A stretch of DNA of 57,075 bases, the filler included, from Sphacelaria rigidula (lineage: Eukaryota), in the NCBI GenBank assembly GCA_964200075.2. It is 8 parts of 8 records of this genome, joined end to end, with 100 filler letters (N's around TTAATTAATTAA, not from the genome) between each part and the next. Parts side by side here need not be neighbours in the genome. Positions count along the whole stretch, not along the records: positions 7,148 to 14,194 come from CAXNAA020016768.1; 7 more parts are not named here. The stretch is one strand, 5' to 3'. The notes beneath the pieces were generated by a model. It was not told the DNA's origin, did no database searches, and was given only the letters and a program-made list of their open reading frames with translations. The translations under genes and the position numbers were made by a program. Shown piece by piece: positions 1 to 57,075 of the stretch. How positions within the stretch are numbered: position 1 is the stretch's first letter; every line of letters begins with the position of its first letter.

Positions 1-54
1 AAGGGTAGGCGGGGTAAATGGTCAAACGACTAAGGCAAGCAACAAATGAGTACG
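1..54 (+). mobile_element. LINE family A 3' end fragment abutting C12 run
   Basis: Matches the 3' end of 7148-7636 (GGTCAAACGACTAAGGCAAGCAACAAATGAGTACG) and is followed by C-run 55-66. Confidence 0.85.
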
Positions 55-129
55 CCCCCCCCCCCCGAAATAATTACCTTGAGACCACTGGTCACGAAGG
101 AGTGATCACCAGTGTTGAGGAGCAACATC

Positions 130-622
130 CGACGACGGATCGGATCATTATTACGACAGGAAAACAGCATCGTCTCGTCCTATCTCGTCCAGAAGTCCCG
201 CCACAAGCTTTAGTTCTGAAAGTTGTGAACGTTTATCCCTTCATGCAGGATGAAATTTTAGAATGGGCTGTATGAAAGTATGTATATATTCCGACATCAC
301 ACACATAAAAATATACATTCAAGTTATCAGATTGGACGAAAATTCGTCTTCTCTTAGCTGCAAGTCCCGTTTTATCTGAAGAAAATTCCCGTGAAAAATA
401 TCGGAAATCTTGTCAGGAGTACGGAAAGGAATGGGAGCACTCTCTCGTTGGGTCGGGACGGGACCCGAACGTGTCCTCTACGTCAAAGAAAAAACGTGAC
501 GGGATTGGAACGGCGACGGGACCATTTTCCCGTGACCAAAAAACTACACCACGAGACGGCAATCACCGTCTCGTGAGTCCCATACGAATTCCCGTGGTGT
601 TTCTTTTCCGTGACATGCCCTG
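130..622. repeat. ACGGGA/TCCCGT-motif-rich DNA-transposon remnant (intronic)
   Basis: Repeated cccgt/acggg motifs in both orientations, ending in CATGCCCTG (hAT-like terminus by inference). A similar block lies at ~51455-51535. Confidence 0.35.
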
Positions 623-712
623 TGGTACATCATCCTACAGCATAGCCACCGACACCAGAAGCATGCTTGTCGAGCACAGGTGTCCGGAGAAGCAGGCAAT
701 GCCGCTGCTCAC

Positions 713-3700
713 CTCAAAATACTCTCGGGGCAGGAGTTTCATCAATGCCGCCACCCTCTTGGTCGCCCCGTCATTGCCAAACCTCGAAGACACAAACGCA
801 ACCTTCACTTTCCGCTCGTTTCGCGCCCCCGCTCCTCCGCCCACACCCCAGCTCCCCCCTTCCGCGCCTGGATACGCCTCCAATCTTGGCGCCACAAAAT
901 CACCAAGTTCTGGACACATACCTAGAAACAGCGACGCCAAGTTGGCATGAAGTGAAGTCTCGACTACGTCATCATCGTATCCATGCCCCCACACCTCGTC
1001 TGCATAGCTTCCCACATCCTCCCTGTTTCCCACCGATCCGCCAGGCCGTACCCCCGGATCGGAATCACTGAAAAACTCGAACGGAAATGTTTCAGTGTCG
1101 ACCGCCGACACTCCCCCCGGAAGCGCCGATGATGGTTCAAGAATTGCGGGTAGATTTGGTCGATAGTAATCCGCGAACGGCAACAACGGGAGGTCGTCGA
1201 ATGCAACGTCGGGGTAATTCAATTCCCCAAAGGAGCATGTGAAAAGCGGCCCAGTATTTCCGCTCTTGACGGACGCGGCCGTGGTGGACGGTGTTGTCCC
1301 GCCGCCTCTCACGTGCTCACTGCCGTTGCTCGCCTCTCTACTCTCCCTGTCTTCATCGAAATATCCTGCACATCCCGTGCATCTAAACTCCCCGCCTCCC
1401 GATCTTTCAAATTCCGCGTGTGATCCACCGTCATTTCCCCCGCATTGTGCTGCCTCACTCATGACTTCGTGGGCTTCACATGAATACGGACTTGCAAAGG
1501 ATTGAATGGAGTCTGGAGTGCGATTGGGTACCTTTCTCTTCCGCGGGGGCAGAAAGCTTGATATTCCCTTTTCTAGGGCGCCCATCGATGCCTCCAAATC
1601 TTGACGACTGCGCGACACAGCTGGGATGGAAAGGGCGGCTCGTACTCGGTATATCTGCCATCGTTACCGTCAGTTGTTGGGCAGACGGTACAGTCGGGAA
1701 CACAGTAGTGACCGGTTGGTACGTACGATGGACAGTGGCCACACAGCGGTTATGGTTCCGAAATCCGATGTCCGGGTAAAATAATCGAACGTCCTGGTTG
1801 ACCAAGGCGCTAAACGATTTTTGACTTCGGCCTTCGATTTTGCCTCAAGGAAGCCCCTCCACAGAGTAACGAGGGAGCACGGCAAGGCAAGGTGACATGA
1901 GCAAGGAGGAGAGGCGGAGGCACAGCGCACCATCATTCTCTACGTCTGGAAAATAATCGAAGGGAGGACTGGGACACAGAGTAGCTCACCGAATACTCGA
2001 AACATACAAGGACAGCAAACGAACAACGACACCTGCCGGTTCCACGGAGCCGCCGCGCTGCTCAGGTAGTGCCACCCCTCGACCTCAAACCCCCTTTTCG
2101 CCAGGTCTCTTCCAAGCATGAAGCATGTCTGGAATGGGGGCACCGACAAGTGGAGAGACAAGTAGGCGTGTTCAGCCGAGCAAAAACTTCATGAGAAAAG
2201 AGCAGACACCCGTGTAGCACGGTGTTCGAGCAGAGCACCTCTTACCACGGAGGCTACGATTCGTGCTCGGACGGGCGCCAACATCGTCGGAGGTTAAAGT
2301 CAAACCGATTATCGATATCTTGTACGCGGCACTGGCACCCCACTATCGAGAATTCCAGACAGTGCATGGTGAATGGCGCGTCGCATCGCCTTGAAAACAG
2401 AAGCACTGGCAAAACAGCACGGGTGATGTCTTGCAACCTCTCTCCGTACACCCTTGCGAAATGTAGTCAGCGACGAGTGCAGCTCGCACACAGCGTCGTT
2501 CCTCCCACTCTGAATTGTTTAATGAAAATCCTACCAAGGTTTCGAGCTACGTCAGTATAGGTGGTACTAGTAGCCGCCGCACCTCGGAGTCCATCGAAAA
2601 ATGACTCTCCAAGAAATTCTCCACCCTCCGGAGCACGGGCACCGAGCCGCCTAGCTCTCTCCATTTCCCTTCGAGCGCCCAGCCAAAGAACATCACCATC
2701 CAATCTCGCCGTGTAACGAGAACCTCCTGATCAGGGAAAAAAGGAAAGGGTGCGTGTGTGACACATCCCTCCAGGTTCTCACGGAAATCAAATTTCTGAG
2801 CAGAAATATATATCACCACTAAGACTTGCCGCATTCCTGCACGGGGTAGGCACATATCGGCAGCTAGCTGTTCGACGTGAACGATGAGAAACATAGTAAA
2901 GGGACAGGGGCAACCCTGAGCTTGCTGTAGCACATGAGCGCCCTGAAAATGCAATTTCCCCCCAAATTGTCAACATTATTTCGAGCAGTAACAACCATGA
3001 GGGCCTACGGAGCGCAGCATCGGTGTTTTCGATAACACAAGATGAAATAGCGAAAACCCGCTGAACTGGATAGCCGCAGCTAGCCAGGGGCATGTACTAG
3101 AGAGACGTCTCAAAAGATATACAAAATACACATGCAGACATCACAGCAGAGCGGAGGGACTCAACCGATAGGTCGGCGTAAACAGCTTTTGCAAACACAC
3201 GTTGCTGCTCTACCGTACGACTCCTACCTGTGGAGTCGGGGTATCCTCAAGCATAGATGTGTCGATATCCTCGTCCTCTAAAAGCATGGCGAACGTCCAG
3301 TGAACGATACTTTGCTGGAGATCTACCGCATGCCGCAGGTACGAGAACCCTTCAGCAGCAACAAAAGGGGGTCACAACCACAACACAACACGGCACCAAA
3401 ATGTCGAGCTTCTTGAGGGTAGTGGACAAAATCGCGCTGCAGAGACATGATCATGAGTCATGACCAGAAAATGAGCGAAATAAGATAGACATATTCTTTA
3501 CCTGCACGACACAAAAATACGTCCCGCACAGTGCGGGGGGGGGAGATCATTGTTCGTTGACTACATCGGGAGGCACACACGTCGAACAAGGACAAGATTT
3601 GGCAAATCAAGCCGCCTTGTACGCAGGGCCTATATACAGCGTGGACAATTGCTCTGGTATTCCCTCTTCAAGAAACGACAGGGCTTGTGCTGTTCTACAG

Positions 3701-6526
3701 CAAACCACCTGATGAGCATGAGCTGCCGATTCTTCATATGTTGTCATCGTGAAGCGGTAATTTGGCACCAAGGAAACACAAGGAGGACCCCAATCATCGC
3801 ATGCGTCAAGCTGTTATACACTCCCGACCAACTCTAGCACAGTTAGCGCATAGCTCTGCATCCGCACGACGGTAGCGTTAGCGATACTTCGCTGTATCTG
3901 TCAAGGACTCCAGAAACAAGGCCTGAAGCGCCCTTCTGATGTCTCAGCGATATTGTAACAAAGTCCAGGGTGATGGCGAGGAGACCTGGCATCACTTAAT
4001 ATGAGCATCTTTTCGAGTCGGCAAAAAATTGAGACTGGGATCTGCAAGTAAACCCGCACTTCAAGAACCGATGTCATCTCGACACGGTGTGCCATGGTTT
4101 AAGCAGGGTGGCATCAGACACTGGAAAATAAGTAGCTTAGCCGAGGAATGCGAGCAAATACCGCAGTGTGGGGTCTTCTCAACCTTTTGACCGCCAGCGC
4201 TGGTCATCTGACTCTTGCGATTATCCTTCAAGTGAAAATTATGCCGATTCAACTCATTACCCACCCTGGTGTATGTGTGGTGTAAACATGTTGTTTACCT
4301 ATGAGGTTTTTTCAAAATGCTCGCGACAAGTCACGACCGACCAACCTTGCAACAGGCTCTACCCTTACAACACCCAGTCGTGCATGTGGCCCTTCGTTGG
4401 CCTGGCTATTCGGAAGGGTTCGGAATCTTCGTTCGAATGGAGACCAAACACCTACTTAGCGAACAGCGGGGTCTGGGGTCATCGGGCCGTTGCCACACAC
4501 ATATCCGTGTCATGGTCGGTACTGCACAGTACATAATATAGTACAGCACCGCACGAATATATCGGATGGATGATCCTAATCCTTGTGGGTGTGGGCACTG
4601 TGCTGACGGAGTACTCAATATACAGCTGCGGGTGCTATGCTGCACGATATACATGCCCCTAAAACCCAATTCGACCGCTTGACCGTGAACGTGGACTGCT
4701 ACCCTTGCCATCCTCCACAAAACGTTGGTTCTTCTGCTTGATGTAGCGCTCAGCGGCGATAAAGGGGTCGCTAGCGCATGGAATTGCAACACCCCAAATG
4801 CCCGCGGGACTGTCAGGCCGGAATCTTGGAGCAGAAAGCCTTGGGCACTCAAGGAGTTCACTAGTGTGGGTGTCGTCGGATCTATAAACTGTCGGTGGGG
4901 GCAAGGGTCCCAAAACAGCACTCTCTCAAGTGCGGAATCCTACCACATCTAGTCAAAACGTTTGGTCAAAAGTTCGGTTCGCTACTCGTGTACTACCATG
5001 CGGGGTGCTATTAATAGCATGTGCGGTCATGCTAGGCTGGCGACCCACTGCATTATATATGCTGAAACCTCCACTAGAGTCTAAGTTTGGCGTTTTGCTA
5101 CAGCACATAATTCACGCACACCTCCCGACCAACCTTTGTTCACGTGCCCTCGCACTACAAGAGCCGATGCCAACAGCTGCAGGGTCCTCAAATCCCGCTT
5201 ATCATACCCGATCGCGTCCTCCAGGTAAGAGATAGCGTGAGCAACATCCCCTTCCTGAAGGAGGGCCATAGCCATCCCCCTGCCCCAAAGCGTCCGTCGA
5301 TGTCTATCCATTTCAAGATCTCTCCCATCCTGCAACACCAGCGCGGCAACGACAGGTCGCCTGGCCAGCCGTAATGCCCTCGAAAATCGCAAGATAAGGT
5401 CAATACCGAAGTACCGCGACTTGCCCAGAATCATGCTCCGACCGCCGTCGCTTGGATCGGCTCCATCGTCGTCATCTTCCATATCGATCTCGTTGTTACC
5501 TTCGAAGTACAATAATCCGCAAGACGGTAGCGTTGTTTTAGCTGTCTCGTCTGTAGCATACCGACCGCCGCTACCACCGCCACCACCGCTGCCACTGCTG
5601 CTGCCATCGCTCCCTCCCCGGCCGACGCGTGCAGTAGACAAGGAAGAGAACGTATCCTGATCGTCATGATGATATTTTTTGAAGATGATGTTACCATCGC
5701 CTGATGGAGGTAAGCCAAGCATCGACCCCGGGCAACACCGTATCACGCTCGCGAAGGCATTCAGCGCATCGAAAACAGCTCGGCTGCTCGGCCTAGAGTC
5801 TTGCGTTCCCAACGCGGCATCGCCTGCAGCGAGCACCTCTTGCCAGTGGTCTGCCTGCTCCCGCCTACTGTTAGCGACCATGTCTTCGCCAGCGTACCAC
5901 CTCGGGTGATCATCAATCCATGCGAAGGGACACTCCGCTGTTGGTGGATAATCCTCGTGTTTGCCCGCACCAGTGGCAGCTGCGGCGTCATTTGCATCAG
6001 AGGAGCTTGCTCTGCTGTCGACATCAATGCCAGCACCGTAGGCATGATATTCAGCAGCATCGGCAGCAGCAGGAGGACGCGGTAAGCGCAGTTCAAGAAC
6101 GTGTTCAGCGACATGTATTCCTACCCGTCCAAGGTGAAACGCCACGGGCTGCGATCCACCTTCTGGCGTGTAACTCCCTCCGTAACCGTCGTCATCGTCG
6201 TCATCACCATCCTCAAAAAAATCCAGCTCGCCCCCACTGTCACCGGTACGCGGTGGTGCAACGTAGTTCTCTAGGATTTCCAATTCCAGACGAGCGTGGT
6301 CCATCTCCTCCGGCGTCGCCGACAACTCCCCTGGTGGCCTGGCAGTATCAACCAACATCGCCAAACATGTGATACCGAACCACAGTGACACCGATACATG
6401 CGACTGTGACCGTCGCCGGTTCAACCGACCTCGAAGGCAATCTACACTTTCACGGCAGCCGTAGCTACTCAAGATACAGCCGCACCGGTGTGGTGGAGCG
6501 TTTTGGGGGCTTAGGAACGAGCGCAT
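713..6526 (-). CDS. TPR-containing O-GlcNAc transferase/SPINDLY-like (GT41) protein, multi-exon, 3' end missing
   Basis: Exon 1 ~6526-5134 has an N-terminal hydrophobic stretch and TPR-like helices (MAMALLQEGDVAHAISYLEDAIGYD). Phase-compatible GT-AG exons lie at 3322-3228, 2726-2583, 2128-2033 and 1654-713. The last encodes LASLFLGMCPEL...RKVKVAFVSSRFGNDGATKRVAALMKLLPREYFE, matching the start of the OGT/SPY catalytic lobe (OGT RLRVGYVSSDFGNH...DKFEV). Exons between 5134 and 3322 are not resolved; the start codon is uncertain. Confidence 0.7.
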
Positions 6527-6927
6527 GACAAGAGAGTGCGAAATGCGTACCGTACTAGCAACTGAGGACCCGGCGCACTTTCCTGTTTATTTAGTACGTA
6601 TTTGGACAATTTGAGTATTCATACCCGTAATCTTGACGAAATAGGTCGGAAGGAGAGCTGAAATATGAGTCAATCTTAGACCAAGTGTGATAAGCTCCAG
6701 AATACTACAACGATGAAAATACACGAGTATTGCTGGTGAATATTTTCACGTCTGACGTTGGTCCATATCTTTGTTCATAGGCCTTCCTTCTTCAAAAGTG
6801 CGTGCGCATGTATGTTTTGGGACCCATAAACTACAGTACTGCATGACCAACGGGATGTATTATGTGATGAGCCTATTGTGATGCCGAAAAATGATAGTGT
6901 ATTTGTGGTGAGCCCCGGGAGGGCTGG

Positions 6928-7047
6928 GTTGTGTGTGTTGTCGTCCCGTTTGTTCTGGACACCGCTCTACACCTTTCGGTATATGTGGGCGCACCAGCCG
7001 GGGTCACACGGGAGGGAGGCCAACACATTTTTTTTCTCTCATTGTTT
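6928..7047 (-). mobile_element. tRNA-derived SINE, 3' part (cut by contig end)
   Basis: Reverse complement of the SINE tail GTGTGACCCCGGCTGGTGCGCCCACATATACCGAAAGGTGTAG. Confidence 0.8.
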
Positions 7048-7147
7048 NNNNNNNNNNNNNNNNNNNNNNNNNNNNNNNNNNNNNNNNNNNNTTAATTAAT
7101 TAANNNNNNNNNNNNNNNNNNNNNNNNNNNNNNNNNNNNNNNNNNNN
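7048..7147. other. Artificial contig spacer N44-TTAATTAATTAA-N44; identical spacers at 14195-14294, 21342-21441, 28489-28588, 35636-35735, 42783-42882, 49930-50029
   Basis: Seen directly: seven identical 100-bp spacers with an all-frame-stop 12-mer. Intervening segments are 7047 bp each (last 7046 bp). Confidence 0.98.
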
Positions 7148-7636
7148 ATATCTGCATGGCCCAATGGACGTTGCGAAAAATATGAAATTGCGATTTCGGG
7201 TGGGGGACCTGGACCTGCCAGAAAGAAAGAGATATACCAGTCGTCGAAAGGAGGAGGAAGTGGATGGACGGAACTGCCCCTGTGGCAAGGGAACAGAGAG
7301 CAGAAGTCATATAGTGGCAGGATGTGAAGTACACAAGGAGGAACGGGACGTGCTAGAGGAGGAAATGCGGGACGTGAACAAAGGTGGCATGAAATCCTTT
7401 GATGGATTGGACAGTAGGGAGAAAACGATGGCTATACTGAGAGATAGATGGTGGCGAGAGACGGCGAAACAGGACGGGGATAAGATATGTGAAAAAAAAT
7501 TGTGTAATGTATGGAAGAAACGTAATGAGCGTCGGAATGTTGAAGGTGTCTCTATTAGGAGTAGGAACAGTGATCCGTCTCGAAAGGGATGCGTGGTCAA
7601 TGGTCAAACGACTAAGGCAAGCAACAAATGAGTACG
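7148..7636 (+). mobile_element. LINE (non-LTR retrotransposon) family A, ORF2 C-terminal fragment with CCHC zinc knuckle
   Basis: ORF 7164-7631 has CPCG...ESRSHIVAGC, the typical LINE RT C-terminal CCHC. The stop is followed by only GTACG and then a C-run. The same 3' end recurs at 1-54, 21524-21740(-), 28315-28380, 28409-28475, 42900-43045(-), 52368-52410 and 56911-56977(-); an internal piece lies at ~49860-49929. Confidence 0.8.
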
Positions 7637-7753
7637 CCACCCCCCGAAGCTCATCTTCAGCAGTTCCCGCTACTGGCGAAAGGTCCGATGTATCCTCTCG
7701 AGCGCCCGCTGCCCCGCTCGTCGCCTGTCTCGCGGCTTGGTCTGACGAACAAG

Positions 7754-7853
7754 GTTGGGTGTGCCGCACTTGCAAGCATGTGGATGGCGAAAACATCGTG
7801 CACGACTCCCAAAGGGAGGTGCTGAAAAACCATGAAGGGAAAAGACACAGAGG
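7754..7853 (+). CDS. Isolated exon encoding a U1/matrin-like zinc finger
   Basis: AAG|...|GTGAGT boundaries; translates WVCRTCKH...NHEGKRHR (CxxC...H..GKRH). The rest of the gene was not identified. Confidence 0.35.
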
Positions 7854-8420
7854 GTGAGTGGCTTTAGAGTTGCCAACCTCGAACGACGATATAAGACTGA
7901 ACGTTGATAGCAAAGGTAAAATTTATGTGGTTTTGTTTTGACTTATAGTTGAGAAAAGTCGTAGACAAACGTTCGCCACTAGGGTCATGGAACAATATGC
8001 GAACGGTATTGCTCGTGTGTTTTTTCAACTTTGGAAACGTTCAGCTTACGAAATCTTACCACTTTAGGGTACAGCAGTCAGCAAGGTTTTACGCGTGCAA
8101 CAAGGTACCTCTTGTCCACGAAAAATCAGGGCGTAAGTGAATCCAAGTACACGACTTTTTCTCCACGAGAAAAGCTTGCTCCCACAGAACTCATTCACTG
8201 CTGTATTGCACCTGGTGAAGTGATAGAAAACAACTCATGGATCTTCCCTGGCCCCTGCCTCTCTTATTTCTGGGCCTCGTGTGCGCGGAGGAGGGCGATG
8301 CCGAGGGATTTCATGTCGCGTTCGCAGCACACAAGGTCGCCTCAAATACACTGCGCTATTGAACAAACTAGAAACACCTGGTTCAGAAGCCTGCCGGTAC
8401 CGTGGTATATTTTTAATCCA

Positions 8421-8775
8421 GCCGGTTGCCCCGGTCGCTCAGTCGGTGACCTTCAAAGCTTCTGACGGTTGGGTCGTGGGTTCGAATCTTGGCGCGATCT
8501 GGGATTTTGTTTATCATGCCCAATAGTGGAGAGCGACCATGTCGTGAGTACACAAAATTCGTCTTTACGGTCGACGAAGGAAAGGGACTGCTGGACCTCT
8601 CTCGCGATAAAAAAGAAAGACAAGTACCGCCTAAGGCAGGTGGAGTACCACAACGAAACAAACAACATAAAACTCCCGTGTTCACCTTCCTGTGTGATCC
8701 CGGCTGGTGCGCCCACATGAACCGAAACGTGTAGACCGGCGTGCAGAATAGATGGGACGACGACACAACAACACA
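8421..8775 (+). mobile_element. Full-length tRNA-derived SINE
   Basis: Head has an A-box (TCGCTCAGTCGG) and B-box (GGTTCGAATC), followed by a conserved body, a structured 3' region and an (ACA)n tail. Seven other copies are in the window. Confidence 0.85.
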
Positions 8776-9074
8776 TAGTATGGATGTAATACGGAACAGG
8801 GTACTGGACTATTGGCACACCTGCCATTCCCTCTAGCATATCCCAGAGAGTTGTTCATCCATCATTGGCGATTTTAAAGTCTGCGATGTGTACGCCATTC
8901 ATCCATCGACGCCCTACTCAAATATAGACTTGACTCCGACTCAGCACACAAGAGCAGTCACAGCCACCGAGGCAGGCTTCTGGACGACTTTCACCAACAA
9001 GATCTTACACGGGACACATCAACTGCACACCCGCAACACTCGGTAACGCTGCCGAGTCATTCGTCCCCACCACT

Positions 9075-10993
9075 CTACTCAAGGCCCTCGAAAGCTCTTA
9101 CGCCCTCCACTTGTCCGTACCGAGCCACCAGGGCCGCCTTCAGAACCTCCACTGCCTGTTCCGCTGGTTGTAAAGAGTCAAATGACGTGAGTAATGCATT
9201 CCTCCCTGTACCACACCAGTCAAGAATATGTCGAAAAACACCATCTCTGACGCGCGCATCCATGTACTGCGAAGCAACAGCAACAGACGGTTGCAGATGG
9301 TACACCTGCGATGGGAGTATGTGTTCGGGAACAAGCAACGAAGAGTTTGGACAAACCTCTTTGTTGTACACTCCAAAATATTACCAGCTGGTTGTAGACG
9401 GGGCCAAAATGATCAAACGTTGACTAGATAGATATAATACACGAAGGGTATGCGATTTCACCGTAAGCAGTACTACATGACCCACGTATGCAAGTGCGAC
9501 GAGTCGGTGAAACTAGAGAGGGGAACGCACCTCAACCGGCAATTGCGTGACCTTGTCATAATTGACTAAGCGACCGATGTTTATTCCTGTTTCGTTAATT
9601 AAGAGTCTGCTGACGGCGAATGTGATGACCTCGACGCCTTACCATACATTTTACCAAAATTGGTGGAACATGGCCGATTCGTTCAAATCAATTAGACGCT
9701 TCCATTTCGCAGTCGGTCAGCGGGCTAACATGGTGCGGCTGTTACGGGGTATACCTGGTGCCAGTATCGCGGAGGGATGAGCACTAGCTCCCCCTCCTCC
9801 TGCACTCCGCTGATGGCATGGGTCAACACGTTCTGTCCAACGTCGGATACCGGCCAAGAGACCCCCTTTCGATGATCGAAAACCGGCGGTGCGCTGCGAT
9901 AGAGATCAACGTTGCTTTGCCACCCTGCAGAAATATTGTGCGAGCCGAATGCGTTCGGGGAGAGGCGATATGTTCCGAGAGGAGCATCGAGCTCCGGTAG
10001 TGGGGGCAAAAAGGTCCACAGCTTCCGCCCTTCTAGCAACAGATTCCATCCCATCCATTCCATTGGGTCACTGCACACGGAAGAGAGATTGATTGATCGA
10101 TCGATTTATTATCGCACATGAACCGATTCCCCAAGATTTCAATCGTGGCCACGAGATATACGTACCCACGGTGAAAGAGGACGAATACAGAAGTGTTTGA
10201 GGAAAGGAGGAAGCCCAACTGACGTCAAGTGTATCCCTTTTATTGCGAAGCACTTAAGGGTGCTGCTGTAGCAGCAACGGAATATGGTACCCAAGTCACA
10301 ACACGTCGGCGGTGCACACAAGAACACAATTGACATCTTCGCGCAGATTCTTGTATCTACAGACCGGAGGGGAAATTTGATCTAGAGGAGGTTCAGCATG
10401 AGCCCATGTACTGTATGCTCGCGGCGAGCAACTCCGTTCACGGAGAGGTATGCACGGGGGGGTGATGTCTACGATAACCCAAAAGCTGTCTTGACAGCCT
10501 GCATGACGTAGCGTTGGTAGTGATCTCTGGGTATATATATTTGAGATATTGACGGAAACGGATATATGATCATAACCCACGCCTTGAATCCCTGTCTATC
10601 CGTGCCCCACGCGGTAGACCTGTCCACGCATGATCGAGACTCACTTTTGTGGCAGCTAGAAACCGTCTGCATCTTGCCAGCATCATCACAGTCGCCACAG
10701 CCACTCCGTTGAGACAGCCTACGACTCACCATTTTCCCATCTCAGCCGTTGCACTGTGTGTGCCGAAGGTGAGCATTTTCAACACTTGTTAGAGAAGTGT
10801 CGGCAGTTCTGACCTGTGCAGAAAAGAGCGTGCCCCAACGCCCCCAACGATGGCGCAGTGCTTCTGCGGCCGCACCGAGCGCGGAAAATTCTCGAATTCA
10901 TCCTCCCCGAGCAAAGTTTGTGGCACCCGCAGGGTGGAGGTCAGCTCTGGCCTCGCTTCAGGCAGATCCAGGACGTGCTCGTCGAGCAAATAC
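9075..10993 (-). CDS. JmjC-domain 2-oxoglutarate/Fe(II) dioxygenase (JMJD6/JMJD4-like), 5' exons unresolved
   Basis: Phase-compatible exons 10993-10814, 10070-9755 and 9305-9075 (stop). Spliced product: GARSFLH|SDPMEWMGWNLLLEGRKLW...GELVLIPPRYWHQ|VYHLQPSVAVASQY, with an intact HxD...H triad and the conserved Lys. Confidence 0.88.
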
Positions 10994-11723
10994 CTGCATT
11001 GGGTGTTATTCGTTGAAGTGTTGCGCGGAGGGTGTCATGCGTTGGATGTTCTTTTTTGACGTGGCGCACACAAGAGTTGGGGAATGGTGTCACGCAACGG
11101 CGAGGGGTGATGGGTGTACGGAGACACCTTCACATGATGGATACCTCCGCGTTTTTTGCGGCATTTCCGACAGGTTGAGTGTAATACTGGTAACCCTACC
11201 CTACAGGAAGCACTGCTTACTCACGCTAGGCTTCATTCAGAACATAATATTGGGAAGTTTGCCGACTGGTGTTCAAGGTGCGCCAGCTCATCTGGCAGCT
11301 TCGGCGTCTCGCCGCGCCCGGAAACATCCATTCGGAGGTGCCGAACACAGCACTTCAGGATTCAAGGACCAACGTGTCCGCGCCAGCATCATTCGTTCGG
11401 CAAAACCCTGCCTTGTCTTCGACGAAGGAAAAAGGGGCACCCCCGGCACCATAGTTTACGTCACCGCATTTTCCATGCTTGGGCTGTATTCAAAATAACG
11501 GATCAAGTGACAGCTAGTGCGGTGCGGCAGTAGTAGATCCGGTGGACGGGGAGAGGGAGGGCAAGGAAGGCGACGAACTGCCCCGCACTTCCGCCGGCAT
11601 TTTCTTCGCGTTTTTGACATCGTCGGGAATATAGGGGCATGCCGGATTGGTAAGGCTAGACAATATCGCGAGAAATGAACTTTGGGGGCTGCAAAAACTA
11701 TCGTACATATTATATATTCGCTA

Positions 11724-12327
11724 CGAGCTGGGCCAGCTGACAGTGATTCTTGAACGAAGAGTGGAGATGCCGTTGGTAATTCGAAGATTTTCAGGCGCTG
11801 AAATTTTGACACGACATTTTTATCATCAACGCGCGCAAGCCTATCAGTGGTACAGAGGACAAAAAAAAAAGGAAGTTAGAGCGAGTTGGAGTTTCAGCAA
11901 AAACAGAAAAAAAATACTATAACTTCCTTAAAAATTGATTAAAACGACGGCAACGCTTGACCACATACGGGCAGTCGCGTCAACGACATCCTGGTAAAAT
12001 TTCGGCCAAAAATACCTCAAATCGGGCTTTGCGTCGCACTTTTCGTGGGACACGGCTGCGCCCGTTTAATTCAAGTGATAGAGGAGACTCCAATTATTGA
12101 GGTGATGAGTTCGAATCCCGACAGATTCTCTTTTTTTTCGTCTATCGTTAAGGTCATATATTATGCATCACATTTTTTTTCATTATTTTTCTTCGTTCAG
12201 CGGCGATGCCGTGTGTTACCAGGTTGGTCTGCACTTCACAGCTATATGCTCAAGTCGCGCTGATTTGGAAAACTCGAGAAGTTGTGATGTGAAAAGCGGA
12301 TGCGGGATCTACTGCTGGCCCAGCTTG
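11724..12327. mobile_element. TA-flanked MITE (Tc1/mariner-type), TIR C(G/A)AGCTGGGCCAGC
   Basis: TA|CGAGCTGGGCCAGC ... GCTGGCCCAGCTTG|TA. Homologous termini lie at 13883-14194 (cut by contig end) and ~36490-36677 (inverted). Confidence 0.7.
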
Positions 12328-14299
12328 TACGATGCAAGTTTTTCTGCTTGAGTTCTGTTGACTGCGCGCCTTTTTCGCCTTTTTTCCTCTTGTGCTGTAT
12401 CAACTCGGTGGTCAGTGCGGAAGGTCAACAGCGCAGCTCAGTCTGTACGCATTTTGAAACGTAGCATGGAGTGTTTTGGGTGGTATTTGGGTTTACGAGT
12501 TGCCTCCTTACACAGACTTTACGCCGCAGTATTCTGTTGGTCACATAGGGCGTCCCCTGTTGGCGCATTTCACTGAGGGTATCTCTTCACATCGCTACGA
12601 CGGCAACACACGCTGCAAAAACGACCGGAAAATGTTATGGCAGGTGGACTTGCGGCGGTCATATTACATCACATTATTCTCTGAGTGGTGCTCGATTTAC
12701 AGTCTAAAAGCAGCACTGTAAACGTATCGCCCTCGCCACTGTAATCAACAAACTGCAACGGTAATTAACAAACAGCCGGAAGCGTGGACTAAGATAGACC
12801 AACTTGAAGTTGGTATGAAACACGGAGAGATTGTAAAAGTGCTTCTTTTGGGCATACGGTTTCACGATGGACTTCACCGCAAAAACTCGGCCAAAAAGAT
12901 GCGGATCGTCGCCATGGTTGAAGCTCCAACCGTTTGTATCAACTCATTTGCTTCATCATGAGTTACATATCAAACGACTGTGGACAAAGCTGGTTGTACT
13001 CGTGGAATGCCGACCATGAGTTCATCGCACTCTGGATCACCTCAATATGTCTCTGGCAGCTGCTGGCAGCTACATCCGCCGATTGAGTACGACTGCCTAC
13101 GGACATGTCGCATGTTCGAACAACAGACCGTCGGTACCATTATTCAGGCCATCGAGATCAGTTGCGTTCCGGTTAGGGAGTGACGGGATGTTGTCTTGGG
13201 TTTAGAATACATCTGCTGAGATGGGCTCTAGATCTTACTTTGCAGCACAATGCAGTCTTCGCTACAGAAAGCAAGGCTGGGGAGCGTAGCGTCCCCGGAA
13301 AGCTCATAACTTCACGTGTCTATCGCATCCTAGATCCACGTTCTAGCGTGCTCCGACAGTCACATGCATTGGCTGGAAAATGAGGTGCCAAGGTCACCAT
13401 CGAGTTCTGAGCGCCGGAGAAAACACTGCACACACTTGGTGTACAGTATTCTAGCCTAGCACCTGTGAATTCGAGGTGGTCACTTCTAGTGTCGGCCGGC
13501 TTCTGGCGCGATATTCAAAATCAGTGTGGAAGGGCAGCATGAAATATACTGTCAGAACCACCCAAGGGTGGGTAGGGTAGGGTAGGGCAACCACGTGATA
13601 CCGAATATCTCCAGCAGTGGGTATCCTCGATCTCCCGGGGGGTTCGGAATAATGATTGATTCGGCAGTCAATACCCTGAGCACCCTGAAATACTGCATAT
13701 TCTTGGCAGTCGATACCCTTGGCGCCTTGGAATACACAATTTTCCGGTCGTTAACTCCCTCGGTACCCTGGAGTACTGAGGCCGCATCTTAGCAAATTAT
13801 TGTTCGATCGAAAACGTGCGGCGCAAAAAACAAGTTCCAGTGTGATGGGTCGTCATCCATATCCACATCATTTATGTTGGCACGAGCTGGGCCAGCCAAG
13901 AGTAGGCGTGAACCTCGCTCACGCGACGCACGGCGCGATATTAGGAGTTGGACGCTAAAATTTTGACAGCAGCTTTTTATGATCAAAATGCAGAAGATCA
14001 CGGGTCCAGCAAATAAAAAATAAAAAATCAAGGAAGTTATGGGGATTCGAAATTTCGGAAGAAACTAGATAATGCCTCAAGTCCAGGAACAAAAAAAGAC
14101 AATCTTCAGCTGGACTCGTGAAGTATCAGATCCTTGGCTGCAGAAGGTCTTCCCAAAATCTCAGCTGAAGACTCGTCGAATTGGGCCGTGCGTTNNNNNN
14201 NNNNNNNNNNNNNNNNNNNNNNNNNNNNNNNNNNNNNNTTAATTAATTAANNNNNNNNNNNNNNNNNNNNNNNNNNNNNNNNNNNNNNNNNNNNATTAG

Positions 14300-14750
14300 T
14301 CCGATCTCGCGAATCCGTGGTCCAAGACGTGGGCTCGCATCTCCAATACCGTTCCTGCTATTCCTTGCAAGACACATTACCAAAAATAGGTGACCGTAAA
14401 ATACAGCTCAAGTCGAGCGATAACTTTTTCTTTCGCCACATCTCTGTGCTGGCTTTATCGCATTACGTCCGCCGCCACGCCCCAGTGGTGGTGCGACAAC
14501 TGGCACACCCATGGTCAGTGAAGAGGAACGCTTGCTGATTCGAATCCCGGTTGGTCTTCATATGTATATTCGAGCAAACCCTGGTTGTCCGTCGTTGAGA
14601 TAGATCATGAGGACGCCCATTTCGGGATGTAGTAGTGCTGGCCATAGCTTGAACACGCGATGCTCAGGAATGTACCAGGGGTGATGTGGGCTGATCCCTT
14701 GAGAAAGAGGACTCATCCCGAGCGAGGAGAGATTTTCATGGTATGACGGA
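14300..14750 (-). pseudogene. Possible degenerate pogo/Tigger (DDE_1) transposase fragment
   Basis: MASTTTSRNG...QAFLFTDHGCAS resembles the DDE_1 'S.NGW' and 'LL..D.H.SH' blocks and is similar to ~20330-20370. Heavily disrupted. Confidence 0.25.
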
Positions 14751-16390
14751 TGTATGAACACACATATAACTCTTGTATGTATATATCACATAGCACCCTT
14801 TCTACCCATACTCTCCGTCTTCGGGACGCGCGTGTGGCCTCGAGGGAGCAAGCCATCTATCTATCTCGCCCTCTTGCCCGGTACAAGCTTTGCGAGTTGG
14901 TATCCCGGTTGGATCATTGCTGCCACACCGCGTCGATCTTCGTTAAACACACTCTTCTTGCTTCCCGCCTATGTCCTCCTCATCATTTCAATGACGGAAA
15001 TCAGACGCCTTGTTTTATAACGCCAAAATGCATCTGCTTGGAATCGGGAGCCCGAACGGTTCGGATCCGATGGTGTGAGGTGTGCCATTAGGCCACCAGG
15101 GCCCGGCGGTTATATACGTTCACAAGGGTAGTAAAACCAAATTCGCTATGGACCCCAACACCACGTTTTTTCATTTTCTGCGCTCCAGGGGGGAGTTGGG
15201 TCTTGGATATAAAATGGACTTGTAATATAACATTGTTTTCATGAAATTGAGAGTAGAGGATACGATTGAGAGTGAATATCGGTCAATTAGTGAATGAATC
15301 GTTTCAGTTCCGATTTTTTTCCTCCATGAAGCCCAACATGCTTTCTGTAGTAGCTTGCCACAGAGGCCCTTGATATCCCTGAGTAGGATATCGACGCGTA
15401 GCTGTAAGCACACGCCAGTGATAGGGGCAACGAGAAATACACAAAGAAAAACGATTGGCTAAGTTGGAGCGAGTGATCAGAGCCACTCTTCATAAGCGCT
15501 TTACTCTCAATCTCACAAAAAAAGTTGATATATGTGGCACGGACTCGAACAAGTCCTCAGAGGTGCACAGCGTACTGTTCAACACACTCGAAGCGAAAAC
15601 ACAGTTTGGTTTCGAAAGTGGTGCCTATTGGTCAATACACGCAGCAGACACGGATAAAAAGACAGAAGCCGGTGAAAGTAAAAAAAAAAAGGAGAATGAA
15701 GGAGAATGAATATGGTGGGCGTGTCTAGAAGTTGTGCGAAGCAAAAGCCCCCAGTTTCCCTCGGCTCATTACTTGGTACATTTCACACTCGAGAAAACTC
15801 CCAGCTTGTTCTCAGTACCTATATCTGACCAGGATAATGTTCCTCTCACTTGCTATATTCACAAATACCAGTCCCTTTTCCTTTCCTGCCTTCCTTGAAC
15901 GGAGAATCCGACAGACCTATTCGATCACAATTGATCATTTTTTCCCCATTAAAATGATAGTTTCCCACAAATTTCTACGGATATTTCCTACTCGCATGTG
16001 GCTACACTGCCCTGTCACTTATTTTTCCCATTTCGCTGAACGGGTATTCCGCAAATTAGCTATTCCTGAAACTTATTCCTAAAACGTTACAGGAATGATA
16101 CAAGGCTACATCGAACCGTTCATACAGGTGATACTGAGCGCTACACTACTCGTCAATTTATATCCAGATACTACGGCTTGCGTAATGATCAATCACTGGC
16201 CATGACTGTGTTTACTGTTTTCAGCTATGACAAGCACAACTCTCTTAGTCAGCCCAATTTTGCTTTATTCTATGTATTCTTCGCGTGATTACACTTGCGA
16301 CGAAAGATTGAATGATTCCATGTTGAGAGGTTTCCCTGAATGCCACAGAGGTATGAAGCTAGTTCCACACTACTTAATTCCTATAAGAAA

Positions 16391-16690
16391 CGAAATACTT
16401 GATTTTGGACTAGCTGAGGCAAGTTCCTTGAACTAAGAATTGGCGAACCAAGTCACTTGATTTTAGAACAGCGGAGGAATGTAACTTGAACTAAGCGTGG
16501 TGAATTTAGTTACTCGGACTTGGGCTAGTCGAGGAAATTTACTCGAACTGAGTGTGGGTAAACCAAGTCACTTGCTTTTAGACTAGCTGGGGGCAAGTTA
16601 CTTGAAGTGAGTATGCGAGAACCACTTCTCCTGGGTTTAGGCTACCTAAGGCATGTTACTTGAAGAATATACGTGAGCCACGTCACTTGG
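16391..16690. repeat. Degenerate tandem array, ~29-bp period (~58-bp dimer), palindromic core CAAGTNACTTG
   Basis: The core or variants start at ~16391, 16420, 16449, 16478, 16506, 16535, 16564, 16594, 16623, 16652 and 16679. Confidence 0.85.
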
Positions 16691-17227
16691 GGTTGCTCAA
16701 GGTGTCGGATTCCTGTCAGGTGTCGTTTCCAGAGCCAGTCCATGGAGGAAGGTGAGGCCCACAGTCCACACAAGACAACAGAGACAGCGGGTAGTTTCCG
16801 CTCTGGTAGACTTTGGTTTCGGTGGCACTGAGTTGATGGACCGATTTAGTGGATCTGAACAAGAATTCTGCTTTCGAGGTCTCACGCATTACACCCATGA
16901 TTGTAATGCTCTGCTATATCGGCAATAGTTAGTCCACACGATCACTGCGATATAGCAAGCTGTTTGGCCTCGTTTCCAATAACTGCATCCATGCAAGCAC
17001 GCAATTTTACTGTGCCACACTTTCCTCGTAGATGCTGTAACGCGATGTGATGCGTCACAATCGAACGACCACTGAGCGTTGCACCTTGTCAAGATAGATA
17101 GATAGAGCCACCCAAACAAGTTGTCAAGTCGTAAAAATCGTCCACAGGTAACAGGGAAAAAAAGTTGAGACTGAAAAAAGCACCCCAAGAACTATTTTTC
17201 GACCCGCCAGGGTGGGGGGTATCAGGG

Positions 17228-17425
17228 TGTAATGTGTGGGAGGACCGCGTGCTCTTTGGACCGGCTCGGAATTAAAACTCCCCTATGGTATTAGGTTTAG
17301 GTTTAGGGAAGGTTAGGGGCGCGGTCCCTACAGGAACTGGCTCAAGCGGTCTTGAAAAACGTCGATAGTGAGGTGTTCAAATTTTGATGCGGTCCAAAAA
17401 GCACGCGGTCCACCCAGGAATTACA
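17228..17425. mobile_element. Inverted-repeat-bounded element with internal telomere-like repeats
   Basis: ~36-bp imperfect IR (17228-17263 / 17390-17425) enclosing TTAGGTTTAGGTTTAGGGAAGGTTAGGG. Confidence 0.65.
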
Positions 17426-18341
17426 ATGACCCGGGGCGATTTTGTTTCGTTACTCCTGATATGAGGACCGACGCCCGGATGGGCGGGGTGACTCGTGTGC
17501 AGAGTCGAGCTAGGGGACATTGTAGGAGGTTTGGTCGGTGCGGGACACTTGTGTTTTTATTTCCCAAGCCCGACACTACCTGGGTGGGGGGGGTACTTCC
17601 CACCTTGGTGCCTATCCATACATTCGCCAGACACGTCTACCTTCGGGTACTCATGCCTCGCGGGTGGAGCGACTAGGAACGCTGCACGAAACTAAAAGTA
17701 GCGAAGTGCATGGTTTAAGGTTTCTTCCTGTCCTCTGGGGACAAAACAAAAACTCTTGATATCTGGGTCCATCATACCGAGATATAGTTTGTGCATATGT
17801 AGTACATATCTGCTGCTGTGCGCAATACCTTCACGGTGTGCTGCAAACCTCTCGTCCTGGCGGAACTTCTACTTTTTATTCCGTTGTACGCATTTGGGAT
17901 GTTAACCCCCAGGGGCCCAAAGTTTACTCATGTACAGACAGTAACCGGATGTAGGCTTTCTCTACCCTTCCGTCGCGCCTCCGCCCTCCACCCCCTGTGT
18001 TTATCCGTTGATTCGTTTGCGTTCTCATGCCGAGCGAATTTAATGCAGCTTGGAATTATTTTTTTGTTTTTTCCTTGTTGCTGTGGTGTCGTTTAATTGC
18101 ATCCATCTTCTGTTGAATTCCGCCTCTAAGGTTTATACCCTTATTGACGCCGAAGATACATGGTATTCGTTGTGTTCAGTTAGTTTCGATACCCGCCCCT
18201 CCCCCCCCCCCCCCCCCCCCCCCCCCTTTTTTGTTTTTGTTCGCTTTGTTTCGCTTTGACGGTCGTGGTCGCCGTGGCGGTCGTCACCATCGCCTTCGTT
18301 TTGGCTGTCGCTCGGTCGATGTGGTCGATCACCGAACGCCG

Positions 18342-18372
<31 letters not shown>

Positions 18373-18399
18373 GGACAGGTGTTTCGTGGTTCAAGCTGG

Positions 18400-20700
18400 T
18401 GGTTGCGGTTGCCTTCATTCCCATCTGGCTTGTTTGCATGATCTTGTTGTTCCGCGCCCGGAATGTCTTCGAGATTCGCGCAAGGTTGGTTGGTTTTTCA
18501 TGTTTTGTCCCGTTTTCTTACCCCGTGCGGACGGACGGCCGTCCCGTAACTAGAATGGGCTCGGCACCACAGCGGATGTGGAGTACGTCTGTCTAGCTAG
18601 GAACGTCCTGCTTCTCACGCACGTGTAATGCAACGGTAAAAATACGCGTTCCACACAAGACTCGAAGAAGAGCAGTGCACCAACGCGCAAATAGACTCTG
18701 GCCGCATCGCATGGATGGGTTTCATGTAACTGCTGTTAATACCGTAGCTAGTAAAACAAGTCCTGTCGAGTGGTTTGACATACTATCGGCTTCTCCACGA
18801 GTGCCTCTCTCCAGTAGCGGTAGTGTAAGCTTCCAATATACATATGGCCTCTCGTCCGTTGCGATTATTTCCTGTCAATCGGCAGAGGTTTTCTTTATTG
18901 AGGGGTGTTCCGCGCTCGCTAATGTTGTTGATGATGTCTTCGACATCCATCGCGTCGACGGCACGTTCGTACCTTGCTGTTCAAATCGGGAGTTCTTCCC
19001 CTCTGCTTAGGAAGAAACCCTTTTGACAGGCAACTGTGCTGGAGCTGCTTGTTTCAGTATATTCTACCGCAGTTTGGCGAAAATCAGCGATGTTTGAATA
19101 TATACATTTGATTCAAGTGTACAGCGTTATAACAGGACCTTTGCCCGGCAGACAGTCCCAAGCTCTTGCCCAGTGTGCGCGCAGCATCGTCACCTGAGGA
19201 TCCGATTGGAGCTAAAAGTAAAGGCACACTTTGCCTAGGGCACTGTACGCACAGCACTCCTTGTCCGAGAATTCTCGCATCTGCATGGGGATGGGCTTCG
19301 GGTTACGAAACCTTAGAGGCGAGATATTGTTTGGCGAAAACGAAAGTATCCGGCAACAACTACATATTTGTTCGCTCAACTGAGGTGAACTTGCCTCAGT
19401 ATTTCGAGAGTAATGATGATCTATGACGACTATAATGTGACCACGGCTGGACCCCTGGGGGGGCAGTTAAAGTGTGACAATCAATCAGATCAATCAGATC
19501 AATCGAATAAATCAGATACATCAGATACATCAGATCGAGATTAGATCAATAAAATCAATCAGATACATCAATGCCAATCAAAATCAATCAAAATCAATTC
19601 ATGCTTCCATATCGCAGCATTTCTCCCTTTGGGAGCTCCAACATTGCAGTACTTCCAAGGCGAGTGTACGCAACTTCGTCCTTGAAATAATTCGTGGTTG
19701 ACGCACATTGGAGCTGCAAAGCCCCTGAGTGCAACTCAACTCAACGCAACGCGAAAAGCCTCGGGCAAGGTGGGTGCAGCGGGTGCCGTAGCCAAAAGCG
19801 TGCGTCAGCAGAGTTCGAATCGGTACCACAGGCGTCGATTTGAAACACAACTTGTGATGCACTGCACACACGCTAGGCGAGCACCTGAAGGTCGTAGCCC
19901 TCTAAAAATCCGAACACCATTGTCCACGCTAAAACCTGCCATGTTTTCAATCGTGGGTTTGCGACGGCTTGGGGGTATACTCCACCGCATTCTCCGCGCA
20001 CCCCGTTTTCCCGATATCTGAAGGGATTTTCTTCCATTTTTCATTTTTTCGGCCAGACATCAAGACCGCTCTCGGCGTTTATTCATTACTATTTCCTCTC
20101 ATACTTTTCACTGCACGTTTGGATTTAGGGTGCAGATAGTAGTGTTGGACCATCTCTCACGGAGAACAAATTCAAGTAGTTCGGTTCATTTGTTTCAGAT
20201 GTTTCGAGGTGTTTAGTCTCCACAGGATCGGAATATCAGACTCCATGCCCCTGCGGGAGACTCCTGGTGGGCTGAGATACACTTGGAGCAACCTTTCGTG
20301 TGTGCCCGTGCGATTCGTTTGTAGTCCGCGTTCAACTTCCCATTTCGTGATATCGTGCTGGCCATGACCCGTGGGTATGCCGTGGCTTTGGTCTGCACCT
20401 GCGGGGGGGTGATGTTAAGTGGACGTAATACATATCAGCAGTGTATTGGTGTCAGTTCCAACTAGGCAATAACCGGGGGCGCAGTCCCCAGCGGCGGCGA
20501 ATCCGGTTGTTGCGCTGAGCCCCCCCGTCATCCGCCCGGCTGGTCAGGGCGCCTTGGCGGAGACAAAAGCATGCCATTTGACGCCATCTCTCCTCAACGT
20601 CGCAGTGTGCTCTAGCCCGTGATGAGTAACGGCGCTCCGAGCACCCAAATTGGCAAACATATGCACGGCAAATGGAGAGTAACATTCAACCTCGTCACTG
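18400..20700 (-). pseudogene. Possible degenerate pogo/Tigger-like (DDE_1) transposase relic
   Basis: Fragments in the expected order: SATTGFAAAGDCAPG (~20480), ISRNGKLNADY (~20350), KPLDRTCF (~18765; QPLD-like). Many stops and frameshifts; motif resemblance only. Confidence 0.3.
19478..19600. repeat. Low-complexity (ATCAA/ATCAG)n repeat
   Basis: Seen directly. Confidence 0.85.
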
Positions 20701-21523
20701 GAAGGACAAAACTTGAGAGGAAAAAAGATGCAAACGTAGCGCACCGCGCGTGCCCTGATCAAGAAGGACCGGCTTGCGCTAGAATGCGACACGATTTGGC
20801 AACATTGTTTCTCTGAGTCACAGGATCGCTGCCTGCAGCACGGCTTGCTGCGGGACCGTTTGAAATCTGGTTCCCTTCCCCGCCTAACGTGCTCATGTCC
20901 CCGCCGTCGCTGCCAATACTTGAGCTGCACTGCTGACTGCTGCTCCTACCTTTCGAGTTGTGTATGACCTTTGAGTCTACGAGCGTTTCGCGCGCGTTAT
21001 CAATGAACTCCCAAAGTGACTGCTCGAGTATTTACAAATGCATGATAAATACTGATCGGAGGACGAACCACTGTGATCAACGAACGCTATGGAGGATGTT
21101 ACATGTCCGGAGAGACAAGGAATCAACTGGAAGGGAAACCGGGGTCGGCTATGCTCTCATGCTCACTGATTGAGTCTGGCAAGTGACATTGGCAGCCAGC
21201 TTTCAAACTGTGCATATATTCATCGTCCCCCCCACCTCATCATGATAGGTGGGTAGATATTCCCCCCAGTGAGGCAGTGTAAAAGCCGTGGCTGTCTCTG
21301 GAAGTGGCGATACCACAGAACAGAGCAACTCATTGTAGGCTNNNNNNNNNNNNNNNNNNNNNNNNNNNNNNNNNNNNNNNNNNNNTTAATTAATTAANNN
21401 NNNNNNNNNNNNNNNNNNNNNNNNNNNNNNNNNNNNNNNNNGAGTCAGTCTGGGATATAGGTCGGCGATCTTGGGGGCAGCTGGGGGGGTGCCGTCGGGC
21501 TTGTGGTGGGCGGCGGGGGGGGG

Positions 21524-21740
21524 CGTACTCATTTGTTGCTGGCCTTAGTCGTTCGACCATTGATCACGCATCCCTTCCGAGACGGAGCACCATTCCTACT
21601 CCTACTAGGGAGACCTCCAACATTTAAGCGCCCATTACGCTTCTCCCACACAGAGAACTTTTGCATATCTTGTCCCCATCTTCTTTCGCCGTTTGTGGCC
21701 ACCACATCCACCATATATCTCCTAGTATAGCCACTTTCGT
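21524..21740 (-). mobile_element. LINE family A 5'-truncated copy in an ISWI intron, G-runs on both sides
   Basis: Homologous to 7420-7636; flanked by G-runs 21515-21523 and 21743-21756. Confidence 0.8.
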
Positions 21741-21765
21741 CAGGGGGGGGGGGGGGTTGACTCAC

Positions 21766-24700
21766 CATGGAGGCGATCAGTGGCAGCTTGCTTTTATTCC
21801 TCCCGTATGTCCCGAGGCCTTCCACGAATTTGGTGTAGTCGGGTCGTATCCAGTCGCCGAAACCCTCAGCTATGAGGTCCACCCTTTCCTTCACCTCGTC
21901 CTCGGGCAGCAGCATCACAGAAAGCTCCTCGATTGTTTCCGGGATCTCCGCTTTAGTGTCCTGAGCGGTGATGTGAAGTAGTAGCAACAGTGCGTGCGTG
22001 CGTGCGGGCGGGCGAGCATGCGTTTTTTGTTCATTAGTATTGTTTCTTATTCATCAATCACGGCGAAAAAAATCGGTTGGCGGAAAAAACATGGAAACAC
22101 TCATATACCCAAAGCATCATGAAAAAATATTTGCATGCAATTGAAAAAAAACATACGATGCGGATAGATATTCATATACATACCAGTACACATCATGTGG
22201 ATGTATTCACCTAAACCGTTTTCTTGTCGGTAATCTGCAAGCTCTTTTTTTTGCTCCCGACACGAACATCGATTTCAAAAAGGGGTACTTCTACGTGCAC
22301 TGGCAAAAATAAAAACAACGACCACCACCGCCACCACCACTACAATGACGACCACAATGGACCATGACCGTGACAATAGATCACAGCGAAAATAACACCA
22401 ATACCAACGAGGAAACAAAAATACGGTCTCGCCGAATTCCATCAAGGAAAAAAAAGGGAACACCTTCAGCTCCTTGAACTCGTCTTGCAGCTTCTCCTGA
22501 AGGTAAACGATCCTCTCGCGATCGAACAGGTGGTAATCCCTCATCACCGGCGCTTCCAGCTCCTTGGGCAATTTCACCGCGATTTTCTTCGGCTCTGGTG
22601 GTGTATGTCAAGCATCATGTTCAATTTTTCATTCATTTCTCGCACGTAGATAAACGCACGTTGTACGTTGAGGATATGCCATGTACAACAACACAACGCA
22701 GGAATCTTGCAAGGCGTATGCATTTACGCGTATACATACGTACGCACGCAAGCACGTGCGTATGTATGTTCGGACGTATTCATTTATGAATGTACGTATG
22801 TGCGTACGTACGTACGTACACATGTACTACTTGAATACACACGTGCGTATTATACGCGTATTATACACGTATGCACGCGAATATTTCCATGTATCCAATC
22901 AAACACCTCCTCATCATTCAACCGTCCATCTAGACAAGGCAAAGGTTAAAGACGTACGTAGAGGATCACTTCATTCATGCGAGACAGCCAAGCAAACCAG
23001 TCAACCTGATCAACCATCATACGCGCAACGACATATTTTAGTACAATACTATCATGACCAACACTCGTTTGTTGTGTCGCACTGTTATGTTCGTATGCAT
23101 GACATGCACGTTGTACAAACAAAAGCAGTACACATACCGACAATAAAAATCACTCACTCGTCTTTGGAAGTGCGGAACGAGGAACGACTGTTCATCAATC
23201 CCACAGCGCATCGTGTCCGCGCCATGCACGGTGCATCGAGAAGTAAAAGCAGTACGCACGTACATGGATGCACACGCAAAAAACAAATGAAGAACAAACA
23301 AAAATGGACGACGGGGGCGGGGGTAAGGGGAATAGGAGACAAGGGGTACAAGGAAGGAGAGTAGCAGAGTCAGCCAAGTTGGCGGGGGGAGAAAAGAGAA
23401 AATAGCAAACGAATATGTGGACCATGATGACGGGGGGGGGGGGGGGGGGGGGAATGTGGTCGACGTGCAACTTGTCAACAGTGCAAGAACGACACTATAT
23501 TTTGACTACACAGTAGTCCACAATTGGAGAGCGTAAATTATGACAGGAGGTAGGGAGGGAGGTGGTATCCTTCGTCACCGCGAGCACTTTGCTGCTTCGG
23601 GATCTCATGGGCAGTGTTGTCATAACCCACGCATCTTCCCCGTTGGCTTACTCAACAATCACTACGGTTTCGAAATGTCATGGACAAATAATAATGACAC
23701 ATTGCCTGTTGGGCATGACCCGAAATTTTTCAATGAACGAGATACGGCCGTATCAAAAGCAACAACACTCCTCCTGCGGCGGCGGACTGGCTGCCTACCT
23801 CCGGGCGCTGTGTGTCCATACTTTAGTTATAAAATCTGGGTTCGTTTGGGTATGTATATAAGAGTAGAGCGGAGCACACACAGATTGATAGTCGTAAGAT
23901 AAGTCCGAGATAGAGAAATCTTTGTCTCTTCTTCGGGATCACACAGCTACTATAGCAAGTTGATGGTCGTGGGGCATGACCTCTCGCGGTTCACATCTCG
24001 GGGATGGGATTTTCAGACAGCTATTATAGCAAGTTGATGGCCGTGGGAAATGACCTCTTGCTGCTGCCATCTAGGGGATCGGACTTTCCTCCAGGACCAG
24101 ACAGCCATTATAGCAAGTTGATGGTCACGGGACATGACCTCTCGCGGATACTATTTAACGGACCAAATTTTCCTTCGAGACCAGTCAGCTATTACAGCAC
24201 GTTTATGGTCATGGGGCATGACCTCTCGTGGATGTTAACTCGGGGACCGGACCTCGAATACGGAACCATAGGAACGTCAGGAACATGCTCTCCGCGAAAG
24301 TACCGAAACAAATAGATGAAAAAAAAAGAACAGACGACAGCAGACCTTACACATCGTTCAGCTGAAAAGTAACATCTTACCTTCGAACAGTGGAGAACTG
24401 AAGTATATATCACAGTAAGTCATTCGACAAAAGCTAACCGTCAGAAGTACAACGACAAGTGAAACGACAAGTACAACCACCACCGCCACAAAGGTGATCT
24501 GTATCGCAGATCTGTTCACTCCCCTCTCTCTTGTCTGCTATCGCGTTGTTCCTGGCGTATTATTTTCTCCATTAATACATTTTCTGTAAAGTGAGGAGAC
24601 GTTTTCTTCTTCTCTTCTCTACGGCCCATTTTTGTTTTTTTTCGGCAGCTCTATTCTCACCGACGCGTGGAGCGGGCGGTTGGTACGCCAACACCGCCGC

Positions 24701-26714
24701 CGGCTTCCTCTCTCGCGGACCGATATCGATGAATCCCGCGCGCATCTGGTCCCGCAGCTTCCTGTCGGCGTAGTTAATACCCTCGAATTGCTGTAACCCC
24801 CACCCCCCGCACCCCAGCCCCGTCGAGAAAAAAGGGGGGGGAAGTGGGGTAGTAGGGAAAAAAACAAGCAACAATAACAGAAAACGTGAAACACCGTACA
24901 GTAATGGCGAGAATGTACCGTACAACAGCAGTGTACATGGACGGTACAGTTACAGTACGTACACGTGCACAATACGATGTCGTGATAGAGTACACACACC
25001 TGAACTCCATCTCCGGTGTCGAAGCTGAAGTCCAGCATGTCTCCCTTCTCGGCAACGTTCAGTTTGTCCTGGAGCTCCGCCGTCTTCTTCATCCCGCGCT
25101 CCAGCACGGCGTCTAGGTCTTCATCCGTGATTCCCGCCTCCTTGCTCCGGAAAACCGCATCGGCGCCAAACCTTTCTCGCGGATAAATCAAAACGTGTAC
25201 CGCGTGAGTGAAGTTCATGGGGAAAAAAAAACAGTGGCGGAGACAGTGCACAGGGTTGCCTTTGCAACAAACCCCGCCGCGCGGCAAACGCTTCCACACC
25301 CTGGAGAGCGCCGATAGATCACGTTGTCAAAAATCATACTGCGTACAGTATGGAATATTTTTGTGTAACGCAATAGACGCAAAAGCCGATAATATAATAT
25401 ACGCAGTACGCTTTCTTCACCGTTGTCACCAATTGTTACTTCCCAGGGTGTGCGTGTTTCACACATCCCATGAGTCATAATTCGGGGCAGGGGCGCATTA
25501 CAAGAAATCTCACGGCAAAGTTTTCTTCAAATTTGAAGGTATTGGGTTTCAAAAGCAGGGGCTGGAGACAACAGGGGGAAACATCACAGTGGAGTAAAAA
25601 TAGCACGCATGATTGTGGTCCCCCCCTTGACTGGCCGTGAGAGTGCGTCATCTGGTCCTGCCTTTATTTTTCAAGTGAAATTGATGCTGATTCAACAGAT
25701 GACCTCTTCTTGTGGTCCTACGGCTGAATTGCCAATGCACCTCCGCGCACCGTAGGTCAGGCCGCCATCCGAACAGCGTATGAACTGTACAGCACTGTGG
25801 GGCTGTGCTACATGGGTATAGTACCCTGTACCGTACAGTAAAGTGCAGAATAATATCATGTAATGTGCAGCACCGTACCAGATCGCGTCAGTAGAGATTA
25901 CCCCAGCTGCGTTATAACCTACCCACGGTTGATATTACTTGATTTTAGTTTCAACAATAAGAATCGAGTCTTTAGTGGGTCCGACAGTCCCGTGAGCTTC
26001 AAGCGTGGGCACTACGCGTTTTGTACGGTCCATCAACACACTTTCCTTAGGGACCCCCTATGCACCCCCCTTGCCCGAGGGTTCTCATCATGTCTTGGGT
26101 TGTGGTTGGGGTTTAGGCTAGGTTTAGATATAGTCATGAAAAGTGTCAACCATGGGTAGGTTGTAGCTCAACGGGTGAACATTGGACGGCGCGAGGGTGC
26201 AGAACTGTATCGTCGTCAACTGCTGGAATGACTCGCGCAGCGTTAGTAGTGTTCACTTTGTCGACTAGAACTTTCGCGGATACTTTTTTTACTTAATTTG
26301 AGTTTACACACCGATATTCATACCTTCGATGGGGCTGACGGTCCCAGGTGTTCCTAGCGTGCGCATAACGTATTCTCATCACAATGGGCGCCACAGGCGC
26401 CGATTTCAGATCTACCCACGCTACAAATTACCTAAAGAATACTTTGCACCCCTCTCGCCCACGGGTTCTTGGTATGCCTTGGGTTGGGGTTAAGGTTAGC
26501 GATAGCGTTGGTCCGAAATAATATAATTCCGAGACATGTATTCGAACAGTCAAGCAACTGAGTGGTCAACATACCTCCGTAGCGTAGACATGCTACCGGA
26601 ACGACTCAAACAATGATGAGCAAAAAACAAACGAATCGTAGGACTCGTATCATTTGGATACGTACATGCAATGGAACATGGCGATACCTGGAAAATATAC
26701 TCCTAGTACATGCT

Positions 26715-26755
<41 letters not shown>

Positions 26756-27861
26756 TTCCATCACAATTTTCCTTGACGCTCGTCTACACCTTCCAGTGCG
26801 TGTAGGTGTACCAACCGCGGTCATACAGAAGGAAGGTCACACAGGAGCTGCGTATTTTTCATGGTTTCCCCCCCCTCCTTTCGCGATGCGAGGTCAATGG
26901 TCTGATGACTGTGGCATGTATGATCATGAATAAACACCCTCGTTCAGCGGTGCTTCCCTTAATTTTTATCGCGAGAAGGATTTGGCCGTCCGTTTTCCTC
27001 ATCGATGATTACATCGATTTTTCATCCATCATATGCTGTCCGCGTTTCATTTGGAGGAGGGGGTGCACTGATGATCTTTCATGCCATAGTCATGAGACCT
27101 CCTCGATCTCGCATCTGTACGAAGCCGGGACGGAGCACGTCGGGTTTTCACCGGCAAGTCACCAAGCGCGAAGCGCCGTGATGTGTTCGGCGAGTCACAT
27201 GAATGGTGAGCTGCATCCTGCAGCCAAGATTGTTCGACTCGAAGCGTACTGATTATCTTGCATATGGTTCACAGACTGCAATGAGATGCTTCATTTTCTG
27301 GTATCGCCGCGTCCAGACGCAGCCATGGCTTACGCCCTGCCTCGTGCGTGTCGCACACGTGAAGGGGGGCGCGACGACAACAACGACGATGATAGCGACA
27401 TCCTTTCAAGCACGTATATACTTGTAAACAGCCGTCAACACAACACGATGTAACTCAGATATACCTGATGGCTGCGAGCATCTCATCCTTCTCTAGCTTC
27501 TTCTCCCCCTGCAGCATGCCCCTCTGGACCACCATTGCATCGAGCTTAAGCTTTTGCTGCGCGCGCTCCACAACCTTCTCTTCGATGGTGTCTTCCGTCA
27601 CTAGTCTGTAAACCTTAACGAAGACAAGAAAAAAAGTAATAGAAACGAAAAACGTATGCAACAAAAAAGCATGTAATCAGAACAAAAAACAAAAAAAATC
27701 AACATGATGCTACTTTACGCAAACGTACGTTATCCTCACGGAAAAGCATGCACAGTACAGTACATACGCTGTTATGCAGTGTATTCAGCCCATGCTGAAC
27801 TCACCTTAACCGTCTTGGTCTGACCAATCCGATGGCATCGGTCTTGCGCTTGCAGGTCCGC
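21766..27861 (-). CDS. ISWI: ISWI-type SNF2 chromatin-remodeling ATPase (partial: end of HELICc through HAND/SANT)
   Basis: Six phase-compatible GT-AG exons: 27861-27805 (ADLQAQDRCHRIGQ, motif VI), 27613-27465 (VYRLVTEDTIEEKVVERAQQKLKLDAMVVQRG), 25171-25000 (FGADAVF...DEDLDAVLERG), 24790-24661 (FIDIGPRERK), 22594-22464 and 21960-21766 (EGFGDW...F...YGR, SANT). Confidence 0.92.
23943..24268. repeat. 84-bp minisatellite (4 units) with a conserved 44-bp half containing GGTCATG-NNN-CATGACC
   Basis: Units start at 23943, 24017, 24101 and 24185; lies inside an ISWI intron. Confidence 0.88.
25904..26174. mobile_element. IR-bounded element with telomere-like repeats; related adjacent copy 26216-26561
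   Basis: IR TATAACCTACCCACGGTTGA / TCAACCATGGGTAGGTTGTA. The internal block TGCACCCC..GCCC..GGGTTCT...TTGGGTT..GGTT(T)AGG is shared with 26444-26499. Confidence 0.6.
26737..27010 (-). mobile_element. Degenerate SINE copy interrupted by a LINE family B 3' fragment (26886-26934)
   Basis: The SINE body resumes after the insert. Degenerate duplicated flanks: ccccctcctttcgcg / caccctcgttcagcg. Confidence 0.65.
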
Positions 27862-28314
27862 CTGTTTTTTTGCGTCATTTTCCAACACACGCACACACGT
27901 GAGTAACGAAAATAATGATTAAAAACACCTGCGCTCTGTGACATATGAACATGATTCGATAGAATAAGCCTGCTCGACTCAAGGACCCAACACGCGTCTT
28001 TCGCTTCTCGAACTGAGCAAAAACACTGTCAAGTATGGCCTACGAGTAAGCGTATACCAGGAGCACAGGACTGCACTTACATTCCCTATTTCATCCTCGA
28101 CGACTTCCACTGAACCAGTGCGTGACATCTAACGCACATTCAGCCCATTTCCAAGCTTGACGCCGAAGACCACCCCCCCCCCCCCCCCCCCCCCCCCCCC
28201 CACCCCCCCCACCACCACCACCCCCCCACGCCCCCCCCCCTCCCCCATCAACACACGGACGCACGCATCTCGTACCCCGCCCCAGCACACAAACACAAAC
28301 ACAGGGGTGAGAAA

Positions 28315-28475
28315 GGTGCCTCATCTCGAAAGGGATGCGTGGTCAAGGGTCAAATGACTACGGTAAACAAAAACTGAGTATCCCCCCCCCACCCCACGAG
28401 TGCCACGAGTGCTCCGTCTCGAAAGGGATGCGTGGTCAATGGTCAAACGACTAAGGCAAACAACACATGAGAACG
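28315..28475 (+). mobile_element. Two stacked LINE family A 3' fragments, each followed by a C-run
   Basis: 28315-28380 with C-run 28382-28390; 28409-28475 with C-run 28476-28488. Confidence 0.8.
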
Positions 28476-28649
28476 CCCCCCCCCCCCCNNNNNNNNNNNN
28501 NNNNNNNNNNNNNNNNNNNNNNNNNNNNNNNNTTAATTAATTAANNNNNNNNNNNNNNNNNNNNNNNNNNNNNNNNNNNNNNNNNNNNCTCCAGTCGACT
28601 ATAGCAGAAACGCTGCCCCGTCCCTGCTGGCGGGGGGGGGGGGGGGGGG

Positions 28650-31600
28650 GGGGCGCGCTTCGTGTCCGAAACTTTTCTCTCGACGAACCCTCGGTATTGT
28701 GCGCAGATTCTCGAGGTCTGGGCATCTCAAAATAACGCGGATTGTTGGTGTCTTCAACACAGCTGCGCAGTATTCTCAAGTATTATCTCTACACTTAATG
28801 CAACACCGCTGAATCAGTCCCAAAATGTCGCTGAATCCCGTGGCTTCCTAACGTGCCGCTCGAATTCTCGCTGCATTCTGGGTGTGCCGATTTTGCATCA
28901 CGATACTGTCGAGGATTGGGAATTTGAGCCTTTTGGTAGTAGGAGTAGTAGAGGTTGCGCCGGGGTTGCATCCGAGACGTCTCCGAATTGGTGGATGATG
29001 CGAATCTTCCCGGCGTTCCCTCCGAAATGCAGCTTCATTGGCTAAAATCAGTACATGGATACAGGATGTATGTTCCAGTTTCATTTCTCGCAGCAAGCTC
29101 ACCATAATCAAAGTTTGATCTTTTTCTCGAGTGTCGCCCCTTCGTTGATTCCCCAGCGATCCAGTCGTGGTCACATAATGAAATGATCTTGTTCAGCCAT
29201 TTTCTGAATGGTGTTCGATGGGCAAGGTGCTAGAGCAAAGCAGTACAGTAGCAGAGTTGGTGCTGGGACAAAACAAATGAAGAACGTCCGTCAATCCGTC
29301 GCCTGCTACCATATTTTCAAGAACATCAAGCAAATGCTGAGGTATTCTCGGAAGTGGCGTGCCAGTCCCCACGACAGAGGAGGATCGGAACCGTACCTCA
29401 CACAAGGCCGCACTAAGAGAGAATTGTTACGTTGTCTGCCGTTGCATGTTCGGTTGGGCTATACCTCCATCATTGTACCTCAACAAACATCTTTGCACGC
29501 AAGATACACCGATCAGCTAGGTGGACACTGTTGTACTGTGCTGTCTGCGTGGCGCCGATGGACACCAGCCATCATGCCAACAACAGCACGACAACCAGCT
29601 ACAGGATAACTGCTGCAATACTCCACAAGAGGGAAAAATTCCTAACGCGCATACAATCTTTCGCCCGGTTCCCATGTTTTGCTCGGGCACCGTGACACAA
29701 CGCACTGGACAGAGCGAAATGCAACACTGGTGAATCATATCCAAACAAATAGCGCGGGCACCGCCCGCAAGACAGGCAGACGCAGCTGTTCAGAAAGCAC
29801 TGGGTGGGACAAGGAGCGGGCTGCGGATGTCATTCATAAAGTGGTTTCTCATGCGGCAGATGCTGCCCGTGCCTGCTGCATTATTTTTTTTTTTGCACGT
29901 AGCCGCAGTACAGTGTCATCAGTACCGTCGTAACGGTCATGATTACACAGGGCCGCGCGCCTGTGTGTGTGTGCATCTGTTGTCACCCCATCGTTTCAGG
30001 ACGACAGCCTCCACTTTTCGGTATATGTGGGCGAATCAGCCGCGGTCATACAGGAGGAACTTAAAACGCAGGATTTTTTTTCTTATTTTTTCGTTTGTAT
30101 TAGCATTCCACCGTTCCTCTACGGCACTTGCCCGATTTTATTATCGCGAGAAGCGTCCAGCGGTTCTCTTCCTTATGGTCGAATTTTTTTGTATCCACGG
30201 CGCAGTCGCTCTCCCCTATTGGGCATGATGTGAGGGGAAATCCCAGATCGTGCGACTTCACCGAGATTTGAACTCGCGTCCCACTCGTAAGAAGGGTTCA
30301 AGGTTACTAACTGAACCACCGGGAAAACCGACTGGCGGAGAAGGCACTATACTGCACCGTATCGCAGCTACTTGTACGTACTACGCACGAAAGCACCGCC
30401 GGGAGTTGTACAACTTTCGCCACGTGCCGCATTAAAGTGCACGTAGCTATAACGAGAATATACACCGCTTTTGAGAGAGTTTCGGAAAAACTTGGACATT
30501 TTTTTCAGGTTCAGGACGCAAGAACTCAAGGATGGGGGCTTTGAAAAACTTCAGGACGTAGACTGGCGTGACGCGGCTTGACGTTACTTCATCGTTCGCA
30601 GCGACTGGCCACAGGTTGCCCCACTTAATGTGAGGTCAACAATCCGATTTGAATAATGCGTAGGCCAGCACAGCCTTGAATAGATAGTGCATCAGAGTTG
30701 TACCGTACCCTACCGTGCCGTACCGTACCGTACCGTACCGTACCGCAATGTGCCGACGGCACGGTACATACAGTACGGCAGTACTTCCATACAACAGACA
30801 TAGCGGCATCGCAACAATTTCCGCAACATGACACCCACAACAGAGGTGGAAGACACTATGATGTCTGACAAAACGGCGATGCGGCCAAGTTTCTGGGCGA
30901 TAGACTACGAATTGTTTACACCGTCTTCTTCCAGCTGAGGCTGGCGATAGCTAGGCGCTGCACCCAAGGTAACGTCTTGAGCGCACCGAGCATCTAAAAT
31001 TCACGCAACACAACCAAGTGAACGCTGATAACATGGCACCGGTAGGGAGATCCCCTGTCTGTGGTGTCAAGGGTGGCTACTTCGTGAAGGGTCCGTGGTG
31101 ATGAGAATGAAAGTTGTGATGAATGTCCCACTTTGCTTGTGAGGGTACATTGATTGTGAACTGGCTGTGATAGTGGTGGTGGGAGCGGTGGTGATTTCTC
31201 TTCGTTCCATCCTGAGTTCTGAAAGGCACTCAAGACTTCAGGATGGACGGCTAAAAGTTGGGCTTCGATCCTGAAAAGTTTATCCTGATTTTTTCTTCAG
31301 GACAAGGGGGCCCACATAAGAATATCACGGCACTACGGTCTCTCCCCTCCCTCCCTCCCAAGGGGTCGAGAATAAGGAAATGACCACATGAGCAGTGCAA
31401 AAATCTTATGTTTCCCGTTTCTCATATACGGAAGTAAACGATCACTCGCATCACCTAGCGTCCGCCTCGACGTGAGCAGCCCCAAACCGAGGAGTTTGGG
31501 TGGATCAGTTGTTCTTGTGGCCGTAGGGGAGCAAATTTGCCGGCTGGATAATGACTTTTGAGTCGCGGTGAAAGCTGCATAATGAGTATTGAATCGCGCT

Positions 31601-33125
31601 AGCTTCGGCGAGACCGGTGGTCACCGACTTCGTACTGCCGCCAAGCTGCTGCAGTGGCACGGCCGCCATCCTGGGGAGGGCGGTGTACGACGAGTAGTTC
31701 TGTGCTGCTACCGAATGATATGCAATATCTTGTGCAATATACATGCTGTGCTTGTGATGTAACCTGACTTCGGGATTTCCAAGCGGCATAGAGATCTCAC
31801 GGTTTTCCATGTATGTGAAGTATGTGAATTTCATATGATCACGTAGTTTGCCCGCGTTTGAGCAGACAGCGACGGTCATCCAACGTGCATCTCTACATGT
31901 CGTCGTCATACTGGACTGCGGGACAACACAAGGACAGATTGGGAAGGAAGTGTTATAGTCTTATTTTATTCTTATTTTCTAAGATCGCAGTACAGTAAGT
32001 ACTATCGCCATCAACCAACGACCAGGGGGTACCCCTCATCAAGTTGGGGTACCCCACCCCTGCTCCTGCCCCAGAATGATGTTTCGGCGACAAGGCGGGC
32101 CCTGGTGCCGTGACATTCTGGTGTAGGGTCCCTTGCTAAGGATGGGATTTGTGCCGTTACCGGCTTTCCCCCGTCCTGATCCCGAGTTGGGACAAAACAG
32201 TTTATAAAACTCTCTTGTCAAGTGCTGTTCGGTACTATCCTCAGCTGTGCCTCTGCGAGGAGTGTGAGCGCGGTGAACTTTAACTTCACAGACAGTACAC
32301 GGCCTCGCGCATGGGGCATACTGTTTTCCTGAGTAGGGACATGTGTGGGGACGTGCAGGGCTGCCAAAGCGGTTTTAGTGGCGTTCTTCTAGTGTGAAAT
32401 TGTTCAACACCCCTGTTAGCCCGGACAGTGTCGCTGTTCACAACGTATGTCGGGATATGGTACAGCGACACGTGTCGCCGATCCTACTCCACGATGTACT
32501 ATTTCGACGGGTACTGCGACGCCCCCCTCTCGACATCTTGTCAGAAAAATAATTTGTCTTCAATGACGAAGTCAGCCTACCGTAGGTACTTACGCTCGGT
32601 TCAACTCAACAAATGTTAAACCTCGTATCTTGAGGGCGCCTACCTGGTCGTGATGTATTGTTATTTGGGGAGCTATCAGGGGCATCAACTGAAGGGCCGC
32701 CTCGGCCACCCCGGCCTCGACCTCTACTGCTGCTGTTTCTGCCACCCCTTGCTCTTCCTCGACCTCTACCACCACCACCACGGCCTCCTCTGTTGCTATT
32801 GTTGCGCGAGTGGTTGCCGCTGGGTGTGGCAGTGTGGTTGCTGTTGTTGCTGTCGCCTGTCGTCGAGGTCGGGTTCGTGGCAGGATGTGTAACCTGGTGC
32901 TGATGGCCTGCTTCGCTCATGATTGTGTTGGCTTCTTCTTGTTGTACTAAAGAGCAATCCGTTTTGAGGAGTTAGATGAGTGGTACCAGGTGGGATACTC
33001 CCTTTTGAAAGAGAGATCCTGTTTGTCTCGACGGAAACACGACAAAACGCGTTGCTGCTGGACAATAGTGGTAGTCCAGGGTGCTTTCTCGAATGACGAT
33101 GAATTAGATGTTCCTGTTGGGTCAC
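28650..33125 (-). pseudogene. Probable degenerate L1/Tx1-like LINE (RGG-rich ORF1-like region followed by APE endonuclease remnants), with nested inserts
   Basis: RGG-rich segment 32690-32800, then LKI..NI..LN...FF*QD (APE N-terminus-like). GLTDVLHLFCP and DQTLIMVSL (APE C-terminal-like) lie at 29090-29310. Many stops. Confidence 0.35.
29963..30332 (-). mobile_element. Full-length tRNA-derived SINE (diverged)
   Basis: Reverse complement aligns with 8421-8775, including the A/B boxes and tail. Confidence 0.8.
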
Positions 33126-34907
33126 GGGACTGTCAGAAATGAGAGGACCACCGGGATCGTACTGGGGACCGTGCTGCAGGTCGGATCAGAGAAATCAGAA
33201 TCCTGCCTACTGTGAACAGCGAATGATCACAACGCCTGTCCGCGCTGGGTCGGCTTCGGCAAAGGATGGGCCGTCACAAGCATCATCGCAAAAGTCATAA
33301 ACGCAAGCACCATAGTAAGCGCCGAGGCTCTAGCCCTCCCAGGTATGCCGGTAGCCGTAGACTGCCTTACATGTTGCAACAACACAATGAGCTACCAAAT
33401 CGGTGATTATCAGGACATATGACGGAGTATAACACCCCCTGGTAACTCCTTTTTCAAGCTCGACATTCTTCGAAGAAAGAACCTTGCACTCCCGAAATGT
33501 TCACACATATAGAAAATTCTGAACAATAGATTTCCTACAGTACAAGCTCAAGTGTTGTTATCATTTAGTTCTCCAACAAAGAACTTAAGAATGTCTCCCG
33601 TGCTCGGGAGGGGTGCGGGAGGGGAAGGGTGGTGCCAAGCGGGGGTTCAAGGCTCTGTTGTCCCGTCAAAATGTATGACGTTCCCGGCGCGCCTATGTGT
33701 GTGTGTGTACTGGCACTCTGTGCCCTGTGAAGGGGGGGCTGCTACACGTAAAGTGTTACTAGTGCACTACACTGCGCGAGATTGCAGAAGCTAAATAGTT
33801 CGCTCAAAAACTCGAGTACCGTACTTTTTTCCCGGTGCAATCGTCCTTGGTATGTATGATGGAGTGCGCCTTCTGTACTATTGTCGGAACGGCCCAGTAC
33901 AAAACATGCCGAGATGGGGAGGGACCACAACAGGTGCCCGTAAACCTGTTGGGCGTCGTATCTATTGAGCTTCGTTCATTGATACTCCGTTTCGACTGCA
34001 CTGTTGATTTGATTACTGTTGAATTTCTACAGTACTGTCAGGCTATGTCTTCTCAAATTGTTTCGTGTCGAAAACGTGCGGTCGAATCGAATTTGCTCGT
34101 TTCTGATTCGTCCACGCTACTGATTTTCTGAGATGGTTGAGAACATGAATGCGGTGGACGTATCAGGTACGAGCAAATTTGATTCCACCGTACGCTTTCG
34201 AGTCAAAAACAATTTGACAAGACACCGCCTCAGAGGGGGGCAAGGATAGCGGGTATACGATAGCGGGTACACGGGGTATCACCCGAGACAGCAGGCGTAC
34301 GGGGAACAGCCTCTTCCTCTCTTGGGATTCCCCAGACGTATGATGGATGATGCGCCCACATATCCCGAAAGGGGTAGACAGGCGCTCAGAGGAAATGGGA
34401 CGATAACACACACATGATGCGTGCCGTGGGTACGATTTGGACGGGTCTTGCTCAAAGGCAAGAATAGGATGTGTTATGAGCTGACGAGATGTGGGGCGGA
34501 GAGACCCGCTCACCAACTAAAGAGTGTGACACTAGGTGAAGGCGGGCGATGGCAATTGCTCAACACTGGAAGGGTGCAGTATGGGTTTCACACGTCGGAC
34601 GGATCAGCTCGTGACAGATACGGGTCAGCTCATTTCGGGCATGGATCATGATCCGTCCGAGGTGACCTGTCACCCGTACACGTTTGTCCGATGCTGATCC
34701 GTAGGACCCGCTTGACCCGTACATGTTTGCCGAGCGACCAGCTGTACGACCCGCTTCACACACACCTCGTGTACAACTGATCTGCAGACCCGTGTCATCT
34801 GTACAACAACGAATAGTTGTCATTTATATCACTCGGATCAGGCAAGCGTAGTAGCTTGTCGTCGATCCGTGCGATTTAAATCTCATGTACACCAAAAGCT
34901 ACCCCTT

Positions 34908-35140
34908 AGGCCGTGTCTTAGCACATCAGTTTTTGATCGAAAAAGTGCGGTGGAAAACAAAAATCTTGATGTGATAGGCCGTGATTTCAACCATCTTCAA
35001 AATTCACGACGATGGTTGAAATTACGATATATCAAATTGGGATTTTTGTTTTCCACCTCACAATTTCGATCGAAAACTCTTGTGCTTAGGGCCTGTCTTG
35101 GCACTTTTCTTTTCGATCGAAAGAATGGGGCGGTGGAATC
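34908..35140. mobile_element. Foldback MITE(s), possibly Tourist/PIF-like
   Basis: ~80-bp imperfect arms around a 15-nt loop (34996-35010). TTA|GGCC-type termini at ~34908 and ~35089 begin a direct repeat. Confidence 0.55.
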
Positions 35141-35399
35141 GATCTGAGCGAAAATTTATCATCTCGATGCAGTTCGGTCTGGATGGATTTTCAAGCTTTC
35201 GATAAAAAAAATACGGTGAAAGCGTGAAACGGCACACGGTCACTCGTGTACAGTACAGACAGGCTGTACTGTCTGCAGTGCTTCCAAGCAGGGTGTGTTG
35301 AGTGCGTGTGTGTGTTTCGTGCAGGAAGATATAAAGGAGAAGCAGGCAACGTGCAGTGCAGACAGCCTGGGACTATCATTTCTCTCTGCTTACAATGTG

Positions 35400-35635
35400 C
35401 TGTTGTTGTGTTGCCGTCCCATTTATTCTGGCGCCAAACTACACCTTTCGGTATATGTGGGCGCATCAGCCGGGGTCACACAGGAGAAAGGTCAACACAG
35501 GAGCTTTTTATTTTTTATTGTTTCTAGTACCCCACGTTCCTTCTGTGGTGCTTGCCTTTATTTTTCATCGCGAGAGGGGTTCAGCAGTCCCTTTCTCTCG
35601 TCAACCTTTGAGTCGAATTTTGTGTACCCACGACA
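35400..35635 (-). mobile_element. SINE, 3' two-thirds (cut by contig end)
   Basis: Aligns with the SINE body and tail. Confidence 0.8.
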
Positions 35636-35735
35636 NNNNNNNNNNNNNNNNNNNNNNNNNNNNNNNNNNNNNNNNNNNNTTAATTAATTAANNNNNNNNN
35701 NNNNNNNNNNNNNNNNNNNNNNNNNNNNNNNNNNN

Positions 35736-35790
35736 GTAGGGATGCGAGGTCAATGGTCTTATGACTATAGCATGCATGATCATGAGTACA
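35736..35790 (+). mobile_element. LINE-like family B 3' end abutting C8 run; other copies 44166-44224 and 26886-26934
   Basis: GGGATGCGAGGTCAATGGTCTTATGACTATAGCATGCATGATCATGAGTACA + C-run; collinear with the family A end. Confidence 0.7.
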
Positions 35791-35862
35791 CCCCCCCCGA
35801 CTGGCGTCTCGCACGCTCTCGTCGTTGGGCACCCGGAGGGTCACTCACATACAACACAGGTG

Positions 35863-35956
35863 GCCACTGGGATGCCTGCAACCTCAAATTTGGACGTTGC
35901 AGACGTTGCACAAGGTCTGTAACGTCCAGATTTGAGGTTGCAGGTACCCCAATGGC
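35863..35956. mobile_element. 94-bp near-perfect hairpin element with 8-bp direct flanks CACAGGTG
   Basis: ~42-bp arms; CACAGGTG at 35855-35862 and 35957-35964. Confidence 0.7.
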
Positions 35957-37574
35957 CACAGGTGATGTCGAGTAAAATCAACGATGAATAACACCGCCCA
36001 AGTTCAAATTGGATACATCTGTTGTTTTCGCCGCAGCAGCGTTCTTGCTGGCATGTGTTTGACAGAGAAAAGTAGTGGCGGTGACGGGAGCATTGCCCTA
36101 TTTTTCAACGACATGTTTTTCAGCGCATAGAGGCGCGTCCTGTCCACAAAGAGAGGCAGAGAGAAATCGATCTTCGCATTGGTGAGCTCGTCAGGCAAGA
36201 AGAGACGAAATCTGTCCGCAGATCGATGTTCTTGCACATGGAAAGTTGGGTATGTGCTGGTAACATCGATGATGCCAGTCTCTCGAGCGATTGGTAATCG
36301 CCAAGCGTGGACACTAAAAAACACGGGCGAGGAGCTTCCTCTCTGCCGTTGCTTCTCTATCCGGTAATGTATATAGTCATCGACACGCGTGTACACCGCA
36401 TTCATTCGGTGCACCTAGCCACAACTGATTCCTCGCTGCAGAGTTCCGGGGGGAGATATGGGTTTGCTCTATGTAACTGTGTCGCGTGATCCCTGCAAAA
36501 ACGATATGCCACTTGAACCTCATTTTTCATATGGACCCCATTTTTCAGGATCCGTTGTTAGATGTTGCGCCTAGTGAAGATAAAAATGGTGGGTCAAAAT
36601 TTCAGCGCCCAACTCTTCGAATTACCCACAGCATCGCCACAACACATTCAAAAATCATTGTCGGCTGGCCCAGCCTGTATGGGTTTTGGGAAGCAGCTTT
36701 GCCCCCAAAGTCCGCAGCAAAAATACCGTTTTGATTTTCCCTCGGTTTAGTCTTTTTAGCACAGCAGCATATGCAGAAAGAAGTAGTGTTGAACACAACT
36801 TGACATGGACAGCGAGTAGCACGAACAACGTAAAACAAACGTGACGTGTATCCGGCGTGCACGGAAGTTCAGGGCAGGAGAAGGGAGCAAGCATGCGATA
36901 CAGCAGCAGGAGACGTTTTTTTTCATACTTTTCGGTTTCTCTGATTTCGGCGGTGACAGATTGTCGAAAATCTAGGTGTATCCGGTTTCATACGCTGCTA
37001 GATTTTCACACAGTCGTACAGAGTCGTATCACCACTTTCGGGAAACGTCGGACAGTGTTTCCCAAGGTCGGCCTGCCGAGCAGTGTGTGCCCCGTTGTGC
37101 TTGATCGTGTTGAAGAATTGGTAGGTGCATGGCGAGTGACACTCAAAGCCATGCCGAGAGCAGAAAGCGGCGCGGATCTGCTGTAATCGCCCTCAAAAGC
37201 CGGCGAAGGAAAGCATCTCACCAGGTCAGGGCGCACCATCGACAGTAGTAGTAGACTACATCAATAGAAGTGTATGTACAGTGTAGGAGCGGAAAGATTG
37301 TTGCTGCGGTACGAGGTACACGTTTTTTCCGATGTAGGCTGTTGCCCAGGGTGTCCCATTGTCACGGCCGTGACCTCGGGAGTTGCTCAAGCCTCAAAAA
37401 GTACTCAGCAAACTTGATATGCAGCCGCATGTCTCTGCAGGTGCTTTGAGGGTCCAAAACCAATCACTCGCCGCTGTCTTGATACACTAGGGTTTCACGT
37501 TGTACGCAATGATCGCTGTTTGTGTCAAGTTGTGCCCACCATTATTTCTGCATTCCTTCCTCATATGCCGCTAT

Positions 37575-37675
37575 CGTGTGTTGTCGTCGTCCCTTCTATT
37601 CTAGGCGCCGGACTACACCTTTCGCTGTATGTGGGCGTACCAGCCGGGGTCACACAGGAGGAAGGTCAACCAGGG
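37575..37675 (-). mobile_element. SINE 3' fragment
   Basis: Aligns with the SINE tail; abruptly interrupted at ~37678. Confidence 0.7.
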
Positions 37676-38367
37676 GTACATCAGGATTGGAAATGACTGA
37701 CCCCAACCCCCAACGAATCCCCTTTTTGGGCACGATATTTCGGACAAAAACACTTAAACTTCTTTTTAATTCGTATGTTGCCGCTATGTGCCGCGTTTGT
37801 CTTGAGACTTGATCTTGAGGTGCCAAACACATTCGTGTGCTGGAAGGCGACATTAAGAGTGTGTGTACCCGATGAATAAACGTGTAGGGGGACAGCGGGG
37901 TGGGGGGGTGGGGGGAAAATATCGCGCTGACCCGAGTCACTTTCGACGAACGTAGTCAACGTCTTTTGCCGGATACTTGTGCCACTCAGTAGCAACCCAC
38001 CTTGCACCCTTTTTTATGTTTGAAGGCGCAAGCAGCAAGCATGTTTCGCGATATTGCCGTGGAAGTCTTCTTGTGCTAACTGCCGGGAAGGTTGCGGTTG
38101 CTACAACCGAGCCGAAACTTGTCTGACCCGCGGTCACTTTTGACTGTGTCAAGTGCAGTCGACAGTGGTATGGAGCGTGCGAGCCTTGGTGTAAATTGCT
38201 GCAAAATGGTGCTGACCGTCAGGATACGCTCATTGGCAAGCAGAAAGACTACTACGCGAGCAATATCCGAACACTGTTGTGCATTGCACATTCGTAAATA
38301 AGCTAACTTGGAGACCCTGTGCAGAGTACGCCGCCCGCACGACGATCTACTTAGACTACAGAGGCCT

Positions 38368-41300
38368 TCAACAATCACAAGAGAATCGCCTTTTTGCGTG
38401 CCTCGAACGTCCACGCTGGCTTCTAGGTGGCAGGAAACATTTAACCGCCTCCCCCGCTGCGCTGTCTACCGAACAAGACCTGCCACGCTGTTTGCGACCC
38501 TCACGTCCCCGCCCGCCCCTTCCCGTGCTATCTTCTTCTTCTTCTTCTTCTTCTTCTTCTTCGTCCTGATCATCTTCCTCATTACTATCATCCACGCTGC
38601 CATCTTTGGGACCCGCCTCATTTCCAGCTCCCGTCTCACACTGCTGTCGCCCGTCCTGTTGTGTTCCCATCGACCCCGTGGTCGTATTATCGTGTGCTGT
38701 TTTCCGCGGTCTACCCCTTCCGCTCCCAGACTTCGGCTTTGAAGACTGATTGAAAGCGGCTTGTACAAGCTGTTTTTCCGCGCCTGACACAGTGGACTTC
38801 ACGACAAAAGCCTCGGCCTCGACGTCGCTCTGGAGCAGAGCGTACTTGTCTGCGTGTTCCACAGCGACATGATCGTCCATTCCATACTTCCAGAAAAATG
38901 TACTGTGGCTGCACACAAAACTTACACAGCATGGGCAGGTTGGTGCAGGAGGTTGACCTGCTCGACACTTTTGCCGAAGAAAGACGCAGGTGTACCTCCT
39001 CGCCCCGCATGTCCGCCCTAGGCGCGTGACGATAGTTGGGCAGTACTGTTCCGACCTGGTTACACATGGTGGGAGCCTTGGTGAGAACCTTGGTAGAAGA
39101 ACGGCACTGCCCCGACCTGGCAAAACATCCGCAAACATTCCTTTTCCGCAACTCCTCGCGCTGAAGCATGTGGCCGCCGACATGGTGGCGCATTCTTACC
39201 CTCGTCACCTCGACCGCACAGATTGCGCACGCAAGGTATTCGCTTGCGCCTCCCCCCACTGCACAAAATTCCGAGTCGTCCAACGGATGGGAGTGCGTGA
39301 AGTCTTCGTGAAATGAAAGTGGATTCAGGTCGCCAACCTGGTATCGCAGCTGCGGTGGAAGGGCACCCCAGCCCTTCAATTCATCAACCGCGCAAATGAG
39401 AGCCTCCGTCAGCCCCTTGAGCTCACCATGTGTGAACAGGAACGTTTTGAAGTCATCGCTCATGCGAGGATCGAGGGATATCGCAAGACTGGAGGAGATT
39501 GTATGATGATCACGGTGCAGACCTTCGTGCTGCATCCGATCCCACTCCCACGTTCTCTATGCGTCCGCCGATGACCGTCCCTGGACCTCGGTGATCCGTA
39601 AGAGGCTGCCACGCACCTGCCCTCCGAAATTCACAACCCCTGCACCAGCCTTCTTCGCAACAGCAATTGTCTGAAACAAAGCAAAGGAGTACGACCCTAT
39701 GTTACCGGGAGATGCCAAAAATGTAGCAAACAGATCTGTCACTTGAAGAGACACCTCCGTACGTGAGGCGCCATCAGCGGACGGCGTCGGTGTAAACCCC
39801 CTGATCCTAGAGAGACGATCCCGAGAAGCTGATTTAGTCTTAGCATCGAGTTGAAGGGAAATGGCAGTTTGTTTGTACACCTGCGGCGAATATACATCTT
39901 TCAACACGTCCAAAGGTGATAATCTGTGAAGTGTGCGAATTTAGCGTGCCAGTCTTGTGCGAGCAGTGTTGTAAGCTCTGTTTGACGGTGCGGTAAAACG
40001 CCAAACGAACTAGTGTACCCACCGCAACGAGTAAAGGCAAACATCAGTGATATCATTACCGACACCAGATGTACACCGTGTTTCCCGGTAAAGACGTTCA
40101 AGAATCAGTCGATGATCATGCGCAAACGGTACTCCTCCTCTCCCCGGCCCACTCAATCACCTCCTTATGGTTGACATCAACAAACGGAGGAATCTCCTTG
40201 TCCTCAGCTTGCTGCGCAGCAAGTACAATGTCGAGATCGTGCGCTTCTTCCGGTTGGCATCCAGACACAGAAACGGTGGGCGGCTGACCGAGCTGCTGCT
40301 GGTTCTCCTCCCCCCCCTTCTCTTTCTCCTCGGCTGGTATGAGGTTCAACCCAGGCACCGGCTTGTCAGGTCTGTAAGGGTGTCAACATGTCCCTTCCTC
40401 GTTAACAAACACGACGCATGCTTCGCTACTGTCGTGTACCACCGACTCCGCACGAACGGCAACGGAGTCGGTCGTGACGACCGCGCGCTAGGGCAACAGG
40501 CTGTTGCCTCGAGCCCCATCGTGTAAAGCGCTGGGGTAGTTTCGAGAAGCGGGACAGGGGATGTTCAGCGCATAGCCCGAACACGGAGAGCACTCCACTG
40601 GCAACCCCAAGGTCGTGTGCTGTGCAGGGGAAGATGGCGGGTCAACTCCCTCCAAGATGACATCATTATCTCCGCCACCACGACAACTTCCGGGGTCAGT
40701 ATCGTTGCCCACCATCACCTCGACATCACCGGCCTCTGAGTTTCTTCTGTCATCACCTGCGGGATCCAATGTTGCTCTTGCTGGCTCCGTCTGATCTCCG
40801 TTCGATGCAGCTGGGGTCTTCGAAAAGCAGTTCAAAATCGTGAGGTTGGAAATTACTTCGCTCTTCACCACCATTCGCACCCTGGCCATGTGACACAGCA
40901 ACAAAAAACGGTGATAGTTTCTTTCAACGTTTGAGCAGTTCTCATTAACTCCGTCAGGTGCTCAGCAAGACTCCCAGTAACCGTAACACACTCAAACGCT
41001 GTGATGACAAAGGGGACCATATTTTGTCGCGCGTTTTTTTCGCGGCCAAACATTTGAGGCTTCGATACCACCACACGCACGCATTAACGGAAAGCTTACT
41101 TGTGCTTCTCCAAGTCTTTGCGTCTTTCAACGAAGGCTTCAGTTAGTCTTTCACATCTTTGCCGAAGATATGATCGCACGAGCAAATCAACTCGCCGGCA
41201 GTGTTCTTCGTTGCTACGGTAGCGATCGCAAGCTCGGCTTCCTGAGGCTTTGTCGCGTCCCTGCCGCACAAGTTAGAAACAGCACGCATGTCACAACATT

Positions 41301-42376
41301 CAAGAGATACACTATCAAGTTCAGGTAAGGGTGCAAGTGCATACCTCGGGCATAGGGTTCATCAGCGTACGTTTCCCTTCGACACGTCACTTGGACGATG
41401 TGAATGGTTGGTCATTTCATGGAGAAAGTGCAGGAGCAATATTGTGTGAAATTCAGACCCTGGCAAATAGAACGTGCTTTTGCCTGGCAGACGCCTCGTG
41501 CTGTTTCAGCTGAGCCTCTCCCATTCCCCCCCCTGTAGTGTCGAAAGGCTGCTTGCAAACCTTGCACACCAGCTTCCCCGGTTTAGTCTCCCGCAAAAGC
41601 CTCACGATGAGCGCTGCAATCGACTCCATTGCAGCGGATCATGTTTATCTGCTGATGATAGCGCTGGTCGAGTTGGAAAATCCGGGGGATGATGGTGCGG
41701 GGGGCTAATCGGTTTTCGTCTTCACATTTTTTGCGTGTTAAGGGCACGTCAGCTAAGCGAACTCTGATTTTCTGGTGTGCAAGCAACACTAGAATTCCGT
41801 TTTCGGAATGGCAATCAAAGCCGATACATTGCCCGATCCAAACGAATTAAGAACTTTGATTGCAATGAAGGTGGGCTGTAGTGCAGCGTGCGTAAGGCGT
41901 TGACTTGTCACGATATGGTTTGACAAATACGCCGGGTCTCAAAGACAACCGACCTCCTGCAAAGGTAGAAATTGTACTGAGATATATATTGCCGCAAAGG
42001 GGTCCTGGCAATTTGGCGTGGCCGAAAATGGCTCCGCCGCAGGGTGTTTTGTGAGATTCACACAACAAGCTCCCACAAACAACAACCACTGCGCCTGGCA
42101 TACTTGATGTCACGTTGCAATTTTGTATAATCGCACTCCCTGTAATCTGATGTTCGTGCGGCGTTGGCTGCTCATGTACCTATATTGTCTCACTCTGGTG
42201 CGCCATCAGTACATGTTCTGTTCAGTGCTTGCTGTTCTGCTGCTAACGACACCCAAACAAGCTCACCTTGCATCGGATGTGTTGGTATTCTCAGCTTCCA
42301 CGCTTTTCTCCACTGCCTGTGAAGCGCCTCCATCAGTCAAATTACCAACCTCTGTTGCGGCGCTGGTATTGGCCAT
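38368..42376 (-). pseudogene. Pseudogenised intron-containing multi-zinc-finger gene, probably transposon-derived
   Basis: First exon 42376-42267 (GTGAG donor). Zn-finger-like pieces: CKVCKQPF...KQHEAS and LICSCDH. Intron 40160-39881 joins PFVDVNHKE|VYKQ...SRDRLSRIRGF. The C-terminal Cys/His cluster CAIC...MRHHVGGH...CTNLPMLCKFC...WKYGMDDH is followed by an AT-hook (GRGRPRK) and an acidic tract. In-frame stops and frameshifts are present. Confidence 0.6.
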
Positions 42377-42899
42377 CCTCTCGGCTGGCACATTTTGATT
42401 GCGGTCTGCAGCACACACTATTGACTGTAGCTGCAAACCCAAGATTTTCCTCTTCTTTATCTTATTTCCCTCACAATAGATTGAAAAATCAGCTAAGCCC
42501 GTCAATCACGGAGTACACATACGACCGTTCAATGTACGCATTTATATTAATACATACGTACGCGTATCACCCATCTCTCACTGTAAAATGTAAACTATGG
42601 CTCACTACTCAAGCTCTACCTAATGCTTAAAGCAATGCTGGAGAGGACCACACCCGCTGAAAGGTGTACGATCTGTAGTGGTCGATGTCCAGCTTCGACA
42701 CATGTTGTTGTTTGACCTCGCTTCTGTTAAGGAATACGGTAGTCGTGGAAACCGTTGTACTCCTCTTGGCAGGTGACTGCAGNNNNNNNNNNNNNNNNNN
42801 NNNNNNNNNNNNNNNNNNNNNNNNNNTTAATTAATTAANNNNNNNNNNNNNNNNNNNNNNNNNNNNNNNNNNNNNNNNNNNNGCGGCCGTCGGCGAGGC

Positions 42900-43045
42900 C
42901 GTACTCATTTGTTGCTTACCTTAGTCGTTTGACCATTGACCACGCATCCCTTTCGAGACGGAGCACCATTCCTACCCCTAATAGAGACACCTCCGACCTT
43001 CCGGCGCTCATGACGTCTCTCCCATACAATGCACAACCTTTTTTC
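42900..43045 (-). mobile_element. LINE family A 5'-truncated copy
   Basis: Homologous to 7490-7636, with a G-rich run at its 5' junction (43047-43066). There is no C-run at its 3' end. Confidence 0.8.
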
Positions 43046-43159
43046 TGGGGGGGGGCGGGGAGGGGGATACGAATTTGGGACTGGCGATGGCCCCTGGGAA
43101 AATCCATCTCACGGATTCCATTCTTGACACCTAATTTCGCATTTCGAAGTATATCTCAC

Positions 43160-43267
43160 CTGTTTGCAGGATCTACACCAGGGCATGTAGGTCACGATCA
43201 CCACGAGGTCTCCGGATAATGACTCGTCTACCACATTCAGAAATTGATGAACGCCACCCGTGATGGG
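43160..43267 (-). CDS. Thioredoxin-domain exon with WCRSC active site
   Basis: 108-bp phase-0 exon with CAG|...|GTGAG boundaries: PITGGVHQFLNVVDESLSGDLVVIVTYMPWCRSCKQ. Confidence 0.72.
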
Positions 43268-43280
43268 CTGTTCCACGAAC

Positions 43281-43441
43281 AAAGCAGAAGCAAAAGCAGA
43301 AGCAAAAGCAGAAGCAAAAGCAGAAGCAAAAGCAACAGCAAAAGCATAAGCAAGGGTAAGGACGCAAGCCCAAGAAATACTTGATGAACAAGAAAAGGCG
43401 AGTTGACAAGTAGGCAACCAAGCAGGATGAATCGGACTACG

Positions 43442-43487
<46 letters not shown>
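43281..43487. repeat. Microsatellites (GCAGAAGCAAAA)n and (CAA)n
   Basis: Seen directly; intronic, upstream of the thioredoxin exon. Confidence 0.9.
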
Positions 43488-44415
43488 GAGAAGAAAACAG
43501 CGAAAAATGAAGAAGCAAGCAGCGACAGCAAGCAGGTGAGGGCATACGAAAAAATGAGAGAGAATCGCATTGCACAGGGTAAATGGCAGTCATAAGAGAT
43601 ATCAATGTTAACAGGATAGCCCCCTCTCGACAACCCGCTGTTTAGGAAGCAGAACATGCTGCTGTACCGCCGAGGTTGATGCAGGATGTAACGGATTGCT
43701 GCCTTGTGTGTGTGCATGTTACAACTACGCAAAGCGCACGACGGTCCGAAAAGGCAATATCACTACGATAGATCGGTGGGTGGGTTGATAATCACACGTG
43801 AAGTCATCCTCCATGAACCCAGCCACGGTCACAAGATACAGGTGTGCACACAATGTGAATACGGTGCATGGAAACGTTACTCAATGACAAGAGAGGTGGG
43901 GGGGGGGGGGGGGGGGGGGGGGCAAGGGGTCTTACTGACGGGGCAATTTGTTTCAGGTTTTCCATCATTTATTTTTTTGACGAGCTGGATTTTTTTCTCC
44001 GACTTGTCCCAAAAAAAAATGAATACTTTCCCGACCGACGCGAGATTTTAGGCGAAAGCTGTACCGTAGTTAGTCGTAAATTGATCTCATATCTGACTCG
44101 GTGGAAGCCAAATGGAAGATAATTAGTAGGCTTCGGGCCGAACAATTTCAGCAGGGTNNNNNNNNCTTTGTAGGGATGCGAGGTCAATGGTCTTACGACT
44201 ATGGCATGCATGATCATGAGTACACCCCCCAACCCCCCAAAACAACGGCACGGGACCCATACATGAGGATGGTTTTGTGGTGAAAGAAACTATTTGCGCG
44301 AAGCGCGATCATGGCTGAGCGTTCAAGATCGGCACCCGGCAGACTCTGAGGACCCGTCTAAAACCAGCCGAAGAACTAAAACATGGAAAATGTCCTGTTT
44401 CACTGTACTACAGCA

Positions 44416-44765
44416 GCCGGTCGCCCCGGTGGCTCAGTTGATAACCTCGAACCTTCCTGACGGTTGGGTCGTAGGTTCAAATCTCGGAGTGATCCAGGAT
44501 TTTTTCTCACACCATGGCCAACAGTGGAGAGCTACCTTGTTGTGGGTACACAAAATTCGTCTTAATGGTCGACGAGGAAACGGGACTGCTGAACCCCTCT
44601 CGCGATAAAAAATAAAAAGGCAAGCACTGCAGATGGAAGGCAGCGTACTAAAAACAAAAAACAATAAAAGCTCCTGTGTTGACCTTCCTCCTGTGTGACC
44701 CCGGCTGGCGCGCCCACATATACTGAAAGGCGTAGACCGGCGCCCAGAATAGATGGGACAACAAC
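44416..44765 (+). mobile_element. Full-length tRNA-derived SINE with 9-bp TSD
   Basis: A-box TGGCTCAGTTGA and B-box GGTTCAAATC; ACTACAGCA at 44407-44415 and 44766-44774. Confidence 0.9.
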
Positions 44766-45230
44766 ACTACAGCACACACACACGCACGTCCGCTCTCATG
44801 TGCTGTAGTTGTCACTGTTTTGTGGTGTGATTAGACCTTGCGAAAACGGTTTCGTCTCCGCTAAAATTGCCTGAGCTGCTGAATGGTTATGTCCGTCTTT
44901 CTGTAACATCTAGTACCAGTCGGGACGCAGTGCAGTCCACACACTTGACTGTTGAAAACTTCATGGTACCCAGACCCATCGCTTGCGCCATACCGAACAT
45001 GGCTGGGTAAAGGCAAAAACTAGCGCCGGTATACACCGCTGGATCGGCTGGGCCAGACCTACTGCTCCGATGAAAGGAGCAATCCACAGCATAGTGCGGA
45101 TACACTGCACCCCCAGGGTACTGCTTGCTCGCACTGTGCACCCGTCAGCATGGCGTCTGCTGGCGCTGGCAGCGGTACCAGCGCTCGCGGTCATGAAAAA
45201 ACACAACAAGCCATACGAAGATGGGGATAC

Positions 45231-45674
45231 ATACAACCCGGAAATTTTCAAATTGGGCATGTATCTTTTATTAGGGATGAAATCCCGGAGGATTCAAATC
45301 TTCGTATCCACACCAAATCTTCGAAGTATCCTTCCACTTCTTCACTTGCTGGTAGCTATTGGCAACTACCACACACCATGCAAATTTGGATTCCGATAAC
45401 CGAAATGTCGGGGTCCTAGGTGAAAAACCAATTTTGGGGGTTTTCGGTCGGGGTTTCGCACGCCAAAATTGGTATTCACCTAGGACCCCGACATTTCGGT
45501 GATCGAAATCGAAATTTGTTTGGCGTGTAGTAGTTGTCAATAGCTACCAGCAAGTGAAGAAATGGAAGCATACCTTTGAGGATTTGGTGTGGATACGACG
45601 ATTTTGATTATCCGGGTTTTCATCCCCAATAGGGTAAAATATCCATCCCCAATTTGTAAAATCTCGTGTTATAT
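45231..45674. mobile_element. Long foldback element (~205-bp inverted arms, short loop)
   Basis: The arms are reverse complements along their length, e.g. CCGAAATGTCGGGGTCCTAGGTGAA / TTCACCTAGGACCCCGACATTTCGG. Confidence 0.85.
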
Positions 45675-45944
45675 ACTGACACGAGAGCATCGCAATGATC
45701 TCCTACGGCGGCAATGTACCACTCGCTGTATGCTTGTTTACTTCCGGCTTCATTTCTCTACTGCCGTTCTATCCGTCCCGGCGCTACTGTTCATCCCTGT
45801 ACTGTAGTTCGTGCACTATGGGTGAGTGTGCGAGCCAATCACAAGAATTCTTCACTAGATAATTCACGACGAAGGCCGCATTTCATTGGCGCTAGATTCC
45901 GCCGATTCCCCACTGGGGGGCTTCTGATTGATTGAATTTTTCAC

Positions 45945-46222
45945 ATTCGACTACAATATATATATATATCCCAATATATGAGCGTAGTTCCAAAACAACC
46001 GCAAAACTGTCCACAAATAAAATGGTAATACAGCGCATGATAGGTGGCTCTAGACTGCACGAAACGCTTCGTACAGGTGACATTGGCGAAAACGATCCCA
46101 TAGGTGCGAGCATCCAGTTGCTCGGTGTGCTCAGCCTTTGTCACTTCGATTCGGGTGTAGATTGTGCCTCCTCACACCAGCCACTTTTTTTTTCGGGGGG
46201 AGGGGGGGAAGGGCGATCGTGG
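45945..46222. mobile_element. Diverged inverted copy of the 55285-55538 MITE
   Basis: Internal similarity (GACATTGGCGAAAA..., CAGCGC.TGAT) and G-run end. Confidence 0.55.
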
Positions 46223-46571
46223 CATCACTCAGTATGGCAAAACTAACTGAGAAGATATCAGCGATGTAGTATTTTTTATTTTTGATCGAAAAACAAATAG
46301 GCCGAACTAGATGCGCGCACAAAAAAAAAGGCCCAGTACATTTTTTTTGTGCATTGCATGCAACTTGCGTTATAGTAAAAAATTATTTTAAAAAAAAATG
46401 TGTTTGGATGGTTGTTTTACTTTCAGTTTTGGACAAGGGGGAATCAATATCGATACACATGATAAGCTGCCCTCTGTGCACGATCCAGCAGCGAAAAAGA
46501 GGGCAAAAAGAGCACGGCAACAAGAGATGACAACGAAGTGTCAACAGTATAATTAGGCCCATTATTATCGA

Positions 46572-46814
46572 CACTGTTTTTTCAGAGATCTCAGAAACTT
46601 GCGGAGTCTTCGGACTCTACGTGCAGACTTCTCCGAGAACGAAGCGGCTCGATTTTCTCCAACGCTTCGTTCTTGGAAAAGTCCGCAAAATTCGGACTGC
46701 AACGCGGAACTTCGGAGAGCTACCTTGTGAAAACGCCGTGGCGCTCCCAAGCATTCGAAAATCATCAGATACATGGCAGTCCCGACTATCTCAGAGATCT
46801 CCGAAAAAACAGTG
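46572..46814. mobile_element. MITE, TIR CACTGTTTTTTC(A/G)GAGATCTC
   Basis: Near-perfect 21-bp TIRs. Confidence 0.75.
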
Positions 46815-47482
46815 TAGATGATAATGTGCCATATAGTGGATTAGGGTCTCATCTCTGCCCCACCGGAAGCATTGCGTCATTCGCTGGGTCCTCACCGTAA
46901 CGAATCGAAAATCCTCTAGATGATGACCACCAGAAGAGGAAGATGACCGCTGAGGGGGTTCGGCGAGCGCCATGACTGCTGTCGAAGCGGCCCGTCTCCT
47001 CGATGACCTCCGGCCTCCCTGTTTCTCCCGACATACACGATACATGCGTTCGATAATTGTTGAACGGGGGGGGGGGGGATCATGTCGCATCGCCTTCTTT
47101 CACGGCAGTGATCCTGCACGCATTTTCGGAGCAGTCTTACGTCATACATGCTACGGAAGGGATCATTCTGCAGAGATACAGAAAAATAGACGACGGCGTA
47201 CATAATTCCGATCGGACTTTTCGTGTATACATACATATATGTATATATGATCAGGGAGGAAATAATTTGTTTGCAGCACATTTGGGATCATCAACAACAC
47301 ATACGGTACACACACCTGGAAAAGAAGAATGAATACGAAGCAAAAGAGTAGCAGCAGTAAAGATAAGTGAGAACTGGACCAACTACGGAACAGCACCGTA
47401 CTGCACTACACACCGCGTGGAACTGCCCCCCACAACGAGCAAGTATGAATATTTACTGAGAGGCCGTTCGACTATGATTATA

Positions 47483-48082
47483 TTTCCTCTGTCCCATGAG
47501 TAAAGTCCGTTATGATCACACGGACCCTTACCCGTGTACAATGCGGCAGGCGATTTTTTTTTTCAATGTTCAGGGTTTCTTCAGTTGAATAACGTATTTT
47601 TTTCTTCTGTTTGCGCAGCAGCCAGCGTGCCCGAGCGGCCAATAAACGGTCAGTCGGCCCGAAAATGGCCATATTTCGCCCCTTTACCAGAACACAAAGA
47701 AGAACCCTGAAAACCCGAAAACGACGAACATCGCGAGAAAAACGTAACTGGCTCTTCTGCTCCGGGTCATTGCTGGCATACGATAGCTACGCCTAGTCCG
47801 AAATCACTCTTGTACATTGCAGCCTGCAATTACTTCAAAACAAGCCAAATTCGTCGAAATTCGACCGGAAATGTACGGATTGGACGGAATTTGGTCGAAA
47901 ATTGGCCATGATTGACCCAACGTTTCTAAGCTTGTAGGTCGATTATTTTATTCTTGACCATTCCAGTGGCCATTTCCACAACTATATATTTTGAAGTAAC
48001 CTAACCATAACATCGTGAGCATCTCCGTTGGCGAGGTACGGCCTATCCCCCATAACGGACTTTACCCATGAGACATAGGGAG
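47483..48082. mobile_element. Stowaway-like MITE
   Basis: TA|TTTCCTCTGTCCCATGAGTAAAGTCCGTTATG ... CATAACGGACTTTACCCATGAGACATAGGGAG; resembles the Stowaway TIR CTCCCTCCGT. Confidence 0.75.
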
Positions 48083-48267
48083 TGCTTCCTCGTTACTATT
48101 TTTCATTCACCTAGATTCTGCGGGAGAAGTTTTCCTGCAGTTGTCTGCCTATTGATGTACCAGCAAACATAACGACGACGGCGTGCAAGCCATGCGGGTG
48201 AACTACATGCAGCATACGTGGTCTGCGGGTGGGGTCGAAATATTCCACACACCCCATCATGACAATA

Positions 48268-48886
48268 CTTCCTCTGTGCCAAAAGTAAAAGCTCCTCATG
48301 GGCGTTCAATCGTTTGAGTATTTCAACGTTGACGATTATCCTATGGTTGAGTTCGTTAAAAAGGTGAAGCGCGGACGAAGCTGATAAAGGAAAAAAACGA
48401 AAAAAAACGAAAAAAACGGGGGGGGGAAACATGCTTTCAAAACTAAAATCATGTCGAATATATACCCCATTTTGACCCTCTTTGATCCATTTATACCCCA
48501 TCGTTGACCGATTTTGGACGTTTTCACGTCGAGCTCTGGCAATTACACGCTAAAAAAATGTTGGATGGGACGTACGTAGTTGAACATCACGAACATTTCC
48601 AAAATCAAATGTGGTTTCGTGATTTCCACATTTTTTGGCCCATTTTTCGCGATTTTTCGTGTTTCCGGGTCTCTCATGCTTTCCTGAGAAAACGAGCGAA
48701 AAATGGCCGTTTTTGGACCGACCTCATTTCTCTCGGCCGCGCGGCTGCATGGGTCAAGCACCCACGTTGTATGGAAAGACTGTTGGTTTTAGCTCAAAAA
48801 ACGCCGACGAATGCAAACAAAAGAAAATATCACACCGTTGGGGGTCCGTGCAATCATAAGGACCTTTACTTATGGCACAGAGGAAG
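48268..48886. mobile_element. Stowaway-like MITE, same family, opposite orientation
   Basis: TA|CTTCCTCTGTGCCA ... TGGCACAGAGGAAG|TA; internal homology to 47483-48082. Confidence 0.8.
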
Positions 48887-51142
48887 TATATGGTCAATAG
48901 ATGCAATAGACAAGAAATGTACCGAGTACAGTATGGACCTATTGCAACTATCGACGGCCGACAATAGTGGCGAGAGGTTTATACTTTACCCAAGGAATGT
49001 ACTGCGTACAGTATGAAGTATTTTTGTCTCTCGCAACAGGCGCAATAGTCGATACTGTACGCTGTACACTTTTTGATCGTGTATTCTTTTGTCCAGGGTA
49101 TGATATCTTCGATGGATCAAATCGCTTGATTGATTGGTCATCCTCCATTATTATTACCAGTTGCTGAGCGGAGCCGCTCCGTGCCAGCTACGAATACAGC
49201 CTCGGTCGGATGGTAGTAATGGGCGTACCCCATTGACACGCAAAACGCTCGTGGAATGGAACTCGACTACTGTACGGATAAATACATCACAAGAACAGCG
49301 CGGAAAAAGTGTCGGGGACAATGTAATAAGAGTTTGAAGAAAAGTGTCACGCATAGTGTGGCACTTGAAAAAAATGTTGGAAAATACAGGAAACAAAAAA
49401 ATCAGCAGTAGCAAAGGGAAAGAGACGCCAACTGTACTACAACCAGCAGCTAAACTCCGGGACGATGCCTCCCCTTTTTATGTTTGAGCCTTTGGAACGT
49501 GGATAATGACCTGGCAGATAGACTACAAACGAGCGGAAGGTCACTCCCAAGTTTTGAAGAAATAACAATTATGAACGCAAAAAAAATCGTGTTCAACAGC
49601 ATATATGTCTCGGCATGCTGTAAAAAGTAACGAAATCCTCGAAGGGAAAAAATGGCTTCAAGCGTAGGAGAGATTGACAAGAAAGGGGTATGGTACAAAC
49701 TGCCGTCTGGGACACTGAGCTAGCTGGCGCCGTGTAGCTGTATCTTGATGAAACAAAAAACTGTAGAACGTTGTGCACGTCGCACAGCTCATTGGCTACA
49801 TGAAGCAGCCGAGGGAAGAGGAGTGCGGGTTACAATTGCAGTTGAAAAAAGAATCTGACTAGAGGGGGAAATGCGAGACGTGAACAAAGGTGGCATGAAA
49901 TCGTTCTATGCACTAGACAGTAGGGAGAANNNNNNNNNNNNNNNNNNNNNNNNNNNNNNNNNNNNNNNNNNNNTTAATTAATTAANNNNNNNNNNNNNNN
50001 NNNNNNNNNNNNNNNNNNNNNNNNNNNNNTTTTATGGCGCCATCGCCAACCGCCGCCAACCCCATCGGGGGTCCGCCCCTACAAAGCCGGGACGGAGCAC
50101 GCCGGGTTCTCGCCGGACCAGGCTAAAGAAACAGGGAGGGGGGGGGGGGTGCAAAAGATGGTCGAGAGGTGGACACACTCGTCGCTCACTGTGACACGTA
50201 TTCAGGGTACTTGGACATGTGAAACGTCGTTCAGATCGACATTCTCCTCCCACTTATCGGTCTGTACATCCGTTCATGTACAGCTCTACCCATTTGCTCA
50301 ACGATAATGCAAAATATTGACAAGAGTAGGGGACTCTTCTAGTGTGCAGGGGAACCCAAGTGCTGTGATGCTTGGAAACATTAACAACATATCGGCGGAT
50401 TGAATGTTCGATTGCTGGCAGTCTACCAGATATTCATTCGTTTCATTGTTTTCCGAATGTTTTCGGAAGAATCGTACGTGATACCTTCGGCATAATTATT
50501 GACCGTGTGCGGTACGGAGAGTAAGCGAGTATGGCTCATCATGCCGAATAAACGATGGGCGTTCCAAAATGCTGATGAGTGGATTTTTCATTTTGTTGCC
50601 TTTTTTACTCAACAGAAACTCCTAGCTGGGCCGCGTTCCCGGTGCACCAGTCAGATAGACAATACTTACGATACGGCGGCGGGCGGGGGGGGGGGGGGGG
50701 GGCGCTTCCTCCGATAGAGGGACATTAATCATTTGTCAATAAAATGTCCCATGAAACTCGTCCAAGGCACTCGTGCTTTCTTATGCATCCCGTTCATACA
50801 AGTGCTGTCCCTCCTTCACGAGTTGAGGTGAACCAACTGTTACAGACACACGAAGCCGGAGCAGCTACAGTGCACGCGTCTCGAAATACAATAATGGTAC
50901 AACAATTCACACATCCAACATATTAACAACAACATGTCAAGAACCGCACGCATATTATGCTTGCACAGTTCGCACAAATTTCCCTTCCCTACCTCAAGTG
51001 CCGTCAAACACACCGTCAAGTCTGCATCCCGTGGGCCTCGAGGTAATCTCGTTTCACACGCAAACTCCGGTTCTTCCGTCTCTATTGGGATAATATGCTA
51101 TTTGTGTGTGTTGGCGTTTGATTCCACGGTTTGAACAAAGTA

Positions 51143-54100
51143 GAGCAAAGAAAGCGAGGGAAAGTGCCCAGGCTCGGCGCCATCTGCTCGCTCAGCTACG
51201 GGCCCACAACATGGTGATGAGGATATGGCGCAGGAGACAGGGAAGAGCACAACTACAGGTGTGGCGGGAAACAACCTGCGTGATCTTTGGCGTTGCCGAA
51301 GCGACAGCAGAGACTGCATATCTGCTTTTGCATCACAAATTTCGAGAACCATGGATGCGTGATCTCACGAAGTTCCTCGGCGATGGCGAGTGGAGGAGCC
51401 CCAAACCCTGAAACGCCCGATACACAATTGCAATAAGCACTAGCCACGCTTGACCTCAACGGGAACGGAAGTCGTCGGTCAACCGATGGGGTGATTGAAA
51501 ACATTCCCGTGGCTAAAAAAACAGTCCCGTGACGAATGTACAAACAAGAGAGAACGGCAGTTCCTTTTTTTCGTCGGTAATGTACCCTACTGGCAACCGC
51601 CCGCACGCGTCCCCTCTCCTAGAAATTACCTCTGAAGGCATAGAGGACAGAGCAGGACAGTGTGGGAGAAAACCCGAAAACGTTGGCCCTGTAAACTGCA
51701 TTTTCAGGGGGGTAGGCTTCCGCACAGCCGGAGCACCGCAAAAGGTAGAGAGCGGCCGGGGGAGGGTAAAAAAAGAACCGAGGGCGGGAACGAGTTGAGA
51801 TCGAGTAAAAAAGACGAGGCCGGCGGGGGGAAGGGGGGGGTAGGGTATCTTTTGGCATGTTTTGGAGAACCCCATTTGTTTTCTTTTGGTTCCCCTACAA
51901 AATGTTATTTTCTATTTTCAGGATCCCCTGTTTGTTCACTGTTTGTGAGATGTATATACCGGCATTGGGCTCGAACTTCCAAATGGAAAAAACGAGTGTC
52001 GGATTTTTTACTGTGAGGAACACTCGTTGAAGAAGAAACCAAATCGCGAAAAAGAGTTCGCGTCGGCATCATCATCAAAAAGGTTAAAAATGGGCACTCA
52101 GTTGATGACAAAAGGGGTACAGTAGATAATGCACAAGAGAATCACCTTATCGATAACGTGATGCGGGTACGGGAGATTCTACGGTAGGTGACTGAGGCTG
52201 CACACTAAGGCCGGAATGTTTGTCACCGACAGGCTCCTAAATAAAGTGCCGATACTTGAAACAAAACAAAATGTGCACCCCTACTGTAGAACCACTCTTA
52301 CCCGGCCGATCTTCTGTCCAGATTACGGAACACTCGACACTTTGTACGATAGCCCCCCCACAAAAAATGGTCAACGGTCAAACGACTAAGGCCAGCAGAA
52401 AATGAGCACGCCCCCCCCCCTCAGAAAAAAAAGTGACCGGTTTCGGGACGCAAAATCTACACGTAAATTGAAATGGAGAAAGCCGAGAACAAGGAGCAGC
52501 CGGAAATTCTCACGCTTGAGTTCGTTTTCGCCAATGTCGCCTATATGAGGCGCTTCATTCAGCCTGAAACTAGACATGAGGCGCTGTATGGCCATTTTCT
52601 TCGTGGCAGTTTTGGGCTGTTTTGTTTTTTGGGGGGGGGGATATCGTAGAAAGTCTCACTCTTGGTTTCCTGTCTCCCGTCGGGAGAACTAGTACATTCT
52701 GTCACTCTCGCACCCCCACCTTCATCATCGTACCATCCCTGCGTGTAGGATGACAATACTACAAAGGTTCGGGGTTCCACGCAACACCGGAGTCGCTGGA
52801 TCACCCTCCCCGCGTGCGCGGTTAGCAGCAAAGACATGGGTGTAGCGTAAGGAGACTCGAGAAGTCAGTATTTTGCCACGTTTGGAAGGGTCGCGCCGAT
52901 CGACCTTCCTGTGGTTGGCCTCCGAGCGGCTTGTATTCTCGTACTGTAAACTCGGTGAGATGGAACTAGGGCGAGGATACATGTTCAAAACTTGACGGAT
53001 ATGTATAGTATATATACATATATACATATATATATATATATCACCCCTTAAGCGACACCTTTGCAGAAAACAACCTCAATGAAAGGCTCCGTTGTGTTAA
53101 AAAAATGTTGGAATTATTTCTGAAAAACCTTGAGCTTTCCGTCAGTTCCTCTCTGTTCGTGACATCCGAACAGAAGTCAAATTATTTATAGGTTCATGAC
53201 CCATACTTTGGCTCCCCCTGCCATATTTCCACATTCCATCTCAACGTAGCACAACAGCACTCCAAAACGCGCCAGGATTATCATGAGCTCCCTCAAAAAG
53301 CAGCAAGCATCGCATGTACAGTGCTATGCAGCCGAGGTGCGTGCTCGCGGTACAAGGGTCATGGGGGCACCAAAATGCACGAAACACGCACAAGTATGCA
53401 AGGGTGGGGCGAATTCATGATTCGTCTAGAAATTACTTGATTTTAGTGTAGTTGATTCGTACCGTACGAATCAATTCTCAAGTTTTGTTTTCAGCGTTGC
53501 AACCCAGATAGGCGCGTCCCAGGGACGCGGATGGCACGAAAATTGCGCAAAGACCTTCTTGACCAGCGGTCAACTTTTTTCTGTCTTTCGAGCAATCACG
53601 CCGGGAAAATCGTAGATTTGGTCATTCGAACCGGCGATGACTCGTCCACATCGTGCGAGTGTTGGTTTTCGGAGGCGCACACCGAAGTGTTTCTGCGGTA
53701 GATTTGATTGATTTTGATTTTGATTTTGATTTTGATTTGAATTTTAATGTTATTATTATTTTTATCTTTAATTTTATCTTTGTTTTTATTGATTGATTGT
53801 GGCACTTTAACCGATGCCCCAGGGGTCATGATCCAGCCGTGGTCACGTGATAAACGTACAATAAATACTCAAGACAAAACAAGACTGAAACTCTCGCTGC
53901 AAAATAAGCGGAAACACCGGGAAAAATGTAGAACAGAACACCGTCATAGGTAGGGGTGCACGTTTTTTATTTATTTTTCTGAGGCTGTGCAGTTTCGGAT
54001 CCTTTCGATGATCAAGATCTGGGCTTTTAGTGTGCAGCCCTCAGAAAACGTTTGGACTCAGATGGGCATCCCTGCCGTGGAATCACCCATTACGCCAAGT

Positions 54101-55122
54101 CGAAAACACAGAAACTCTGCATGGGAGTCGTGGCAAGGCGGGGGAGCACAAATATTTTCTGGGCCGGCGTACTGGAGTTGGAGTATAGACTCTCGCGCAG
54201 TCGCACTATGGTTTAGTCAGCTAGGACGAAGTTTCGTCCGAGCGTGAGCCGATCCTCTCCTCGCAGCCGAACTCCACAAAATCGTAAAAAGTGTTCATTG
54301 CTTTGTTTCTCAAACGTTCAAGTACGTACCCCCAGCATGTTTTTGCCCCCAAAAGTGCAGCCCTAACGGAACATGACCCATGATGGCCCCGGGAAAAGCA
54401 ACGTACCAGTTTTCTCAAGAGACAAGAAGAAAGAAAAGAACCTTGAACAAAAACCATCTACTTGTACGAACAGCGTGCGACAACGACAGAAGTCGGGAAG
54501 CATAGCGCGCTTCCTCACCACGCAAAACGCCCCCCGGCAAGAGTCATGCCACGGTGGGTTCGTACAAAAGATTTTCCCAAGGTTAAATTGTCAGGAGCCC
54601 GCCGTCTTATCCCAAAAAATCAACTCGTGAAACATGTGAGAGTGCGCAGCGATCAGTATTCCAATGATCTAGGGATGATATTTCCAAAGGACATTTAAAC
54701 AGGAAGATCCTGATCCCATATTCTTGTGTGGCTTCGTAGTTGAGGAGCCCATCGATGAGAAGCATCTAGGCGCGAATGTGCAACCCCTATTGTGACATGA
54801 CTCGTCAGAAGAAATGGACGGAAGCATAACTACCAGATGCGGAAGGGTGCAAAGCCACCTCAAGAGTGTTCAACCATTTTTTTTCTCCTCTTACCATCGA
54901 CTTTGGCGTCCTTAATCAGATGGATGCACAGTTACTTTATGCCCCTCTGAAAACAAAAACACTCTATGAAATCGGACTGGGAACGCGTCGGCGTTTTTGT
55001 TTATCGTGCATGCATGCAAGCAGGCGCTGCAAATGTTGAAGGATGAGAGGGCTAACGCGACGGTGCGTATACAAAAGATCTGGAGAGCAGCCATCGCGAG
55101 GAGCACCGCTACGCGACTCAGG
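51143..55122 (+). CDS. Possible IQ-motif protein, scattered small exons
   Basis: Exon-like segments ~51143-51258 (VMRIWRRRQGR), ~53874-53950 and ~55024-55122 (ATVRIQKIWRAAIAR) have plausible splice sites. The model is incomplete. Confidence 0.3.
52335..52658. mobile_element. MITE carrying a LINE family A fragment (52368-52410) inserted in the C-run of its left TIR
   Basis: Collinear with the empty copy 55285-55538 except for the insert and a duplicated C-run/A-run. Confidence 0.8.
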
Positions 55123-55284
55123 AGGTCTGTTCATGCTGTTTCATCCGATCAAGAGGAACCGAAGCGGTGGTACATGAGAGGAAAATTTCACAACACCCCC
55201 GTGTTATCACGAAATAATTGACTGCTGCGCGTTAACTGATCCCCGAGGAACCTAGACATGGAAATTATCCACAAGGTAGACGTA

Positions 55285-55538
55285 CGACACTTTCTACGAT
55301 AGCCCCCCCCAAAAGTGCCTGGTTTGGAGAGGCAAAATGTTCACGAAAATCGAAGTGGAAAAAGCCGAGCACAACGAGCAGCTGGGAATTCTCACGCCTC
55401 GGTTTTTTCTCGCCAATGTCGCCCATATATGAGGCGGTTCATGCAGCCTGGGCCCAAACATCAGGCGCTGTATGTCCATTTTTTTCGTGATATTTTTGGG
55501 CTCGTTTTTTTGGGGGGGGGCTATCGTAGAAAGTGTCG
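55285..55538. mobile_element. MITE with perfect TIR CGACACTTTCTACGATAGCCCCCCCC
   Basis: 26-bp perfect TIRs seen directly. Confidence 0.88.
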
Positions 55539-55809
55539 CAGTACCTAACGTAAACAAGAGGAGGTCATTCGCTGAAGAAAACTGAAGAAAACTGAAGGGT
55601 CGCGCAGACAAACGGCTAAAAGGGAAGACACTCACAAGCGAGCAAGCAAGCACTAGACAAAGAAAGAAAAAAAATGATCGACCTATGCAACATGGCTTCA
55701 GGTGGAGAAGGTCTTGTGCAAAAAAAGCAGATGCACTCACATTCAAACGAAGACAGAAAAGCCGTGGGAACAGATTGTGGCTCAGCAATTTCGATCACAC
55801 TATACTATA

Positions 55810-56021
55810 AATTCGACTTAACGGCCAACGAGGGAAAGGGGCTGCTGTACCCCTCTCGCGATAAAAAATGAAGGCAAGCACCGCAGAAGGAAGGTGGAGT
55901 ACTAAGAACAAATAAAAAGGAAAAGTTCCTGCGTTGACCTTCCTCCTGTGTGACCCCGGCTGGTGCGCCCACATGTACCGAAAGGTGTAGCCCAGCGTCC
56001 AGAATAGATTGGACGACAACA
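55810..56021 (+). mobile_element. 5'-truncated SINE copy
   Basis: Aligns with the SINE body and tail. Confidence 0.8.
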
Positions 56022-56910
56022 CTGCAGGTATGGATGGACTCTCACCCACAACACTGAAGCTCAAATCTCGGTGACGGGGGGGGAGGTACTGTTCCAAATT
56101 CCATTGTTGGGCTACCATGCGTAGTCAAACCTCCATAAATGAGGTTGGTTGACGTGTTGAGACTATAACATGTCGCTGGGCTCGGAGCAGGTGTGCACGA
56201 TGTTTTCGAGAGATCGGCACGAGTTGATCTCGAGTCAGAATAACCGGCCCGACGTGGTAAGTAAGAAAAATGTTGTAGTAAGGAAGCTGAGTGTTGGAAA
56301 TACTCGCAGACCATCTTGCATCCTGACGTACGGGTGTGGAGAAAATGATCGATTCATCTCACGAGTTATCTATGTACGTTGATTGATTTCAGCAGCTAGG
56401 GCAGGTGCTTGCAGAGGCCTCAGTAGGGTTGCTAATGCGGTTCCCCGCCAGTATGTGGCATGATTCGCAGTTTGATGCCTCGCTTCCGTAGGGGTCATGG
56501 GTGAGAGCTCATACCCAAAAATAGTGTGGAAGATATAGATAAACCTCAATCTGCCCCCACGACATTTTTTTTCTTTCTTCTCAATTGGGTATGAACGCGT
56601 GTGCTGTTGCGCAGGACTTTTTTTCCCACCTGAGGCTATGTTGAAAAACCGACCATTCTACTTTTTGTTTTGTTTCGTTTGTTTATTCGTTGTTGTTATT
56701 GCGACTGTTTGTGTACCTTCTTTTTTTTCTTTGAGTCTACTCTTTGTGTCTGTTCCACCATTCTGTTTTTTTCTCACGTACGTCTCGTGTATCTTGTGGA
56801 TAATGACTACGACTGGATCATGACTATCCGCGGGATCACTTCATATGCGAAAATCAACCAATAATTAACCAATCAATCGGTTATAAAAGACCAATAGGGG
56901 GAGGGGGTGG

Positions 56911-56977
56911 CGTACTCATTTGTTGCTTGCCTCAGTCGTTTGACCATTGACCACGCATCCCTTTTCAGACGGAGCAC
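56911..56977 (-). mobile_element. LINE family A fragment with ~22-bp TSD, inserted at the C-run tailing a family C fragment
   Basis: AAAAGACCAATAGGGGGAGGGGG (56885-56907) and AAAAGGCCAATAGGGGAGGGGG (56978-56999) flank it. Confidence 0.85.
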
Positions 56978-57007
56978 AAAAGGCCAATAGGGGAGGGGGG
57001 GGGGGGG

Positions 57008-57066
57008 TGTACTAAAGAGCATGCCTGCCTTGGTCATCAGACCGTTGACCCGGCATTCCCACAAAG
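57008..57066 (-). mobile_element. LINE-like family C 3' fragment between G-runs
   Basis: CTTTGTGGGAATGCCGGGTCAACGGTCTGATGACCAAGGCAGGCATGCTCTTTAGTACA + C-run; collinear with families A and B. Confidence 0.65.
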
Positions 57067-57075
57067 GTGGGGGGG

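Follow-up and report, generated by a model that had tools for sequence, protein, structure and literature searches.

Runs of C at the 3' ends of a LINE, most likely of RTE-X type, in the Sphacelaria rigidula assembly

The element at positions 7148-7645 of our window is, with a probability of about three in four, the 5'-truncated 3' end of a brown-algal LINE that has a single ORF and an endonuclease of the APE type, most likely belongs to RTE-X, and would insert at runs of C by the mechanism proposed below. By the window we mean the whole stretch of DNA that was analysed: 57,075 nt, made up of eight 7047-nt pieces of the Sphacelaria rigidula assembly GCA_964200075.2 with N spacers between them. 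What carries the reading is the position of the junctions. A C-run adjoins the element end in 11 of the 13 copies in the window and in all five that we recovered from other assemblies, and a C-run stands just before 8 of 10 5' junctions.

The C-run behaviour itself is known from the curation of transposable elements in Ectocarpus, and the value of the present case lies in confirmation in another genome and in a sharper statement. The first-pass annotation of this DNA had not recognised the element as a described one. The same behaviour is already annotated in supplementary file 1 of PMC12477816, where RTEX-1_Ec32 (5867 bp) is entered as 'single EN-RT ORF; (C)n 3'' with a 'C-rich' TSD and RTEX-2_Ec32 as '(C)n termini/TSD'. 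In the table of that paper (C)n belongs to the RTE-X LINEs alone, the other Ectocarpus LINEs being given as (CAA)n for RTE and (CA)n for CRE. The main text (Genome Biol 2025), as distinct from the supplement, has 0 occurrences of 'C-rich' and no discussion of C-run targeting. Our literature search gave no main-text account of a C-run-targeting LINE: the phrase 'poly C' returned none, and the bracketed form 'poly(C)' is unsearchable. A Blepharisma 'poly-C' was considered as a precedent and rejected; it concerns a Pogo inverted repeat and not a LINE.

The target-specific LINEs known so far insert in rDNA, in telomeres, in genes of small RNAs or in di- to tetranucleotide repeats. Waldo, Mino, Kibi, Koshi and Dong belong to clades related to Tx1 or R1. 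These five are APE-type LINEs that target microsatellites, namely (ACAY)n for Waldo, (AC)n for Mino, (TC)n for Kibi, (TTC)n for Koshi and (TAA)n for Dong (PMC3812793), and the list of microsatellite-targeting LINEs in that 2013 review holds no mononucleotide case. Our element resembles them, in behaviour only, in being APE-type, in inserting into a simple repeat and in having the repeat on both flanks. It differs from them in its targets, which are mononucleotide runs of C/G dispersed genome-wide rather than a few long arrays. Should the stronger and more tentative version of our proposal given below be true, this would be the first LINE lineage characterised as targeting mononucleotide runs of C/G. 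Aiming at dispersed C/G homopolymers without poly(A) is an unusual way of priming reverse transcription, and such a LINE could serve as a compact model for primer-template pairing in target-primed reverse transcription (TPRT).

The element and its relatives

The longest copy lies on the plus strand, and its 5' side is cut by the piece boundary, since piece 2 begins at 7148. The C-terminus of the LINE ORF fills 7148-7631, with 160 codons in an open frame and a TGA stop (7629-7631) behind them. Behind it, GTACG at 7632-7636 is both a 3' UTR of 5 nt and the fixed 3' terminus of the element, and the C-run CCACCCCCC (CCA, then C6) abuts that end at 7637-7645. The frame contains a CCHC knuckle, C-x-C-x8-H-x4-C, whose four residues (C43, C45, H54 and C59) are the same in all 11 sequences that were aligned. 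The first-pass annotation had read both the knuckle and the 5-nt 3' UTR correctly.

The 160-aa product matches the C-termini of longer public proteins at 59-78% identity and, at 70%, residues 1200-1360 of a full-length relative of 1360 aa, P0004. That relative is a single chain in which an Exo_endo_phos domain (APE-type endonuclease) occupies residues 170-414 and an RVT_1 domain (reverse transcriptase) residues 740-989; the E values for P0004 and for P0010 are 3e-12 and 8e-15 for the endonuclease, and 1e-30 and 2e-32 for the reverse transcriptase. An APE endonuclease N-terminal to the reverse transcriptase in one protein is what the full-length relatives have, the window copy amounting to the last 160 aa, and this answers, for the relatives, the earlier question of whether the endonuclease is of the APE or the RLE class. 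The best solved relative of P0004 is human L1 ORF2p (E 6.6e-21). On its own the window's 160-aa fragment gave no Pfam match, nor did nine of the ten other long frames of the window; the tenth had a sub-threshold TPR_19 match alone. At the DNA level the entire 1360-aa frame is present in the contigs L001 and L005. The L005 element is at least 5.15 kb long with its 5' end not reached, and the two are alike up to the first bases of L001, so the full-length 5' end and its duplication cannot be read.

The closest named proteins come from Sphacelaria rigidula, as a chimeric gene model, and from Ectocarpus sp. CCAP 1310/34. Between the Ectocarpus proteins and the full-length relative identity is 47-71%, and the C-terminal motif is the same in both; by the published annotation of these relatives, RTE-X is the most likely home of our element. 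The traits agree: a single EN-RT ORF, a 3' (C)n, C-rich target-site duplications, and short partners with a common 3' end. Going by the descriptions in PMC12477816, RTEX-1/2_Ec32 likewise have a brown-algal host, a single EN-RT ORF, (C)n at the 3' end and a C-rich TSD, and at 5.5-5.9 kb they compare with the 5.15 kb or more of L005. In sequence they differ from it. The best full-coverage Ectocarpus match is 57% identical, which makes our element a member from another brown-algal lineage. The public runs that contain the sequence bear the label of a coded organism or of an 'algae metagenome'. From these labels and the sequence relationships the host is very probably a brown alga.

Protein-guided scans found four loci in metagenome contigs and two in genome contigs. 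Viral contigs yielded nothing, either to the protein-guided scan or to a DNA pattern of the 3' domain. The MAG behind L005 holds no copy beyond that of L005 itself, and the fetched loci were likewise without further copies.

Copies in the window and their junctions

BLASTN with 7148-7645, together with an nhmmer profile of the last ~67 nt, places 13 copies of the 3' end in pieces 1, 2, 4, 6, 7 and 8, that is, in six of the eight; neither search found a copy in pieces 3 and 5. The first-pass count of 12 copies on seven of eight contigs was slightly off. The copies run from 43 to more than 480 nt and have one common 3' terminus, as a 5'-truncation series does. They fall into three families that have their last ~60-80 nt in common: family A, the coding LINE, ends in GTACG, and families B and C end in GTACA and, when read in the family A frame, are stop-free up to the C-run. 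An AGTACG-like match at 54321 was dismissed as chance and is not counted as a copy.

Besides the longest copy, family A is represented on the plus strand by a 3' end at 1-54, which BLASTN finds cut by the piece start and which has C12 behind it (55-66); by a copy at 28303-28381, with C9 behind (28382-28390) and no C-run of 7 or more within 20 nt of its 5' end; by a copy at 28409-28475, in tandem behind the last and followed by C13 up to the piece end; and by a 43-nt fragment at 52368-52410 in the arm of a MITE, between repeats made of a C-run plus an A-run (52353-52367 and 52411-52432). On the minus strand are a 5'-truncated copy at 21524-21742, with C9 on its 3' side (21515-21523) and C14 on its 5' side (21743-21756); a copy at 42900-43046 that has no 3' C-run but has, on its 5' side, a C-rich stretch ending in C9 (43047-43055); and a 67-nt fragment at 56911-56977 between repeats of a C-run plus 17-18 bases (56885-56910 and 56978-57007). 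Position 56977 is a 5' truncation point, because contigs leaving the window there run on into LINE sequence.

Family B contributes two old copies. One, at 26878-26937 (plus strand), has C8 then TC on its 5' side (26868-26877) and CCC then TC on its 3' side; the other, at 27067-27137 (minus strand), is B-like, was found by nhmmer and has C5-T-CC-T-CC at its 3' side. Two further family B 3' ends lie on the plus strand, one at 35736-35790 with the terminus GTACA and C8 behind, the other at 44166-44224, after an N8 gap, with C6-AA-C6 behind. The 3' end of family C at 57008-57065 (minus strand) finishes in GTACA; it has C13 at its 3' side, and its 5' side is C-rich up to the window end. In addition to the 13 copies there is an internal LINE fragment found by BLASTN at 49851-49929 (plus strand), which runs off the piece end and whose 5' junction is without a C-run, and a 5' head of the short family B at 50077-50124 (minus strand). 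The head has its 5' terminus at 50124, with C12 lying 10 nt upstream (50138-50149), and its 3' part is lost.

We scored a 3' junction as positive where a run of at least 5 C begins within 3 nt of the element end. The 11 of 13 that do so compare with a background of 0.73%, counted across the window's own 112,006 oriented positions, for a binomial P of ~2e-22. The two exceptions are 42900, which as the first-pass annotation had noted has no C-run, here over the 17 nt that remain up to the piece end, and the old copy ending near 26937, with CCC only. The five external copies, from four metagenome contigs and one contig out of a bin with a bacterial label, all read TGA, then GTACG (CTACG in one, L003), then 8-13 C, once interrupted. 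The earlier description of an AGTAC(G/A)-type end followed by a C-run holds in the window and outside it. So does the absence of poly(A): an A tail was seen on 0 of the 13 window copies and 0 of the 5 external ones, and the window copies have no simple-repeat tail. The element thus falls outside the L1-like, poly(A)-dependent class. A further view of a 3' junction comes from contigs that leave the window at 56897/56909 (runs X1, X3, X4 and X5), drawn from four public runs of two studies with 29-141 contig ends per row. Their consensus is a plus-strand G-run 14-20 long, which on the element strand is a C-run.

For the 5' side, where positions were set by eye from alignments, we asked for a run of at least 7 C ending within 20 nt upstream. 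Such a run is present at 8 of the 9 junctions tested, against a background of 0.90%; adding the 49851 fragment makes it 8 of 10, with 28303 and 49851 as the exceptions. First-pass annotation had reported C-runs before several truncation points, which is borne out. The 5' runs measure 14, 9, 7, 13, 8, 9 and 12, and those on the 3' side are mostly 8-13. Three copies are bracketed by direct repeats of ~10 to 30 nt that include the C-run together with 2 to 17-18 further bases: 52353-52367 with 52411-52432, 56978-57007 with 56885-56910, and 26868-26877 with 26938-26942. Across 21524-21756 the repeated part is the C-run alone (C14 and C9), which makes the range over all the direct repeats 0-18 bases besides the run.

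Could the association simply follow from the abundance of C/G runs in this genome, or from artefacts of sequencing and assembly, poly-G read ends for example? The genome is certainly run-rich, with 44 C/G runs of 7 or more in 56.4 kb where composition predicts ~5, some nine times more, and several copies do sit at piece ends. We nevertheless regard this explanation as very improbable. The P value of the 3' junctions was obtained against that run-rich background, and the internal copies are bordered on either side by unique sequence. The same junction recurs in all five contigs of other assemblies and in contigs of four runs from two studies, and contigs of three runs span the insertion at 52368-52432; the external junctions and the spanning contigs exclude a sequencing artefact. 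A (C)n junction is in the published Ectocarpus library too (PMC12477816).

The C-run LINE may in turn help to explain the ~nine-fold excess. Some of the window's runs are orphans, 18-29 nt of C or G without a recognisable LINE end adjoining, and these lie at 18201-18226, 28173-28201 and 43898-43922, with others at 23432-23452, 28632-28653 and 50685-50702. They may be targets of long ago, what is left of insertions truncated in the extreme, or something different.

Target, tail and a proposed mechanism

The MITE copies in the window tell us what one insertion site looked like. An intact copy of ~257 nt at 55284-55540 has two inverted arms, each with C8-9 then A4-7, and provides a paralogous empty site; a second copy, at 52333-52660, carries the LINE fragment in its left arm. 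The three other arms have C8-10 plus A4-7, uninterrupted, and so the C-run was there before the LINE arrived. The empty site for the 52368 insertion is paralogous and not orthologous. No orthologous empty allele was seen: the three runs with a contig over 52368-52432 all carry the insertion, and among the joints listed from contigs of four runs there is none that skips an insertion. As an aside, the inverted arms of the MITE are ~30 nt long and the element is itself very abundant, with a summed contig depth of ~2.6e5 against ~30 for single-copy sequence.

The first-pass annotation had proposed that the C-run is the target and not a tail. The first half stands, in that the run pre-exists and is duplicated: comparison of the sequences supports a C-run that was present in the target and lies inside the target-site duplication. 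The second half is less clear-cut. As far as sequence goes, a layout of C-run, X, element, C-run, X would suit a duplication whose first part is the C-run just as well as a C tail set down directly behind an earlier C-run. Under both readings the insertion site is chosen by the C-run.

The tail version would have the run at the 3' end as a (C)n tail borne on the element's RNA, with the duplication starting after it and the 5' runs as pre-existing sequence, in many cases the tails of older copies, beside which nicking is preferred. There is something to be said for it. RTEX-1 is curated as having a '(C)n 3'', and other LINEs end in a simple repeat, (CAA)n for RTE and (CA)n for CRE in Ectocarpus (PMC12477816). 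The repeats can be read without the C-run, as 52360-52367 with 52421-52432 and as 56978-56994 with 56885-56902, and in the tandem cases the upstream C-run is simply the run behind the older copy. Two independent copies of family A, moreover, open their C-run with the same CCA interruption (7637-7645 and 56903-56910), a hint that some of the C's are copied from the RNA, that is, from the donor's flanking run. Yet a nick placed after the C-run would leave a primer complementary to unrelated bases and unable to pair with a C tail. The 3' runs are no longer than the 5' runs, and this likeness on the two sides argues against a long extra tail; 21524-21756 repeats the C-run and nothing else. Nor could a pure tail model do without a C-run in the target, given the 8 of 10 5' junctions and the uninterrupted MITE arms. 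On balance we consider a tail of this kind unlikely.

We favour a duplication that starts with the C-run, because it supplies a primer, the G-run, that is able to pair. Our best reading is a compromise of the kind that L1 represents, in which the G-run would prime on RNA whose last few bases are C's of the donor's run. The endonuclease would nick the G-strand at the end of a G-run, and the 3'-OH of that run would prime reverse transcription at the 3' end of the RNA. A second nick, a few to ~18 nt beyond the C-run, would leave the C-run duplicated. The RNA probably ends, through read-through, a few C's into the run that flanks its source copy, and its terminal C's could form pairs with the G primer in the way that the poly(A) of L1 does with the T's at its nick. 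The conserved 3' stem-loop may be the handle that the reverse transcriptase recognises. Each insertion would turn one C-run into two, and the family would in this way multiply its own targets.

Such self-multiplied targets would explain tandem arrays in the order element, C-run, element. The window has two pairs of this sort, 28303-28475 and 56911-57065, each a copy inserted in the C-run behind another, and in many contigs of three to four runs the 5' end of family B is joined directly to a G-run and a 3' end.

In mammalian L1 a T-rich nick site is paired with the poly(A) tail. Our element is like L1 in having an APE endonuclease with a reverse transcriptase, in its 5' truncation and in the mobilisation of short non-autonomous partners; it is also like L1 in its variable duplications that start with the homopolymer at the 3' end, and with them comes the same ambiguity between tail and target. 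The differences are equally plain. The homopolymer is of C and not of A, with neither poly(A) nor a polyadenylation signal; just 5 nt make up the 3' UTR; a single ORF takes the place of two; and the partners share a specific 3' domain, as in recognition of the stringent type, and not just a tail.

A stronger version of the proposal has the endonuclease and reverse transcriptase of this brown-algal RTE-X element truly specific for G/C runs, the G-run priming on RNA without poly(A), the C-terminal peptide doubling as an RNA handle, and the family having seeded the C/G-run excess. We offer it tentatively, at somewhat less than even odds. If it is true, the family may itself have sown much of the host's excess of C/G runs, with one target duplicated at each insertion.

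Short partners, the 3' domain and stray copies

Three LINE families had been described at first pass. Three sequence families with a common 3' end there are, and at least one of them, family B, is no LINE. Its 5' terminus lies ~48 nt upstream of the common 3' domain. At 50122-50124 hundreds of contigs per run break, with continuations that are unlike one another and G-rich, and in the contigs that leave the window at 50077 the sequence goes on with the 3' domain of family B. With a defined 5' terminus so close to the 3' domain, family B is a non-autonomous element of ~107 nt. In the copy whose 5' head is at 50077-50124 the usual 3' domain is missing, with 50030-50076 in its place, which indicates a local deletion or rearrangement adjoining the piece boundary.

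Ectocarpus has comparable partners. PMC12477816 describes RTEX-N1, of 607 bp, which 'can be present in tandem' and has a 60-bp 3' end in common with RTEX-1/2, and RTEX-N2, of 188 bp, which 'could be SINE'. Like ours, these are short non-autonomous partners that share the last 60-100 bp and occur in tandem arrangement; at 607 and 188 nt they are unlike the ~107 nt of family B. RTE-X and its partners are also given in that paper as the most abundant families of Ectocarpus. Judged by contigs of four runs, nothing else in our window is nearly as repeated as the LINE family with its short partners, which have a summed contig depth of ~1.8-1.9 million against ~30 for single-copy parts, a figure that is a depth and not a copy number. 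Two more repeats of high depth in all four runs, at 53320-54024 and 55670-56139, reach ~2e4 to 8e5 against the same ~30.

What the three families have in common is the 3' domain of ~60-80 nt, at 7565-7636 (plus strand) in the longest copy, defined by the nhmmer profile and RNAalifold. In 13 sequences, taken from the three families and the external copies, a 5-bp stem is kept and a 4-nt loop varies, which suggests that the domain forms an RNA stem-loop; none of the 11 pairs predicted by RNAalifold has a compensatory double change. A stem-loop that served as a handle would explain how short families that are non-autonomous but have this 3' domain of 60-80 nt were mobilised on so huge a scale. 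In family A the stem-loop overlaps coding sequence. The ORF there closes with VVNG, two residues and an alanine-rich end, retained in relatives that are ~40% identical (P0014-P0023 and P0036), and it is the conserved last 10-15 residues (7590-7628 in the window) that overlap the stem-loop. The overlap suggests a joint constraint on protein and RNA.

In practice, assemblies break at the C-runs of these elements, which also leak into gene models and 'bacterial' bins. Pieces of the LINE turn up in records labelled as bacteria or as genes of algae (L005, L006, P0005, P0001 and P0077). Those labelled bacterial are a MAG contig, a 330-nt contig of Hyphomonas oceanitis SCH89 and a Parasphingorhabdus MAG protein; the algal ones are chimeric gene models, of which the one from Sphacelaria is a lipase_3 fusion and the one from Ectocarpus an ABC protein. 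They look like contamination and annotation artefacts.

Follow-up and report, generated by a model that had tools for sequence, protein, structure and literature searches.

Human L1 and Alu integrate at TTTT/AA by TPRT, with 5' truncation and TSDs of variable length. A LINE within a DNA transposon is found in Xenopus, where Tx1L is inserted in Tx1D. Among the microsatellite-specific LINEs of the APE type, the families Kibi, Koshi, Waldo, Mino and Dong fall into the Tx1 and R1 clades. Their respective targets are (TC)n, (TTC)n, (ACAY)n, (AC)n and (TAA)n, and the sections of the review that were available give di- to tetranucleotide targets only (PMC3812793).

The closest described systems stem from Ectocarpus. 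In the curated TE library of this alga (PMC12477816, supplement 1), RTEX-1_Ec32 is characterised as "single EN-RT ORF; (C)n 3'" with a "C-rich" TSD, and RTEX-2_Ec32 is annotated with "(C)n termini/TSD". The same publication (PMC12477816) describes the non-autonomous elements RTEX-N1 and RTEX-N2, which have their last 60-100 bp in common and "can be present in tandem". These are annotation notes without evidence from filled and empty sites; the accessible portion of the main text of PMC12477816 has no hit for "C-rich" and no discussion of C-run targeting. Landing in C-runs is thus not new, as the property is already recorded for brown-algal RTE-X LINEs. Our literature searches retrieved no paper with an analysis of LINE targeting to C-homopolymers, and the only mention was in the supplement notes of PMC12477816.

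Here, we describe a locus from Sphacelaria that we read, with considerable confidence, as a LINE copy, 5'-truncated and dead on arrival, of a very abundant element with a single ORF; in this reading, the copy was inserted by TPRT into the C8-C10 run in the left TIR of a MITE of about 252 bp.

The filled MITE copy and its paralog

The window, i.e., the whole stretch of DNA that was analysed (57,075 bases), is composed of 8 samples of 7046-7047 bp each, which are joined by N44-TTAATTAATTAA-N44 spacers and are not contiguous. Both the filled MITE copy (copy 1) and its paralog (copy 2) are located in a single sample, 50030-57075. The coordinates of all features are collected in Table 1.

The element has TIRs, is 252 bp long, non-coding and multi-copy (the window contains two complete copies and a fragment), and was classified as a MITE on these grounds. 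The inverted ends of copy 2 extend over 31 nt with 96.8% identity (55285-55314 versus 55508-55538), and the two copies align with 81.2% identity over 229 bp. Allowing at most one mismatch, the TIR core motif occurs four times in the window, exclusively at the four ends of these two copies. In all three intact TIR arms, a single run of C8-C10 is located just inside the outer 17 bases. Copy 1 is flanked by ACTC on both sides (52332-52335 and 52658-52661), a possible 4-bp TSD of the MITE itself; the flanks of copy 2 are GTAC and GCAG.

Table 1. Coordinates of the MITE copies, the LINE pieces and the contigs at the filled site; positions refer to the whole window.
Feature	Position	Strand	Remarks
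MITE copy 1, filled, 322 bp with insertion	52336..52657	+	family boundaries from read joints at the paralog
Copy 1, left TIR	52336..52359	+	17 outer bases and C7
Copy 1, GATAG	52348-52352		regex parse
Copy 1, C7	52353-52359		regex parse
Copy 1, A; C; A6	52360; 52361; 52362-52367		regex parse
Copy 1, 43-bp insert	52368-52410	+	5'-truncated LINE copy
Copy 1, C10	52411-52420		regex parse
Copy 1, TCAG; A8; GTG	52421-52424; 52425-52432; 52433-52435		regex parse
Copy 1, putative TSD, 5' copy (C7-A-C-A6)	52353..52367	+	compared with 55303-55314
Copy 1, putative TSD, 3' copy (C10-TCAG-A8)	52411..52432	+	regex parse
Copy 1, right TIR	52631..52657	-	G10 and outer bases, unoccupied
MITE copy 2, "empty" paralog, 252 bp	55286..55537	+	both boundaries from read joints
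Copy 2, GATAG; A4; GTG	55298-55302; 55311-55314; 55315-55317		regex parse
Copy 2, TIR runs C8; G9	55303-55310; 55512-55520		C8 also from regex parse
Diverged MITE-like fragment	45991..46208	-	74% identity, without outer TIR bases
Longest LINE piece in the window, 3' 498 bp	7148..7645	+	cut by sample start; ends GAGTACG and CCAC6
LINE 3' piece, ~220 bp	21515..21756	-	flanked 5' by C14 (21743-21756) and 3' by C9 (21515-21523)
Second-family tail copy	26868..26939	+	C8 directly 5'; only C3 on the 3' side
Two tandem tail copies	28311..28488	+	C-run ends C9-A-C4 and C13, the latter cut by sample end
LINE 3' piece, ~143 bp	42904..43055	-	C5-T-C4-G-C9 directly 5'; 3' flank without C-run
Older tail copy	57008-57066	-	followed by C-run 56978-57007
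Nested LINE-tail copy, 67 bp	56911..56977	-	behind the older tail copy
Nested insertion, TSD, 5' copy	56978..57007	-	C13-T-C4 and TATTGGCCTTTT
Nested insertion, TSD, 3' copy	56885..56910	-	interrupted C-run and TATTGGTCTTTT
Contig X2 record 9	50103-52566		5 differences, 0 gaps
Contig X1 record 2	50714-52566		separate study; 17 differences, 1 gap
Contig X4 record 27	51676-52534		10 differences, 1 gap
Contig X3 record 18	to 52397		terminates within the insert

A regex parse of the TIR gives GATAG-C8-A4-GTG for the paralog and GATAG-C7-A-C-A6-(43 bp)-C10-TCAG-A8-GTG for copy 1 (52348-52435). The first-pass annotation had read both sites in this way, and its reading agrees with the parse base for base. 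Its placement of a LINE fragment inside the C-run of a MITE TIR likewise holds, given the parse of copy 1 together with the identities of the TIRs and of the two copies reported above.

The insert lies in sense orientation relative to the C-run. On both sides it is flanked by the same succession of a C-run, a single non-C base, a C and an A-run, and the A-run is doubled, with A6 and A8 at the filled copy versus A4 in the paralog. The C-run and the bases downstream of it were likely duplicated upon insertion, as the first-pass annotation had proposed; the C8-C10 run in the three intact arms, the matching flanks and the TSD of a nested copy described below all argue for a run that existed before. 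The two putative TSD copies are unequal in length (15 nt and 22 nt), and part of the C10 in the 3' copy may derive from the C-tail of the LINE itself. What serves as the "empty" site is a paralog of 81% identity and not the pre-insertion allele. The diverged MITE-like fragment reads C7-T-C6-G-A9-GTG at 46186-46208, a near-match to the 3' flank of the insert, and thus the pre-insertion sequence probably resembled this flank.

For the sample 50030-57075, we compared the sequence with Logan contigs from four public runs. Contigs that span the filled site from the unique left flank into the MITE body were obtained from three runs, which represent three samples and two studies. Including the X3 contig that ends within the insert, all four runs carry the filled form. 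The filled site is not a misassembly; this concern of the first-pass annotation is not borne out, as the junctions are bridged in contigs of three runs. About 1% of the positions in the X1 and X4 contigs deviate from the window sequence. The filled form, which is present in three samples of two studies, these divergent contigs included, is not a recent polymorphism. Among the joints listed, there was none that represents an empty allele of the filled site.

The LINE and its tail copies

The 43-bp insert represents the 3' terminus of an APE-type LINE, with its last 11 codons, the TGA stop and 5 terminal bases. It matches the 3' end of a near-full-length relative, L034, with 90.7% identity over 54 bp (E 2.8e-14). 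Within the window, it matches at least 6 other places with 85-90% identity over 46-59 bp (E 1e-8 to 2e-13), and at least 9 overall, all of which share their terminal base and continue into a C-run. Judging from these alignments, the insert is no chance match.

In L034 (119-4399, minus strand), a single ORF codes for a protein of 1426 aa, P0003, with an Exo_endo_phos domain (residues 235-461, E 6.7e-13), an RVT_1 domain (residues 807-1056, E 1.1e-30) and a Cys/His motif close to the C-terminus; the LINE is thus organised in the order APE endonuclease, RT, C-terminal Cys/His motif. Since the insert aligns to the very last stretch of this ORF, the designation as a LINE fragment in the first-pass annotation is well founded. 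The TGA stop of L034 is located 5 nt before a C10 run. No second ORF of at least 80 aa was found on the same strand in the 711 bp upstream, which leaves a single EN-RT ORF without ORF1. The best PDB match of the RT region is L1 ORF2p (E 2.9e-22). The nearest named homologs of P0003 are Ectocarpus proteins, one with 55% identity over 80% of the query and another with 66% over 38%. This homology makes a brown alga the probable host, in agreement with one run that contains the sequence and is labelled "algae metagenome". The C-terminal motif of P0003, VVNGQ..ASNK, has a counterpart in at least one Ectocarpus homolog, which ends in ...GQ.T.ASNK.

A second near-full-length relative, L105, exhibits the same architecture and the same end, with C13, and is 73% identical across the whole protein. 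Its contig bears the label of a bacterial MAG. Upstream of L034 and L105 no C-run was seen, while the 5' ends of both are not clearly within their contigs. Using a 16-mer of the tail, we scanned metagenomes and obtained 104 loci; only L034 is a true relative, and the other 103 were discarded as chance 16-mer matches. The viral contigs contained no relative.

The window itself holds tails of the LINE. No RT domain was found in it: Pfam searches with 150 out of its 163 ORFs of at least 90 aa, and with the 9 ORFs of at least 200 aa, gave no family. Rfam gave no matches. For a 501-aa ORF at 5084-6586 on the minus strand, the only homologous proteins are two unnamed Logan proteins. The longest LINE piece, 7148-7645, shows 85.7% identity over 503 bp in blastn and, in tblastn, 77.6% over the C-terminal 161 aa that it encodes. 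The LINE copies have lengths of 43, ~67, ~143, ~220 and at least 498 bp and end at a common terminal base, i.e., they differ in the extent of their 5' truncation. A consensus fold of 11 tail copies yielded one weak hairpin of 7 pairs (-3.5 kcal/mol) with no compensatory pairs, and thus gives no evidence of a conserved 3' RNA structure.

We inspected the junctions of each tail copy in the window by eye. On the 3' side, 10 out of the 12 copies with a visible end go straight into at least five Cs; the exceptions are the copy at 42904, with a GC-rich flank, and the copy at 26936. A C-tract ends 0-13 nt upstream in 8 out of the 9 copies with a visible 5' junction, with the copy at 28311 as the exception. 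Wherever a copy bears a run, it consists of C on the LINE sense strand and never of G; the orientation of a copy is set by the strand of its run. Against a background of 70 runs of at least six in 2 x 56,451 nt, i.e., on both strands, the association with C-runs is far beyond chance. C-tract targeting, which the first-pass annotation had derived from a single paralog comparison, would stand on thin ground with that comparison alone; the association recurs, however, in the further copies of the window.

The extent of the duplications varies. In the copy at 21515-21756, it comprises the C-run only, in the filled site 15-22 bp, and in the nested pair (56885-57007) 26-30 bp. The latter consists of the C-run and 12 unique bases, 11 of which are identical, and a T interruption before the last Cs of the run is present in both TSD copies.

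Insertion model and rival explanations

The following course of events, derived from the established TPRT model for LINEs of the APE type, would account for the filled site. The endonuclease of the LINE would nick the bottom strand where the G-run ends, a specificity that we infer. The exposed 3'-OH of the G-run could then prime cDNA synthesis by pairing with some of the Cs in which the LINE RNA ends; in this case, synthesis would have been aborted after 43 nt. A cut in the top strand about 15-22 nt downstream would turn the C-run and the A-run into the TSD; as a general scheme across the copies, the top strand would be cut 0-12 nt past the run. Every such insertion would convert one C-run into two. 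This fits the tandem tail copies at 28311-28488 and 56911-57066. It also fits the many contig joints (50124 to 56903-56912) that tie the 5' end of a unit to the G-run of the next.

The main rival, which we consider unlikely, assumes the same LINE insertion with different contributions to the flanks: the C10 would be the templated or added C-tail of the element, only the A-run (6-8 nt) would be the TSD, TCAG would be untemplated filler, and the C-run of the TIR would lie beside the nick without being duplicated. A C-run that ends every copy, L034 and L105 included, whatever the flank (compare the 10 out of 12 by junction count), would be expected from such a tail, and the doubling of the A-run is clear. 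The shared interruptions speak against it and lead us to disfavour this reading: the pattern of a C-run, one non-C base and a C is common to both sides of the insert, and the nested pair duplicates its T interruption along with the 12 unique bases. Furthermore, a C-run directly abuts the 5' junction in the copies at 21515-21756 and 42904-43055. Still less credible is the assumption that an ancestral MITE acquired the LINE piece and then spread it by its own transposition, such that filled and empty copies represent a subfamily difference. The MITE family is very abundant (summed contig depth ~1.8e5 to 3.3e5 versus ~30 on unique sequence, where summed depth does not equal copy number), and the insertion is old, as it was found in all three samples. 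However, the contigs run uniquely from a single-copy flank through the insert, the uninterrupted form reaches a depth of ~468,000 across 55302, and the data show no other copies with the same insert.

Two explanations that dispense with TPRT carry very little weight. A very short fragment within a fragile homopolymer would suit a filler event, in which LINE cDNA is captured independently of the endonuclease at a homopolymer break, or a gene conversion or recombination between repeats. We regard this as hardly plausible, since the 3' end is complete to the last base, flanking duplications are present, and the geometry repeats at other copies as predicted by TPRT. The probability of an assembly artefact that joins repeats is negligible: the region does consist of high-copy repeats and homopolymers, but the bridging contigs from two studies, with those of X1 and X4 about 1% different, are at odds with it.

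TPRT of a truncated LINE into the C-run of the TIR therefore remains our preferred explanation. A more far-reaching proposal appears possible but doubtful to us: the LINE lineage might be truly specific for mononucleotide (C)n, target duplication might generate new landing pads and head-to-tail arrays, and the C-runs in the MITE TIRs might act as a recurrent sink throughout the genome. A contig joint of X3 connects 52613 to 56903, i.e., a LINE tail and C-run with the other MITE arm, in another copy; it hints at recurrence at MITE arms.

Comparison with known systems

The locus provides a readable example of LINE site choice, in that a filled copy can be compared with an unfilled one close by and a nested copy has an unambiguous TSD. 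It is not a new kind of system; we see the filled site as a teaching example and as a lead for a genome-wide study. LINEs that regenerate their homopolymer target could explain the excess of C/G-runs and the tandem tail arrays in such genomes. They would also lend themselves to studying, in a simple system, how target choice is set by an APE-type endonuclease and by pairing of the RNA 3' end. If the specificity for (C)n and the role of the MITE as a sink hold true, one TE family would shape the insertion landscape of another. For annotation, short C-flanked LINE tails inside other repeats should be treated as insertions and not as parts of these repeats.

As in human L1 and Alu, a homopolymer at the nick would pair with a homopolymer tail of the RNA, and both 5' truncation and a variable TSD are observed. 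In contrast to these, the homopolymer is C/G instead of A/T, and the element has no 3' UTR, as only 5 nt separate the stop from the run. The tail region common to the short partners, again unlike human L1 and Alu, suggests recognition of the 3' end. The situation of a LINE within a TIR-bearing DNA transposon family resembles that of Tx1L and Tx1D, but the MITE was hit via a generic C-run in its TIR, and there is no sign that the MITE sequence itself is recognised. With Kibi, Koshi, Waldo, Mino and Dong, as far as covered by the available sections of the review, the element has in common that copies of an APE-type LINE reside within a simple repeat, which borders the insert at either end. It differs from them in its mononucleotide C-run target and in being dispersed at an enormous copy number.

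The strongest resemblance is to the LINEs of Ectocarpus, and the following likenesses refer to the available entries of the TE library. Like RTEX-1_Ec32 and RTEX-2_Ec32, the LINE described here combines a single EN-RT ORF with a (C)n 3' terminus and a C-rich TSD. The size is of the same order, with 5.5-5.9 kb for the two Ec32 elements and more than 5.0 kb for L034 and L105. As with RTEX-N1 and RTEX-N2, there are short partners with a common end of 60-100 bp, and a tandem arrangement occurs. The host genome is a different one, and the comparison with the Ec32 consensi is one of annotation and not of sequence. The architecture of the LINE matches brown-algal RTE-X and, together with the termini and the homology to Ectocarpus proteins, points to membership in this group.

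Composition of the window and the 501-aa open frame

The window is made up of eight samples of 7046-7047 bp, which are separated by spacers of the form N44-TTAATTAATTAA-N44. Any feature that seems to span a spacer is a joining artefact. The positions of the features described in this section are collected in the table.

Positions of spacers, the open frame, repeats and homopolymers in the window
Feature	Positions	Strand	Length or run
Spacers	7048-7147, 14195-14294, 21342-21441, 28489-28588, 35636-35735, 42783-42882, 49930-50029		
Open frame	5084-6586	minus	501 aa
Second tail family	35736-35798, 44166-44238, 57008-57066, 26876-26936, 50030-50124		
Further dispersed repeat	8419-8775, 35396-35635, 44414-44778, 55809-56027, 6928-7027, 37571-37674		up to ~360 bp
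Long C/G homopolymers without adjoining LINE tail	18201-18226, 28173-28240, 23432-23452, 28632-28653, 43898-43922, 50685-50702		C26, C29 plus a cluster, G21, G22, G25 and G18, respectively

No Pfam family was found in the 501-aa open frame, and a homologous-protein search returned only two relatives, both unnamed proteins from Logan assemblies, with 100% and 82% identity.

LINE sequences, dispersed repeats and homopolymers

The contig L105 (5259 bp), a near-full-length relative of the LINE, consists almost wholly of sequence of this eukaryotic LINE and is filed under a MAG of an uncultured bacterium. It shares 73% identity with P0003, the EN-RT open reading frame of another LINE relative, across residues 1-1426, and carries a tandem repeat with a unit of ~60 bp within its first 200 bp. 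L105 probably represents algal DNA that was binned into a bacterial MAG.

At 21743-21770 (minus strand), ...CCATGGTGAGTCAA directly precedes the C14 run on the 5' side of a LINE piece. ...CCATGGTGAGTCAA resembles the last bases of an exon with a GTGAGT donor site after them, and this LINE copy may occupy the beginning of an intron. Positions 43283-43345 (minus strand) hold a microsatellite with hexamer units, (GCTTCT/GCTTTT)n, which is located upstream of a LINE piece.

Copies of the further dispersed repeat are 80-87% identical to each other, and its summed contig depth, which is not a copy number, is very high (~6e5 to 8e5 in the public run X1). C/G runs of at least 6 are ~3.5x commoner in the window than base composition predicts; A/T runs of at least 6 are likewise over-represented (~5-6x).

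A second tail family and its joints with the MITE

Members of a second tail family end in ...CATGATCATGAGTACA followed by Cn. They have the tail core in common with the LINE and differ from it block-wise. Loose ends of read contigs at 50124 place the 5' boundary of the family ~110 bp from its end. In several contigs per run, this boundary (at 50124, in the copy at 50077-50124 on the minus strand) abuts the outermost base of the MITE with nothing in between; the joints run from 50124 to 55286 and, on opposite strands, from 50124 to 55537. Such exact adjacency could reflect a target preference of the MITE; a composite element is the other candidate cause. The second tail family itself is probably a short non-autonomous partner of the LINE, and in this respect it is likened to RTEX-N2, a short non-autonomous partner in Ectocarpus (PMC12477816).
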